Source: Pavona decussata (lineage: Eukaryota). Taken from it: 64,000 bases of DNA. Numbering within the stretch: the first letter of the stretch is position 1; each line of letters opens with the position of its first letter. Shown piece after piece: positions 1-64,000 of this stretch. The DNA is taken from contig CDRNST010000195.1 of assembly GCA_977016875.1 (NCBI GenBank), forward strand, positions 3,348,001 to 3,412,000. Reading direction: 5' to 3'. Both the position numbers and the translations under genes were made by a program. The notes below the pieces were generated by a model, which did no database searches, was not told the origin of the DNA, and saw only the letters and a program-made list of their open reading frames with translations.

Positions 1-1164
1 GGGGTACTGAATATTTGAACATTATTGGCAAGATAAATGTTGAACACTGGTAACTGGCCACTTGTGCAAAGATGCATTTAATGACCATTGTTTGGAATTT
101 TTGCGGGTTCGCAGACGCTGATTTTCGAACTTTGGTTTTACAGCAAAGTACCCAAAGCTACAGGTCATTCTAAGGATTTTTTTTTACGTCTGAGAACACT
201 TCAGATTTGGGTTCAGAGCCACACGCCGGGGAAACTTCACGCTCAAGAGGGTCAAAGGAGGTTGTTTTACCGCGACTTGACTTTACACAGGAGGAAAAAA
301 AAACACGCCCTTAAGTAGTCGAGGTAAGAGATTCATCTTCAAATATATGGGGCTTTATGGAACGTCCTTGATTCCTTAAAAAAAACCAAGGAAACCGGCA
401 GTTTAAATTGATAAAAAGAAATCAGGATTTAGGCAATGTGCTTGGCTGATTCAACTAGAACTGACCTGCAGGCCCGCAAAACACGAGTCGTAAATTTGCA
501 GTCATACTACAACAAACGTGTTCCTCCACTTTTAGGTAGGTTGTTTGGGCTAGGAACTGTCCGTGACATTTGAGAGAGTGTGGCTTGGTAAAAGAGGAGC
601 GCAGTTGTTTGAGAAAGTCACGCATATTGTCGCACAGCTGCGAAACCTTTAGCGTGTAAGCTTTTGTGCCGCTAGGAAGGCTAGCGGGCAGAGTTCCCTT
701 GATCTTTGGTTGCTTGACCGCCAAGCAAAGCGTGTCCTCGGCTGAATGTTCATCATTCGAGAGTATAATGACCTCTTCAGGCAGTTCGTCCTTCACGACA
801 TTTGGGCTTGGCGAAACCTGTGTTCCGTTGTCGCTGGAAACAGGTGTCTGGTGATCTGACTCTACATGTTCTCCAGCAGTGAGCTTGGGTGCCTCCAGAT
901 AAGCTGACCAAATTAGTAGATTTGACCCCTGATGATCATCCTCTGAACTGCTAGTTAGGTCGTATAGCAGTACCTGAATGAACCGGAAAGCTACTGGCAC
1001 CATGTTCAAATCTTCAACCTGTGGTTGATGGTTCAAATTAAAGGTGAGTGAAATTAAAGGACACTTAGACGCGCGATCGCTGTCACTGATTGGATGCAAC
1101 ACCACGCACTGTGATTGGTCGATAGCTGTTCTATTGATTGTCAATTTCTTTTTCTTTCTTTCTT

Positions 1165-2576
1165 TCAATCCTCTTTAGGATGAATCTGCTTGTGTACGGT
1201 CCTCGGACTTGTTACCATGCGATAGGAGTGAGGCCTGCCCTTGGAGGCGTTAACAGACACTGGCACCAGGCAGTCCAAGGATTCTTTCCAGCATGTACTG
1301 TCCAGATGTAAGCTGTACAGGTTCCCACCATCCGACTTGAACCACAGCAGGGCTGCCATTCTGTCAGGAAGAAAGGCTTGTACGCGCGCTGGCAGAATCC
1401 TGGGCTGTTGAACGGTGCTGTCTGTCTCGACCACTGCAACAAGGTTGCTGATCTTGATCACATCCTAGTCGTGGTCACCAGCTAAGCGTCTACCTGGGGC
1501 TGTCGATTGTTCTCCTTCCTCTGCTGCCTGCCTCCTAAGGATACAGCCATTGTATTCTTCTTCACCGCCGTGTGCCCGTCGTACGTGTTGTGGGCCATCT
1601 CTCTGGAATGGCGGAGTGCCTTGGCGAGGCTGTCTTTCATTTGCTCCGTGCAGTCACTGTGGAGAGAATTCTTTGTCAATTCTAAGGCTCGCTGGGAAAG
1701 AAAGAAAACAAACTGAAAATGGTTGACTTCTGTGTGACTGGAACTTCCGTGTTGTATTATTGATTTATTGATTCATTCATTGATTCTAAGCCAAGGGTTT
1801 GCTTCCCCCAGAACTTCCGTTTAACTTCAAGCCTTGGTTGTCCAAGGGCAAGGGAAGTAATCATGCTTACTAGCGGGCGAAATAAATCCAGGCTTTCGTA
1901 GTTTAAAAAAGTAAGCTGTGACCAGTGGTCTAATTACCTGCGATTGTATTCGCATGTGATGAAAGCTGAACACAAGACATTGATGCTGACTGCGCAACCC
2001 GTTAGTTTCAGGAACATGCCTTTGATGTGCTGTGAAAAGGCAGTGCTTGTGAATGGACGACCGTTTGCACATTCTGCAATAGAGAGAGCGGAAAATATTT
2101 TAACCCCATAACAAAGGGAAATAACTGTAAAAGATGAAGTGAAATGAGTTTGACATTTTGTGCGTGGCGATCTTTTGTTTTCGGAAAATAGCAGTGGCTT
2201 TAAGGCCTTTGTTGAACTTTAATATATACAAAGATTATAAAAGCAAAGGATTTGCCACTCATCACAAGAAGCACGCCAGTGTTGTCCTCATGTGTATTAA
2301 GTTTAGCTCGGTGAATCTTGACGTAGTCGTGCATCAACTTTTTGAGTTCACCTCCAACCTGGGAAAAAATTGGACTTATTTTTACTTCCAAATACCTTTC
2401 AGTCTGAATGTAATCATATGAGTTTTTATTTCAATAAGAATAGCATTAATTTTATGACTTTCATTGTGGATGAAAGTATCTTTTGTTAATCGAAATGAAT
2501 TGTAAATAGGTTTCAATAGTTCTTTTTTCTACTTTTTGCTTGAACTATGTTAAAGAAATTACTTAGTATTAAATTG

Positions 2577-2660
<84 letters not shown>

Positions 2661-4750
2661 TCTTTTCTTACCTGTAGTTCCATTTGCTTGTGACCATTAT
2701 ACTTCCAAGTTTTGTCGAGTTGAAGGTGTAATGTTGGGGCCCCAGAAGAGTGCAGTGGAATCACATTGTGATTTCGGTAATTGGCTGCAATGAATAGTCC
2801 CTCAAGGTCCTGCAGAATTTCTAGGGTGCATATCTCCAGGCCACGTGAGGGAGGTATATGGCAATACAGGCTCAGCAACACCAGGTCTATTGCCTCTTTG
2901 GGTTTTGGTCTTCTTAGCCAGGTTGCCTCGAAAATTCCCGTCTATAGGTTGCCTTCCCTGCAGGATGGGGGATAAGATGGAATTTGTCATGCCTTTCTGT
3001 TCACCTCAATTCTAGCAGCTATTTAATATACCTTCCAAGACCTTTAGTTCTCAGTCATAGGGCTTCTTGTGAACCGTAGCGTAAGAACAAAATAAAAAGG
3101 GCTATACCCAGCCCCCTCCTTCGCTACATTGTTTATTTTCAGTAAATTTCTGTTGTTTTTTTTTTTCTGTCTTTCAGATTGACCTTTTGAAACAGACCGG
3201 TTGCTTTGAAAATGAAAATTAAATGAATATTAAAAAAATATATGAAATATCAGGAACTGATATTAGGGTGCTGATTTTGAGACAAAGGCCTTATTACTCA
3301 CCATGGGAGCCAGTAGTTCAATGTGGACAATTCCTCCTTTGCTTTGGGCCTCTCCAATTCACCCTGCCGTTGAAGTAAGGTTGCCTGCTTTCGAAGCGGT
3401 TTAATCAAGGTTGCACCTTCATAATCCGGTGCTCGATGTTGGTGAATGAACTTTAGCGGGTACAAGAGAGAGATTGCATGATTTGCATGGTCGCTGAACT
3501 AAGTCCCCTTGCATCCTAGGATGGAAATGCAACACTTAAAATTTCCAGAAAATGCATAGTTAAGCCCAATTTAACGTGCAGAAAGGTCTAATTCCTCTAG
3601 TCGAAGGCACCACCTATAACGAAATACGTATGTATGCGCTGTCGCAAAAACTAGCAACCTTGAGCGGCCATGAATCAGAACAGCAAGTGGGAAATAAAAC
3701 ATTAATGCAGAGATTGTTTAGTCAGTATTGCAAATTGCACCAGTTCGGGGTACTGAATATTTGAACATTATTGGCAAGATAAATGTTGAACACTGGTAAC
3801 TGGCCACTTGTGCAAAGATGCATTTAATGACCATTGTTTGGAATTTTTGCGGGTTCGCAGACGCTGATTTTCGAACTTTGGTTTTACAGCAAAGTACCCA
3901 AAGCTACAGGTCATTCTAAGGATTTTTTTTTACGTCTGAGAACTCTTCAGATTTGGGTTCAGAGCCACACGCCGGGGAAACTTCACGCTCAAGAGGGTCA
4001 AAGGAGGTTGTTTTACCGCGACTTGACTTTACACAGGAGGAAAAAAAAACACGCCCTTAAGTAGTCGAGGTAAGAGATTCATCTTCAAATATATGGGGCT
4101 TTATGGAACGTCCTTGATTCCTTAAAAAAAACCAAGGAAACCGGCAGTTTAAATTGATAAAAAGAAATCAGGATTTAGGCAATGTGCTTGGCTGATTCAA
4201 CTAGAACTGACCTGCAGGCCCGCAAAACACGAGTCGTAAATTTGCAGTCATACTACAACAAACGTGTTCCTCCACTTTTAGGTAGGTTGTTTGGGCTAGG
4301 AACTGTCCGTGACATTTGAGAGAGTGTGGCTTGGTAAAAGAGGAGCGCAGTTGTTTGAGAAAGTCACGCATATTGTCGCACAGCTGCGAAACCTTTAGCG
4401 TGTAAGCTTTTGTGCCGCTAGGAAGGCTAGCGGGCAGAGTTCCCTTGATCTTTGGTTGCTTGACCGCCAAGCAAAGCGTGTCCTCGGCTGAATGTTCATC
4501 ATTCGAGAGTATAATGACCTCTTCAGGCAGTTCGTCCTTCACGACATTTGGGCTTGGCGAAACCTGTGTTCCGTTGTCGCTGGAAACAGGTGTCTGGTGA
4601 TCTGACTCTACATGTTCTCCAGCAGTGAGCTTGGGTGCCTCCAGATAAGCTGACCAAATTAGTAGATTTGACCCCTGATGATCATCCTCTGAACTGCTAG
4701 TTAGGTCGTATAGCAGTACCTGAATGAACCGGAAAGCTACTGGCACCATG
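1165..4750 (-). pseudogene. Intron-containing tyrosine recombinase pseudogene (same in every full unit)
   Basis: Exons bounded mostly by GT-AG sites: 3515-3302 (..HAISLLYPLKFIH..LRKQA..WLPW), 2957-2672 (LLSLYCHIPPSRGLEICTL..DKTWKYNG; catalytic R and K), 2358-~2262 (LMHDYVKIHRAKL; donor unclear), 2073-1938 (GRPFTSTAFSQHIKGMF..SINVLCSAFIT; expected xxLR Arg reads Cys) and 1656 onward (LAKALRHSREMAHNTY; catalytic H and Y). A C-terminal domain follows (1461-1165). Stops and frameshifts are present. The 5' exon position is approximate. Confidence 0.75.
2574..2661. repeat. (TTA)n microsatellite in a YR intron; length differs between units
   Basis: Lies immediately past the minus-strand GTAAG donor at 2671. 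It accounts for nearly all length variation among full units. Confidence 0.95.
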
Positions 4751-4832
4751 TTCAAATCTTCAACCTGTGGTTGATGGTTCAAATTAAAGGTGAGTGAAAT
4801 TAAAGGACACTTAGACGCGCGATCGCTGTCAC

Positions 4833-4866
4833 TGATTGGATGCAACACCACGCACTGTGATTGGTC
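4833..4866 (-). promoter_or_regulatory. Paired CCAAT boxes at the 5' end of the unit's YR gene (putative promoter)
   Basis: CTGATTGG and GTGATTGG (CCAATCA on the minus strand) sit within ~50 bp of the unit boundary and upstream of the N-terminal ORF. Confidence 0.35.
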
Positions 4867-6322
4867 GATAGCTGTTCTATTGATTGTCAATTTCTTTTTC
4901 TTTCTTTCTTTCAATCCTCTTTAGGATGAATCTGCTTGTGTACGGTCCTCGGACTTGTTACCATGCGATAGGAGTGAGGCCTGCCCTTGGAGGCGTTAAC
5001 AGACACTGGCACCAGGCAGTCCAAGGATTCTTTCCAGCATGTACTGTCCAGATGTAAGCTGTACAGGTTCCCACCATCCGACTTGAACCACAGCAGGGCT
5101 GCCATTCTGTCAGGAAGAAAGGCTTGTACGTGCGCTGGCAGAATCCTGGGCTGTTGAACGGTGCTGTCTGTCTCGACCACTGCAACAAGGTTGCTGATCT
5201 TGATCACATCCTAGTCGTGGTCACCAGCTAAGCGTCTACCTGGGGCTGTCGATTGTTCTCCTTCCTCTGCTGCCTGCCTCCTAAGGATACAGCCATTGTA
5301 TTCTTCTTCACCGCCGTGTGCCCGTCGTACGTGTTGTGGGCCATCTCTCTGGAATGGCGGAGTGCCTTGGCGAGGCTGTCTTTCATTTGCTCCGTGCAGT
5401 CACTGTGGAGAGAATTCTTTGTCAATTCTAAGGCTCGCTGGGAAAGAAAGAAAACAAACTGAAAATGGTTGACTTCTGTGTGACTGGAACTTCCGTGTTG
5501 TATTATTGATTTATTGATTCATTCATTGATTCTAAGCCAAGGGTTTGCTTCCCCCAGAACTTCCGTTTAACTTCAAGCCTTGGTTGTCCAAGGGCAAGGG
5601 AAGTAATCATGCTTACTAGCGGGCGAAATAAATCCAGGCTTTCGTAGTTTAAAAAAGTAAGCTGTGACCAGTGGTCTAATTACCTGCGATTGTATTCGCA
5701 TGTGATGAAAGCTGAACACAAGACATTGATGCTGACTGCGCAACCCGTTAGTTTCAGGAACATGCCTTTGATGTGCTGTGAAAAGGCAGTGCTTGTGAAT
5801 GGACGACCGTTTGCACATTCTGCAATAGAGAGAGCGGAAAATATTTTAACCCCATAACAAAGGGAAATAACTGTAAAAGATGAAGTGAAATGAGTTTGAC
5901 ATTTTGTGCGTGGCGATCTTTTGTTTTCGGAAAATAGCAGTGGCTTTAAGGCCTTTGTTGAACTTTAATATATACAAAGATTATAAAAGCAAAGGATTTG
6001 CCACTCATCACAAGAAGCACGCCAGTGTTGTCCTCATGTGTATTAAGTTTAGCTCGGTGAATCTTGACGTAGTCGTGCATCAACTTTTTGAGTTCACCTC
6101 CAACCTGGGAAAAAATTGGACTTATTTTTACTTCCAAATACCTTTCAGTCTGAATGTAATCATATGAGTTTTTATTTCAATAAGAATAGCATTAATTTTA
6201 TGACTTTCATTGTGGATGAAAGTATCTTTTGTTAATCGAAATGAATTGTAAATAGGTTTCAATAGTTCTTTTTTCTACTTTTTGCTTGAACTATGTTAAA
6301 GAAATTACTTAGTATTAAATTG

Positions 6323-6370
<48 letters not shown>

Positions 6371-9300
6371 TCTTTTCTTACCTGTAGTTCCATTTGCTTG
6401 TGACCATTATACTTCCAAGTTTTGTCGAGTTGAAGGTGTAATGTTGGGGCCCCAGAAGAGTGCAGTGGAATCACATTGTGATTTCGGTAATTGGCTGCAA
6501 TGAATAGTCCCTCAAGGTCCTGCAGAATTTCTAGGGTGCATATCTCCAGGCCACGTGAGGGAGGTATATGGCAATACAGGCTCAGCAACACCAGGTCTAT
6601 TGCCTCTTTGGGTTTTGGTCTTCTTAGCCAGGTTGCCTCGAAAATTCCCGTCTATAGGTTGCCTTCCCTGCAGGATGGGGGATAAGATGGAATTTGTCAT
6701 GCCTTTCTGTTCACCTCAATTCTAGCAGCTATTTAATATACCTTCCAAGACCTTTAGTTCTCAGTCATAGGGCTTCTTGTGAACCGTAGCGTAAGAACAA
6801 AATAAAAAGGGCTATACCCAGCCCCCTCCTTCGCTACATTGTTTATTTTCAGTAAATTTCTGTTGTTTTTTTTTTTCTGTCTTTCAGATTGACCTTTTGA
6901 AACAGACCGGTTGCTTTGAAAATGAAAATTAAATGAATATTAAAAAAATATATGAAATATCAGGAACTGATATTAGGGTGCTGATTTTGAGACAAAGGCC
7001 TTATTACTCACCATGGGAGCCAGTAGTTCAATGTGGACAATTCCTCCTTTGCTTTGGGCCTCTCCAATTCACCCTGCCGTTGAAGTAAGGTTGCCTGCTT
7101 TCGAAGCGGTTTAATCAAGGTTGCACCTTCATAATCCGGTGCTCGATGTTGGTGAATGAACTTTAGCGGGTACAAGAGAGAGATTGCATGATTTGCATGG
7201 TCGCTGAACTAAGTCCCCTTGCATCCTAGGATGGAAATGCAACACTTAAAATTTCCAGAAAATGCATAGTTAAGCCCAATTTAACGTGCAGAAAGGTCTA
7301 ATTCCTCTAGTCGAAGGCACCACCTATAACGAAATACGTATGTATGCGCTGTCGCAAAAACTAGCAACCTTGAGCGGCCATGAATCAGAACAGCAAGTGG
7401 GAAATAAAACATTAATGCAGAGATTGTTTAGTCAGTATTGCAAATTGCACCAGTTCGGGGTACTGAATATTTGAACATTATTGGCAAGATAAATGTTGAA
7501 CACTGGTAACTGGCCACTTGTGCAAAGATGCATTTAATGACCATTGTTTGGAATTTTTGCGGGTTCGCAGACGCTGATTTTCGAACTTTGGTTTTACAGC
7601 AAAGTACCCAAAGCTACAGGTCATTCTAAGGATTTTTTTTTACGTCTGAGAACACTTCAGATTTGGGTTCAGAGCCACACGCCGGGGAAACTTCACGCTC
7701 AAGAGGGTCAAAGGAGGTTGTTTTACCGCGACTTGACTTTACACAGGAGGAAAAAAAAACACGCCCTTAAGTAGTCGAGGTAAGAGATTCATCTTCAAAT
7801 ATATGGGGCTTTATGGAACGTCCTTGATTCCTTAAAAAAAACCAAGGAAACCGGCAGTTTAAATTGATAAAAAGAAATCAGGATTTAGGCAATGTGCTTG
7901 GCTGATTCAACTAGAACTGACCTGCAGGCCCGCAAAACACGAGTCGTAAATTTGCAGTCATACTACAACAAACGTGTTCCTCCACTTTTAGGTAGGTTGT
8001 TTGGGCTAGGAACTGTCCGTGACATTTGAGAGAGTGTGGCTTGGTAAAAGAGGAGCGCAGTTGTTTGAGAAAGTCACGCATATTGTCGCACAGCTGCGAA
8101 ACCTTTAGCGTGTAAGCTTTTGTGCCGCTAGGAAGGCTAGCGGGCAGAGTTCCCTTGATCTTTGGTTGCTTGACCGCCAAGCAAAGCGTGTCCTCGGCTG
8201 AATGTTCATCATTCGAGAGTATAATGACCTCTTCAGGCAGTTCGTCCTTCACGACATTTGGGCTTGGCGAAACCTGTGTTCCGTTGTCGCTGGAAACAGG
8301 TGTCTGGTGATCTGACTCTACATGTTCTCCAGCAGTGAGCTTGGGTGCCTCCAGATAAGCTGACCAAATTAGTAGATTTGACCCCTGATGATCATCCTCT
8401 GAACTGCTAGTTAGGTCGTATAGCAGTACCTGAATGAACCGGAAAGCTACTGGCACCATGTTCAAATCTTCAACCTGTGGTTGATGGTTCAAATTAAAGG
8501 TGAGTGAAATTAAAGGACACTTAGACGCGCGATCGCTGTCACTGATTGGATGCAACACCACGCACTGTGATTGGTCGATAGCTGTTCTATTGATTGTCAA
8601 TTTCTTTTTCTTTCTTTCTTTCAATCCTCTTTAGGATGAATCTGCTTGTGTACGGTCCTCGGACTTGTTACCATGCGATAGGAGTGAGGCCTGCCCTTGG
8701 AGGCGTTAACAGACACTGGCACCAGGCAGTCCAAGGATTCTTTCCAGCATGTACTGTCCAGATGTAAGCTGTACAGGTTCCCACCATCCGACTTGAACCA
8801 CAGCAGGGCTGCCATTCTGTCAGGAAGAAAGGCTTGTACGCGCGCTGGCAGAATCCTGGGCTGTTGAACGGTGCTGTCTGTCTCGACCACTGCAACAAGG
8901 TTGCTGATCTTGATCACATCCTAGTCGTGGTCACCAGCTAAGCGTCTACCTGGGGCTGTCGATTGTTCTCCTTCCTCTGCTGCCTGCCTCCTAAGGATAC
9001 AGCCATTGTATTCTTCTTCACCGCCGTGTGCCCGTCGTACGTGTTGTGGGCCATCTCTCTGGAATGGCGGAGTGCCTTGGCGAGGCTGTCTTTCATTTGC
9101 TCCGTGCAGTCACTGTGGAGAGAATTCTTTGTCAATTCTAAGGCTCGCTGGGAAAGAAAGAAAACAAACTGAAAATGGTTGACTTCTGTGTGACTGGAAC
9201 TTCCGTGTTGTATTATTGATTTATTGATTCATTCATTGATTCTAAGCCAAGGGTTTGCTTCCCCCAGAACTTCCGTTTAACTTCAAGCCTTGGTTGTCCA

Positions 9301-10032
9301 AGGGCAAGGGAAGTAATCATGCTTACTAGCGGGCGAAATAAATCCAGGCTTTCGTAGTTTAAAAAAGTAAGCTGTGACCAGTGGTCTAATTACCTGCGAT
9401 TGTATTCGCATGTGATGAAAGCTGAACACAAGACATTGATGCTGACTGCGCAACCCGTTAGTTTCAGGAACATGCCTTTGATGTGCTGTGAAAAGGCAGT
9501 GCTTGTGAATGGACGACCGTTTGCACATTCTGCAATAGAGAGAGCGGAAAATATTTTAACCCCATAACAAAGGGAAATAACTGTAAAAGATGAAGTGAAA
9601 TGAGTTTGACATTTTGTGCGTGGCGATCTTTTGTTTTCGGAAAATAGCAGTGGCTTTAAGGCCTTTGTTGAACTTTAATATATACAAAGATTATAAAAGC
9701 AAAGGATTTGCCACTCATCACAAGAAGCACGCCAGTGTTGTCCTCATGTGTATTAAGTTTAGCTCGGTGAATCTTGACGTAGTCGTGCATCAACTTTTTG
9801 AGTTCACCTCCAACCTGGGAAAAAATTGGACTTATTTTTACTTCCAAATACCTTTCAGTCTGAATGTAATCATATGAGTTTTTATTTCAATAAGAATAGC
9901 ATTAATTTTATGACTTTCATTGTGGATGAAAGTATCTTTTGTTAATCGAAATGAATTGTAAATAGGTTTCAATAGTTCTTTTTTCTACTTTTTGCTTGAA
10001 CTATGTTAAAGAAATTACTTAGTATTAAATTG

Positions 10033-10092
<60 letters not shown>

Positions 10093-13000
10093 TCTTTTCT
10101 TACCTGTAGTTCCATTTGCTTGTGACCATTATACTTCCAAGTTTTGTCGAGTTGAAGGTGTAATGTTGGGGCCCCAGAAGAGTGCAGTGGAATCACATTG
10201 TGATTTCGGTAATTGGCTGCAATGAATAGTCCCTCAAGGTCCTGCAGAATTTCTAGGGTGCATATCTCCAGGCCACGTGAGGGAGGTATATGGCAATACA
10301 GGCTCAGCAACACCAGGTCTATTGCCTCTTTGGGTTTTGGTCTTCTTAGCCAGGTTGCCTCGAAAATTCCCGTCTATAGGTTGCCTTCCCTGCAGGATGG
10401 GGGATAAGATGGAATTTGTCATGCCTTTCTGTTCACCTCAATTCTAGCAGCTATTTAATATACCTTCCAAGACCTTTAGTTCTCAGTCATAGGGCTTCTT
10501 GTGAACCGTAGCGTAAGAACAAAATAAAAAGGGCTATACCCAGCCCCCTCCTTCGCTACATTGTTTATTTTCAGTAAATTTCTGTTGTTTTTTTTTTTCT
10601 GTCTTTCAGATTGACCTTTTGAAACAGACCGGTTGCTTTGAAAATGAAAATTAAATGAATATTAAAAAAATATATGAAATATCAGGAACTGATATTAGGG
10701 TGCTGATTTTGAGACAAAGGCCTTATTACTCACCATGGGAGCCAGTAGTTCAATGTGGACAATTCCTCCTTTGCTTTGGGCCTCTCCAATTCACCCTGCC
10801 GTTGAAGTAAGGTTGCCTGCTTTCGAAGCGGTTTAATCAAGGTTGCACCTTCATAATCCGGTGCTCGATGTTGGTGAATGAACTTTAGCGGGTACAAGAG
10901 AGAGATTGCATGATTTGCATGGTCGCTGAACTAAGTCCCCTTGCATCCTAGGATGGAAATGCAACACTTAAAATTTCCAGAAAATGCATAGTTAAGCCCA
11001 ATTTAACGTGCAGAAAGGTCTAATTCCTCTAGTCGAAGGCACCACCTATAACGAAATACGTATGTATGCGCTGTCGCAAAAACTAGCAACCTTGAGCGGC
11101 CATGAATCAGAACAGCAAGTGGGAAATAAAACATTAATGCAGAGATTGTTTAGTCAGTATTGCAAATTGCACCAGTTCGGGGTACTGAATATTTGAACAT
11201 TATTGGCAAGATAAATGTTGAACACTGGTAACTGGCCACTTGTGCAAAGATGCATTTAATGACCATTGTTTGGAATTTTTGCGGGTTCGCAGACGCTGAT
11301 TTTCGAACTTTGGTTTTACAGCAAAGTACCCAAAGCTACAGGTCATTCTAAGGATTTTTTTTTACGTCTGAGAACTCTTCAGATTTGGGTTCAGAGCCAC
11401 ACGCCGGGGAAACTTCACGCTCAAGAGGGTCAAAGGAGGTTGTTTTACCGCGACTTGACTTTACACAGGAGGAAAAAAAAACACGCCCTTAAGTAGTCGA
11501 GGTAAGAGATTCATCTTCAAATATATGGGGCTTTATGGAACGTCCTTGATTCCTTAAAAAAAACCAAGGAAACCGGCAGTTTAAATTGATAAAAAGAAAT
11601 CAGGATTTAGGCAATGTGCTTGGCTGATTCAACTAGAACTGACCTGCAGGCCCGCAAAACACGAGTCGTAAATTTGCAGTCATACTACAACAAACGTGTT
11701 CCTCCACTTTTAGGTAGGTTGTTTGGGCTAGGAACTGTCCGTGACATTTGAGAGAGTGTGGCTTGGTAAAAGAGGAGCGCAGTTGTTTGAGAAAGTCACG
11801 CATATTGTCGCACAGCTGCGAAACCTTTAGCGTGTAAGCTTTTGTGCCGCTAGGAAGGCTAGCGGGCAGAGTTCCCTTGATCTTTGGTTGCTTGACCGCC
11901 AAGCAAAGCGTGTCCTCGGCTGAATGTTCATCATTCGAGAGTATAATGACCTCTTCAGGCAGTTCGTCCTTCACGACATTTGGGCTTGGCGAAACCTGTG
12001 TTCCGTTGTCGCTGGAAACAGGTGTCTGGTGATCTGACTCTACATGTTCTCCAGCAGTGAGCTTGGGTGCCTCCAGATAAGCTGACCAAATTAGTAGATT
12101 TGACCCCTGATGATCATCCTCTGAACTGCTAGTTAGGTCGTATAGCAGTACCTGAATGAACCGGAAAGCTACTGGCACCATGTTCAAATCTTCAACCTGT
12201 GGTTGATGGTTCAAATTAAAGGTGAGTGAAATTAAAGGACACTTAGACGCGCGATCGCTGTCACTGATTGGATGCAACACCACGCACTGTGATTGGTCGA
12301 TAGCTGTTCTATTGATTGTCAATTTCTTTTTCTTTCTTTCTTTCAATCCTCTTTAGGATGAATCTGCTTGTGTACGGTCCTCGGACTTGTTACCATGCGA
12401 TAGGAGTGAGGCCTGCCCTTGGAGGCGTTAACAGACACTGGCACCAGGCAGTCCAAGGATTCTTTCCAGCATGTACTGTCCAGATGTAAGCTGTACAGGT
12501 TCCCACCATCCGACTTGAACCACAGCAGGGCTGCCATTCTGTCAGGAAGAAAGGCTTGTACGCGCGCTGGCAGAATCCTGGGCTGTTGAACGGTGCTGTC
12601 TGTCTCGACCACTGCAACAAGGTTGCTGATCTTGATCACATCCTAGTCGTGGTCACCAGCTAAGCGTCTACCTGGGGCTGTCGATTGTTCTCCTTCCTCT
12701 GCTGCCTGCCTCCTAAGGATACAGCCATTGTATTCTTCTTCACCGCCGTGTGCCCGTCGTACGTGTTGTGGGCCATCTCTCTGGAATGGCGGAGTGCCTT
12801 GGCGAGGCTGTCTTTCATTTGCTCCGTGCAGTCACTGTGGAGAGAATTCTTTGTCAATTCTAAGGCTCGCTGGGAAAGAAAGAAAACAAACTGAAAATGG
12901 TTGACTTCTGTGTGACTGGAACTTCCGTGTTGTATTATTGATTTATTGATTCATTCATTGATTCTAAGCCAAGGGTTTGCTTCCCCCAGAACTTCCGTTT

Positions 13001-13754
13001 AACTTCAAGCCTTGGTTGTCCAAGGGCAAGGGAAGTAATCATGCTTACTAGCGGGCGAAATAAATCCAGGCTTTCGTAGTTTAAAAAAGTAAGCTGTGAC
13101 CAGTGGTCTAATTACCTGCGATTGTATTCGCATGTGATGAAAGCTGAACACAAGACATTGATGCTGACTGCGCAACCCGTTAGTTTCAGGAACATGCCTT
13201 TGATGTGCTGTGAAAAGGCAGTGCTTGTGAATGGACGACCGTTTGCACATTCTGCAATAGAGAGAGCGGAAAATATTTTAACCCCATAACAAAGGGAAAT
13301 AACTGTAAAAGATGAAGTGAAATGAGTTTGACATTTTGTGCGTGGCGATCTTTTGTTTTCGGAAAATAGCAGTGGCTTTAAGGCCTTTGTTGAACTTTAA
13401 TATATACAAAGATTATAAAAGCAAAGGATTTGCCACTCATCACAAGAAGCACGCCAGTGTTGTCCTCATGTGTATTAAGTTTAGCTCGGTGAATCTTGAC
13501 GTAGTCGTGCATCAACTTTTTGAGTTCACCTCCAACCTGGGAAAAAATTGGACTTATTTTTACTTCCAAATACCTTTCAGTCTGAATGTAATCATATGAG
13601 TTTTTATTTCAATAAGAATAGCATTAATTTTATGACTTTCATTGTGGATGAAAGTATCTTTTGTTAATCGAAATGAATTGTAAATAGGTTTCAATAGTTC
13701 TTTTTTCTACTTTTTGCTTGAACTATGTTAAAGAAATTACTTAGTATTAAATTG

Positions 13755-13802
<48 letters not shown>

Positions 13803-16025
13803 TCTTTTCTTACCTGTAGTTCCATTTGCTTGTGACCATTATACTTCCAAGTTTTGTCGAGTTGAAGGTGTAATGTTGGGGCCCCAGAAGAGTGCAGTGG
13901 AATCACATTGTGATTTCGGTAATTGGCTGCAATGAATAGTCCCTCAAGGTCCTGCAGAATTTCTAGGGTGCATATCTCCAGGCCACGTGAGGGAGGTATA
14001 TGGCAATACAGGCTCAGCAACACCAGGTCTATTGCCTCTTTGGGTTTTGGTCTTCTTAGCCAGGTTGCCTCGAAAATTCCCGTCTATAGGTTGCCTTCCC
14101 TGCAGGATGGGGGATAAGATGGAATTTGTCATGCCTTTCTGTTCACCTCAATTCTAGCAGCTATTTAATATACCTTCCAAGACCTTTAGTTCTCAGTCAT
14201 AGGGCTTCTTGTGAACCGTAGCGTAAGAACAAAATAAAAAGGGCTATACCCAGCCCCCTCCTTCGCTACATTGTTTATTTTCAGTAAATTTCTGTTGTTT
14301 TTTTTTTTCTGTCTTTCAGATTGACCTTTTGAAACAGACCGGTTGCTTTGAAAATGAAAATTAAATGAATATTAAAAAAATATATGAAATATCAGGAACT
14401 GATATTAGGGTGCTGATTTTGAGACAAAGGCCTTATTACTCACCATGGGAGCCAGTAGTTCAATGTGGACAATTCCTCCTTTGCTTTGGGCCTCTCCAAT
14501 TCACCCTGCCGTTGAAGTAAGGTTGCCTGCTTTCGAAGCGGTTTAATCAAGGTTGCACCTTCATAATCCGGTGCTCGATGTTGGTGAATGAACTTTAGCG
14601 GGTACAAGAGAGAGATTGCATGATTTGCATGGTCGCTGAACTAAGTCCCCTTGCATCCTAGGATGGAAATGCAACACTTAAAATTTCCAGAAAATGCATA
14701 GTTAAGCCCAATTTAACGTGCAGAAAGGTCTAATTCCTCTAGTCGAAGGCACCACCTATAACGAAATACGTATGTATGCGCTGTCGCAAAAACTAGCAAC
14801 CTTGAGCGGCCATGAATCAGAACAGCAAGTGGGAAATAAAACATTAATGCAGAGATTGTTTAGTCAGTATTGCAAATTGCACCAGTTCGGGGTACTGAAT
14901 ATTTGAACATTATTGGCAAGATAAATGTTGAACACTGGTAACTGGCCACTTGTGCAAAGATGCATTTAATGACCATTGTTTGGAATTTTTGCGGGTTCGC
15001 AGACGCTGATTTTCGAACTTTGGTTTTACAGCAAAGTACCCAAAGCTACAGGTCATTCTAAGGATTTTTTTTTACGTCTGAGAACACTTCAGATTTGGGT
15101 TCAGAGCCACACGCCGGGGAAACTTCACGCTCAAGAGGGTCAAAGGAGGTTGTTTTACCGCGACTTGACTTTACACAGGAGGAAAAAAAAACACGCCCTT
15201 AAGTAGTCGAGGTAAGAGATTCATCTTCAAATATATGGGGCTTTATGGAACGTCCTTGATTCCTTAAAAAAAACCAAGGAAACCGGCAGTTTAAATTGAT
15301 AAAAAGAAATCAGGATTTAGGCAATGTGCTTGGCCGATTCAACTAGAACTGACCTGCAGGCCCGCAAAACACGAGTCGTAAATTTGCAGTCATACTACAA
15401 CAAACGTGTTCCTCCACTTTTAGGTAGGTTGTTTGGGCTAGGAACTGTCCGTGACATTTGAGAGAGTGTGGCTTGGTAAAAGAGGAGCGCAGTTGTTTGA
15501 GAAAGTCACGCATATTGTCGCACAGCTGCGAAACCTTTAGCGTGTAAGCTTTTGTGCCGCTAGGAAGGCTAGCGGGCAGAGTTCCCTTGATCTTTGGTTG
15601 CTTGACCGCCAAGCAAAGCGTGTCCTCGGCTGAATGTTCATCATTCGAGAGTATAATGACCTCTTCAGGCAGTTCGTCCTTCACGACATTTGGGCTTGGC
15701 GAAACCTGTGTTCCGTTGTCGCTGGAAACAGGTGTCTGGTGATCTGACTCTACATGTTCTCCAGCAGTGAGCTTGGGTGCCTCCAGATAAGCTGACCAAA
15801 TTAGTAGATTTGACCCCTGATGATCATCCTCTGAACTGCTAGTTAGGTCGTATAGCAGTACCTGAATGAACCGGAAAGCTACTGGCACCATGTTCAAATC
15901 TTCAACCTGTGGTTGATGGTTCAAATTAAAGGTGAGTGAAATTAAAGGACACTTAGACGCGCGATCGCTGTCACTGATTGGATGCAACACCACGCACTGT
16001 GATTGGTCGATAGCTGTTCTATTGA

Positions 16026-17787
16026 TTGTCAATTTCTTTTTCTTTCTTTCTTTCAATCCTCTTTAGGATGAATCTGCTTGTGTACGGTCCTCGGACTTGT
16101 TACCATGCGATAGGAGTGAGGCCTGCCCTTGGAGGCGTTAACAGACACTGGCACCAGGCAGTCCAAGGATTCTTTCCAGCATGTACTGTCCAGATGTAAG
16201 CTGTACAGGTTCCCACCATCCGACTTGAACCACAGCAGGGCTGCCATTCTGTCAGGAAGAAAGGCTTGTACGCGCGCTGGCAGAATCCTGGGCTGTTGAA
16301 CGGTGCTGTCTGTCTCGACCACTGCAACAAGGTTGCTGATCTTGATCACATCCTAGTCGTGGTCACCAGCTAAGCGTCTACCTGGGGCTGTCGATTGTTC
16401 TCCTTCCTCTGCTGCCTGCCTCCTAAGGATACAGCCATTGTATTCTTCTTCACCGCCGTGTGCCCGTCGTACGTGTTGTGGGCCATCTCTCTGGAATGGC
16501 GGAGTGCCTTGGCGAGGCTGTCTTTCATTTGCTCCGTGCAGTCACTGTGGAGAGAATTCTTTGTCAATTCTAAGGCTCGCTGGGAAAGAAAGAAAACAAA
16601 CTGAAAATGGTTGACTTCTGTGTGACTGGAACTTCCGTGTTGTATTATTGATTTATTGATTCATTCATTGATTCTAAGCCAAGGGTTTGCTTCCCCCAGA
16701 ACTTCCGTTTAACTTCAAGCCTTGGTTGTCCAAGGGCAAGGGAAGTAATCATGCTTACTAGCGGGCGAAATAAATCCAGGCTTTCGTAATTTAAAAAAGT
16801 AAGCTGTGACCAGTGGTCTAATTACCTGCGATTGTATTCGCATGTGATGAAAGCTGAACACAAGACATTGATGCTGACTGCGCAACCCGTTAGTTTCAGG
16901 AACATGCCTTTGATGTGCTGTGAAAAGGCAGTGCTTGTGAATGGACGACCGTTTGCACATTCTGCGATAGAGAGAGCGGAAAATATTTTAACCCCATAAC
17001 AAAGGGAAATAACTGTAAAAGATGAACTGAAATGAGTTTGACATTTTGTGCGTGGCGATCTTTTGTTTTCGGAAAATAGCAGTGGCTTTAAGGCCTTTGT
17101 TGAACTTTAATATATACAAAGATTATAAAAGCAAAGGATTTGCCACTCATCACAAGAAGCACGCCAGTGTTGTCCTCATGTGTATTAAGTTTAGCTCGGT
17201 GAATCTTGACGTAGTCGTGCATCAACTTTTTGAGTTCACCTCCAACCTGGGAAAAAATTGGACTTATTTTTACTTCCAAATACCTTTCAGTCTGAATGTA
17301 ATCATATGAGTTTTTATTTCAATAAGAATAGCATTAACTTTATGACTTTCATTGTGGATGAAAGTATCTTTTGTTAATCGAAATGAATTGTTAATAGGTT
17401 TCAATAGTTCTTTTTTCTACTTTTTGCTTGAACTATGTTAAAGAAATTACTTAGTATTAAATTGTTGTTATTATTATTATCATTATTATTATTGTTTTTA
17501 TTATTATCTTTTCTTACCTGTAGTTCCATTTGCTTGTGACCATTATACTTCCAAGTTTTGTCGAGTTGAAGGTGTAATGTTGGGGCCCCAGAAGAGTGCA
17601 GTGGAATCACATTGTGATTTCGGTAATTGGCTGCAATGAATAGTCCCTCAAGGTCCTGCAGAATTTCTAGGGTGCATATCTCCAGGCCACGTGAGGGAGG
17701 TATATGGCAATACAGGCTCAGCAACACCAGGTCTAATTAAATTCTATAAAATTAAATTCTATAAAATTTATAGCATTTTGCTCTGGA
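16026..17787 (-). repeat. Short (1762 bp) truncated unit with 50-bp foreign filler at 17736-17785
   Basis: The unit breaks at CACCAGGTCTA, then reads ATTAAATTCTATAAAATTAAATTCTATAAAATTTATAGCATTTTGCTCTG, then GATTGTCAA at the next unit start. Confidence 0.95.
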
Positions 17788-19226
17788 TTGTCAATTTCTT
17801 TTTCTTTCTTTCTTTCAATCCTCTTTAGGATGAATCTGCTTGTGTACGGTCCTCGGACTTGTTACCATGCGATAGGAGTGAGGCCTGCCCTTGGAGGCGT
17901 TAACAGACACTGGCACCAGGCAGTCCAAGGATTCTTTCCAGCATGTACTGTCCAGATGTAAGCTGTACAGGTTCCCACCATCCGACTTGAACCACAGCAG
18001 GGCTGCCATTCTGTCAGGAAGAAAGGCTTGTACGCGCGCTGGCAGAATCCTGGGCTGTTGAACGGTGCTGTCTGTCTCGACCACTGCAACAAGGTTGCTG
18101 ATCTTGATCACATCCTAGTCGTGGTCACCAGCTAAGCGTCTACCTGGGGCTGTCGATTGTTCTCCTTCCTCTGCTGCCTGCCTCCTAAGGATACAGCCAT
18201 TGTATTCTTCTTCACCGCCGTGTGCCCGTCGTACGTGTTGTGGGCCATCTCTCTGGAATGGCGGAGTGCCTTGGCGAGGCTGTCTTTCATTTGCTCCGTG
18301 CAGTCACTGTGGAGAGAATTCTTTGTCAATTCTAAGGCTCGCTGGGAAAGAAAGAAAACAAACTGAAAATGGTTGACTTCTGTGTGACTGGAACTTCCGT
18401 GTTGTATTATTGATTTATTGATTCATTCATTGATTCTAAGCCAAGGGTTTGCTTCCCCCAGAACTTCCGTTTAACTTCAAGCCTTGGTTGTCCAAGGGCA
18501 AGGGAAGTAATCATGCTTACTAGCGGGCGAAATAAATCCAGGCTTTCGTAGTTTAAAAAAGTAAGCTGTGACCAGTGGTCTAATTACCTGCGATTGTATT
18601 CGCATGTGATGAAAGCTGAACACAAGACATTGATGCTGACTGCGCAACCCGTTAGTTTCAGGAACATGCCTTTGATGTGCTGTGAAAAGGCAGTGCTTGT
18701 GAATGGACGACCGTTTGCACATTCTGCAATAGAGAGAGCGGAAAATATTTTAACCCCATAACAAAGGGAAATAACTGTAAAAGATGAAGTGAAATGAGTT
18801 TGACATTTTGTGCGTGGCGATCTTTTGTTTTCGGAAAATAGCAGTGGCTTTAAGGCCTTTGTTGAACTTTAATATATACAAAGATTATAAAAGCAAAGGA
18901 TTTGCCACTCATCACAAGAAGCACGCCAGTGTTGTCCTCATGTGTATTAAGTTTAGCTCGGTGAATCTTGACGTAGTCGTGCATCAACTTTTTGAGTTCA
19001 CCTCCAACCTGGGAAAAAATTGGACTTATTTTTACTTCCAAATACCTTTCAGTCTGAATGTAATCATATGAGTTTTTATTTCAATAAGAATAGCATTAAT
19101 TTTATGACTTTCATTGTGGATGAAAGTATCTTTTGTTAATCGAAATGAATTGTAAATAGGTTTCAATAGTTCTTTTTTCTACTTTTTGCTTGAACTATGT
19201 TAAAGAAATTACTTAGTATTAAATTG

Positions 19227-19268
<42 letters not shown>

Positions 19269-21491
19269 TCTTTTCTTACCTGTAGTTCCATTTGCTTGTG
19301 ACCATTATACTTCCAAGTTTTGTCGAGTTGAAGGTGTAATGTTGGGGCCCCAGAAGAGTGCAGTGGAATCACATTGTGATTTCGGTAATTGGCTGCAATG
19401 AATAGTCCCTCAAGGTCCTGCAGAATTTCTAGGGTGCATATCTCCAGGCCACGTGAGGGAGGTATATGGCAATACAGGCTCAGCAACACCAGGTCTATTG
19501 CCTCTTTGGGTTTTGGTCTTCTTAGCCAGGTTGCCTCGAAAATTCCCGTCTATAGGTTGCCTTCCCTGCAGGATGGGGGATAAGATGGAATTTGTCATGC
19601 CTTTCTGTTCACCTCAATTCTAGCAGCTATTTAATATACCTTCCAAGACCTTTAGTTCTCAGTCATAGGGCTTCTTGTGAACCGTAGCGTAAGAACAAAA
19701 TAAAAAGGGCTATACCCAGCCCCCTCCTTCGCTACATTGTTTATTTTCAGTAAATTTCTGTTGTTTTTTTTTTTCTGTCTTTCAGATTGACCTTTTGAAA
19801 CAGACCGGTTGCTTTGAAAATGAAAATTAAATGAATATTAAAAAAATATATGAAATATCAGGAACTGATATTAGGGTGCTGATTTTGAGACAAAGGCCTT
19901 ATTACTCACCATGGGAGCCAGTAGTTCAATGTGGACAATTCCTCCTTTGCTTTGGGCCTCTCCAATTCACCCTGCCGTTGAAGTAAGGTTGCCTGCTTTC
20001 GAAGCGGTTTAATCAAGGTTGCACCTTCATAATCCGGTGCTCGATGTTGGTGAATGAACTTTAGCGGGTACAAGAGAGAGATTGCATGATTTGCATGGTC
20101 GCTGAACTAAGTCCCCTTGCATCCTAGGATGGAAATGCAACACTTAAAATTTCCAGAAAATGCATAGTTAAGCCCAATTTAACGTGCAGAAAGGTCTAAT
20201 TCCTCTAGTCGAAGGCACCACCTATAACGAAATACGTATGTATGCGCTGTCGCAAAAACTAGCAACCTTGAGCGGCCATGAATCAGAACAGCAAGTGGGA
20301 AATAAAACATTAATGCAGAGATTGTTTAGTCAGTATTGCAAATTGCACCAGTTCGGGGTACTGAATATTTGAACATTATTGGCAAGATAAATGTTGAACA
20401 CTGGTAACTGGCCACTTGTGCAAAGATGCATTTAATGACCATTGTTTGGAATTTTTGCGGGTTCGCAGACGCTGATTTTCGAACTTTGGTTTTACAGCAA
20501 AGTACCCAAAGCTACAGGTCATTCTAAGGATTTTTTTTTACGTCTGAGAACACTTCAGATTTGGGTTCAGAGCCACACGCCGGGGAAACTTCACGCTCAA
20601 GAGGGTCAAAGGAGGTTGTTTTACCGCGACTTGACTTTACACAGGAGGAAAAAAAAACACGCCCTTAAGTAGTCGAGGTAAGAGATTCATCTTCAAATAT
20701 ATGGGGCTTTATGGAACGTCCTTGATTCCTTAAAAAAAACCAAGGAAACCGGCAGTTTAAATTGATAAAAAGAAATCAGGATTTAGGCAATGTGCTTGGC
20801 TGATTCAACTAGAACTGACCTGCAGGCCCGCAAAACACGAGTCGTAAATTTGCAGTCATACTACAACAAACGTGTTCCTCCACTTTTAGGTAGGTTGTTT
20901 GGGCTAGGAACTGTCCGTGACATTTGAGAGAGTGTGGCTTGGTAAAAGAGGAGCGCAGTTGTTTGAGAAAGTCACGCATATTGTCGCACAGCTGCGAAAC
21001 CTTTAGCGTGTAAGCTTTTGTGCCGCTAGGAAGGCTAGCGGGCAGAGTTCCCTTGATCTTTGGTTGCTTGACCGCCAAGCAAAGCGTGTCCTCGGCTGAA
21101 TGTTCATCATTCGAGAGTATAATGACCTCTTCAGGCAGTTCGTCCTTCACGACATTTGGGCTTGGCGAAACCTGTGTTCCGTTGTCGCTGGAAACAGGTG
21201 TCTGGTGATCTGACTCTACATGTTCTCCAGCAGTGAGCTTGGGTGCCTCCAGATAAGCTGACCAAATTAGTAGATTTGACCCCTGATGATCATCCTCTGA
21301 ACTGCTAGTTAGGTCGTATAGCAGTACCTGAATGAACCGGAAAGCTACTGGCACCATGTTCAAATCTTCAACCTGTGGTTGATGGTTCAAATTAAAGGTG
21401 AGTGAAATTAAAGGACACTTAGACGCGCGATCGCTGTCACTGATTGGATGCAACACCACGCACTGTGATTGGTCGATAGCTGTTCTATTGA

Positions 21492-23253
21492 TTGTCAATT
21501 TCTTTTTCTTTCTTTCTTTCAATCCTCTTTAGGATGAATCTGCTTGTGTACGGTCCTCGGACTTGTTACCATGCGATAGGAGTGAGGCCTGCCCTTGGAG
21601 GCGTTAACAGACACTGGCACCAGGCAGTCCAAGGATTCTTTCCAGCATGTACTGTCCAGATGTAAGCTGTACAGGTTCCCACCATCCGACTTGAACCACA
21701 GCAGGGCTGCCATTCTGTCAGGAAGAAAGGCTTGTACGCGCGCTGGCAGAATCCTGGGCTGTTGAACGGTGCTGTCTGTCTCGACCACTGCAACAAGGTT
21801 GCTGATCTTGATCACATCCTAGTCGTGGTCACCAGCTAAGCGTCTACCTGGGGCTGTCGATTGTTCTCCTTCCTCTGCTGCCTGCCTCCTAAGGATACAG
21901 CCATTGTATTCTTCTTCACCGCCGTGTGCCCGTCGTACGTGTTGTGGGCCATCTCTCTGGAATGGCGGAGTGCCTTGGCGAGGCTGTCTTTCATTTGCTC
22001 CGTGCAGTCACTGTGGAGAGAATTCTTTGTCAATTCTAAGGCTCGCTGGGAAAGAAAGAAAACAAACTGAAAATGGTTGACTTCTGTGTGACTGGAACTT
22101 CCGTGTTGTATTATTGATTTATTGATTCATTCATTGATTCTAAGCCAAGGGTTTGCTTCCCCCAGAACTTCCGTTTAACTTCAAGCCTTGGTTGTCCAAG
22201 GGCAAGGGAAGTAATCATGCTTACTAGCGGGCGAAATAAATCCAGGCTTTCGTAGTTTAAAAAAGTAAGCTGTGACCAGTGGTCTAATTACCTGCGATTG
22301 TATTCGCATGTGATGAAAGCTGAACACAAGACATTGATGCTGACTGCGCAACCCGTTAGTTTCAGGAACATGCCTTTGATGTGCTGTGAAAAGGCAGTGC
22401 TTGTGAATGGACGACCGTTTGCACATTCTGCAATAGAGAGAGCGGAAAATATTTTAACCCCATAACAAAGGGAAATAACTGTAAAAGATGAAGTGAAATG
22501 AGTTTGACATTTTGTGCGTGGCGATCTTTTGTTTTCGGAAAATAGCAGTGGCTTTAAGGCCTTTGTTGAACTTTAATATATACAAAGATTATAAAAGCAA
22601 AGGATTTGCCACTCATCACAAGAAGCACGCCAGTGTTGTCCTCATGTGTATTAAGTTTAGCTCGGTGAATCTTGACGTAGTCGTGCATCAACTTTTTGAG
22701 TTCACCTCCAACCTGGGAAAAAATTGGACTTATTTTTACTTCCAAATACCTTTCAGTCTGAATGTAATCATATGAGTTTTTATTTCAATAAGAATAGCAT
22801 TAACTTTATGACTTTCATTGTGGATGAAAGTATCTTTTGTTAATCGAAATGAATTGTTAATAGGTTTGAATAGTTCTTTTTTCTACTTTTTGCTTGAACT
22901 ATGTTAAAGAAATTACTTAGTATTAAATTGTTGTTATTATTATTATCATTATTATTATTGTTTTTATTATTATCTTTTCTTACCTGTAGTTCCATTTGCT
23001 TGTGACCATTATACTTCCAAGTTTTGTCGAGTTGAAGGTGTAATGTTGGGGCCCCAGAAGAGTGCAGTGGAATCACATTGTGATTTCGGTAATTGGCTGC
23101 AATGAATAGTCCCTCAAGGTCCTGCAGAATTTCTAGGGTGCATATCTCCAGGCCACGTGAGGGAGGTATATGGCAATACAGGCTCAGCAACACCAGGTCT
23201 AATTAAATTCTATAAAATTAAATTCTATAAAATTTATAGCATTTTGCTCTGGA
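21492..23253 (-). repeat. Short unit, recombinant between long-type and short-type alleles
   Basis: Same filler (23202-23251). Long-type SNPs up to ~22494, short-type SNPs from ~22804. Confidence 0.9.
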
Positions 23254-24692
23254 TTGTCAATTTCTTTTTCTTTCTTTCTTTCAATCCTCTTTAGGATGAA
23301 TCTGCTTGTGTACGGTCCTCGGACTTGTTACCATGCGATAGGAGTGAGGCCTGCCCTTGGAGGCGTTAACAGACACTGGCACCAGGCAGTCCAAGGATTC
23401 TTTCCAGCATGTACTGTCCAGATGTAAGCTGTACAGGTTCCCACCATCCGACTTGAACCACAGCAGGGCTGCCATTCTGTCAGGAAGAAAGGCTTGTACG
23501 CGCGCTGGCAGAATCCTGGGCTGTTGAACGGTGCTGTCTGTCTCGACCACTGCAACAAGGTTGCTGATCTTGATCACATCCTAGTCGTGGTCACCAGCTA
23601 AGCGTCTACCTGGGGCTGTCGATTGTTCTCCTTCCTCTGCTGCCTGCCTCCTAAGGATACAGCCATTGTATTCTTCTTCACCGCCGTGTGCCCGTCGTAC
23701 GTGTTGTGGGCCATCTCTCTGGAATGGCGGAGTGCCTTGGCGAGGCTGTCTTTCATTTGCTCCGTGCAGTCACTGTGGAGAGAATTCTTTGTCAATTCTA
23801 AGGCTCGCTGGGAAAGAAAGAAAACAAACTGAAAATGGTTGACTTCTGTGTGACTGGAACTTCCGTGTTGTATTATTGATTTATTGATTCATTCATTGAT
23901 TCTAAGCCAAGGGTTTGCTTCCCCCAGAACTTCCGTTTAACTTCAAGCCTTGGTTGTCCAAGGGCAAGGGAAGTAATCATGCTTACTAGCGGGCGAAATA
24001 AATCCAGGCTTTCGTAGTTTAAAAAAGTAAGCTGTGACCAGTGGTCTAATTACCTGCGATTGTATTCGCATGTGATGAAAGCTGAACACAAGACATTGAT
24101 GCTGACTGCGCAACCCGTTAGTTTCAGGAACATGCCTTTGATGTGCTGTGAAAAGGCAGTGCTTGTGAATGGACGACCGTTTGCACATTCTGCAATAGAG
24201 AGAGCGGAAAATATTTTAACCCCATAACAAAGGGAAATAACTGTAAAAGATGAAGTGAAATGAGTTTGACATTTTGTGCGTGGCGATCTTTTGTTTTCGG
24301 AAAATAGCAGTGGCTTTAAGGCCTTTGTTGAACTTTAATATATACAAAGATTATAAAAGCAAAGGATTTGCCACTCATCACAAGAAGCACGCCAGTGTTG
24401 TCCTCATGTGTATTAAGTTTAGCTCGGTGAATCTTGACGTAGTCGTGCATCAACTTTTTGAGTTCACCTCCAACCTGGGAAAAAATTGGACTTATTTTTA
24501 CTTCCAAATACCTTTCAGTCTGAATGTAATCATATGAGTTTTTATTTCAATAAGAATAGCATTAATTTTATGACTTTCATTGTGGATGAAAGTATCTTTT
24601 GTTAATCGAAATGAATTGTAAATAGGTTTCAATAGTTCTTTTTTCTACTTTTTGCTTGAACTATGTTAAAGAAATTACTTAGTATTAAATTG

Positions 24693-24755
<63 letters not shown>

Positions 24756-27700
24756 TCTTTTCTTACCTGTAGTTCCATTTGCTTGTGACCATTATACTTC
24801 CAAGTTTTGTCGAGTTGAAGGTGTAATGTTGGGGCCCCAGAAGAGTGCAGTGGAATCACATTGTGATTTCGGTAATTGGCTGCAATGAATAGTCCCTCAA
24901 GGTCCTGCAGAATTTCTAGGGTGCATATCTCCAGGCCACGTGAGGGAGGTATATGGCAATACAGGCTCAGCAACACCAGGTCTATTGCCTCTTTGGGTTT
25001 TGGTCTTCTTAGCCAGGTTGCCTCGAAAATTCCCGTCTATAGGTTGCCTTCCCTGCAGGATGGGGGATAAGATGGAATTTGTCATGCCTTTCTGTTCACC
25101 TCAATTCTAGCAGCTATTTAATATACCTTCCAAGACCTTTAGTTCTCAGTCATAGGGCTTCTTGTGAACCGTAGCGTAAGAACAAAATAAAAAGGGCTAT
25201 ACCCAGCCCCCTCCTTCGCTACATTGTTTATTTTCAGTAAATTTCTGTTGTTTTTTTTTTTCTGTCTTTCAGATTGACCTTTTGAAACAGACCGGTTGCT
25301 TTGAAAATGAAAATTAAATGAATATTAAAAAAATATATGAAATATCAGGAACTGATATTAGGGTGCTGATTTTGAGACAAAGGCCTTATTACTCACCATG
25401 GGAGCCAGTAGTTCAATGTGGACAATTCCTCCTTTGCTTTGGGCCTCTCCAATTCACCCTGCCGTTGAAGTAAGGTTGCCTGCTTTCGAAGCGGTTTAAT
25501 CAAGGTTGCACCTTCATAATCCGGTGCTCGATGTTGGTGAATGAACTTTAGCGGGTACAAGAGAGAGATTGCATGATTTGCATGGTCGCTGAACTAAGTC
25601 CCCTTGCATCCTAGGATGGAAATGCAACACTTAAAATTTCCAGAAAATGCATAGTTAAGCCCAATTTAACGTGCAGAAAGGTCTAATTCCTCTAGTCGAA
25701 GGCACCACCTATAACGAAATACGTATGTATGCGCTGTCGCAAAAACTAGCAACCTTGAGCGGCCATGAATCAGAACAGCAAGTGGGAAATAAAACATTAA
25801 TGCAGAGATTGTTTAGTCAGTATTGCAAATTGCACCAGTTCGGGGTACTGAATATTTGAACATTATTGGCAAGATAAATGTTGAACACTGGTAACTGGCC
25901 ACTTGTGCAAAGATGCATTTAATGACCATTGTTTGGAATTTTTGCGGGTTCGCAGACGCTGATTTTCGAACTTTGGTTTTACAGCAAAGTACCCAAAGCT
26001 ACAGGTCATTCTAAGGATTTTTTTTTACGTCTGAGAACTCTTCAGATTTGGGTTCAGAGCCACACGCCGGGGAAACTTCACGCTCAAGAGGGTCAAAGGA
26101 GGTTGTTTTACCGCGACTTGACTTTACACAGGAGGAAAAAAAAACACGCCCTTAAGTAGTCGAGGTAAGAGATTCATCTTCAAATATATGGGGCTTTATG
26201 GAACGTCCTTGATTCCTTAAAAAAAACCAAGGAAACCGGCAGTTTAAATTGATAAAAAGAAATCAGGATTTAGGCAATGTGCTTGGCTGATTCAACTAGA
26301 ACTGACCTGCAGGCCCGCAAAACACGAGTCGTAAATTTGCAGTCATACTACAACAAACGTGTTCCTCCACTTTTAGGTAGGTTGTTTGGGCTAGGAACTG
26401 TCCGTGACATTTGAGAGAGTGTGGCTTGGTAAAAGAGGAGCGCAGTTGTTTGAGAAAGTCACGCATATTGTCGCACAGCTGCGAAACCTTTAGCGTGTAA
26501 GCTTTTGTGCCGCTAGGAAGGCTAGCGGGCAGAGTTCCCTTGATCTTTGGTTGCTTGACCGCCAAGCAAAGCGTGTCCTCGGCTGAATGTTCATCATTCG
26601 AGAGTATAATGACCTCTTCAGGCAGTTCGTCCTTCACGACATTTGGGCTTGGCGAAACCTGTGTTCCGTTGTCGCTGGAAACAGGTGTCTGGTGATCTGA
26701 CTCTACATGTTCTCCAGCAGTGAGCTTGGGTGCCTCCAGATAAGCTGACCAAATTAGTAGATTTGACCCCTGATGATCATCCTCTGAACTGCTAGTTAGG
26801 TCGTATAGCAGTACCTGAATGAACCGGAAAGCTACTGGCACCATGTTCAAATCTTCAACCTGTGGTTGATGGTTCAAATTAAAGGTGAGTGAAATTAAAG
26901 GACACTTAGACGCGCGATCGCTGTCACTGATTGGATGCAACACCACGCACTGTGATTGGTCGATAGCTGTTCTATTGATTGTCAATTTCTTTTTCTTTCT
27001 TTCTTTCAATCCTCTTTAGGATGAATCTGCTTGTGTACGGTCCTCGGACTTGTTACCATGCGATAGGAGTGAGGCCTGCCCTTGGAGGCGTTAACAGACA
27101 CTGGCACCAGGCAGTCCAAGGATTCTTTCCAGCATGTACTGTCCAGATGTAAGCTGTACAGGTTCCCACCATCCGACTTGAACCACAGCAGGGCTGCCAT
27201 TCTGTCAGGAAGAAAGGCTTGTACGCGCGCTGGCAGAATCCTGGGCTGTTGAACGGTGCTGTCTGTCTCGACCACTGCAACAAGGTTGCTGATCTTGATC
27301 ACATCCTAGTCGTGGTCACCAGCTAAGCGTCTACCTGGGGCTGTCGATTGTTCTCCTTCCTCTGCTGCCTGCCTCCTAAGGATACAGCCATTGTATTCTT
27401 CTTCACCGCCGTGTGCCCGTCGTACGTGTTGTGGGCCATCTCTCTGGAATGGCGGAGTGCCTTGGCGAGGCTGTCTTTCATTTGCTCCGTGCAGTCACTG
27501 TGGAGAGAATTCTTTGTCAATTCTAAGGCTCGCTGGGAAAGAAAGAAAACAAACTGAAAATGGTTGACTTCTGTGTGACTGGAACTTCCGTGTTGTATTA
27601 TTGATTTATTGATTCATTCATTGATTCTAAGCCAAGGGTTTGCTTCCCCCAGAACTTCCGTTTAACTTCAAGCCTTGGTTGTCCAAGGGCAAGGGAAGTA

Positions 27701-28417
27701 ATCATGCTTACTAGCGGGCGAAATAAATCCAGGCTTTCGTAGTTTAAAAAAGTAAGCTGTGACCAGTGGTCTAATTACCTGCGATTGTATTCGCATGTGA
27801 TGAAAGCTGAACACAAGACATTGATGCTGACTGCGCAACCCGTTAGTTTCAGGAACATGCCTTTGATGTGCTGTGAAAAGGCAGTGCTTGTGAATGGACG
27901 ACCGTTTGCACATTCTGCAATAGAGAGAGCGGAAAATATTTTAACCCCATAACAAAGGGAAATAACTGTAAAAGATGAAGTGAAATGAGTTTGACATTTT
28001 GTGCGTGGCGATCTTTTGTTTTCGGAAAATAGCAGTGGCTTTAAGGCCTTTGTTGAACTTTAATATATACAAAGATTATAAAAGCAAAGGATTTGCCACT
28101 CATCACAAGAAGCACGCCAGTGTTGTCCTCATGTGTATTAAGTTTAGCTCGGTGAATCTTGACGTAGTCGTGCATCAACTTTTTGAGTTCACCTCCAACC
28201 TGGGAAAAAATTGGACTTATTTTTACTTCCAAATACCTTTCAGTCTGAATGTAATCATATGAGTTTTTATTTCAATAAGAATAGCATTAATTTTATGACT
28301 TTCATTGTGGATGAAAGTATCTTTTGTTAATCGAAATGAATTGTAAATAGGTTTCAATAGTTCTTTTTTCTACTTTTTGCTTGAACTATGTTAAAGAAAT
28401 TACTTAGTATTAAATTG

Positions 28418-28471
<54 letters not shown>

Positions 28472-30694
28472 TCTTTTCTTACCTGTAGTTCCATTTGCTT
28501 GTGACCATTATACTTCCAAGTTTTGTCGAGTTGAAGGTGTAATGTTGGGGCCCCAGAAGAGTGCAGTGGAATCACATTGTGATTTCGGTAATTGGCTGCA
28601 ATGAATAGTCCCTCAAGGTCCTGCAGAATTTCTAGGGTGCATATCTCCAGGCCACGTGAGGGAGGTATATGGCAATACAGGCTCAGCAACACCAGGTCTA
28701 TTGCCTCTTTGGGTTTTGGTCTTCTTAGCCAGGTTGCCTCGAAAATTCCCGTCTATAGGTTGCCTTCCCTGCAGGATGGGGGATAAGATGGAATTTGTCA
28801 TGCCTTTCTGTTCACCTCAATTCTAGCAGCTATTTAATATACCTTCCAAGACCTTTAGTTCTCAGTCATAGGGCTTCTTGTGAACCGTAGCGTAAGAACA
28901 AAATAAAAAGGGCTATACCCAGCCCCCTCCTTCGCTACATTGTTTATTTTCAGTAAATTTCTGTTGTTTTTTTTTTTCTGTCTTTCAGATTGACCTTTTG
29001 AAACAGACCGGTTGCTTTGAAAATGAAAATTAAATGAATATTAAAAAAATATATGAAATATCAGGAACTGATATTAGGGTGCTGATTTTGAGACAAAGGC
29101 CTTATTACTCACCATGGGAGCCAGTAGTTCAATGTGGACAATTCCTCCTTTGCTTTGGGCCTCTCCAATTCACCCTGCCGTTGAAGTAAGGTTGCCTGCT
29201 TTCGAAGCGGTTTAATCAAGGTTGCACCTTCATAATCCGGTGCTCGATGTTGGTGAATGAACTTTAGCGGGTACAAGAGAGAGATTGCATGATTTGCATG
29301 GTCGCTGAACTAAGTCCCCTTGCATCCTAGGATGGAAATGCAACACTTAAAATTTCCAGAAAATGCATAGTTAAGCCCAATTTAACGTGCAGAAAGGTCT
29401 AATTCCTCTAGTCGAAGGCACCACCTATAACGAAATACGTATGTATGCGCTGTCGCAAAAACTAGCAACCTTGAGCGGCCATGAATCAGAACAGCAAGTG
29501 GGAAATAAAACATTAATGCAGAGATTGTTTAGTCAGTATTGCAAATTGCACCAGTTCGGGGTACTGAATATTTGAACATTATTGGCAAGATAAATGTTGA
29601 ACACTGGTAACTGGCCACTTGTGCAAAGATGCATTTAATGACCATTGTTTGGAATTTTTGCGGGTTCGCAGACGCTGATTTTCGAACTTTGGTTTTACAG
29701 CAAAGTACCCAAAGCTACAGGTCATTCTAAGGATTTTTTTTTACGTCTGAGAACACTTCAGATTTGGGTTCAGAGCCACACGCCGGGGAAACTTCACGCT
29801 CAAGAGGGTCAAAGGAGGTTGTTTTACCGCGACTTGACTTTACACAGGAGGAAAAAAAAACACGCCCTTAAGTAGTCGAGGTAAGAGATTCATCTTCAAA
29901 TATATGGGGCTTTATGGAACGTCCTTGATTCCTTAAAAAAAACCAAGGAAACCGGCAGTTTAAATTGATAAAAAGAAATCAGGATTTAGGCAATGTGCTT
30001 GGCCGATTCAACTAGAACTGACCTGCAGGCCCGCAAAACACGAGTCGTAAATTTGCAGTCATACTACAACAAACGTGTTCCTCCACTTTTAGGTAGGTTG
30101 TTTGGGCTAGGAACTGTCCGTGACATTTGAGAGAGTGTGGCTTGGTAAAAGAGGAGCGCAGTTGTTTGAGAAAGTCACGCATATTGTCGCACAGCTGCGA
30201 AACCTTTAGCGTGTAAGCTTTTGTGCCGCTAGGAAGGCTAGCGGGCAGAGTTCCCTTGATCTTTGGTTGCTTGACCGCCAAGCAAAGCGTGTCCTCGGCT
30301 GAATGTTCATCATTCGAGAGTATAATGACCTCTTCAGGCAGTTCGTCCTTCACGACATTTGGGCTTGGCGAAACCTGTGTTCCGTTGTCGCTGGAAACAG
30401 GTGTCTGGTGATCTGACTCTACATGTTCTCCAGCAGTGAGCTTGGGTGCCTCCAGATAAGCTGACCAAATTAGTAGATTTGACCCCTGATGATCATCCTC
30501 TGAACTGCTAGTTAGGTCGTATAGCAGTACCTGAATGAACCGGAAAGCTACTGGCACCATGTTCAAATCTTCAACCTGTGGTTGATGGTTCAAATTAAAG
30601 GTGAGTGAAATTAAAGGACACTTAGACGCGCGATCGCTGTCACTGATTGGATGCAACACCACGCACTGTGATTGGTCGATAGCTGTTCTATTGA

Positions 30695-32456
30695 TTGTCA
30701 ATTTCTTTTTCTTTCTTTCTTTCAATCCTCTTTAGGATGAATCTGCTTGTGTACGGTCCTCGGACTTGTTACCATGCGATAGGAGTGAGGCCTGCCCTTG
30801 GAGGCGTTAACAGACACTGGCACCAGGCAGTCCAAGGATTCTTTCCAGCATGTACTGTCCAGATGTAAGCTGTACAGGTTCCCACCATCCGACTTGAACC
30901 ACAGCAGGGCTGCCATTCTGTCAGGAAGAAAGGCTTGTACGTGCGCTGGCAGAATCCTGGGCTGTTGAACGGTGCTGTCTGTCTCGACCACTGCAACAAG
31001 GTTGCTGATCTTGATCACATCCTAGTCGTGGTCACCAGCTAAGCGTCTACCTGGGGCTGTCGATTGTTCTCCTTCCTCTGCTGCCTGCCTCCTAAGGATA
31101 CAGCCATTGTATTCTTCTTCACCGCCGTGTGCCCGTCGTACGTGTTGTGGGCCATCTCTCTGGAATGGCGGAGTGCCTTGGCGAGGCTGTCTTTCATTTG
31201 CTCCGTGCAGTCACTGTGGAGAGAATTCTTTGTCAATTCTAAGGCTCGCTGGGAAAGAAAGAAAACAAACTGAAAATGGTTGACTTCTGTGTGACTGGAA
31301 CTTCCGTGTTGTATTATTGATTTATTGATTCATTCATTGATTCTAAGCCAAGGGTTTGCTTCCCCCAGAACTTCCGTTTAACTTCAAGCCTTGGTTGTCC
31401 AAGGGCAAGGGAAGTAATCATGCTTACTAGCGGGCGAAATAAATCCAGGCTTTCGTAATTTAAAAAAGTAAGCTGTGACCAGTGGTCTAATTACCTGCGA
31501 TTGTATTCGCATGTGATGAAAGCTGAACACAAGACATTGATGCTGACTGCGCAACCCGTTAGTTTCAGGAACATGCCTTTGATGTGCTGTGAAAAGGCAG
31601 TGCTTGTGAATGGACGACCGTTTGCACATTCTGCGATAGAGAGAGCGGAAAATATTTTAACCCCATAACAAAGGGAAATAACTGTAAAAGATGAACTGAA
31701 ATGAGTTTGACATTTTGTGCGTGGCGATCTTTTGTTTTCGGAAAATAGCAGTGGCTTTAAGGCCTTTGTTGAACTTTAATATATACAAAGATTATAAAAG
31801 CAAAGGATTTGCCACTCATCACAAGAAGCACGCCAGTGTTGTCCTCATGTGTATTAAGTTTAGCTCGGTGAATCTTGACGTAGTCGTGCATCAACTTTTT
31901 GAGTTCACCTCCAACCTGGGAAAAAATTGGACTTATTTTTACTTCCAAATACCTTTCAGTCTGAATGTAATCATATGAGTTTTTATTTCAATAAGAATAG
32001 CATTAACTTTATGACTTTCATTGTGGATGAAAGTATCTTTTGTTAATCGAAATGAATTGTTAATAGGTTTCAATAGTTCTTTTTTCTACTTTTTGCTTGA
32101 ACTATGTTAAAGAAATTACTTAGTATTAAATTGTTGTTATTATTATTATCATTATTATTATTGTTTTTATTATTATCTTTTCTTACCTGTAGTTCCATTT
32201 GCTTGTGACCATTATACTTCCAAGTTTTGTCGAGTTGAAGGTGTAATGTTGGGGCCCCAGAAGAGTGCAGTGGAATCACATTGTGATTTCGGTAATTGGC
32301 TGCAATGAATAGTCCCTCAAGGTCCTGCAGAATTTCTAGGGTGCATATCTCCAGGCCACGTGAGGGAGGTATATGGCAATACAGGCTCAGCAACACCAGG
32401 TCTAATTAAATTCTATAAAATTAAATTCTATAAAATTTATAGCATTTTGCTCTGGA
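30695..32456 (-). repeat. Short unit (third copy)
   Basis: Same breakpoint and filler (32405-32454), and the same diagnostic SNPs as 16026-17787. Confidence 0.95.
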
Positions 32457-33895
32457 TTGTCAATTTCTTTTTCTTTCTTTCTTTCAATCCTCTTTAGGAT
32501 GAATCTGCTTGTGTACGGTCCTCGGACTTGTTACCATGCGATAGGAGTGAGGCCTGCCCTTGGAGGCGTTAACAGACACTGGCACCAGGCAGTCCAAGGA
32601 TTCTTTCCAGCATGTACTGTCCAGATGTAAGCTGTACAGGTTCCCACCATCCGACTTGAACCACAGCAGGGCTGCCATTCTGTCAGGAAGAAAGGCTTGT
32701 ACGCGCGCTGGCAGAATCCTGGGCTGTTGAACGGTGCTGTCTGTCTCGACCACTGCAACAAGGTTGCTGATCTTGATCACATCCTAGTCGTGGTCACCAG
32801 CTAAGCGTCTACCTGGGGCTGTCGATTGTTCTCCTTCCTCTGCTGCCTGCCTCCTAAGGATACAGCCATTGTATTCTTCTTCACCGCCGTGTGCCCGTCG
32901 TACGTGTTGTGGGCCATCTCTCTGGAATGGCGGAGTGCCTTGGCGAGGCTGTCTTTCATTTGCTCCGTGCAGTCACTGTGGAGAGAATTCTTTGTCAATT
33001 CTAAGGCTCGCTGGGAAAGAAAGAAAACAAACTGAAAATGGTTGACTTCTGTGTGACTGGAACTTCCGTGTTGTATTATTGATTTATTGATTCATTCATT
33101 GATTCTAAGCCAAGGGTTTGCTTCCCCCAGAACTTCCGTTTAACTTCAAGCCTTGGTTGTCCAAGGGCAAGGGAAGTAATCATGCTTACTAGCGGGCGAA
33201 ATAAATCCAGGCTTTCGTAGTTTAAAAAAGTAAGCTGTGACCAGTGGTCTAATTACCTGCGATTGTATTCGCATGTGATGAAAGCTGAACACAAGACATT
33301 GATGCTGACTGCGCAACCCGTTAGTTTCAGGAACATGCCTTTGATGTGCTGTGAAAAGGCAGTGCTTGTGAATGGACGACCGTTTGCACATTCTGCAATA
33401 GAGAGAGCGGAAAATATTTTAACCCCATAACAAAGGGAAATAACTGTAAAAGATGAAGTGAAATGAGTTTGACATTTTGTGCGTGGCGATCTTTTTTTTT
33501 CGGAAAATAGCAGTGGCTTTAAGGCCTTTGTTGAACTTTAATATATACAAAGATTATAAAAGCAAAGGATTTGCCACTCATCACAAGAAGCACGCCAGTG
33601 TTGTCCTCATGTGTATTAAGTTTAGCTCGGTGAATCTTGACGTAGTCGTGCATCAACTTTTTGAGTTCACCTCCAACCTGGGAAAAAATTGGACTTATTT
33701 TTACTTCCAAATACCTTTCAGTCTGAATGTAATCATATGAGTTTTTATTTCAATAAGAATAGCATTAATTTTATGACTTTCATTGTGGATGAAAGTATCT
33801 TTTGTTAATCGAAATGAATTGTAAATAGGTTTCAATAGTTCTTTTTTCTACTTTTTGCTTGAACTATGTTAAAGAAATTACTTAGTATTAAATTG

Positions 33896-33946
<51 letters not shown>

Positions 33947-36203
33947 TCTTTTCTTACCTGTAGTTCCATTTGCTTGTGACCATTATACTTCCAAGTTTTG
34001 TCGAGTTGAAGGTGTAATGTTGGGGCCCCAGAAGAGTGCAGTGGAATCACATTGTGATTTCGGTAATTGGCTGCAATGAATAGTCCCTCAAGGTCCTGCA
34101 GAATTTCTAGGGTGCATATCTCCAGGCCACGTGAGGGAGGTATATGGCAATACAGGCTCAGCAACACCAGGTCTATTGCCTCTTTGGGTTTTGGTCTTCT
34201 TAGCCAGGTTGCCTCGAAAATTCCCGTCTGTAGGTTGCCTTCCCTGCAGGATGGGGGATAAGATGGAATTTGTCATGCCTTTCTGTTCACCTCAATTCTA
34301 GCAGCTATTTAATATACCTTCCAAGACCTTTAGTTCTCAGTCATAGGGCTTCTTGTGAACCGTAGCGTAAGAACAAAATAAAAAGGGCTATACCCAGCCC
34401 CCTCCTTCGCTACATTGTTTATTTTCAGTAAATTTCTGTTGTTTTTTTTTTCTGTCTTTCAGATTGACCTTTTGAAACAGACCGGTTGCTTTGAAAATGA
34501 AAATTAAATGAATATTAAAAAAATATATGAAATATCAGGAACTGATATTAGGGTGCTGATTTTGAGACAAAGGCCTTATTACTCACCATGGGAGCCAGTA
34601 GTTCAATGTGGACAATTCCTCCTTTGCTTTGGGCCTCTCCAATTCACCCTGCCGTTGAAGTAAGGTTGCCTGCTTTCGAAGCGGTTTAATCAAGGTTGCA
34701 CCTTCATAATCCGGTGCTCGATGTTGGTGAATGAACTTTAGCGGGTACAAGAGAGAGATTGCATGATTTGCATGGTCGCTGAACTAAGTCCCCTTGCATC
34801 CTAGGATGGAAATGCAACACTTAAAATTTCCAGAAAATGCATAGTTAAGCCCAATTTAACGTGCAGAAAGGTCTAATTCCTCTAGTCGAAGGCACCACCT
34901 ATAACGAAATACGTATGTATGCGCTGTCGCAAAAACTAGCAACCTTGAGCGGCCATGAATCAGAACAGCAAGTGGGAAATAAAACATTAATGCAGAGATT
35001 GTTTAGTCAGTATTGCAAATTGCACCAGTTCGGGGTACTGAATATTTGAACATTATTGGCAAGATAAATGTTGAACACTGGTAACTGGCCACTTGTGCAA
35101 AGATGCATTTAATGACCATTGTTTGGAATTTTTGCGGGTTCGCAGACGCTGATTTTCGAACTTTGGTTTTACAGCAAAGTACCCAAAGCTACAGGTCATT
35201 CTAAGGATTTTTTTTTACGTCTGAGAACACTTCAGATTTGGGTTCAGAGCCACACGCCGGGGAAACTTCACGCTCAAGAGGGTCAAAGGAGGTTGTTTTA
35301 CCGCGACTTGACTTTACACAGGAGGAAAAAAAAACACGCCCTTAAGTAGTCGAGGTAAGAGATTCATCTTCAAATATATGGGGCTTTATGGAACGTCCTT
35401 GATTCCTTAAAAAAAACCAAGGAAACCGGCAGTTTAAATTGATAAAAAGAAATCAGGATTTAGGCAATGTGCTTGGCCGATTCAACTAGAACTGACCTGC
35501 AGGCCCGCAAAACACGAGTCGTAAATTTGCAGTCATACTACAACAAACGTGTTCCTCCACTTTTAGGTAGGTTGTTTGGGCTAGGAACTGTCCGTGACAT
35601 TTGAGAGAGTGTGGCTTGGTAAAAGAGGAGCGCAGTTGTTTGAGAAAGTCACGCATATTGTCGCACAGCTGCGAAACCTTTAGCGTGTAAGCTTTTGTGC
35701 CGCTAGGAAGGCTAGCGGGCAGAGTTCCCTTGATCTTTGGTTGCTTGACCGCCAAGCAAAGCGTGTCCTCGGCTGAATGTTCATCATTCGAGAGTATAAT
35801 GACCTCTTCAGGCAGTTCGTCCTTCACGACATTTGGGCTTGGCGAAACCTGTGTTCCGTTGTCGCTGGAAACAGGTGTCTGGTGATCTGACTCTACATGT
35901 TCTCCAGCAGTGAGCTTGGGTGCCTCCAGATAAGCTGACCAAATTAGTAGATTTGACCCCTGATGATCATCCTCTGAACTGCTAGTTAGGTCGTATAGCA
36001 GTACCTGAATGAACCGGAAAGCTACTGGCACCATGTTCAAATCTTCAACCTGTGGTTGATGGTTCAAATTAAAGGTGAGTGAAATTAAAGGACACTTAGA
36101 CGCGCGATCGCTGTCACTGATTGGATGCAACACCACGCACTGTGATTGGTCGATAGCTGTTCTATTGAGTTAATCTCAGCCTCGACATTCTTATAGAAGG
36201 TTG

Positions 36204-36340
36204 AAATAATAATTATGTGTAATAATAATAGTAATAATAATAATAATAATGATAATAATAATAATAATTATTATTATTATTATAACCAGCTTTATACGGG
36301 GAGCCCACTTAAGGAAAGTGATATTCAGTGGGGCTCTGTA
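36204..36340 (-). repeat. (AAT)n/(TTA)n microsatellite with an adjacent stem-loop; probable 3' stub of a non-LTR retroelement
   Basis: Minus strand reads GAGCCCCACTG..AGTGGGCTC..TATAAAGCTGG followed by (TAA)n, the hairpin-plus-simple-repeat tail layout of CR1/L2-type 3' ends. Confidence 0.4.
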
Positions 36341-37330
36341 GATTGAGAAAAACAGAAAGAAATGAAAACTACATTGTTTTAAAAAAGACAGCAATAAGGA
36401 ACAAAAATTAAAAATAAGAATTGAAAAGTAGCTAAAAAACACTCTTTGATACGTTGCTTAAAAATTAAAAAAGGAATTGGTCTTTGAAAGACTGTTCTAA
36501 AAGGTTCCATTCCTTAATACCCTGGTAAAGGAGTCTTTTCTTTTCGTAGTTTGTTCGTACAAGTGGAGGACGGAAATCATTCTTTCTCCGGCTGTTATTT
36601 TGTGGTCAGGAAAGTATATTTTGCAATATTTCGAAAAGCGCGGCCTTTCTTCTTCAGGGTATGTGTAAGACTGAATGGAATGGAATGGAAGGATGAGGCA
36701 TGCAACTAACAACTGACAGTGTTTTCTTGTTTTTTGTGGTTCATGCAGTGGAACTCCCGGTTAGTTGATATTAGCATGGGAATTTTAACCTTAAATGATG
36801 TCATACATTAATGCATAACTCGATTGTCACAAAATTGGTTCCAAATGATTCCTTGCACCGTCATCTAGCCAACCAATGCAGTGTTGGAACTTCAGAATAT
36901 ATTACACTCTCAATAAAGCTTTCACTTAACTGTTTTAAGTGCACCTGAGGGCACCCTTAACTTAATTGGAGACTGCACAACTGTGTATCATGGTTAAAAA
37001 ATATCATCCGGGGTGGCTCTATCACCTTACAAAGCCTAACTGATAGTTAAATTGCTTGAACATAGCCTTCAAAAGGTAAAAAAAGTTGCTATTTATAGAG
37101 CTACAAAAGTGTGTACTCACCCAAAGATGACTTTGTAGAAAAGGGACTTTGTGTATGCGTCACCAACACTTTTTTAGGTTTATATATGGGTACATGTAGT
37201 GGGAAAAAATCGATTAAAAAGTCAGGCAGACAAACAAGGTATTGCTAGAAAGCTTAAGGCGTGATCGCTAGGGTTGTAGGAGCTGTAGTTAATCATTCTA
37301 TAAATCAGTGATTGCAAATTGTCACTTTAA

Positions 37331-37690
37331 AGTGCCCCTGGGACGAAAATTTCATTTCCCATCTTGTTGCATTTTCGTGTAGACTTTATAAACTGTATTC
37401 TGTTGTTGCGAACTAAATAACAGCAGAATACAGTTTATGAAGTAGAATCCATATGAAAATTAGCCATGTGGAATTTTTTCTGTTGAGCCAATGACGTCAC
37501 TTCCTGTAATTTGAGCCTTAACTTCCGGAACAAGGCCAAGTAATGGCGGCCGTGAAATCTTGAATAAAAAGCTAAAAAAAATACTTCCAATCGTCGTAAA
37601 GGATTGAAATTTGGTAACATGAGTAAGAAGGTCATATTCTACACGAAAATGCAAAAAGATGGGAAATGAAATTTTCGTCCCAGGGGCACT
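37331..37690. mobile_element. 360-bp MITE with TTAA target duplication (Kolobok-like termini AG..CT)
   Basis: ~53-bp TIR AGTGCCCCTGGGACGAAAATTTCATTTCCCATCTT(G/T)TTGCATTTTCGTGTAGA with 1 mismatch. TTAA at 37327-37330 and 37691-37694. Confidence 0.9.
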
Positions 37691-38552
37691 TTAATGAGTC
37701 ATGTGTCTAGGTCTGAATGGCCTTCACTTTTCCAGGTGGAAAAGAATGGCAGGACGGTGTTCATGTTTGGGCCAAATTGCACGATTCTTACTTGGAGTAT
37801 TGTTTAGTAGTATATGCATGTTTTACACGTTAAAGTCTTTCTTAACCCTAAAATGGCGCCGAGGTCTGGAACGTTTTTTCGGTGAGAGCACTTCGTACCC
37901 ATTGGACGAGAAACTCTGTTGCAGAGGGGATGAAGGCGCTTGGGTCATCCTTTGAACACTTTTGGTGTATCTTCATACTTTTCTAGCCTTGCTTTGCCAC
38001 GTGTCTGATCCTTATTTTTGGCCATGTAGACAAGCGGGGTCACCCGACATATGGGCAGATGCTGATTTTCCTCACAGTGACATTTGGCAATATGCCTGGC
38101 CAGTTGGTGCTTGCTCTCTCTTTGTCTATAGCTTGTGTATGGCACAAGTCTGCTTTAAGGTCATTGAAATAAATTTCTGTCAGTGTGCTGGATATTTGTT
38201 AAAAATGTAAAATCAACCTTCTAAACATCCTGGGGTAACTCGGGGTAACCGTATAAGGATGATTATTTAATAAAGTGATGTTTATTCCTGAAACTCCTGG
38301 ATATATAGCGGTTTTTTTTTCCTGCCTAATTCCAAGTTTTTGGGTGATTTCCCTACACTTTTGTTTGAGAGGTTGATAAGATTAATATGTAGAAGGAAGA
38401 GATGAATTGAGTCATACCAGTTGAAAGACAGCAATAAAATATACCAATGGTGACAGCGCCATGAAAAAATATGAAAAGAGAAATTTTTTTTGATTCTTAA
38501 AAAAAAAAACCCGATCTAAACCTGTTGGGGACTTTCCTGACCAGGAACCTAG

Positions 38553-38575
38553 TTAGGGTTAGGGTTAGGGTTAGG
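38553..38575 (+). repeat. Short telomeric repeat (TTAGGG)3TTAGG
   Basis: Seen directly. Preceded by TGACCAGGAACCTAG and followed by ATCCT. Confidence 0.95.
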
Positions 38576-38580
38576 ATCCT

Positions 38581-38718
38581 GGTTGATATCCCGACATTTT
38601 GGTTGATATTACGACACCATGGTTGATATCTTGACATTGTGGTTGATAAGTCGACACGTTTGGTTGATATTGTGACACTTTGTTGATATCCTGACAAATG
38701 TTGGTTGATAATTTGACA
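38581..38718 (+). repeat. 7-copy ~20-bp-period motif array, GGTTGATA-N4-GACA
   Basis: Copies at 38581, 38601, 38621, 38641, 38662, 38681 and 38703, with fixed motif and variable spacers. Confidence 0.9.
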
Positions 38719-39179
38719 GAAGAAAAGATGAAGTTAAATTTTTTCTTTAATGTTGGTTACAACATTGAAAATTGAGGTCTAGCCGTAAGTGGATTAAAGG
38801 GTAGGGTAGAAGACTTTTTTTTATTATAGTTTCCAGCTTTTTTTTTGATTGCAAATTAAAAAATTGATTTTTTTGCAAGGTAGAAAAACGATAATGGTGT
38901 GTCCAAAAATCAACCATAGTAAATGTTAAGAAATTTTAAAAATTTCGTTTTGGAATGTTTATAAAATGAATTGGAAGCAATGTAGGCGTATATTGAGCCT
39001 AATATTATTTTTGGCTCAAATTATAAATCCTCTTTTTATGCCTAATGTGCTTTCAATCACTTTTGAAACATTCCCAAAGGAAAAATTTCCTCTTCTTTGC
39101 AGTGGAGGCAGTGGTTTCCCGGTCCCCTCCTCAATTTCCATTGAGGGTATTACTTCTAAGACTTTTCAGTCATATAGAA

Positions 39180-39428
39180 GGGTTTCATCAAGTAACCAGT
39201 TTGACTCATTGTTGCCGGGTATGTATGGTAAGCTAAAACGTTTAGCCAATGTTTTGCCTTTAATCTTGTTAGACTGAGGCAAAAGCAATACAGTGTATTT
39301 GTGGGGCACTCCTCAGGGGTTGGTTACCCTAACTCGTGTTTGATCCCAGACAAATCACAGATATTGCCTTATCAGTCTCCCAGGGGTATCATGAAGTTAC
39401 CATCTTCACTCGTTGTTGCCAGGGTATG
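39180..39428 (-). ncRNA. Putative structured RNA / hairpin cluster 3' of YR gene A
   Basis: Three related hairpins (39180-39223, 39301-39347, 39381-39428) are conserved with element B (55408-55613) and show compensatory stem changes. Transcription is not demonstrated. Confidence 0.45.
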
Positions 39429-39571
39429 TTGTCGTGGTTCCCTGGTCCCCCCAAACCCTTTTTTATTTTTATTTTTATTTATTTTTATTTTTTTTTGATT
39501 TTATTTTTATTTATTTATTTTTTATTTTTATTTTTTTTTTGCTTTCTAGACTGCCATCACCTCAATCCTTA

Positions 39572-42500
39572 TCAACGAAACATATTCTTTACTTTGTTGT
39601 AGCACCTAGAAAAACCCTTTCTCTCTCTGATCTCATCCAATTTGGCATGGACAATAAAGATCCTCTCTATGTCTTTTTTGGATGGTCTTTCATCATACTT
39701 TGAGAAGACTTCACGAATAGCATCAACATCATCCTCGTCCCACTGCTCCCGAGTGGACCGTGAACTGTGCAAGGATTGTGCCTTGTGGTGTTCTTCAATC
39801 CAAGTGTATGTATCCTTCTGTGGTTCCTCGTTCTCCTGTTGCAGGGAGAGAAGAGTTTCTGGTGTCTGAACGGATTGGAGATATTTTATACGGTTGTATA
39901 CCTTCCTCACCATCTTGTTCTCATTTGCCAAGACAACCAGTCGCAAGCTCTCTTTCATGGTGTTTCTCACATCGGCAAAGGTGACTTTTGCGTTGGTGGT
40001 TATTTCGTCTGCAAACAGCAAATCGATGTCATCCATTTGGTCTTTGGACAACTGGGCACCATTGCTGTCTGCCTTCTGCGCTTCCTCCTCTTCTTCCTCT
40101 GTTTCCTCTTCGCCTTCTTCCTCTGTTTCCTCTTCGCCTTCTTCCTCTGTTTTCTCTTCGCCTTCTTCCTCTTCCTGGTTTTTTTCCTCTTGCTGCTCTT
40201 CGTCCTCCTCCTGTTCTTCTTCATATTGCTGGCCTTCATCCTGTTGTTTATCTTCCTCCTCAAGGCCAAGATTTTTTCTGATAATTTGATGGCTCTCATG
40301 GGCAACTCGTGTTCTCGCTGCGGTCATATAATATTTGTCAGCAGTTGATTCCTTGTGACACATATGCTTGTGCACCTTCCGTTTGTCAACGGGGTCTGCA
40401 TCATGCAGTGTTGAGGCAGTCATCCTTCTTAAGGCAGTGCTTGTTATTCTCTTGCCTTTGGCTTTCTTCCACCACTCTGCTATTCGTTTTCCAATGGTCC
40501 CGTCATTGAAAGCTTGTCCAGACGTAGTGATGAAGAGCTCATTGACGCCCTTTTGAACAAAGACAGAGCGCACATGTTTTACGTAGAGGACAATCTGATT
40601 GTGAAGGGTGTTGTTCATGGAAATGGGCGCAGGTCCTGCCGTAGAGGTTTTATGGCGGGCAACATACATCACAAAACCACCCTTTCCATCTGACTCAGCA
40701 GTCTCAAAATCTCGGAGTCTTGCCGCCTCCAAAGGACCAGGTCTTTGACCATTCTCGAGCCCCAACCTAACGATTAAATAGTCTCGGACGCAGACGAATT
40801 GACTGGTGCTGACCTTCATGTCCGCGCACTTAACAAGCAGCTGTTTGGCCTCCATGGCTGGTTTAAACGTTGTTACATTTTTGGCGTCCTCGGGTGGGAT
40901 GGCGTTTCTGGAGTCTTCTACGATTTTCTCCCACCTCTCAGTCTGATATAGGCGTGAGATGGACGATCGCCATGCCTTGACGTGTTGAACCATATGCGGC
41001 AACTTCTCTTTTAATTCTTTGCCAATCTTTGGGATTCCCCTTACACCAGTTTCATATGCATCTACAAGAAACTCAAAAAACTTTGCCAGCGAACAAAGAT
41101 AGGACTTTACCGTTCCAGGCCTCATGTTTTTTGAGTCCAGCATTGGTTGGGCCCAGTTTTTGCACACGGATATTCCTCCCTCTATAAAGAGGCAATCAAT
41201 TTCTTTTGATCCTGGGTCCAGGTGTTCGACGATCTTGCGTACATTCTGCGCATTGTGCACGGCATGTCGCTCTTTTAAATGCCCACCATTGAGACTTTGA
41301 AGGTGTTGGCAGAACATTAGGAGAAACTGATTCAACTCATCATTGGCATGGTTCTTCTTCTGATAGAAGCTTACCCAAATTTCATCTTCGTCCTCATCCT
41401 CTTCTTCTTCATAATCAGAATCGTCATGTTCTTGGACATCTTGGTCATCGGACTCATCTGGGGAATATTGTTCGTCTTTATCATGTTGTTTAGACTTTTG
41501 GGGAGTTGGCGGGATGACATCTTCGATTTCTGATGATTTTTCCTGAGGCATGAAAAAGTCTTCATCGCTGGTGTTAGTAGAGTCTTCAGAGTCCAGCTCT
41601 GCTGCCAGAAGCATCAGGCCCGATGACATTTTCTTTTTCTTAGGGGAAACCACTACGTCCTCCTCATAACCCAGATTTTGGGCTCTTCGTCTTTTAGCCT
41701 TTACTATGGACCTGTCCCACTTGAGCTCTTCCTTTTTCGCCTTGGTATTTGCGAGCCTTCTGCATTGCAAACTCGTACTGCTCTGACTGCCGGTCAAGAC
41801 GGTGAGTGCACTGGAGGTGTGTTGTTAGGTATTGCACAACTTTGTCACACATCGGGCAGATCTTTTTTTGTCGACCACGGTATCGCTTCACTGACCCATC
41901 CTCCACTGTCACCCTTTTCTTTCCCCTTTTCTTTTCCTCGTGCTTTGCCATCTCAACAAGCGCTTGTATTCTGGCAATGGGAAGCCGCTGGTTTTTGAGG
42001 CAGTGTTTTAGCTCGATGTGCCTTGCCAGACGCGTTTGTACGGTGTGGCAGACCGGGCATTCCAGCTTTCTGTCGCGCTTGCAAACATTCTACATCTTGG
42101 CCTTTCTTTGTTTCGCTAAACGTGCCGGTTTGGTCTTGGGTTTTGGGTGTTGTTCCATAGATGGCCCTTCTGCTTCAGGGGTTGGTGGACATGTTGAATC
42201 GGGACCTTCGTTAGGGTGTTGTTCGATGGATGGCCCTTCTGCTTCAGGGGTTGGTGCTTTAGATTTTGGCAGCTGATCGCGGATGATCTTCTCCACCTCA
42301 TCGACATCTTCTGAGGTTAATGGCAACAGTTTCTCGAGGTCTAGCACCTCCATATGCTCAAGATAATGCAATCTCTGGATTGCCGACATGTGTTCATCAC
42401 ACATATTTATCGTTGGCCAGAGGCCCACTTGTAAGGCTGCTTTGCCATAGAGTTGGGTGCAGTGGTAAACCTCCATCAATTGCAGCTTGCTACGTCGTTT

Positions 42501-42941
42501 GCCTTTAGTTTTCTTTGGTTTTCCTTTGGCACGCTCCATCCTTTGCATGATTGCCATAAGATTTTCAACAGTGGAAGCTGAGGTGGACTCTAAGGTTGAC
42601 GGTTGTTTGGTTGGCTCTGAGGTTTCCTCTGAGGTTGATGGTTGGTTGGTTGACTCTGAGGTTTCCTCTGAGGTTGACGGCTGCTTGGTTGGCTCTGAAG
42701 TTTCCTCTGACGTTGATGGTTTGTTGGTTGCCTCTGAGGTTGACAGTTGCTTGGTTGGCTCTGAAGTTTCCTCTGAGGTTGACGGTTGCTTGATTGGCTT
42801 TGAAGTTTCCTCTGAGGTTGACTCTGAGGTTTACTCTGAGGTTTCCTCTAAGGTTGACGGTTGGTTTTTGTTTGTAGGCGATGTTGATTCCTTTGACTGT
42901 GGTGTTTTCTTTTTCTGGTGTTTTCTCCGCCTTGGAGCCAT
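39572..42941 (-). pseudogene. Zinc-finger / tyrosine recombinase gene A; YR-containing 741-codon ORF open at 39572-41797, 5' part disrupted
   Basis: ATG at 42941 (MAPRRRKHQ), in-frame stops at ~42831 and 42090, frameshift ~41730. Fingers CPVC..LARHIELKH and CPMC..LTTHLQCTH. YR motifs ENGQRPG (R), ARHKT (K), TALRR (R), HMCH (H), DKYY (Y). Glu-rich linker and helical C-terminal repeats. Confidence 0.85.
42575..42865 (-). repeat. Coding 36-bp minisatellite (QPSTSEETSEPT-like)
   Basis: Repeated GGTTGGCTCTGA(A/G)GTTTCCTCTGAGGTTGAC units in frame with gene A's N-terminus. Confidence 0.85.
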
Positions 42942-43067
42942 CTCGGTAATATACTAAATATCTTTACTCGTATCTTGTATGTTGTATCTCGTATCTCTAT
43001 TGGTATGTAATGAAATGAAATCCCAAGCTATTGAAATTGCGCAAATAAGTGGAGCTTTCCCGAGGTT

Positions 43068-43102
43068 TTAGGGTTTTCTAACCCTAACCCTAAACCTAAC
43101 CC
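43068..43102 (-). repeat. Inverted telomeric tract with hairpin TTAGGGTT-TTCT-AACCCTAA, then CCCTAAACCTAACCC
   Basis: Seen directly, ~130 bp upstream of gene A's ATG. Confidence 0.85.
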
Positions 43103-43520
43103 GATCATTTTGATATCGTAGTACAATTAGTAAGAAATGGAATAACCTGCATGTCAAATTTCAAGCAAGGGGATTAAATCCTCGCTGAAATATTGCAGTT
43201 AAAAGTATGGCTTGTTTCCATTGCTGCCCCCCCCCCCCGGAAAAAGCCCCCCCGATCATTTTGATATCGTTGTACAATTTGTAACAAATGGAATAACCTG
43301 CATGTCAAATTTCAAGCAAGGGGGTAAAATCCTCGCTGAGATATCGCAGTTAAAAGTATGGCTTGTTTCCATTGCTGTCCCCCCCGGAAAAAGCCCCCCC
43401 GATCATTTTGATATCGTTGTACAATTGTCCACAGATGTAACAACCTGCATGTTAAATTTCAAGCAAGGGGATTAAATTGTCGCTGAGATATTACAGTTTA
43501 AAGTTTAGCCTCATTCCAAT
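43100..43520. repeat. Three ~150-bp tandem repeats upstream of gene A
   Basis: CCCGATCATTTTGATATCGT..ACCTGCATGTCAAATTTCAAGCAAGGGG units, with GATC at 43103, 43254 and 43401. Confidence 0.92.
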
Positions 43521-46500
43521 GAAAAGAAAGCGAGCAGCGGATTGGGAACGAAATATGCGTCTGGCATTTTGTGAAAATCTTTTATCGTTAATATCTCAAA
43601 GGGGATTTAACGGTTTGAAGCCCAATTTCGTATGCATGTTCTTTGTCTACCACTGGACATTTGTGCCAAAGTGCACGTCATTAGATTATCTCTTTGTAAC
43701 ATTTTCTGCTTGTTAAAGTTTTAGTTGTTTTCAGTTGTTTACTCATTTGCATATGCTTATCCTCACGTTACAAATGGTTGTTTTCATCCGCAATTGTGTT
43801 AAAAAGAATAACTAGTTCCCTCAACACTATTTTCCAAGGTCTCTTGCAGATAAACGTTACTGTTAGACTAATAGTATTGGGTTAAAGTAAACACTTGTAT
43901 ACAAGAAACATATAGAAAGACATAAATATTCATGAACTCATTTAAATATGCCAAATATGCAGCGAAAAACCGTTATATTCATAGTTAAGTGTGCTCAGAG
44001 TGAGCACTATGCCCTTAGCCACTTATTTCTATGGTTTGTTTGCCGCTGCATACTTTGCATGAGGCTTAAATTATAGACTTTTATAGAGAAAAAAAAAGCA
44101 TGACTTACCAAAGTTGAGGCTTGACTGGTCAATGGTTGATTTTCCGACACCTTCGCTTTTGTTTAATAATTTTTTTTTTCAAAATTGCCAGGTTAGCTAT
44201 CCTAACCATGTTTAGCAAAAACCTTAAGGTATTACCAACTGAGCTATTGCTTTATCAGGTCAATAGAATGTAATAATTAGTTAACCTCGCGGTATGAAGC
44301 ATTGGCTGATTTGTCGACATTTTCAGTGGACGCCATTTTAGAAATACAAAAAAACTGCTAGAAAAATCACAATGAAGTGGATGAAGACGAACAAGGTGTC
44401 GTTGGGTAGCCCTTAAAGATTGCCATCTAATGGAGGGGTCATGCGGTCTTCAAACATGTATTTAAGCGGTTGACCGCTGACCAAATTGTGAAAATTAACC
44501 TTGGAAGGTTACTGGAAAAGTGATTGTGCTTAACACAGCGATCTTTTCAACTTGGACAAATGTTTTCTATTTAATCAATACATGGGTAACAGATGCGTGG
44601 CTGACTTAAAAATGAAAGTCGTTGCAGCATGCTGCAACGAGATAATTGCCGGAAAGCTAAGGTCATTAAAAATTCAAAATGGCGGAAAAAGAAGAAGTTC
44701 AAATTCTTATATCTCCCTTTTGTTAGTGCGTTATAAGCCGATATTTGGCCAAAATAACGTAAACTAAACCTTTTTTAAAGGTGTTGTACTTTTAGCGGGC
44801 TTTAGGGATGTTAGGAACGTATTTAATCGATGTAAACATGTAAGAACTTGGAACTGTTAAAACATTACCATTTAGCAAGTTCTGCTTTCGTGTTGAGGTT
44901 TAAACAAAAAAGCAGGTTATGTAAACATCATTAAATGTGTTTGCTATTCTGGGGCTAAAACTGTTTTTAATTTATAAGTAATCCAAGTAAGTGACCATCG
45001 TTTGGTTGATTTTCCGACATTTTTGTGGTTTTTTGTTAATTTCTTTAAAATAATACCAGGTTGAGCATTGATAAGTTTACAGCCTCAGTTTCAATGTGAT
45101 TATCTTTCCTATGAAACTCATTTCAATGTCAACAGCAAAAACCAAGAAAAGATATTACGGCTGAGACCCATGGTTGATTTTCTGACAGCAAAATGAGAAA
45201 TTTTGGGGTTAAAAGGTTAAATTTGTGGTGAAGTTTTTCTTTTTAAAAGTCGGGATTTTTCATGTGTTTACACAGCAAGATGTTAACTGCTCAGGATGTT
45301 TTAATTGAGAAAACCCCTAAAATTGATGTTAAGCTAAATCTTTAGTGCAAAAAACGAAAAGTCACCTTTTGTCATTTTTTAAATTCAAGATTGATCTTAG
45401 TATTAGACCTGTGTAGTTTTATTCTTTTCGTGAACTTTTTTAACATATGATAGTTAAATGTGTTGGCTATAAGGTGACACAACCACCTTGAGTGAAAACA
45501 TTGTTGTTGGGGAGATATACTTCTAAAATGGCTATTTTAGCTCCTCACAACAAGAAAAAATGCCTATTCAGTTACCCTTAAAATTGGCCTTGTCCGTGTA
45601 GTATTAAAGTGACCAAACTTTGCGTCTGAAAAGTTGAGCTTTTTTGCTTTGGAGCTGTGTGTCATTTCTAGAACCTTAAGCTAAATTTTTAATCATTTTT
45701 TTATCAAGCAACAGGTTGTTATTGCATCAAAATGACAAAAACGTCATGAAAATCCAAGACGAAATTTCACAAAGAAGTCACTGTAGTTGAAATGTGGAAA
45801 AAGTACAAAACATTAAAAAGATGCAGAATTTGTAGAAAATAACATTTTCCTGTGTCTTGTTATAAAATTTCTTATATTTTTTACTCTTTGAAAGATGATG
45901 AAAAAAAAGGGTCATTTTGGTTGATTTTATGACAATTTGGTGACAAATGAATCTTTTTTGCCTAAAAAAGAGGTTACAAAATAAAAAGATGGCAGGGCAA
46001 AAATACAAATACTTTTCCTTACGCTGTCTTCTTCCTGGCAATGTGACGAAAAATTAAAGTAGTTTTATAATTGGTGAAAGTCATGGTTGATATCCTGACA
46101 GTCAAAAAAAACAATTTCTTGGAAAAGAAAGATTTTTAGAAAGAAAACGGTAAAAATAAATAGACATGTCTGGGCATTTTTGAATAGCGCCAAAAATCTA
46201 GTATCTGTGGAATTTTTTGTTTTTCATACACTCTTATAGTTAGGGAAATATATTCATTTAAGTTTTTTTTTCGTGTTTCAAAAGAATGAATGTGACTTTC
46301 TGAGTTTTGAGTCTTGTACAAGACATGCAGGAAGTTGGTAAAAGTTTCAAAATTCGAAAAATCGGTTTTTAAGAATGAGAGTGTATCCTAGGGTAATCTA
46401 CTGGTGTTGTTTAGCTATGTTCCAAGTCTCTAATTCGAAAAATTCTAATATTTAACCCTCTTTTTCCTCCATTTAGACTTTTCTGGTTGATTTTCTGACA

Positions 46501-46691
46501 ATTTTGCATGTCGAGATCAATAATTCAAAAACACGAGGAAATTTTTGTCGTTCACACCCCTTAATTAATAAAGGACATCATAATAGACATGTTAGCAAAG
46601 TTTCAACCTTAGGGAAAGCTGTGGGAATTTTTTACAATTTTTTCAAAAGTGAAGTCTAAACTGTCCCAAAGTGTGTTGACGAGGAACCTAA

Positions 46692-46861
46692 TTAGGGTTA
46701 GGGTTATAATCCTGTGGATTTGCCTACACGATTCGGGGCTTTGCCTACAGGTCTGGGATTTGCCTACGAGTTTCGTGGACTTGCCTACATTTTTCCGGGA
46801 CTTGCCTACTTGTAAGGGATTTGCCTACAGGGGTCATTTTTTCCATTCAGGTTTTGCCTAC
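46692..46861 (+). repeat. (TTAGGG)2TTA followed by a 7-copy GG(A/C/T)(T/C)TTGCCTAC array
   Basis: TTGCCTAC at 46720, 46741, 46760, 46781, 46802, 46821 and 46854. Preceded by TGACGAGGAACCTAA, with ATCCT between the telomeric tract and the array. Confidence 0.9.
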
Positions 46862-48533
46862 ATTTTTTTTAAATGTTGTATATTTTTATATTTTATGGCA
46901 GGTTTAGTTTGTAAATAGGTTGGGGAGGATTATTAGAGTTCTTTTTTTATGAACATTGCCCTTAGAATGTTTAAAAAAAATTTTTCGAGGTTTTAGAATT
47001 TTTTTGTTTTTAGGGCGCCATCTTGGAAAATTTTTTTTTGTCTTGTGCGTAGATTTGTAGCCATGCCAAGAGACTTACAGAAGATAGCATATAGTTATAA
47101 AAGGTCTTTAAGTGTCATTGTCAGAGAGAACCGGGCAGGGTCCACGGATCGAGGTCGGCCGTTTCCTTTCAAATTTCTCTCACAGATTACCTTTCCGATA
47201 AGATTAATAAATATTCCCTTTTAAAAAGAACTGACTTAATTTCGTGCGATTTGACCACCCCCCCTTGTTTCTGGCTAATTTGCATAACAAAATCGCTTCA
47301 AATTTGGGGTAAGTTAAGTAGGTTGTTTGACCAACTTTTTTCCGTTTCTTAAGCGTTTCTTCGATTTATGTAGAATATTTGAGATTCGATCAAACATTAT
47401 TCACAAGCTGAGTGATTATGGATAGATTTTGTGTCTTCGGAGAGCGTGCAAATTTTCGTCTTGTCTAACTTTTGCGGATTCGCCAATTTTACGCCCTTTT
47501 CAAAAGACATTTTCTCACAACTGCGCGGTTAGAATTTCAAATAAAAACGGTTTTGGCACAGTCCATCCATCAGGGTTTAATGTTCAGCAAAATTTAAATT
47601 GGGACCTACGAATCCTTTTGCGAGATTGGCCATTAAAGTTGGTCAAAATGGGCAAACCAGAATACATTTTTCCCGTCATTTTCTAATTACCAACAGACAT
47701 AAAAATTGATTTCTTTCAACCGTTTGCATTTTATCCATAAGTACACTCTTTTTATTTGTCTGAAGTGTCTGTACTGTTTAAAACGAAGGACTTAAAGTGT
47801 TTTGTACGATATTAAGTCACATTTGAGTTCTCTCACGCGATATTTTACAGCTGATACCATCTGCAATATCTTATTACGAAATATCAAATTACACGTTTGA
47901 TCAAGTCTTGTTACTTTTACCGCGAAATGATTATCTAAATAACTTGTAATCGAAAATTTACCTTTTAATTCTAGTTTTTAAATACTAGCTAAAATCGACA
48001 TGTGACTTTTAAATCGATCTTGTGACTTTTACAATACTTTGGAAACTAAAATAGTCATCTCGCATTCACGTAGACAAATTTGTGAGGTCATTGAAATACG
48101 AAATTTGATCTCTTTAAAATGTTTAACTTTTACATTCAATTTTCTTTGCTTCATTGATTTAATTATTTTTACATTTTGACAAACTATTAATATATAATAG
48201 CTTGGAAAACAAAGCACATGTCGCTGGACTGCACTGGACTCTCGCAGTTGTTGATGCGCCTTTCAATAGTGATTTGTGTGTTTTACTGCCGTCAATCATA
48301 ATTACGCCGACAACTGGCTGGCCGCAAAAATACAAAAACCGACAACAGTGGATCGAAATCCGCCAAAACAGCGCACGAACATGACTTTTTGACGCCGCTG
48401 AGCCAAACGATTTTGTTTTCTAAAAGGTCTACTGAGGTGATGTACGGTAGTGAAAAGCATAATGATTGGTTGTATTATTTTTATTTTTTTGTACTTCAGA
48501 GTCCGCATGTTTTTGAAAGCTAAGGCGCAGTAA

Positions 48534-49166
48534 GGTGATGTTACACGGGACAACTTCACAACGAAGATGTGATACAGATGCGTGGACGATTTTCTGTGAA
48601 GATTTTGCATTGCAAGTTTTTGAACCAGCTTCAAAACTTGCAACGCCAAATCACTAATTCTCCTCAAGTTGTTTCGTGTAACATACATGTCGTCAATTTT
48701 CTGTGCAACGCCCTTCCAAAACTCTATTCGTTCCAAAGGAGAAGAAAATATTTTGCAAACGCCACGTCATCCTTGCACTCAAGTTCACGAACAAGCTGGT
48801 GAAATGCACCTCTATCTTCTAGTCTTCGTAGCCAATTCTTTGCCCAAACAACTCTCCTCCTCTTATTTACTCCTTCAAAACTCTCTACTAAAAACAGCAT
48901 TAGAACGACGCTCTACGCTATCTCCACTCGGCGGCTCCAGTCCTTTTTGTTTTACAAAATAACACCTTGTGACTTGGCCATTAGTCTAATTTTTCGCACA
49001 CGATTCGTTGCACTAAAATTTAAAAATCGTTCCGTGAAACACGTGTATTGGCAACGGATTTTGCGTGCACATTGCGCTAAAATTGTTCGTGTAACATTAA
49101 ATTAAAAATCGACGCTGTCTTACGCTAACAATTGTCCTTGCGAATTGTCCCGTGTAATATCACTCT
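48534..49166 (-). mobile_element. Internally deleted PIF/Harbinger element nested in Sola3
   Basis: TIR GGTGATGTTACACGGGACAA / TTGTCCCGTGTAATATCAC with flanking TAA. Minus-strand remnant RRRVVWAKNWLRRLEDRGAFHQLVRELECKDDVAFAKYF resembles Harbinger transposase N-termini. Confidence 0.7.
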
Positions 49167-52100
49167 TAACTCGTGAATTGTTTGTAATAACTGTGTTCAC
49201 CGTATTTCATTTCCTCTCCCTTTCCCAACTAAAAGATGATTTCAAGCATAACTCGGTGTACTATGCTTGAAATCATCTTTTACTCAGACACGAGCACGAT
49301 TTTACATATTTTTCAATAGGCTCGCAGTAGGTTTTCTTCCTGGACAAAGAACCATTCGCTTCTAATCCAAGGTTTTCACAAATCACTCTAAGATCTACTA
49401 ACTTCAGAGAGTGAAGCTTGTTAGAGCTTACTAGCTCACATATGTTGTTGGAACCAACTACAATCGGATGGGTCGGCATTGCCATGTCATTCATCACAGT
49501 GGTTCTGAGTGTTTCATGAGCCACTTCAGATTGGATTGCAACAACGTCTTCTTCTGTTACATCCTCCTCTCTGATACCCCTTTGGCGCTGAACAGCTGTG
49601 AGTCTTGAAAACAAACTACTGATCTGTTGTGAACTCCTCCATTCCTCTGGCGTGAACACAAGGTAACCTTCTTCGTTTCTCACAACTTTCATTTCTTTTG
49701 CTAGCTGGACAGGGTCTGCTTTATATCCACTTCTCGCTCCATCATTAAACTTTCTCAGCAGAAATTCCTTTGACTTCTCTGTCATTCGTGAGGGTTTCTT
49801 GACAACTTTCAGGGTTCATCCCGGTTGTCTAACTTTACCACTTTCTCCAAAGCCAAGTTCAGATGTAGTACTTCTGCTTGGGCCTTGGAGATCAAGTGTA
49901 ACTCCCGTCACTCGGCTTGCCCATTGTTGATGTATCTTGTCAAACATTGACTCTGACTCCAGCTCTCGTCTATGTTTGCCTGTGTCCATGTGCTTGTCTA
50001 CCTCTGACTGCGATCTAAAAGTCAGAATGCACCCCGTCTCCCTACATGGAAAAATGTCAACCTGATTTCTAACAGTTTCTCCCAGTGTGCCACGTTCCTT
50101 GATTGATGGGCCAAAAGGTTGGATGATTTTTAAACCAGTGTCCCCTTGTGAACTGGTCTGAAGATCAGCGTAGGGTATTAGGCGTCCTGGACCAATATTG
50201 TAGGCCTTCCATACTCTCATGCCAGTGTCGTCGAAATGGAAGTTGTTTAGAATACTGATCCCCGGAATCTTGCTCTCCTTGTTTGCTTCCTTTGAGGTGT
50301 CAACTTCTACCACTGCTGCACGACATCCCTTTAGTCCACCATGTGACTCTAATGCCTCCTTCATTTCCTGAGCAGTGGTAACATTATGTTTCTTGTTTAC
50401 CCAGCGTCTGATATGGGCCTTCATAGGTGCTGCTTTTCGATCGCATATGTCCTTTCCAGCTTGCGGATCGGAAAAATCGTACCGAATTGGACGGACGCCA
50501 GTTGTCACCCCTAGTTCTTGTAAGCTGACAAGGAGTGGTCCATTATGGTAACAACCAGCATTATCAGAACGAAAAAAAGCTTTGTTAACACTGGGATATT
50601 CAATCTTGATAGTTTGTAGCAAGTTCTCGATATCGGACAAAACGGCGAAACTGTTCTGTGTGCAACTATTGAAAAGGTGAACAAAGCATTCCACTTCAAA
50701 CTTGTTACCCTCCGGTCCTATCCTACCCTGGCTAGTGATGACTGCACTGATGTGCCAACTTCTTCCTCGTTTGCCAAAGAAGTCACTCATTTGTTCGCGA
50801 TACTGCATTGGAAGAAACTTCATAGCCCAATCCATTATTATTAGGCAAGATTCACTGTCAAGTTTATTGAGCACATCTTGTTTTGCTTCTTCTTGGTTGC
50901 AAGACCGTAGGAAATGAGCCTTCCACGCCCTGATGTCGTCCAAACTCTCTGCAAACTCATATTGTGATCTTGTTTTCTGTTCTTCCGGTACCTGCAGCAC
51001 GTCATCCAGCATTTTGCCAACGTCCTCTAAGACTTTCTCAAGCGCTTCACATCTTTCACACTGGTATTGATGTTCGTGATCGCATTCACCACTAAACTCG
51101 GAAATGGCTTCGTCACTTAGAGCGTGAACAGTACAATGATCACTGCATTGCTCCTTTTTGCCAACGTGCGTCTTGTAGTCTGTTTTCAAATATCTTTTGC
51201 CATCTTTAAGTAACATTTGAGTGGAAGCTGTACTAATACCATGTTCCGCTAGACTTTCGACAATAGCTGATATATTATCAAAAGCTTCTGTTCCCTTTGG
51301 TGTGACGTTGTCAAGTCCATGCAAAGACTTTTGCATAGACGCCTCTATCATCCTGTACAGGGAGCGCTCGCTTGCTGGAAGAAAGCCCTCCTCTCTACAA
51401 TACTCCATGTATTGGCTTATTATTCGAGAAGGAATAAGTGTTCTGATTACTGCAGGGATAATTATTCTTTCGCCGGAATCGAGCTTCATGGTTTTAGTGC
51501 CGAAGGCCACATCTTGTACAAACTCTGGCCTTGAAATGAAGTTGATAAAGTGGTCGACTTTGACAGGGTCAATTTTGGTGCGGTATATGGGACTCTCGAG
51601 AGGTGGCTGTCCTTTACCGGCTACTGTTGTGTGTTGACGGGCTTGATCTATTCTCCATTTGGACAAACCTGGAACTATATCTTGCAGCTCGCTTTGTGTG
51701 AAGTCGTTCGCAAAGAGTGAGAGAATCTGGCGCTTTGTCTGCCAGGAGTCAGCTTGATTATAAGCCTTTATTAATACTTCTACGATCCCTGTAGATGAAT
51801 CAAAGCGCTTGCGCTTAGATGTATTCTCCAATAGTGGCTCCGTCTGTAATGCCTTCCACACAAGCTCCTCTTGCCCTGGTGCTATAACGGAGAGAGAGGC
51901 AGTAAAGGTCTCCTTAACCTTGCGTACGTAGTAGCGCTGCTGCGTGTCAGAAATATCATTCTAATCAGTATTCAGTGTCGACCGCACAGGGCTGTACCGT
52001 CCATCTGAGATATCGACTGCTTCATTTAACTTTTGCCTCTTTCGATTTTGCTCCTCTATCTCATCGATCCAAATGCTAACTTCCTCTTCAGGAATAGAAC

Positions 52101-52878
52101 TGTGCGCCGATTGTGAGGACTGTGAAGACTGCGAGGATTGTGAGAATGTCAATGAACTGACTGTTTCCAAACAGACACCAGCCACGGGCTCATCGATTTC
52201 AGTTGGTTGGGGTGCCAAAACATCACCGGCCTCGGGTGCATCTTCTTCATTTGATTGGGGTGCTGAAAGCTAGAAAATATAAATTCAGTTTATCGCGAAA
52301 CAGTTCGTTGATTTCTCAGCGTTTTGAACACTCACCATGTTAAGATCTTTGATCGAATAAGCAAATATAAATTACCAACCTCTTTTTTGCTTTTGATGTC
52401 ACGTGCCTTGTAATTTTCTTTGCGGCAAATTGTACATATGACTACAGTTGGACAAGAAATAGATCGTACATTAAAAAGTACTAGAAACGTTAAATTAAAC
52501 GCTAAACAAATTATCAAATCTAATCACAGCAATTAGGGCAGTGGTTCTCAGCATGTATATATGCAAGTAAACCGCTCGTGGATTCCTGTTTCCTGTCATG
52601 TAGGCCCTTCTCTATTTCAGAGACAGAAAGCCTAAAAGCAACAAGATATCACTTACACTCTTTTCTTTTCTTTTTGTCTCTTTTATAGTCAAAAATTCTT
52701 CGGAAAAGTCGAGATATCGACGAGATTTGCGGTTACGGACAAACTCTACAGAAACATGCACCTCCTTCATTTGGGGTAACAAGAACAGTACACAGAACTC
52801 AATTATAAAACTGACGGGAGGGAATACCACAGGCCACCAATTCGCAACAGTAATAGTATATTTTGTGAGGCCAGGAAT

Positions 52879-52968
52879 AATCTCGTACCCAGCGTCCTCT
52901 GGCTTTTTGGTCAGCAGATGGTCGACCACCCGCTGACCAAAACGAAAGAGGACTCTGGATACGAGATT
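52879..52968. mobile_element. Short palindromic MITE AATCTCGTACCCAG..CTGGATACGAGATT in Sola3 intron 1
   Basis: Nearly fully self-complementary 90-bp hairpin. GGCCAGGAA occurs on both flanks. Confidence 0.7.
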
Positions 52969-52983
52969 GGGCCAGGAAAGCCA

Positions 52984-53116
52984 AATCTCGTACCCAGAGT
53001 GAGTGGACCTCAGGCTTTTAGGTCAGCGGGTGGGCGCCAGGAGAGACTCTGGGGTACTGAAATTTTATTACCGCAGGATTTCTTCCGCTGACCAAAAAGA
53101 CTCTGGGTACGAGATT
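52984..53116. mobile_element. Second palindromic MITE of the same family
   Basis: TIR AATCTCGTACCCAGAGT / ACTCTGGGTACGAGATT and internal GGTCAGCGG..CCGCTGACC. Confidence 0.7.
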
Positions 53117-55407
53117 GGGAAAGGCTAACAGTTCGGTCGGGGATGGGAAAAAGAGAGATCCTGGGAACGAAAGTTGCTGTTGTGTCTGCGTATCCTGTGT
53201 TTGTCGCTCCTGTCGTTTTCCGCAACTCAGGGCAGGTCTATTAAAATACCAAAATTTATCTTAGGATCACATCAATCTGGCCGCTCCTTTTTAGTCTTTC
53301 AGTTGGTACTCTTTGTTACTGATCGATCCCATTTATTTCAGGTGTCTGACCCTATCAACATGGGTTGAATCAATTAGTGGAAAAATACTAAGTGAAAAAC
53401 GGGAGCTTAGCATAACGTGGATCCCACAGTGGTAGTGGTTATTCTGGGCTTCTGTAAATGCCATTTTTAACAGGTTTCGCAGGTTCCACAGATTCCGGCG
53501 TTCCACTATTCCATTCTGCTGTGCAATTCTAGAAATAAATAATTTCCTTTAAAACATGCCGATAACCCACTATACTATTGGACCTACTATTAAACTCTCT
53601 TTTTCCAGTCCGCTTTAAAGTATTCAAGACCTTACCTGACCCAATAGGAACTACTTTGCCATGTAAGTCATAGATTTCCATAGACATAGTAGCAGTAACT
53701 TGGCGTGGATTGGCTAGCTTCTTTTGTGGACCCTCGTGAGAAGGATAAGCACACTTATTGGTTTTGCGGCCAACCCAATCTGTTGTGAGTGAATTTCTGT
53801 GCTTTGGACAGACAGTCATCGCGGCCTTCTGTTCAGGAGTAACACGGAAGTAGCCAGCACGATTTAGAATGAGGTCATCTTCGCTAACAACACTTCGACC
53901 GCTAGCGCCGATGGTTTTCAGTAGAGGTTTGACATCTCTTGTACACGCTGCTAATGGTATAATAGTATTTCCTATACCGACTTGGTCACAAGGAGAGTCC
54001 TCAGAATGGAAAGAACAGCTCACTAAAATACTCATGTTTTCGAAAGCATTCGACTACTTTGTTTACGTGCTGTTCAGTGAAAACACTGGCTCAAATTACA
54101 TGACGTGACAGAACGACAACCGGGAAATTGAAGTATCGCTACCAAATTTACATGTATGTTCGAAGTGCCGTGCTTAGTAAAATGGAAAAAATAAAAAAAA
54201 ACAAAACAAAATGGTAAAACGAGTTTTGATAACTACCGTTTTGAGCTTCCACTTTGTAACTGGCGACCTTTCTTGACTCTTTAAAATTTTAAGTTATTTG
54301 AGCACGTAACGCAATAACAGAGGTGACTGTGATCAGTACGAAATCAATTAGGTTAACTTAGTTTATTTTAGCAAATTTATAACGAGAATAAAAATGGCCA
54401 GATTTTCAACAAGCTGTTTGGATTTTCTAAGCAAAACTACAACAACTGGTTGTAAATTTCAATTTGTCATGTTTAGCGTTTAATGCAGAAATCATCGCAT
54501 GCGAAACTCGATCAAATGTAATTTTAACATTTCACGGTAAACATCGCCGATAACATCGCACGTGAAAACTCAAACGTAATTAGATATCGCATAACTTGCT
54601 GTAGAAAACAGCAACGACACATCAGATCAGACTGGTACAAAGAACATATTTATGGTTAAAACGCAAACCTGCAGACAAAATTGTAATTATTCGCTCAGTC
54701 GGTAAAATAAAAATGGCGGGAAAATGTATTCTGATTATCCTGATTTAGGCCGACTGAAATGCCCAATTGTGCGAAAGGATTTGGAGGTCCCAATCTAACT
54801 TTTGCTAAACATTAAACATGGATGGCTAAACTGTGCAAACACCGCTTTTCGTTAAAATTCTATCCACGCAGATGCTAGAAAATGTTTTTTGAAAAGAGCT
54901 TAAAATTTTCGAATCCGCCAAAAGCCACACCAGACGAAAATTTGCACATTAACCGAAGACATAAAATATTTCCTAAATCATTCATCTTGTACATGTGTTT
55001 TGATTGAATGTCAAATATTTTATATAAATCGTAAGAACGCTAAAAAGCGGTAAGACACAGGTGAAATAACTTACGCAAGTTACCCTAAATCTGAAGCTAT
55101 TTTCTTATGCAAATTAGCCAGAAACAAGGGGGTGGTCAAAATCGCATGAAAATAAGTCAGTTTTTTTTGAAAGGGAATATTTTTTAATCTTATCCGAAAG
55201 GTAATCTGTGGTAGGAATTTGAAAGGAATCGGCCGACCTTGAACCGTGGGCCCTGCCCGGTTCTCTCTGACAATGACACTTAAACATTATTTTTTAATGC
55301 ACTTTATTCAGCTTTTTTCTGGTTTCCTGGTCCCCCCCTTGTAGTTTGGTGAGAAACAACAAGAGTATTATCCTGAGACTGAGAAAGCAAGGACACCAAG
55401 ACTCTTC

Positions 55408-55613
55408 GTGGGGCACTCCCCAGGGGTTGGGTACCCTAGCTCATGTTAGATCCCGAACGAAGTTTCATAGGTGCCTTTTCACAGCCATTCAGGGGGTATC
55501 ATCGGGTAACCAACCCGACTCATTGTTGCCAGGATAAACATATTTCAACAAAAGTGAACAGCCTGGTAAAGCAGTGAATATCATCGAGTAACCAACACAA
55601 CTCATTGTAACGC
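55408..55613 (-). ncRNA. Putative structured RNA / hairpin cluster 3' of YR gene B
   Basis: Hairpins at 55408-55454, 55490-55535 and 55574-55613 are homologous to those in element A. Confidence 0.45.
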
Positions 55614-55731
55614 AATTTTTTTTGTTTTTTGTTTTTTTTCTTTAACAACAACGATGTAGTATTTTTCTTCTTTGACATTAAGTTTTTTTTTTAACAACAA
55701 CGGTAACATTGGCCCACTATATCAACACAAC

Positions 55732-58700
55732 CTATCTCTTCTTGAAAATGTTTTTTACCTTGTCATAACATCTTAAAGGAATTTCTTGTCATGACTTCTT
55801 TCAAAATTGGGCAACTTTCAAACTTCTCCTTAATATCTGCCTTCTTTGGACAAGTGTCAAAATCTGAAAAAGCTTCCTCTATCAATGTAGTGTCCTGCTC
55901 TGACCAGGCAATTCTTGTGGAGCTCTTTGCTGTTCCACTGCTACAGCTTTTCTGGACCCATAGTTGGGTGCGAGAGGTATCCTTCTCTTCCGGAATCTCT
56001 TCGATATTGGAGGGAAACTTTTTTCTCTGAAGATGCTTGACCCTGAAGTAAACTTTCTTTACCATCTCTTCATCGTTAGTAAAACCGACAAGGTTTAGGC
56101 TCTTGCTCATCACGTTCCTGGTTTGTTGCAGCGAGAGAGAGGCATTGGTGTTTATATAGTGCGCAAAAAGGAGGTCGATGTCATCAGACTCTTCTTCGGT
56201 AAACTTAGGAGTTTTTGGACTGTCCTTTGTTGGGGTTTGGTTGCTTTTATTGATGTCTGCTAACTCGATGTTGGCTGCCAGAACGCTGTGACCCTTCACA
56301 GCCATGTCACCCAGGGATTGCAGCATGTAGTATGTCTCAGCGGTGCGGCCAGAGTGGCACATAAGCCTATGTGCACTGCGTTTGGAGACGTCATCAGTTT
56401 TGTGGAGTTGCGCGGCATGCATTTTCCTTAGCCGGGTGCTTGACACATTTGTCTTGCCAGTTGCTTTTCGCCACCAGGCAATGATGCATTTCCCGATTGT
56501 ACCGGGCTGGAAATCATTTCCTTCTTTTGTTACAAATATGCCTTCAACATCTTCACGCGCAAAGAAAGGCCTCACGTTTTTGATGTACACTTCGAGGTTG
56601 CTTTTCAAATTAGCAGACATGGTTAGTGGAGCCGGCCCCGCTTTGCTTCGTTTGTGGCGGCTGACATACATGACGTACTTCCCATCTCTATCCTCAATTC
56701 TCTCAAAGTCGCGCACCCTCGCAGTTTCCAGTGGTCCAGGCCGTTGACCGTTTTCCAAGCTGATTCTGGCGATGATAAAATCTCTTATCACAAGGAACTC
56801 CTTATTTGATGGCTCTCTTGTCTGGCATTCCAAAAGAAGATGCAACGCTCTTTTTGCAGGCTCGGAGTTTACCATGTCGTTGGTGTCACTGGGGTTTACT
56901 GCATCAACTCTATCTTCGAGAAGCTGTTCCTAACGCTCATGTGAATACAGCTGATTCACGGACGAGCCCATGGCTATAAAGCGCGGAATAATCTTCGTGA
57001 TCTTGGTAAGGGTGGGCTTGTCAATTGTTGGAATGCTTTTGACAGAATGCTCGCTATAATCGGCAATAAATTCAAGGAATTTAATAAGTGACGTTAGAGA
57101 AGCCCTGATGGTGCCTGGTCGTGAAGCCTTCTTGTCTAGAAGGGGCTTGGCGCAATGCTTCCAAACCTTTAAGCCACCATCATCAGTGATGCAGGCCAAT
57201 GTTTCATCCTCCTTGTCAATGTTGTCGTGGATGCGGCGTACGTTGTGCGTGTGGAAGATCGCATCGCGCTCTTTCTTGCACCCCTTCACCTTCTGAATCA
57301 GCTACTGCCTCGCCATGGTCACTTTTGTCGTCACTTTCTGACGGGCCAGTTGCTTGAGGTCTTGGCAAAGGTCTGGACATAAATGATGCTCCCGCTTTTG
57401 AGGGGCTTGGTGCGACGATAACCATTCCTCCATCGTCGTAACTCTCGTCTGATGAATCGCTGGAGAGCAACTCTTTAGAAAGGAGGACGAGAGGACTTGG
57501 ACGTTCGGTTTGCTTTGCTGGAGGTTCATAGTCATCGTCACTGGAGGAGATATCGAACGATTTCCGTTTCCGTGATGTGGAAGGACTACCGGGATGCTGT
57601 GTGAGTTTCTTCTTTTGAATGAGTGCTCGGTCCCACTGCAGTTCGGAAGACTTGCCGCTATAACGACGTGCCATAAGCACGAGCGACAAATATCTGTCGG
57701 TTGTTCGGTCTACCTTGTGCACTCGCTGGAGGTGTTTGTTGAGGTACAAAACCACCGAATCACACAAGGGACAGATCTCCTTGAAGCGTTGGTACTCCTT
57801 GATTCCAGCCTTGGTAGTTTTTTTGTCTTTTCCTCCTCTTACTTTGTTTCCTTTTCTGGCCATCTCCGCTAGTGCTTTCACTCTGACGGGTGGTATCTTT
57901 TCGTTGTTCTTGACGTGGACCAAGCGCAGATGCCGTGGGAGGTTACAGACCACTTTTTGACAGAGAGGGCAACTTCTGGGGGTGTTGTGTTTGCGTTTAT
58001 CTTCACCGTTTTTGTTCTTCTTTTTCTCGCCAGGAATGGCCTTTCTGATTTTCATCTTGACTTGTGTGCTTGTGGTAGTGGTTCCACTTGGACCTGCTAC
58101 TGGAACAACCTCGTCAGCCTTGTTACTACCAGCTTGGCCACTGTTGTTGTCACAAGGAATGTTCCTTCTGGTTTGTTTATTTCCTTGTGTTTCATTATTT
58201 GCTGTTCCACTGGGATCTGCGACTGAGACATCTTTGTCAGCCTGGTTACTACCAACTTGCCCACTGTCATCCTCAATCCTCTGAGCATCTTGCATGCTGT
58301 CATCCTCAACTCTCTGAGCATCTTGCATGCTGTCATCCTCAACCCTCTGAGCATCTTGCATGCTGTCATCCTCAACCCTCTGAGCATCTTTTATACTGTC
58401 ATCCTCAACCCTCTGAGCATCTTCCATGCTGTCATCCTCAACCCTCTGAGCATCTTCCATGCTGTCGTCCTCAACCCTCTGAGCATCTTCAATACTGTCA
58501 TCCCTGAACAGGGTAGAGTTCGATTCCAGCTCGTGTAGCAGTGCTAGGGCCGTTTCAGCGATGTCATCTTTGGAGACTTCTAGCATCTCTAGACTGTGAT
58601 TGTGAAATTTCTTGCAAAGGACATTGAGGTAAGACAGGGCAGTGGAGGCTGTCAACTCTAGTGTTCCGAGGCCGAGGCTCTTTGCAGCCACAGAAATTAA

Positions 58701-58856
58701 ACTCAATCGATAGTGTTCAGCCTGGAGACCACCCTTTGACAGGTTCGGTAACACGGAGAAAGTCGCTGTTTTGTCCTCCAGATCTATTTCAGAAGGGTCC
58801 TCTTCATCGTTAAGCACTTTTCGCAGGGCATCCTGTAGTTTCTTTCAGCGTTCCAT
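55732..58856 (-). pseudogene. Zinc-finger / tyrosine recombinase gene B (homolog of gene A), disrupted
   Basis: ATG at 58856 (MER*KKLQ). Fingers CPLC..LPRHLRLVH and CPLC..LNKHLQRVH. Deletion or frameshift ~57290, stop at 56930 where A has Trp. YR motifs ENGQRPG, SRHKR, TRLRK, LMCH, TYY. A terminal frameshift restores RCYDKVKNIF (A: RCYNKVKNMF). Confidence 0.85.
58263..58501 (-). repeat. Coding 33-bp minisatellite (VEDDSMQDAQR x7)
   Basis: Repeated CTGTCATCCTCAACCCTCTGAGCATCTT(G/C)CATG. Confidence 0.93.
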
Positions 58857-58881
58857 TGTTAAGGGCTAACCTTCACCCATG

Positions 58882-59528
58882 AATAGTCCTAGGTCCATAG
58901 AATTTGCTCCATAAGTTTGAGCTCGAACGGTTAAATCCTCTAAGAGTTGTTTGGTTGTAAAGCGGTAGTCTCGTTTTCACACTAAGAGCACTTGTGTCCG
59001 CAATCTTGGAATAAACTTCAACCGTTAATAACTTTGGAGGCTTTAAATGAAATTCCTCGAAAAATGACACACGTAATAAACATATTGAGTACTATCTTTA
59101 GCAATAAAGTGCGATTCCTAGTACGGCACAAATGCAAAGTTATTGACGGTTGAAGTTTGGACCAAAATGACATCAAATCTATGCAACGGTCCGCTGCCAA
59201 GACACTAACGGTGATCCACTAATAGGTCTAGGTCCATAGAATTTGCTCCATAAGTTTCAGCTCGAACGGTGAAATCCTCTATGAGTTATTTGGTTTTAAA
59301 GCGGTAACCTTGTTTTCGCGCTAAGAGCACTTATGTGTCCGCCATCTTGGAAAAAACTTCAAGCGTTAATAACTTTGCGGGCTTTAAATGGATTTCCTCG
59401 AAAAATGGCACACGTAATAAACATGTTGAGTACTATGTTTAGCAATAAACTGCGATTCCCAGTATTGCATACATGCAAAGTTATTCACGGTTGAAATTTG
59501 AAATGAAATGACGTTATAACTATGCAAC
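58882..59528. repeat. 339-bp-period direct duplication upstream of gene B
   Basis: CTAGGTCCATAGAATTTGCTCCATAAGTTT at 58889 and 59228. Similarity continues to CTATGCAAC in both copies. Confidence 0.92.
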
Positions 59529-60657
59529 AATGTAATCAATTTTCACAAACCTTGATCCATTAGTTTCCTTGCAGTGTCATGGCCACTCAATTCGAGCCAC
59601 CCACCCATGCATTAGTCACACTGAGAGGCTCAGTGGAAAAGCTACCATACTTACCACAAAGTTATACTTACCCCACAGGGAGGGAGGGTAGAGTTTAAAA
59701 ACTCGAAAGAAGCAATGAGTGAAGACAAGTAAGCTGCAAATTGCAGCCAAAGTATTTGTCCCCTGAAATTTGCTGAGGGTGCCTGCACATACAACAGTGA
59801 CGTTCTGGTAGGCCACTTCTAAGTCAAAGTAATGTACTGAAGAGAGTAAGCCAAGGTATCAATACCACCATTTACGGAACGACCCTCTGGCGCGGAAAAA
59901 TTGATAATCAAAAGTCACTTGCTGGGCTGACCTTTCTTTACCATAAACCCAAAACTGCTAATGTGAAGGTTGGGAATGGGGGAGACCATAAAGGGCCCCG
60001 CTACTTATTGAAAGGGACTTCACTCGCCGAGTATTCATCAATGATGCTTAGGTGCTGAAGAGCTGAGGACTTGTTGCGTTTAGCCAGTTTAAGTTTAAAA
60101 CTGCAATGAAAGCCCAGTTTGAACTCAATGAAGACTCTCAATGACACAGGACACCAGCCTCTGACTAGGGTGACAAACCAGGTCATGTGCAAAGGGATCT
60201 GGTTTTAACGGGCTGACCACATGAAATGGGGAATGGGGAAGGCTAACTAAACACAAAAAAGTACAAAGCCATTACCAGAAATCACAATCAACATCTTTAA
60301 AACAGAAAATCAAGAACAAAGCGAAACTAATAATGATAATAAAATAATGCGGATGGTTTGTCGGAACTTGAGTTTTTTTTTTTTCAAAACAGGTTGAACA
60401 TTAAGGCACTGTCTACAATTTTTGTTGCGGGTAAGGACGGGACAAAATTGATCAAATAAACAAAATTGTGTTTTTCTTGTCAATTTTTTTCGTAAAGCCA
60501 TTATTAGTGCTTCCACTGTTGACAGATTGGACAAACTGTGAAGTGTAAATAGCTTCGAGTGCAGATACAAACTTTGAATACAAGATTTGCCTCGACCAAA
60601 TATTTTGTGTGGACTTTTACGAGGCAATTCCTAAATTGTGTCATAGTGCGGCCTCAA

Positions 60658-60695
<38 letters not shown>

Positions 60696-60710
60696 TGATA
60701 ATTATAATGA
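60658..60710. repeat. (AAT)n microsatellite
   Basis: Seen directly. Confidence 0.9.
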
Positions 60711-61506
60711 CAACTAAATAAACAGCAACTATTGACACATGCACCATGGGTCCCAGGATTTAAAATACGTAGTACAAAATGATGGTAGATGCTGCCTTTT
60801 TTTAAGGTTTCCAGACTTGCGACCAGGATAGAGACGTCATTAATGAAGATGACTTGGAGCCAGACGCTTCCAGCAATTTCAAAGGGTCACCCTCCAAATG
60901 GGAGTTGAACACTTACACATTCATTTTTCTGACCGATCTACCAAGTTCATGGCAGCGGCATGTTTGCAAAAGGCATGATTGTATGCGAGCCAGATGCGCC
61001 TGCTGAATTGCTTGTGAGTCGTAAAATCAACAGCTTGTAAAGGACAAGATCACCCTAGTATCATTTTCGCTTCAACTGCTCCAAGCTTCATAACAAAGGC
61101 TAGTATCACTTGCTTTGGTCTGAAACGTTTCTGCTGGAATGCACTCTTGTTCCATTAGTTCTTTTTCAGAATTGACGTATTCACCATCCTGGCCAGTTGT
61201 TGAGCGGTACCATCCCTTGAACCAGTTCACGTATTTAATTTCAGAGACTGCAAACCCACTACAGTTGAACCTGTATTAAGCCGTCGCCCTCAACGGTGAG
61301 GGAAGTGGAAGCTAGAATCAACAAATAGTTTTAAAATGTCTCAGTCCAAGGTGCAATATCCTCAGTGTGTTGTTTGTTACGATTTGGTGTCAAAGTAAGA
61401 AGCACATGTCCATCCAACAGCAGTTGAGGTTAGGGGTCCTGCTGAGCCATGCTAGTACAGTGTAGTTGTATCAGCTCCCTTAGGGCTGATTTGACAGGTA
61501 CGTTGT

Positions 61507-61984
61507 GCAGGAAGGCATAACTTCTATTTTTGTGGGAAGTGGGTAGAATTGTGCTCAGTCCTCTTTCGAGCCAAAGACACCAGAATTAAAACTGCCAAGA
61601 AAATTTTAATGCAAAAAACCCATTTACAAGCAGGAAGGCGTGCATGACCCAGGTGGTCACAAATCCCTACTATTTATTTTGAAAGCTCCTAAACCCATAC
61701 TTGAAAAAGTGCAATTGTTGTATGAAATATATAATATAGTAAGAAGAGAATTGAGAAAAAAAGGTTGATTTCTCAGCGCAGGAAGGTGTTATACTTGTCG
61801 GAAGTGGGTAGAATCGTGCCCAGTCCCCTCTAGAGCTAAAGACACCAGAAATAGCACTGTCAACAAAAGTTTAATAGAAAAAAAAACTGTTTACAAACGG
61901 GAATGTGTGCATGACCCAAGTAATGATGTGTCCCTTCTATTTATTTGGAAATCCCATCATCTCATACTTGAAAAAGCGCAATTG
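61507..61984. repeat. Old, diverged ~270-bp-period direct duplication
   Basis: GCAGGAAGG..GGAAGTGGGTAGAAT..AAAGACACCAGAA..GTGCATGACCCA..CATACTTGAAAAAG(T/C)GCAATTG at 61507-61716 and 61778-61984. Confidence 0.8.
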
Positions 61985-62361
61985 AAAATATTGTATTGAA
62001 ATAAATTACATAGTAAAAGGACAATTGAATAAAAAGGTTACTTTTGAGATCAATGAAAAGTATATACAAGCAAGTTGGGCAAGAAGAACATTTTTCACAA
62101 TTGAACAACGGAAAATCAAAATCAAAATAAACAGAATGAGAAGCTGATGTGTAATCAGAGAGCTCTTCTACGATTTCATTTGCTTTGGACAACATACAGT
62201 CTAGTTGCCGTCATCGTTGCTAAAGCGCTCTGTTGAACTGGAAACCGTGGTGAAGACACCCCAACCGGCCATGGATTAGCTCAATCATCGCACTTGCAAA
62301 AAAGCTCTAAAGGCTATATAATTAAATCTTTGAAATGAAAGTTTATTGATAATGTTATTAA

Positions 62362-62597
62362 GGAGGCAGCGTGGTCGAGTGGTTAGGGCTTGAAATCCGG
62401 AGGTCCCGGGTTCAAGTCCTGCTCTAAGCACTAGACGGAGTTGTTTCTCGGACGCGCTTGTAAATAGCCAGCTGGTCTGCCTCCTGCCAGTTGGGATTTT
62501 TAAACATGTTATTTTCAATTTAAATTATTTCTTTGTGAAGGTTAATGCTCGGCCCCAACAGCACTTGTGCTATAAACACTGCCGAGGGTAAACAAAG

Positions 62598-62653
<56 letters not shown>
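62362..62653 (+). mobile_element. tRNA-derived SINE with (TTA)n tail
   Basis: A box TGGTCGAGTGG, B box GGTTCAAGTCC, core TGTAAATAGCCAGCTGGTCTGCCTCCTGCCAGTTGGGATT (recalled from cnidarian SINEs) and a simple-repeat tail. Confidence 0.85.
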
Positions 62654-64000
62654 GTGAATAATAAATCGTAAAATTTTGTCACCAGGATGAAATTAATAAC
62701 TAAGAAAAAACGGTACCCCCGTCATGCCTATTGTCCCTTGAAGTTGGTCACAATGACCAAGCAGGAGCCAAACTGCGTGCCTCCCACTCCTCAACGATTG
62801 ATGAATGATTTCAAAATCCTCCACTTTTTGCATTTTTCTACCTTGTCAAGTGTTTCATTCATTTTCATGTCTGACGGTAATCAGTGAATCAATGTTATAA
62901 GAAAAAAGAGCAAAAATCCAGAAAACAGTAACAGGCCAGGGACTGGACTTATCTAGCCTGAGGGGCAAGCATTTCCAAGGAATTCTCTGCGTCGAAATTG
63001 GCTTCTCTGAGTAGAAAAGTGCAGACCCTGGCCTTTTTTCACTCTGTGACCGCTTTCTGGATTTTTTGTTTTTGTACATGATCCAAAATTTATGAAGGAA
63101 AAACACTGAAAGATAGAGTAAAGGATTTCAAAAATACTTGAAAATTAGTCAAACTAGATTGCATTATAAACTGGGGAAAGGAAATAGAAATTATTGTTTG
63201 TTACGTTAGTGGTTTGCTGGTTTTGCTGACGGCCTACTTCGCTGGTTACCCTTGAGCTTTGTGTCTTTTTTCCTCAAGGGCGTTGGGCCCTAAAATGTTG
63301 AAACTCTCGACATGTATGGCAGCAATCTAAACACAAGAAACATGTTTGTCATAATGAGGTAGAAAGAGAGAACGGGGCAAAATTAGTGGGGGTTGCTAAG
63401 TGGAGAAGATTCATAAAAGCTGAGAAATTACTAAAGTTACCCCAACGTACCAAGCAAAACCGAACATTCAAGTGCTCAAAATATTTTATGACAGTTTGAT
63501 TGTGTTCGACAACCATTCCCAATCCACAACATAGGTGGCCCAAGCTCTATGATTTGTGTTGACTGTTTTAACGAATAGATTAGCGTCACGATGTATGTTT
63601 TGACAATAGCGAAATTTGTAATGGTTTGTAAGAAGAAAAAGTATTGAGTGAAAAGGCAAAATAAGAAACGATTTTTGACTATTTTGTTTTTCACCTGGAC
63701 GCCTCTTACATACTTTCTCTTGTGTCCCGTGTGGTTTATATATCAACTTTAGGTGACTTCTAGAAGCCGTTGGAAACTCTAAGTTACATTGGCCAATACA
63801 AATCAAAGATCTTGGGTTACCTGTGGCAACGAATGAATGTACAAACAAACAAATGAATTGGTGATTAATACTTACAACTTGGTAGGCAACGACGCAAGTC
63901 ATTGTCTTGTAAGTTGCATCTGAGACCCCCTTCTTCAGCAACTCGACTCCCAGCGTCGTGCCTTTGGTTGTTGGAATCCTTTCTGCTCCATTGCTGTCCT

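Follow-up and report, generated by a model that had tools for sequence, protein, structure and literature searches.

Putative arm-type site arrays in head-to-tail, Crypton-like tyrosine-recombinase transposons within telomere-type repeats of a coral genome

Cryptons carry a tyrosine recombinase (YR) and no reverse transcriptase, and are presumed to move through a circular intermediate (PMC3212892). Direct repeats of 4-6 bp at both ends are taken to be their recombination substrates; they are described without terminal inverted repeats and with ill-defined ends (PMC3212892). The CryptonF group has an extra C-terminal DNA-binding domain, GCR1_C, and Cryptons have been reported from cnidarians (PMC3212892). 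Little has been established about Crypton movement: their ends are said to be difficult to define, and the literature searched describes no cis-acting sites. Nor did full-text literature searches turn up any description of telomere-targeting or array-bearing Cryptons. Several known systems have repeated sites near a recombining or replicating sequence. The integrases of lambda (acting on attP), Tn916/Tn1549 and CTnDOT are tyrosine recombinases that use an inverted-repeat core around a short overlap, flanked unequally by a second class of repeated sites, and unequal arm-site clusters give tyrosine integrases directionality. These systems are bacterial and have 2-5 arm sites, to which a small N-terminal domain binds with the help of host bending proteins. 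DDE transposon ends (Tn7, Mu, the 12-bp TnpA motifs of En/Spm, and the IR/DR of Sleeping Beauty) hold multiple subterminal copies of the motif bound by the transposase, distributed unequally between left and right, and family-specific motif variants limit cross-mobilisation. Plasmid iterons are direct repeats of ~20 bp with a conserved core, a variable spacer and two-helical-turn phasing, and iteron variants define incompatibility between related plasmids. Finally, the telomeric retroelements SART/TRAS of Bombyx, HeT-A/TART and Athena/Terminons lie head to tail, with fixed polarity and short telomere-repeat tracts between them.

Here, we analyse two arrays of short repeated sites, A and B, in a 64,000-nucleotide stretch of the Pavona decussata genome (the whole of which is called the window). 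The reading we lean towards, at somewhat better than even confidence, is that each is an array of sites just inside the 3' end of one of two neighbouring transposons, which are YR-only (Crypton-like), lie head to tail and target telomere-type repeats. Compared with the published description, the elements agree with the working definition of a Crypton in their enzyme content and in having direct repeats at both ends (here CCCTAA or CT units). They differ in their 10-bp inverted termini, each with a mirror-image site, and in having a phased array of 6-10 sites, dispersed sites and a simple-repeat target (telomere or CT). The inverted termini are a departure from the textbook description of Cryptons, not from the enzyme-based definition. 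The closest functional analogy would be the arm-type sites of lambda-class integrases, with which the elements share the type of enzyme, an apparent inverted-repeat core around a short overlap and a second site class that flanks this core unequally, with one site at the 5' end and 6-10 at the 3' end. In contrast to the lambda-class systems, there are 7-10 sites with strict ~20-bp phasing, additional dispersed sites, and candidate zinc fingers or helical modules in the protein. DDE subterminal sites would be a looser analogy, given that there is neither a DDE transposase nor a staggered-cut target-site duplication and that the insertion site would be set by repeat-unit homology. The likeness to telomeric retroelements stops at layout: the elements lack reverse transcriptase, endonuclease and poly(A), and their enzyme is a tyrosine recombinase.

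The two arrays are real and far above chance. Seven matches to GGTTGATANNNNGACA make up array A, at 38581, 38601, 38621, 38641, 38662, 38681 (1 mismatch) and 38703, with end-to-end spacings of 20, 20, 20, 21, 19 and 22; over the window the A pattern has 14 matches against 0.26 expected. The array is antisense to the recombinase gene and lies 3' of it, and a genome-wide search found this A-type paired-site array nowhere else in the 602 Mb. In array B, seven matches to GGAYTTGCCTAC fall at 46716-46861 (0.41 expected), spaced by 21, 19, 21, 21, 19 and 33. Tandem Repeats Finder called both arrays, with periods of 20 and 21. An earlier sequence-only reading had reported seven copies of GGTTGATA-N4-GACA in A and seven repeated sites in B, mostly 19-22 bp apart with variable spacers. 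The pattern search bears out both counts and both locations, and the measured spacings are 19-22 plus the single 33 in B. The unit given for B was too short, as the conserved B unit is nGGAYTTGCCTACA. That reading also had both arrays start right after ATCCT: the pentamer precedes both (38576-38580 and 46709-46713), although in B the motif begins 2 nt further on.

The pentamer ATCCT forms the inner half of TTAKRWTCCT, a 10-bp inverted repeat that abuts TTAGGG tracts and marks the element termini (Table 1). Relatives were gathered by a whole-genome search with the junction sequence and the protein, and from contigs that code the nearest homologues in other assemblies. The same plan recurs in about 20 elements from this genome and four to five other assemblies. 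In gene sense, it starts with (CCCTAA)n, TTAGGWTCCT, ~5 nt, one site and a long non-coding region with 3-8 dispersed sites. The gene and a conserved 3' block follow, then 6-10 phased sites in opposite orientation, AGGAWCCTAA and again (CCCTAA)n. The polarity of telomere-type junctions is always the same, with the gene sense strand on the C-rich strand. A clean copy on contig C315 is 4.7 kb long and sits between about 20 and about 45 telomere repeats, and among short copies that lack an intact gene the termini, the 5' site and the array are retained. The A and B copies are damaged; intact relatives are found on contigs C321, C36 and C315, and the P0011 element is likewise intact. On this contig, C195, at least eight elements cluster at 3.26-3.41 Mb, about 790 kb from the contig end in this assembly. 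The A junction and array also turn up in public contigs from another sample of this organism. One metagenome contig (L046:4723-11822) departs from all other elements in that the gene and 3' block are inverted relative to the array and 5' terminus; either a true inversion between sites of opposite orientation or a fault of assembly may account for the flip.

Table 1 Coordinates of elements X, A and B and their features, given as positions in the window
Feature	Position	Strand	Description
Element X	36300-38552		Truncated stump left of A; 5' terminus kept
5' terminal inverted repeat of X	38543-38552	+	AGGAACCTAG, reverse complement CTAGGTTCCT
(TTAGGG)3 tract between X and A	38553-38570	+	
Element A	38571-46691		8.1 kb; gene on minus strand
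3' terminal inverted repeat of A	38571-38580	+	TTAGGATCCT
Array A	38581-38718	+	7 sites GGTTGATA-N4-GACA; pattern search, TRF
Conserved 3' non-coding block of A	39180-39428	-	Downstream of recombinase gene; common to element B, 55405-55615
Tyrosine-recombinase gene of A	39572-42950	-	One in-frame stop, one frameshift
Internal telomere-like tract of A	43078-43099	-	Short, inverted; 151-bp tandem repeats then at 43100-43504
Six dispersed A-type sites	44134-46500	+	GGTTGATTTTCYGACA-like, at 44134, 45004, 45172, 45919, 46085, 46485; co-oriented with array
5' end of A	46661-46691	+	Single inverted site, then 5' terminal repeat AGGAACCTAA at 46682-46691
(TTAGGG)2 tract between A and B	46692-46703	+	
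3' terminal inverted repeat of B	46704-46713	+	TTATAATCCT; 5' partner TTATGATCCT from intact C321 copy
Array B	46714-46861	+	7 sites nGGAYTTGCCTACA (GTGGAYTTGCCTACA-like); pattern search, TRF
Nested transposon inside B	47112-55279	.	~370-bp inverted termini, TTAA duplication, 8.2 kb, unrelated
Tyrosine-recombinase gene of B	55763-58817	-	Three pieces: 370, 119, 533 aa

In element A, the 3' terminal repeat matches the 5' repeat on the other strand at 9 of 10 positions, and the single inverted site at the 5' end reads CACACTTTGGGACAG in gene sense, with the GACA half kept. The gaps between its dispersed sites (166-168 and 400 bp) match the layout of relatives. The telomere-type tract that separates A from X is presumed to be a remnant of the target repeat or the crossover region. 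Element A also holds a small TTAGGG/CCCTAA hairpin with an inverted tract, followed by 2.7 copies of a 151-bp repeat (43078-43504 in all). We considered the inverted tracts at 38553 and 43078 as the two ends of an element and rejected this. The relatives have direct tracts on both sides and no internal inverted tract, which is missing even from the closest relative, L009; hence, element A runs to 46691. At the usual offset of +206, the stump X retains a first dispersed site (38346, GTGATTTCCCTAC); of its zinc-finger region, a remnant is left at 37894-38103. Element B is interrupted by the nested transposon, whose 681-aa ORF (49816-51861) lacks a Pfam match and carries a C2H2-like finger towards its C-terminus, and which is missing from the 98%-identical copy on C321. 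Homology to that intact copy stops at 59580, and the 5' end of B is absent.

The only gene of these elements codes for a tyrosine recombinase, and beyond the region of this gene element A contains no ORF that reaches 90 aa. Pfam gives a Phage_integrase match, below the curated cut-off. We predicted the structure with AlphaFold from 21 homologues; over 350-390 columns, which cover the core-binding and catalytic domains, the model matches XerH, Tn1549 Int, lambda Int and Cre. R338/R344, K383, R457, H481 and Y490 occupy invariant or near-invariant columns of the 21-sequence alignment and, by analogy, are candidate catalytic residues. Within the A gene, the SAM-like and catalytic domains and the C-terminal two-module region all fall in a 741-aa ORF (39572-41797). 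The two CPxC...H...H fingers map to about 41748-42068, with a low-complexity N-terminus upstream, and one stop and one frameshift part them from this ORF; in B both fingers sit on the 533-aa piece. Neither Pfam nor the called genes of the relatives' loci revealed a reverse transcriptase in A, in B or across the set of about 20 elements, and we rejected on that ground a retroelement reading in which the units are telomere-capped in the manner of Athena or HeT-A.

Plasmid iterons were, with transposase subterminal sites, the comparison offered by the sequence-only reading. The in-phase direct repeats of about 20 bp do resemble iterons, and the arrays could on that basis be origin or partition sites of an extrachromosomal circle. 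We consider this very improbable, and rejected an origin function for want of a Rep gene: the elements have no Rep-like initiator or partition gene beside the recombinase, which is the only ORF, and no origin, and their sites stand at transposon ends beside inverted termini. No circular form, joint or circle junction was seen in the assembled contigs of public runs. With neither Rep nor a DDE enzyme, the arm-type sites of tyrosine integrases are a closer match than either comparison.

Beyond the recombinase core, two parts of the protein are candidates for reading the sites. The C-terminal 164 aa are predicted, at pLDDT above 90, to form two three-helix modules, with a disordered linker between them. 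DUF3504 and GCR1_C are absent from the Pfam matches, Pfam returned nothing at threshold for the C-terminal and finger regions, and Foldseek found no match to the C-terminal model at E<=0.001. VIA-align placed the modules at Z 5-6.2 to homeodomains (including double ones), Myb/GARP and the telomere-binding HOT1/TRF1, and also to FF domains, a range that can reflect a common helical arrangement. The modules are thus possibly helix-turn-helix-like and DNA-binding, judging from the model. The Myb-like domain of the sequence-only reading comes down to these weak fold matches, with no Pfam match behind it. Of the two fingers, finger 2 (YLTTHLQRxH) is almost invariant across motif classes.

We wrote all arrays in one 17-column frame. 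Judged by this alignment, the A and B motifs are variants of one ~16-bp template, roughly TTGTTGATTTCCCTACA, the common form found in C315, G2 and L008. The arrays had been described as having the same geometry and a different motif. The geometry is indeed the same, but the two motifs share 9-10 of 14 aligned positions and follow the one template. The closest protein relative of A, P0001 (61% identity), carries TGTTGATTTTCCGACA where A has its GGTTGATA-nnnn-GACA site, and two further variants are GGTCGAACCTCGCCC and TGCGYTYTSCTTAC. Among the classes, class I is defined by CCCTAC, class II by GCCTAC, class III by CCGACA and class IV by CCCGCC. Five motif classes coexist in this genome, and a single locus of another assembly has three next to each other. 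B, C321 and C67a, which have GCCTAC, share the spacing pattern 21-19-21-21-19(18)-33 with C315 and L008, which have CCCTAC. This indicates that each site of one array has its orthologue in the others, yet all of the sites differ at the same motif positions.

Each element carries its own variant throughout, in the array, in the dispersed 5' copies and in the single inverted 5' site. In 13 element pairs, we compared the 5' site with the array of its own element: the last three positions (TAC, GAC or GCC/CCC) match throughout, and position 11 (C or G) does so in nearly all readable pairs. The own-array match sum is 77, against a mean of 59 and a maximum of 73 after shuffling, and none of 20000 shuffles reached it, in a comparison that ignores kinship. 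Dispersed, co-oriented sites with the element's own variant (3-8 of them) were found in A, E3, G2, E2, F2, P0013 and C321, at offsets of +~200, +~600 and +~765 from the 5' end and then in pairs 160-168 apart. The array of F2 (L041:11838-11972) mixes two variants, with five copies of GTAGGCACATCAA and two of GTAGGGAAATCAA, and its dispersed sites have a third, intermediate form, GTAGGCAAATCAA; it is possible that this is a transitional state. Compared between lineages, all 10-19 sites of an element change together, from which it follows that recognition of the sites is probably lineage-private, as far as sequence comparison can tell. Gene conversion among the repeats could account for part of the concerted change.

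Could such arrays be neutral tandem duplications with no sequence-specific reader? Tandem repeats expand easily, and the same motif has grown into a satellite of more than 3.4 kb (G000:C84:1366202-1369571, its start in L055). Its 20-bp units combine a class-II motif ([GT][GT]GATTTGCCTAC) with a homogenised spacer, CTTTTG; it looks like an element array that has expanded into a satellite. The element arrays behave differently from this true satellite in that their spacers are not homogenised: only 13-16 motif positions are conserved and the spacers drift. Motif positions are conserved at 0.69-0.97. Within arrays, identity is 0.84-0.94 at motif positions and 0.30-0.59 in spacers, and between diverged orthologous arrays it is 0.69-0.92 and 0.31-0.60, respectively. 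Site number and spacing are kept across lineages that are about 45% identical in protein, and distant single sites carry the same variant as the array. We take this as evidence of selection on the sites and regard neutral duplication as scarcely credible. A set of lineage-specific sites is supported instead and, on the sequence comparisons, these are most likely arm-type sites for the element's own recombinase.

The layout of the sites also speaks to a regulatory alternative, in which they control transcription, either as operators or enhancers for autoregulation or as a promoter or insulator acting on the next element, in the style of HeT-A 3' ends. Many elements have 3-8 co-oriented sites at conserved offsets upstream of the gene, and these dispersed sites fit a regulatory role at least as well as one in recombination. 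Elements are also commonly arranged head to tail, so that the 3' array faces the 5' end of its neighbour. Against this stand the single site adjoining each terminal inverted repeat in mirror orientation and the gene-less short copies, which keep the array and the 5' site, the layout of cis-acting transposition sequences. More weakly, RNA-type contigs do not cover the array: in RNA-type runs, exact contigs were found at 39214-39434 and 40677-40904 only. We rate transcriptional control as unlikely to be the main function, and control and recombination roles are not mutually exclusive.

The concerted change bears, too, on whether the sites recruit a host factor, such as a telomere or Myb-type protein, that protects, silences or tethers the element. 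The elements live in telomere-type repeats, the presumed ancestral site TGTAGGGAAATCAAC holds a TAGGG half-site, and the class I site contains the telomere-repeat-like GTAGGG. However, lineages have swapped this half for GTAGGC, GTCGG, GGCGGG or GTAAG in all sites at once, a replacement that a single conserved host reader would not tolerate, and the clade that targets (CT)n has the same array plan. Recruitment of a host protein is therefore improbable in our view, and we return to the element's own recombinase as the candidate reader.

The sequence-only reading had proposed that finger or Myb-like domains co-evolve with the motif in an element-specific code that separates self from non-self. 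We built a tree of the SAM-like and catalytic region (22 rows). On it, motif class changes 6 times, against a mean of 10.5 when shuffled; P0001 is placed with A (SH-aLRT 100), and the (CT)n elements form a single group. Motif type was to have been checked against protein phylogeny, and the classes do cluster on the tree, but gene and array are linked in one element and such tracking is expected from descent alone, so that it is no test of co-evolution. Classes I and II are interleaved on the protein tree, which implies several independent, concerted C/G switches. Motif distance correlates positively with the core, finger and C-terminal distances alike (Mantel, 0.33-0.48). Once the core is accounted for, the partial Mantel value is -0.10 for the fingers; for C-terminal modules 1 and 2 it is 0.13 and -0.06. 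None is significant in these 11-12 elements, a sample with little power. By eye, one column in the last helix of C-terminal module 2 (N versus E/D) appears to tell G-type and T-type sites apart at motif position 14; this unscored pattern reflects one branch of the tree and hence carries no weight. Co-evolution of the finger or C-terminal domains with the motif thus finds no backing in these comparisons, which have little power and in which finger 2 is nearly invariant. What stands of the proposed code is that the variant is element-specific at every site; no domain tracks the motif beyond shared descent.

The target repeat varies between lineages as well. A sister clade is flanked by (CT)n/(GA)n instead of telomere repeats, in C36 and C354 in this genome and in P0013 and P0020 elsewhere (loci G000:C36:3418640-3418930 (L048), C354 (L050), L042:11699-12012 and L045:5797-13994). 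This clade has homologous termini (TTATATAC-like) and arrays of 8-9 sites, GGTTGATnTCCCGCC. Direct CCCTAA tracts lie on both sides of the elements in C315 and L009/L040/L041/L043, and L045 has (CT)n on either side; for the C36 (CT)n element, the 5 kb examined contained no 5' end. From these flanks, the target appears to switch together with the repeat unit next to the termini. An intact B-family copy on C321 (G000:C321:330342-330470 and 336880-337300; L011, L023, L052) sits in a 22-bp satellite (TTCTTACGTTTGGGGGTTAG plus 2-3 nt) that includes the telomere-like GGGTTAG. Both junctions fall at this hexamer, which indicates that an embedded telomere-like unit suffices as a target.

These observations can be brought together in a mechanism that we judge a little more probable than its negation, in which the sites are arm-type accessory sites for the element's own recombinase, used in an asymmetric end-pairing complex and insulated by lineage-private variants. 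The inverted termini would be core-type recombinase sites, and the 6-bp repeat unit that lies between them in the circular form would be the crossover (overlap) region. Ten-bp inverted repeats around a 6-bp unit are the classic YR core-site layout. Were the crossover to take place inside this repeat unit, the telomere or (CT)n target and the variation in tract length would both be accounted for. The ~16-bp sites, at their 19-21-bp spacing, would engage an additional DNA-binding portion of the protein, for which the two N-terminal fingers and the two C-terminal three-helix modules are the alternatives. Their occupation would give rise to an asymmetric synaptic complex, with one site on the left and seven on the right, that pairs the ends for excision and integration, and the private variants would insulate co-resident lineages from one another. 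In this scheme, we infer the binding itself, the binding domain, the circular intermediate and the insulation between lineages. A broader proposal, to which we give tentative and less than even credence, is that of a coral transposon family in which simple-repeat crossover and lambda-like arm arrays are combined with private variants, forming incompatibility groups without cross-mobilisation.

The elements offer sharp ends, a plausible core site, a target rule (telomere versus CT) and phased sites with natural variants, and end and target recognition by eukaryotic tyrosine-recombinase transposons thereby becomes a bench question. If the broader proposal is true, a cis-acting architecture and a recognition code would for the first time have been defined for eukaryotic Cryptons. 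The elements also bear on the origin of interstitial telomere-like tracts and of motif-derived satellites in cnidarian genomes. Should the enzymes prove programmable by the overlap sequence, they could serve as site-specific integrases.

Tandem copies of a ~3.7-kb unit, about nine and a half in number and in some cases 5.5 kb apart, occupy the left part of the window (1-36100). Each unit has a 237-aa minus-strand ORF with no Pfam match, and this tandem array directly adjoins the transposon cluster.

Follow-up and report, generated by a model that had tools for sequence, protein, structure and literature searches.

What do the short palindromes that follow two tyrosine recombinase (YR) genes of Pavona decussata amount to: separate hairpins or parts of one folded structure, and does such a structure work as RNA or as DNA? 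The genes lie in the window, i.e., the whole stretch of 64,000 nucleotides that was analysed and to which positions refer unless another copy is named.

39572-41797, minus strand: YR gene A, 741 aa (Pfam Phage_integrase at E=2e-5, below the curated cut-off)
39453-39560, minus strand: A-rich low-complexity tract between the stop codon of A and the structured module described below (sequence reading)
55763-56875, minus strand: YR gene B, a 370-aa ORF (weak Pfam match to Phage_integrase)

The proteins of A and B are 37% identical over 418 aa. An ORF of 533 aa upstream of B (57216-58817) is probably the N-terminal part of gene B; in a protein comparison, A matches this ORF N-terminally, albeit weakly. 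A PDB search with a single YR sequence gave no match, and a profile of 11 YR homologues matched XerA alone (5hxy, E=0.008), over the R..H..Y catalytic end. Pfam searches of the window ORFs and of homologues of 1000-1250 aa returned the Phage_integrase or SAM-like domain only, with no reverse transcriptase or other enzyme, and DUF3504 had no match at E<=0.01 among the window ORFs.

Six hairpins with common flanks had been described in the initial annotation. All six are present on the minus (gene-sense) strand, 3' of both YR stop codons, and each carries the flanks as described, ..ACAAYGAG 5' of the stem and KGA 3' of it.

39392-39408 and 39188-39204, minus strand: type-1 hairpins of A (sequence check)
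39313-39332, minus strand: type-2 hairpin of A (sequence check)
39301-39350, minus strand: type-2 hairpin domain of A, with 5' flank UCUGGGAUCAAACACGAG, the hairpin at 39313-39332 and 3' flank GGAGUGCCCCAC
55584-55600 and 55502-55518, minus strand: type-1 hairpins of B (sequence check)
55420-55439, minus strand: type-2 hairpin of B (sequence check)

The type-2 region is the sole similarity between elements A and B at the DNA level (39298-39347 vs. 55405-55454, 88%). The U-A to C-G change reported for its stem is genuine and arises independently again in the copy L133. Wobble pairs fall on the sense (minus) strand, as had been claimed: the type-2 stem, of which 27 related copies were collected, shows 45 G.U and 3 A.C combinations.

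The six hairpins are pieces of one conserved folded module of ~100-215 nt. According to MFE folds and covariation, this module consists of two nested three-way junctions and a pseudoknot. On the sense strand it begins with P1 (CCUGG/CCAGG, 5 bp), followed by the 10-nt strand J12 (CAACAAUGAG), the type-1 hairpin P2, the strand J23 (UGAUA) and P3 (CCCC/GGGG). The second junction lies inside P3 and is formed by P4, which is of variable length, the strand YUAAUA and P5. On the 3' side of P3, a single A leads into P1', after which comes the tail RAACCA. P2 has the form U-NNNN, loop N-UGGU-NN, NNNN-A, i.e., a variable stem of 5 bp with an invariant closing G.U, flanked by GA..GA; the consensus of J23 is UGA(U/A/C)A, and P3 begins with C-G. 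The positions in A and B are listed below; the covariance model R1, for which scores are given, covers P1, P2 and P3.

39112-39220, minus strand: canonical minimal module of A (MFE fold; R1 94.1 bits, E=8e-23), made up of the eight parts that follow
39205-39219, minus strand: P1a and J12
39188-39204, minus strand: P2 (type-1 hairpin b)
39179-39187, minus strand: J23 and P3a
39153-39178, minus strand: P4
39148-39152, minus strand: J45
39129-39147, minus strand: P5
39113-39128, minus strand: P3b, the single A, P1b and AAACC
39112-39115, minus strand: pseudoknot partner ACCA (loop-tail pairing)
39383-39452, minus strand: circularly permuted three-way junction of A, with type-1 hairpin a at 39392-39408
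55321-55534, minus strand: canonical long module of B (MFE fold; R1 match on the 5' part, 53.7 bits), made up of the four parts that follow
55502-55518, minus strand: P2 (type-1 hairpin)
55420-55439 and 55408-55419, minus strand: P4 extension, i.e., the type-2 hairpin and GGAGUGCCCCAC, respectively
55336-55365, minus strand: P5
55321-55335, minus strand: tail
55584-55600, minus strand: degenerate type-1 hairpin of B without P1 or P3, flanked by ACAAUGAG and UGAU

MFE folding gave an identical architecture in nine diverged families. In long forms (B, L003, L009, L021), P4 bears the type-2 hairpin with its conserved flanks, and in minimal forms (39112-39220 of the window, L008, L029, L041) it is a plain hairpin; the form in L041 measures ~100 nt. 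Autonomous elements carry a permuted P1/P2/P3 junction or a degenerate hairpin, then a type-2 domain, then the canonical module. Accordingly arranged, element A has its type-2 domain between two copies of the P1/P2/P3 junction, of which the upstream one is permuted (R1 match at 39317-39421, 39.7 bits). The permuted order is a G-run, A, CCAGG, GAACC(AC), a loop, CCUGG, J12, P2, UGAUA and CCCC, so that a loop closes P1 while P3 stays open. L007, L021, L050, L069 and L071 show this arrangement as well, and the permuted P1 of L071 covaries (CUAGG/CCUAG) independently of its canonical copy downstream. B-type elements have one complete junction only, preceded by a degenerate hairpin that lacks P1 and P3; this hairpin of B is identical in L003 and L055 and nearly so in L008 and L031.

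Stems had been said to vary while their pairing is kept, and the alignments bear this out. Two alignments fitted to the model were used, with 53 and 50 distinct sequences, many of them related, so that the figures are to be read as support and not as probabilities. Standard pairs fill 95.5% and 97.2% of the cells, respectively, compared with 86-88% in shuffles and at most 60% in controls with slid partners. The covariation score was 0.331 vs. 0.164 and 0.149 in shuffles, none of the 500 shuffles reaching it, and 10 of 15 and 8 of 15 pairs have changed on both sides in the two alignments. P2 is paired in 99% of cells, with stems that include CGG/CCG, CGA/UCG, CAA/UUG, GAA/UUC, GGG/CCC, UGG/CCA, CCA/UGG and CAG/CUG. 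P1 occurs as CCUGG/CCAGG, CCCGG/CCGGG, CCCGG/CUGGG, CCCAG/CUGGG and CCUAG/CUAGG, with G.U intermediates. In all 50 aligned sequences P2 is closed by G.U and has GA before and after it. Next to these freely varying stems stand ~35 near-invariant nucleotides that are unpaired or pair-specific. The variable parts are thus the paired stems, with no variable unpaired segments, and the suggestion of a guide RNA was dropped. P1 covariation could partly stem from co-evolving inverted protein-binding sites.

The fold belongs to one strand. Variable positions of P1-P3 contain 24 G.U and 6 A.C combinations, P3 often terminates in U.G, and the sense fold is more stable than the antisense fold in 16 of 19 distinct modules. 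This bias does not tell RNA from single-stranded DNA (ssDNA) because G.T wobbles and sheared G.A pairs are found in folded ssDNA as well.

Positions 2-5 of the type-1 loop pair with the tail ACCA directly 3' of P1', forming a pseudoknot. Three independent compensations are the chief support: L173 combines UAGC with GCUA, two pairs being changed on both sides, and both L070 and the permuted copy of L021 combine a U-to-C with an A-to-G change. The remaining changes in loop or tail are wobble-compatible. Across 31 distinct loop/tail combinations 87% of positions pair, which none of 5000 shuffles reached, although the shuffled mean of 84% leaves a small margin because both partners are highly conserved; we therefore give this margin less weight than the compensations. 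The pseudoknot also accounts for the conservation of the single-stranded tail. A different partner had been proposed for the type-1 loop, namely the loop of the type-2 hairpin. The two are indeed complementary in sequence (UGGUUA vs. UAACCA), but they do not covary as kissing loops would. At least six independent changes in type-1 loops are uncompensated (L017, L031, L053, L058, L070, L117), the type-2 loop variants of B, L021 and L193 are unmatched by type-1 loops, and N-UGGU-NN is equally conserved in at least eight families without a type-2 hairpin within 450 nt. As a speculation, the type-2 loop, which shares the word AACCA, might mimic or compete with the tail.

Recurrence of the hairpin pattern is far above chance. 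Within the window's own 602-Mb assembly, BLAST with the A region returned 40 matches, the pattern of flanks plus hairpin matched 84 times (8 for a reversed control), the 3' tail motif matched 57 times (2 for a reversed control), and R1 recovered 103 copies at E<=0.01 from 150 scored candidates. Within this genome, the YR genes that precede the module are 28-55% identical to A or B. Elsewhere, a TARA metagenome scaffold and four more assemblies have it 3' of YR homologues (37-76% identity), and metagenome contigs scanned for the pattern yielded another 19 diverged copies. The orientation of the module is always that of the ORF, 100-300 nt past the stop and behind an A-rich tract. The module also occurs in repeats that lack a YR gene, i.e., a 10-kb element (the L009 family) and two families of ~1 kb or more, and no YR homology was found near these YR-less carrier families; YR-less L017 starts after a (CCCTAA)2 tract. 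In three metagenome contigs (L145, L152, L164) it lies ~100 nt past the stop of a gag-like ORF that ends in a CCHC zinc knuckle (RCYNCGKMGHIRRQC...FGK and stop), and the module is therefore not restricted to YR-only elements. A copy of the L047 family (L062:380-400) is broken off inside J12 with an A-run before it, which could reflect 5' truncation or a deletion.

The carriers are bounded by telomeric repeats, as is seen at both ends of element A.

38553-38576, minus strand: (CCCTAA)3.5 tract that closes element A at its 3' end and is followed at once by the next element, which opens with CTAGGTTCCTGGTC
46692-46703, minus strand: (CCCTAA)2 tract that separates element B (3' end) from element A (5' end); A starts with TTAGGTTCCTCGTC

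Telomeric tracts at both ends thus place element A at ~38577-46691. The YR elements form a head-to-tail chain that is split by short (CCCTAA)n tracts on the sense strand. L003, L069 and L071 likewise end in (CCCTAA)n, 0.85-1.4 kb past the module; overall, the module is internal and elements run ~0.2-1.4 kb beyond it to (CCCTAA)n. Their termini are telomeric-repeat junctions with imperfect inverted repeats. New elements start with TTAGG/CTAGG-TTCCTSGTC, and a near-palindrome with CCTAA on one side and TTAGG on the other marks the junction. A third telomeric tract, inverted (43082-43099, plus strand), is internal to element A and located 1.3 kb 5' of the ORF. With a YR, no reverse transcriptase and telomeric ends, the carriers thus count as Crypton-like elements of the YR-only kind, with telomeric repeats as their target or site of attachment.

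Motif arrays are found just 5' of the 3' telomeric tract: ATATCAACCA occurs seven times in A (38580-38720), GTAGGCAAATCC in B (46704-46780), GTAGGGAAATC in L003 (2880-2916), and ATCAACAA types in L069 (6380-6425) and L071 (6440-6484). The TCAACMA core of these terminal arrays resembles J12 (CAACAA) and the loop of the permuted P1. In addition, the 5' terminus of the elements (TTCCTGGTCAAC..) is similar to the head (UCCUGGCAACAA) and to the tail (GACCAGGAAACC) of the module. The 5' terminus of the element that follows A, GGTTCCTGGTC (38536-38552), is the exact reverse complement of the module tail GACCAGGAACC minus one A, and in other elements CAACA stands after a GGTTCCTGGTC-type terminus, like the module head. 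Because of the likeness between terminus and tail, termini and module may share a binding protein or a history.

Two further features of the window were noted alongside the chain. The 8.6-kb stretch from the module of B to the 3' end of B holds a 681-aa ORF (49816-51861, minus strand), probably a nested transposon; it has no Pfam family, and a protein atlas groups it with cnidarian and mollusc proteins that are hypothetical or of the C2H2 kind. A tandem array with a period of ~3.7 kb occupies positions 1-34000, downstream of the YR chain; its minus strand bears a 237-aa ORF eight times, for which Pfam gives no match.

Among described elements, the carriers share with CryptonV and other Cryptons a YR as the only recognisable enzyme, a cnidarian host and target-specific insertion into a simple repeat, which in the present case is (CCCTAA)n. 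CryptonV is reported as target-specific, and microsatellite-specific in cnidarians (Repbase Reports 2012, as cited in PMC8869645), and going by its description in PMC8869645 it is the nearest described group to the carriers. The DUF3504 signal of CryptonA (PMC3212892) is absent in the carriers. At the 5' boundary of the YR-less copies L083, L089 and L091 there is a (TTG)n microsatellite, and in L044 (400-450) (CAA)n continues directly into J12; these boundaries recall the microsatellite-specific insertion reported for CryptonV. The sense strand of Penelope-like elements of the Athena and Coprina clades likewise ends in reverse-complement telomeric repeats (PMC8557442), whereas the carriers described here encode a YR and no reverse transcriptase and their module does not adjoin the telomeric tract. 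Full-text literature searches returned nothing specific, either on RNA structure or ribozymes in YR transposons or on YR elements that target telomeres, and the words 'hairpin' and 'stem-loop' are absent from the Crypton paper PMC3212892.

The module was also compared with known RNAs. No Rfam family matches it: a search of release 15 gave no gathering-level match in the window and nothing on the module at E<=10, and ten further module copies gave nothing consistent. The GA/GA flanks of the hairpins had been likened to the cores of K-turns and SECIS elements. The resemblance to a K-turn is plausible insofar as GA..GA is present around P2 in the form 5'-..AAU-GA-G..stem..U-GA-3', with possible tandem sheared G.A pairs beside the G.U. 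It fails in that there is no C-stem opposite a 3-nt bulge; in the MFE fold the strands past the GAs enter P1 and P3. The flank motif of P2 would be a K-junction-like variant at most. We take the 5' flank AAUGAG with the G.U to resemble the K-turn of the U4 snRNA 5' stem-loop, and the loop-tail arrangement is presumably akin to that of the SAM-I riboswitch, where a K-turn enables a pseudoknot and the loop reaches a strand near the closing helix. A SECIS-like core was discarded: the module shares an AUGA..GA quartet-like flank in the 3' region past an ORF, but its upper helix, the P2 stem, has 6 bp including the G.U instead of ~9-12, its loop N-UGGU-NN is without the AAR motif, and it is embedded in a three-way junction. 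Both SECIS and a simple K-turn were set aside, as their defining geometry is absent.

Evidence on transcription is as follows. Among runs recorded as RNA, none contains the stretch. The contigs of four runs guessed to be RNA (Logan) contain one exact 221-nt piece (39214-39434), for which neither ends nor strand are given, and contigs of runs guessed to be RNA also contain pieces of two other module families. Within 200 nt 3' of the module, AAUAAA or AUUAAA is absent in most copies and present only in B and L008. A-rich tracts like that of A also occur in L050, L055, L057, L069, L071 and L072, and in some elements such a tract contains AAUAAA 5' of the module, so that the mRNA may stop short of the module.

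Taken together, a structured element, as suspected in the initial annotation, is supported in the sense of a strand-specific, covarying, folded single strand tied to YR genes. This sense-strand fold is kept under strong selection, with fixed position and orientation past the ORF. On balance we consider it somewhat probable that the hairpins belong to a structured module not described before, and that this module folds on the sense strand, most likely as RNA, in the part of the transcript immediately past the recombinase ORF. The module would act as RNA, in cis on the transcript of its element. GA/GA and the G.U at the base of P2 may kink the helix in the manner of a K-turn, bringing the loop to the tail beside P1, and kink and pseudoknot together would lock a compact fold. 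Most likely, the module would define the 3' end of an RNA, or protect it, where a poly(A) signal is lacking, either through self-cleavage or as the nucleus of a protein complex. We propose a role at the 3' end because poly(A) signals are mostly absent downstream, an A-rich tract lies upstream and the module is spread among unrelated repeats. Besides its YR-only, Crypton-like carriers, which are arranged head to tail, the module has spread to YR-less repeats.

A narrower reading, which we regard as rather unlikely, is that the module represents a new class of small self-cleaving ribozyme that cuts element transcripts, e.g., between GGGGA and CC. Such a cut would give the recombinase mRNA an A-rich end encoded in the genome and would free the RNA between the permuted and the canonical copy. 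The likeness to the hammerhead is one of connectivity: the module likewise proceeds from stem I through core, stem II hairpin, core and stem III, one nucleotide and back to stem I, with GA..GA flanking the middle hairpin, and its junction exists in two circular permutations, open at P1 or at P3, which compares with hammerhead types I and III. Also in keeping with catalysis are the near-invariant nucleotides beside freely varying stems, the pseudoknot, the lack of a downstream poly(A) signal in most copies and the occurrence of the module as a discrete unit in unrelated repeats, including past the CCHC gag-like ORF, as is the case for ribozymes in retroelements. A precedent exists in telomere-attached Penelope-like elements, which combine reverse-complement telomeric repeats with hammerheads (PMC8557442). 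However, the hammerhead core CUGANGA/GAAA with its A15.1-U16.1 pair is absent, the third position of GA-N-A varies, and the module differs further in its junction strands of 10, 5 and 1 nt, its extra P3/P4/P5 junction and its loop-tail pseudoknot. Hammerhead models found no match at E<=10 in the window or at E<=5 in ten further copies, and no Rfam ribozyme family matches at E<=5-10. B-type elements moreover possess one complete junction only, and module and telomeric tract are 0.5-1.4 kb apart rather than adjoining. More generally, the module may be a self-cleaving class, or another autonomous catalytic or exonuclease-blocking fold, that combines hammerhead-like connectivity with a core of its own, is borne by recombinase transposons of cnidarians that target telomere repeats, and frees the RNA between the two copies, possibly as a circle; we rate this version as similarly unlikely.

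Less likely still is a folded ssDNA site for the tyrosine recombinase, comparable with integron attC or CTX-phage attP, in which P1 would recreate a duplex recombinase-binding element and the variable P4/P5 would correspond to a variable terminal structure. Like attC, the module is a YR-associated, strand-specific fold with conserved structure and variable length. It is strictly associated with YR genes and kept in YR-less derivatives, e.g., in L017 after (CCCTAA)2, and the similarities of its head and tail to element 5' termini and of J12 to the TCAACMA arrays would fit as well. Yet attC forms the cassette boundary and crossover site, whereas the module is internal, with highly conserved junction sequences and a pseudoknot, and the natural crossover is at the telomeric-repeat junctions of the termini. 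In the available sequence, a telomeric flank is missing from most YR-less carrier families, and a pseudoknot of 4 bp is typically a feature of RNA folds, as is a kink like that of a K-turn; we know of no YR element in eukaryotes that uses a single strand. That the palindromes are duplex DNA binding sites for the recombinase or an accessory protein, without any folding, is very improbable. Type-1 hairpins do have the format of a YR core site, with two short inverted arms and a 7-bp spacer, and co-changing arms could mirror co-evolution with a protein. But the arms are only 5 bp long and vary freely among close families while the asymmetric flanks are invariant, and duplex binding leaves the variable P4/P5 and the loop-tail covariation unexplained; the tolerance of G.U on one strand only and the long-range pairs of P1 and P3 led us to reject this candidate.

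Structured RNAs borne by transposons, such as hammerhead and HDV-like ribozymes and the 3' stem-loops of LINEs, have been rich sources of RNA biology. To our knowledge, none has been reported from elements with a recombinase only (Crypton-like). The compact fold described here persists among recombinases as far apart as ~30% identity and occurs ~100 times in one genome; its minimal form of 100 nt is short enough for direct biochemistry. Should it prove catalytic, the module would constitute a new class of ribozyme; should it bind protein or block exonucleases, it would reveal how elements associated with telomere repeats, which are poorly understood, handle their transcripts.

A second, different structured module was observed directly 3' of the stop of more distant YR genes (L033:3455-3800, L072:5250-5330) and upstream in L133, L148 and L200. 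It has the form GCCCGGAACAG .. GACC .. CCCUCU-CUACCGGGG-AGAGGG .. GGUC, with hairpin stems that covary, and its hairpin loop CCGGG is complementary to an upstream CCCGG in a pseudoknot-like arrangement.
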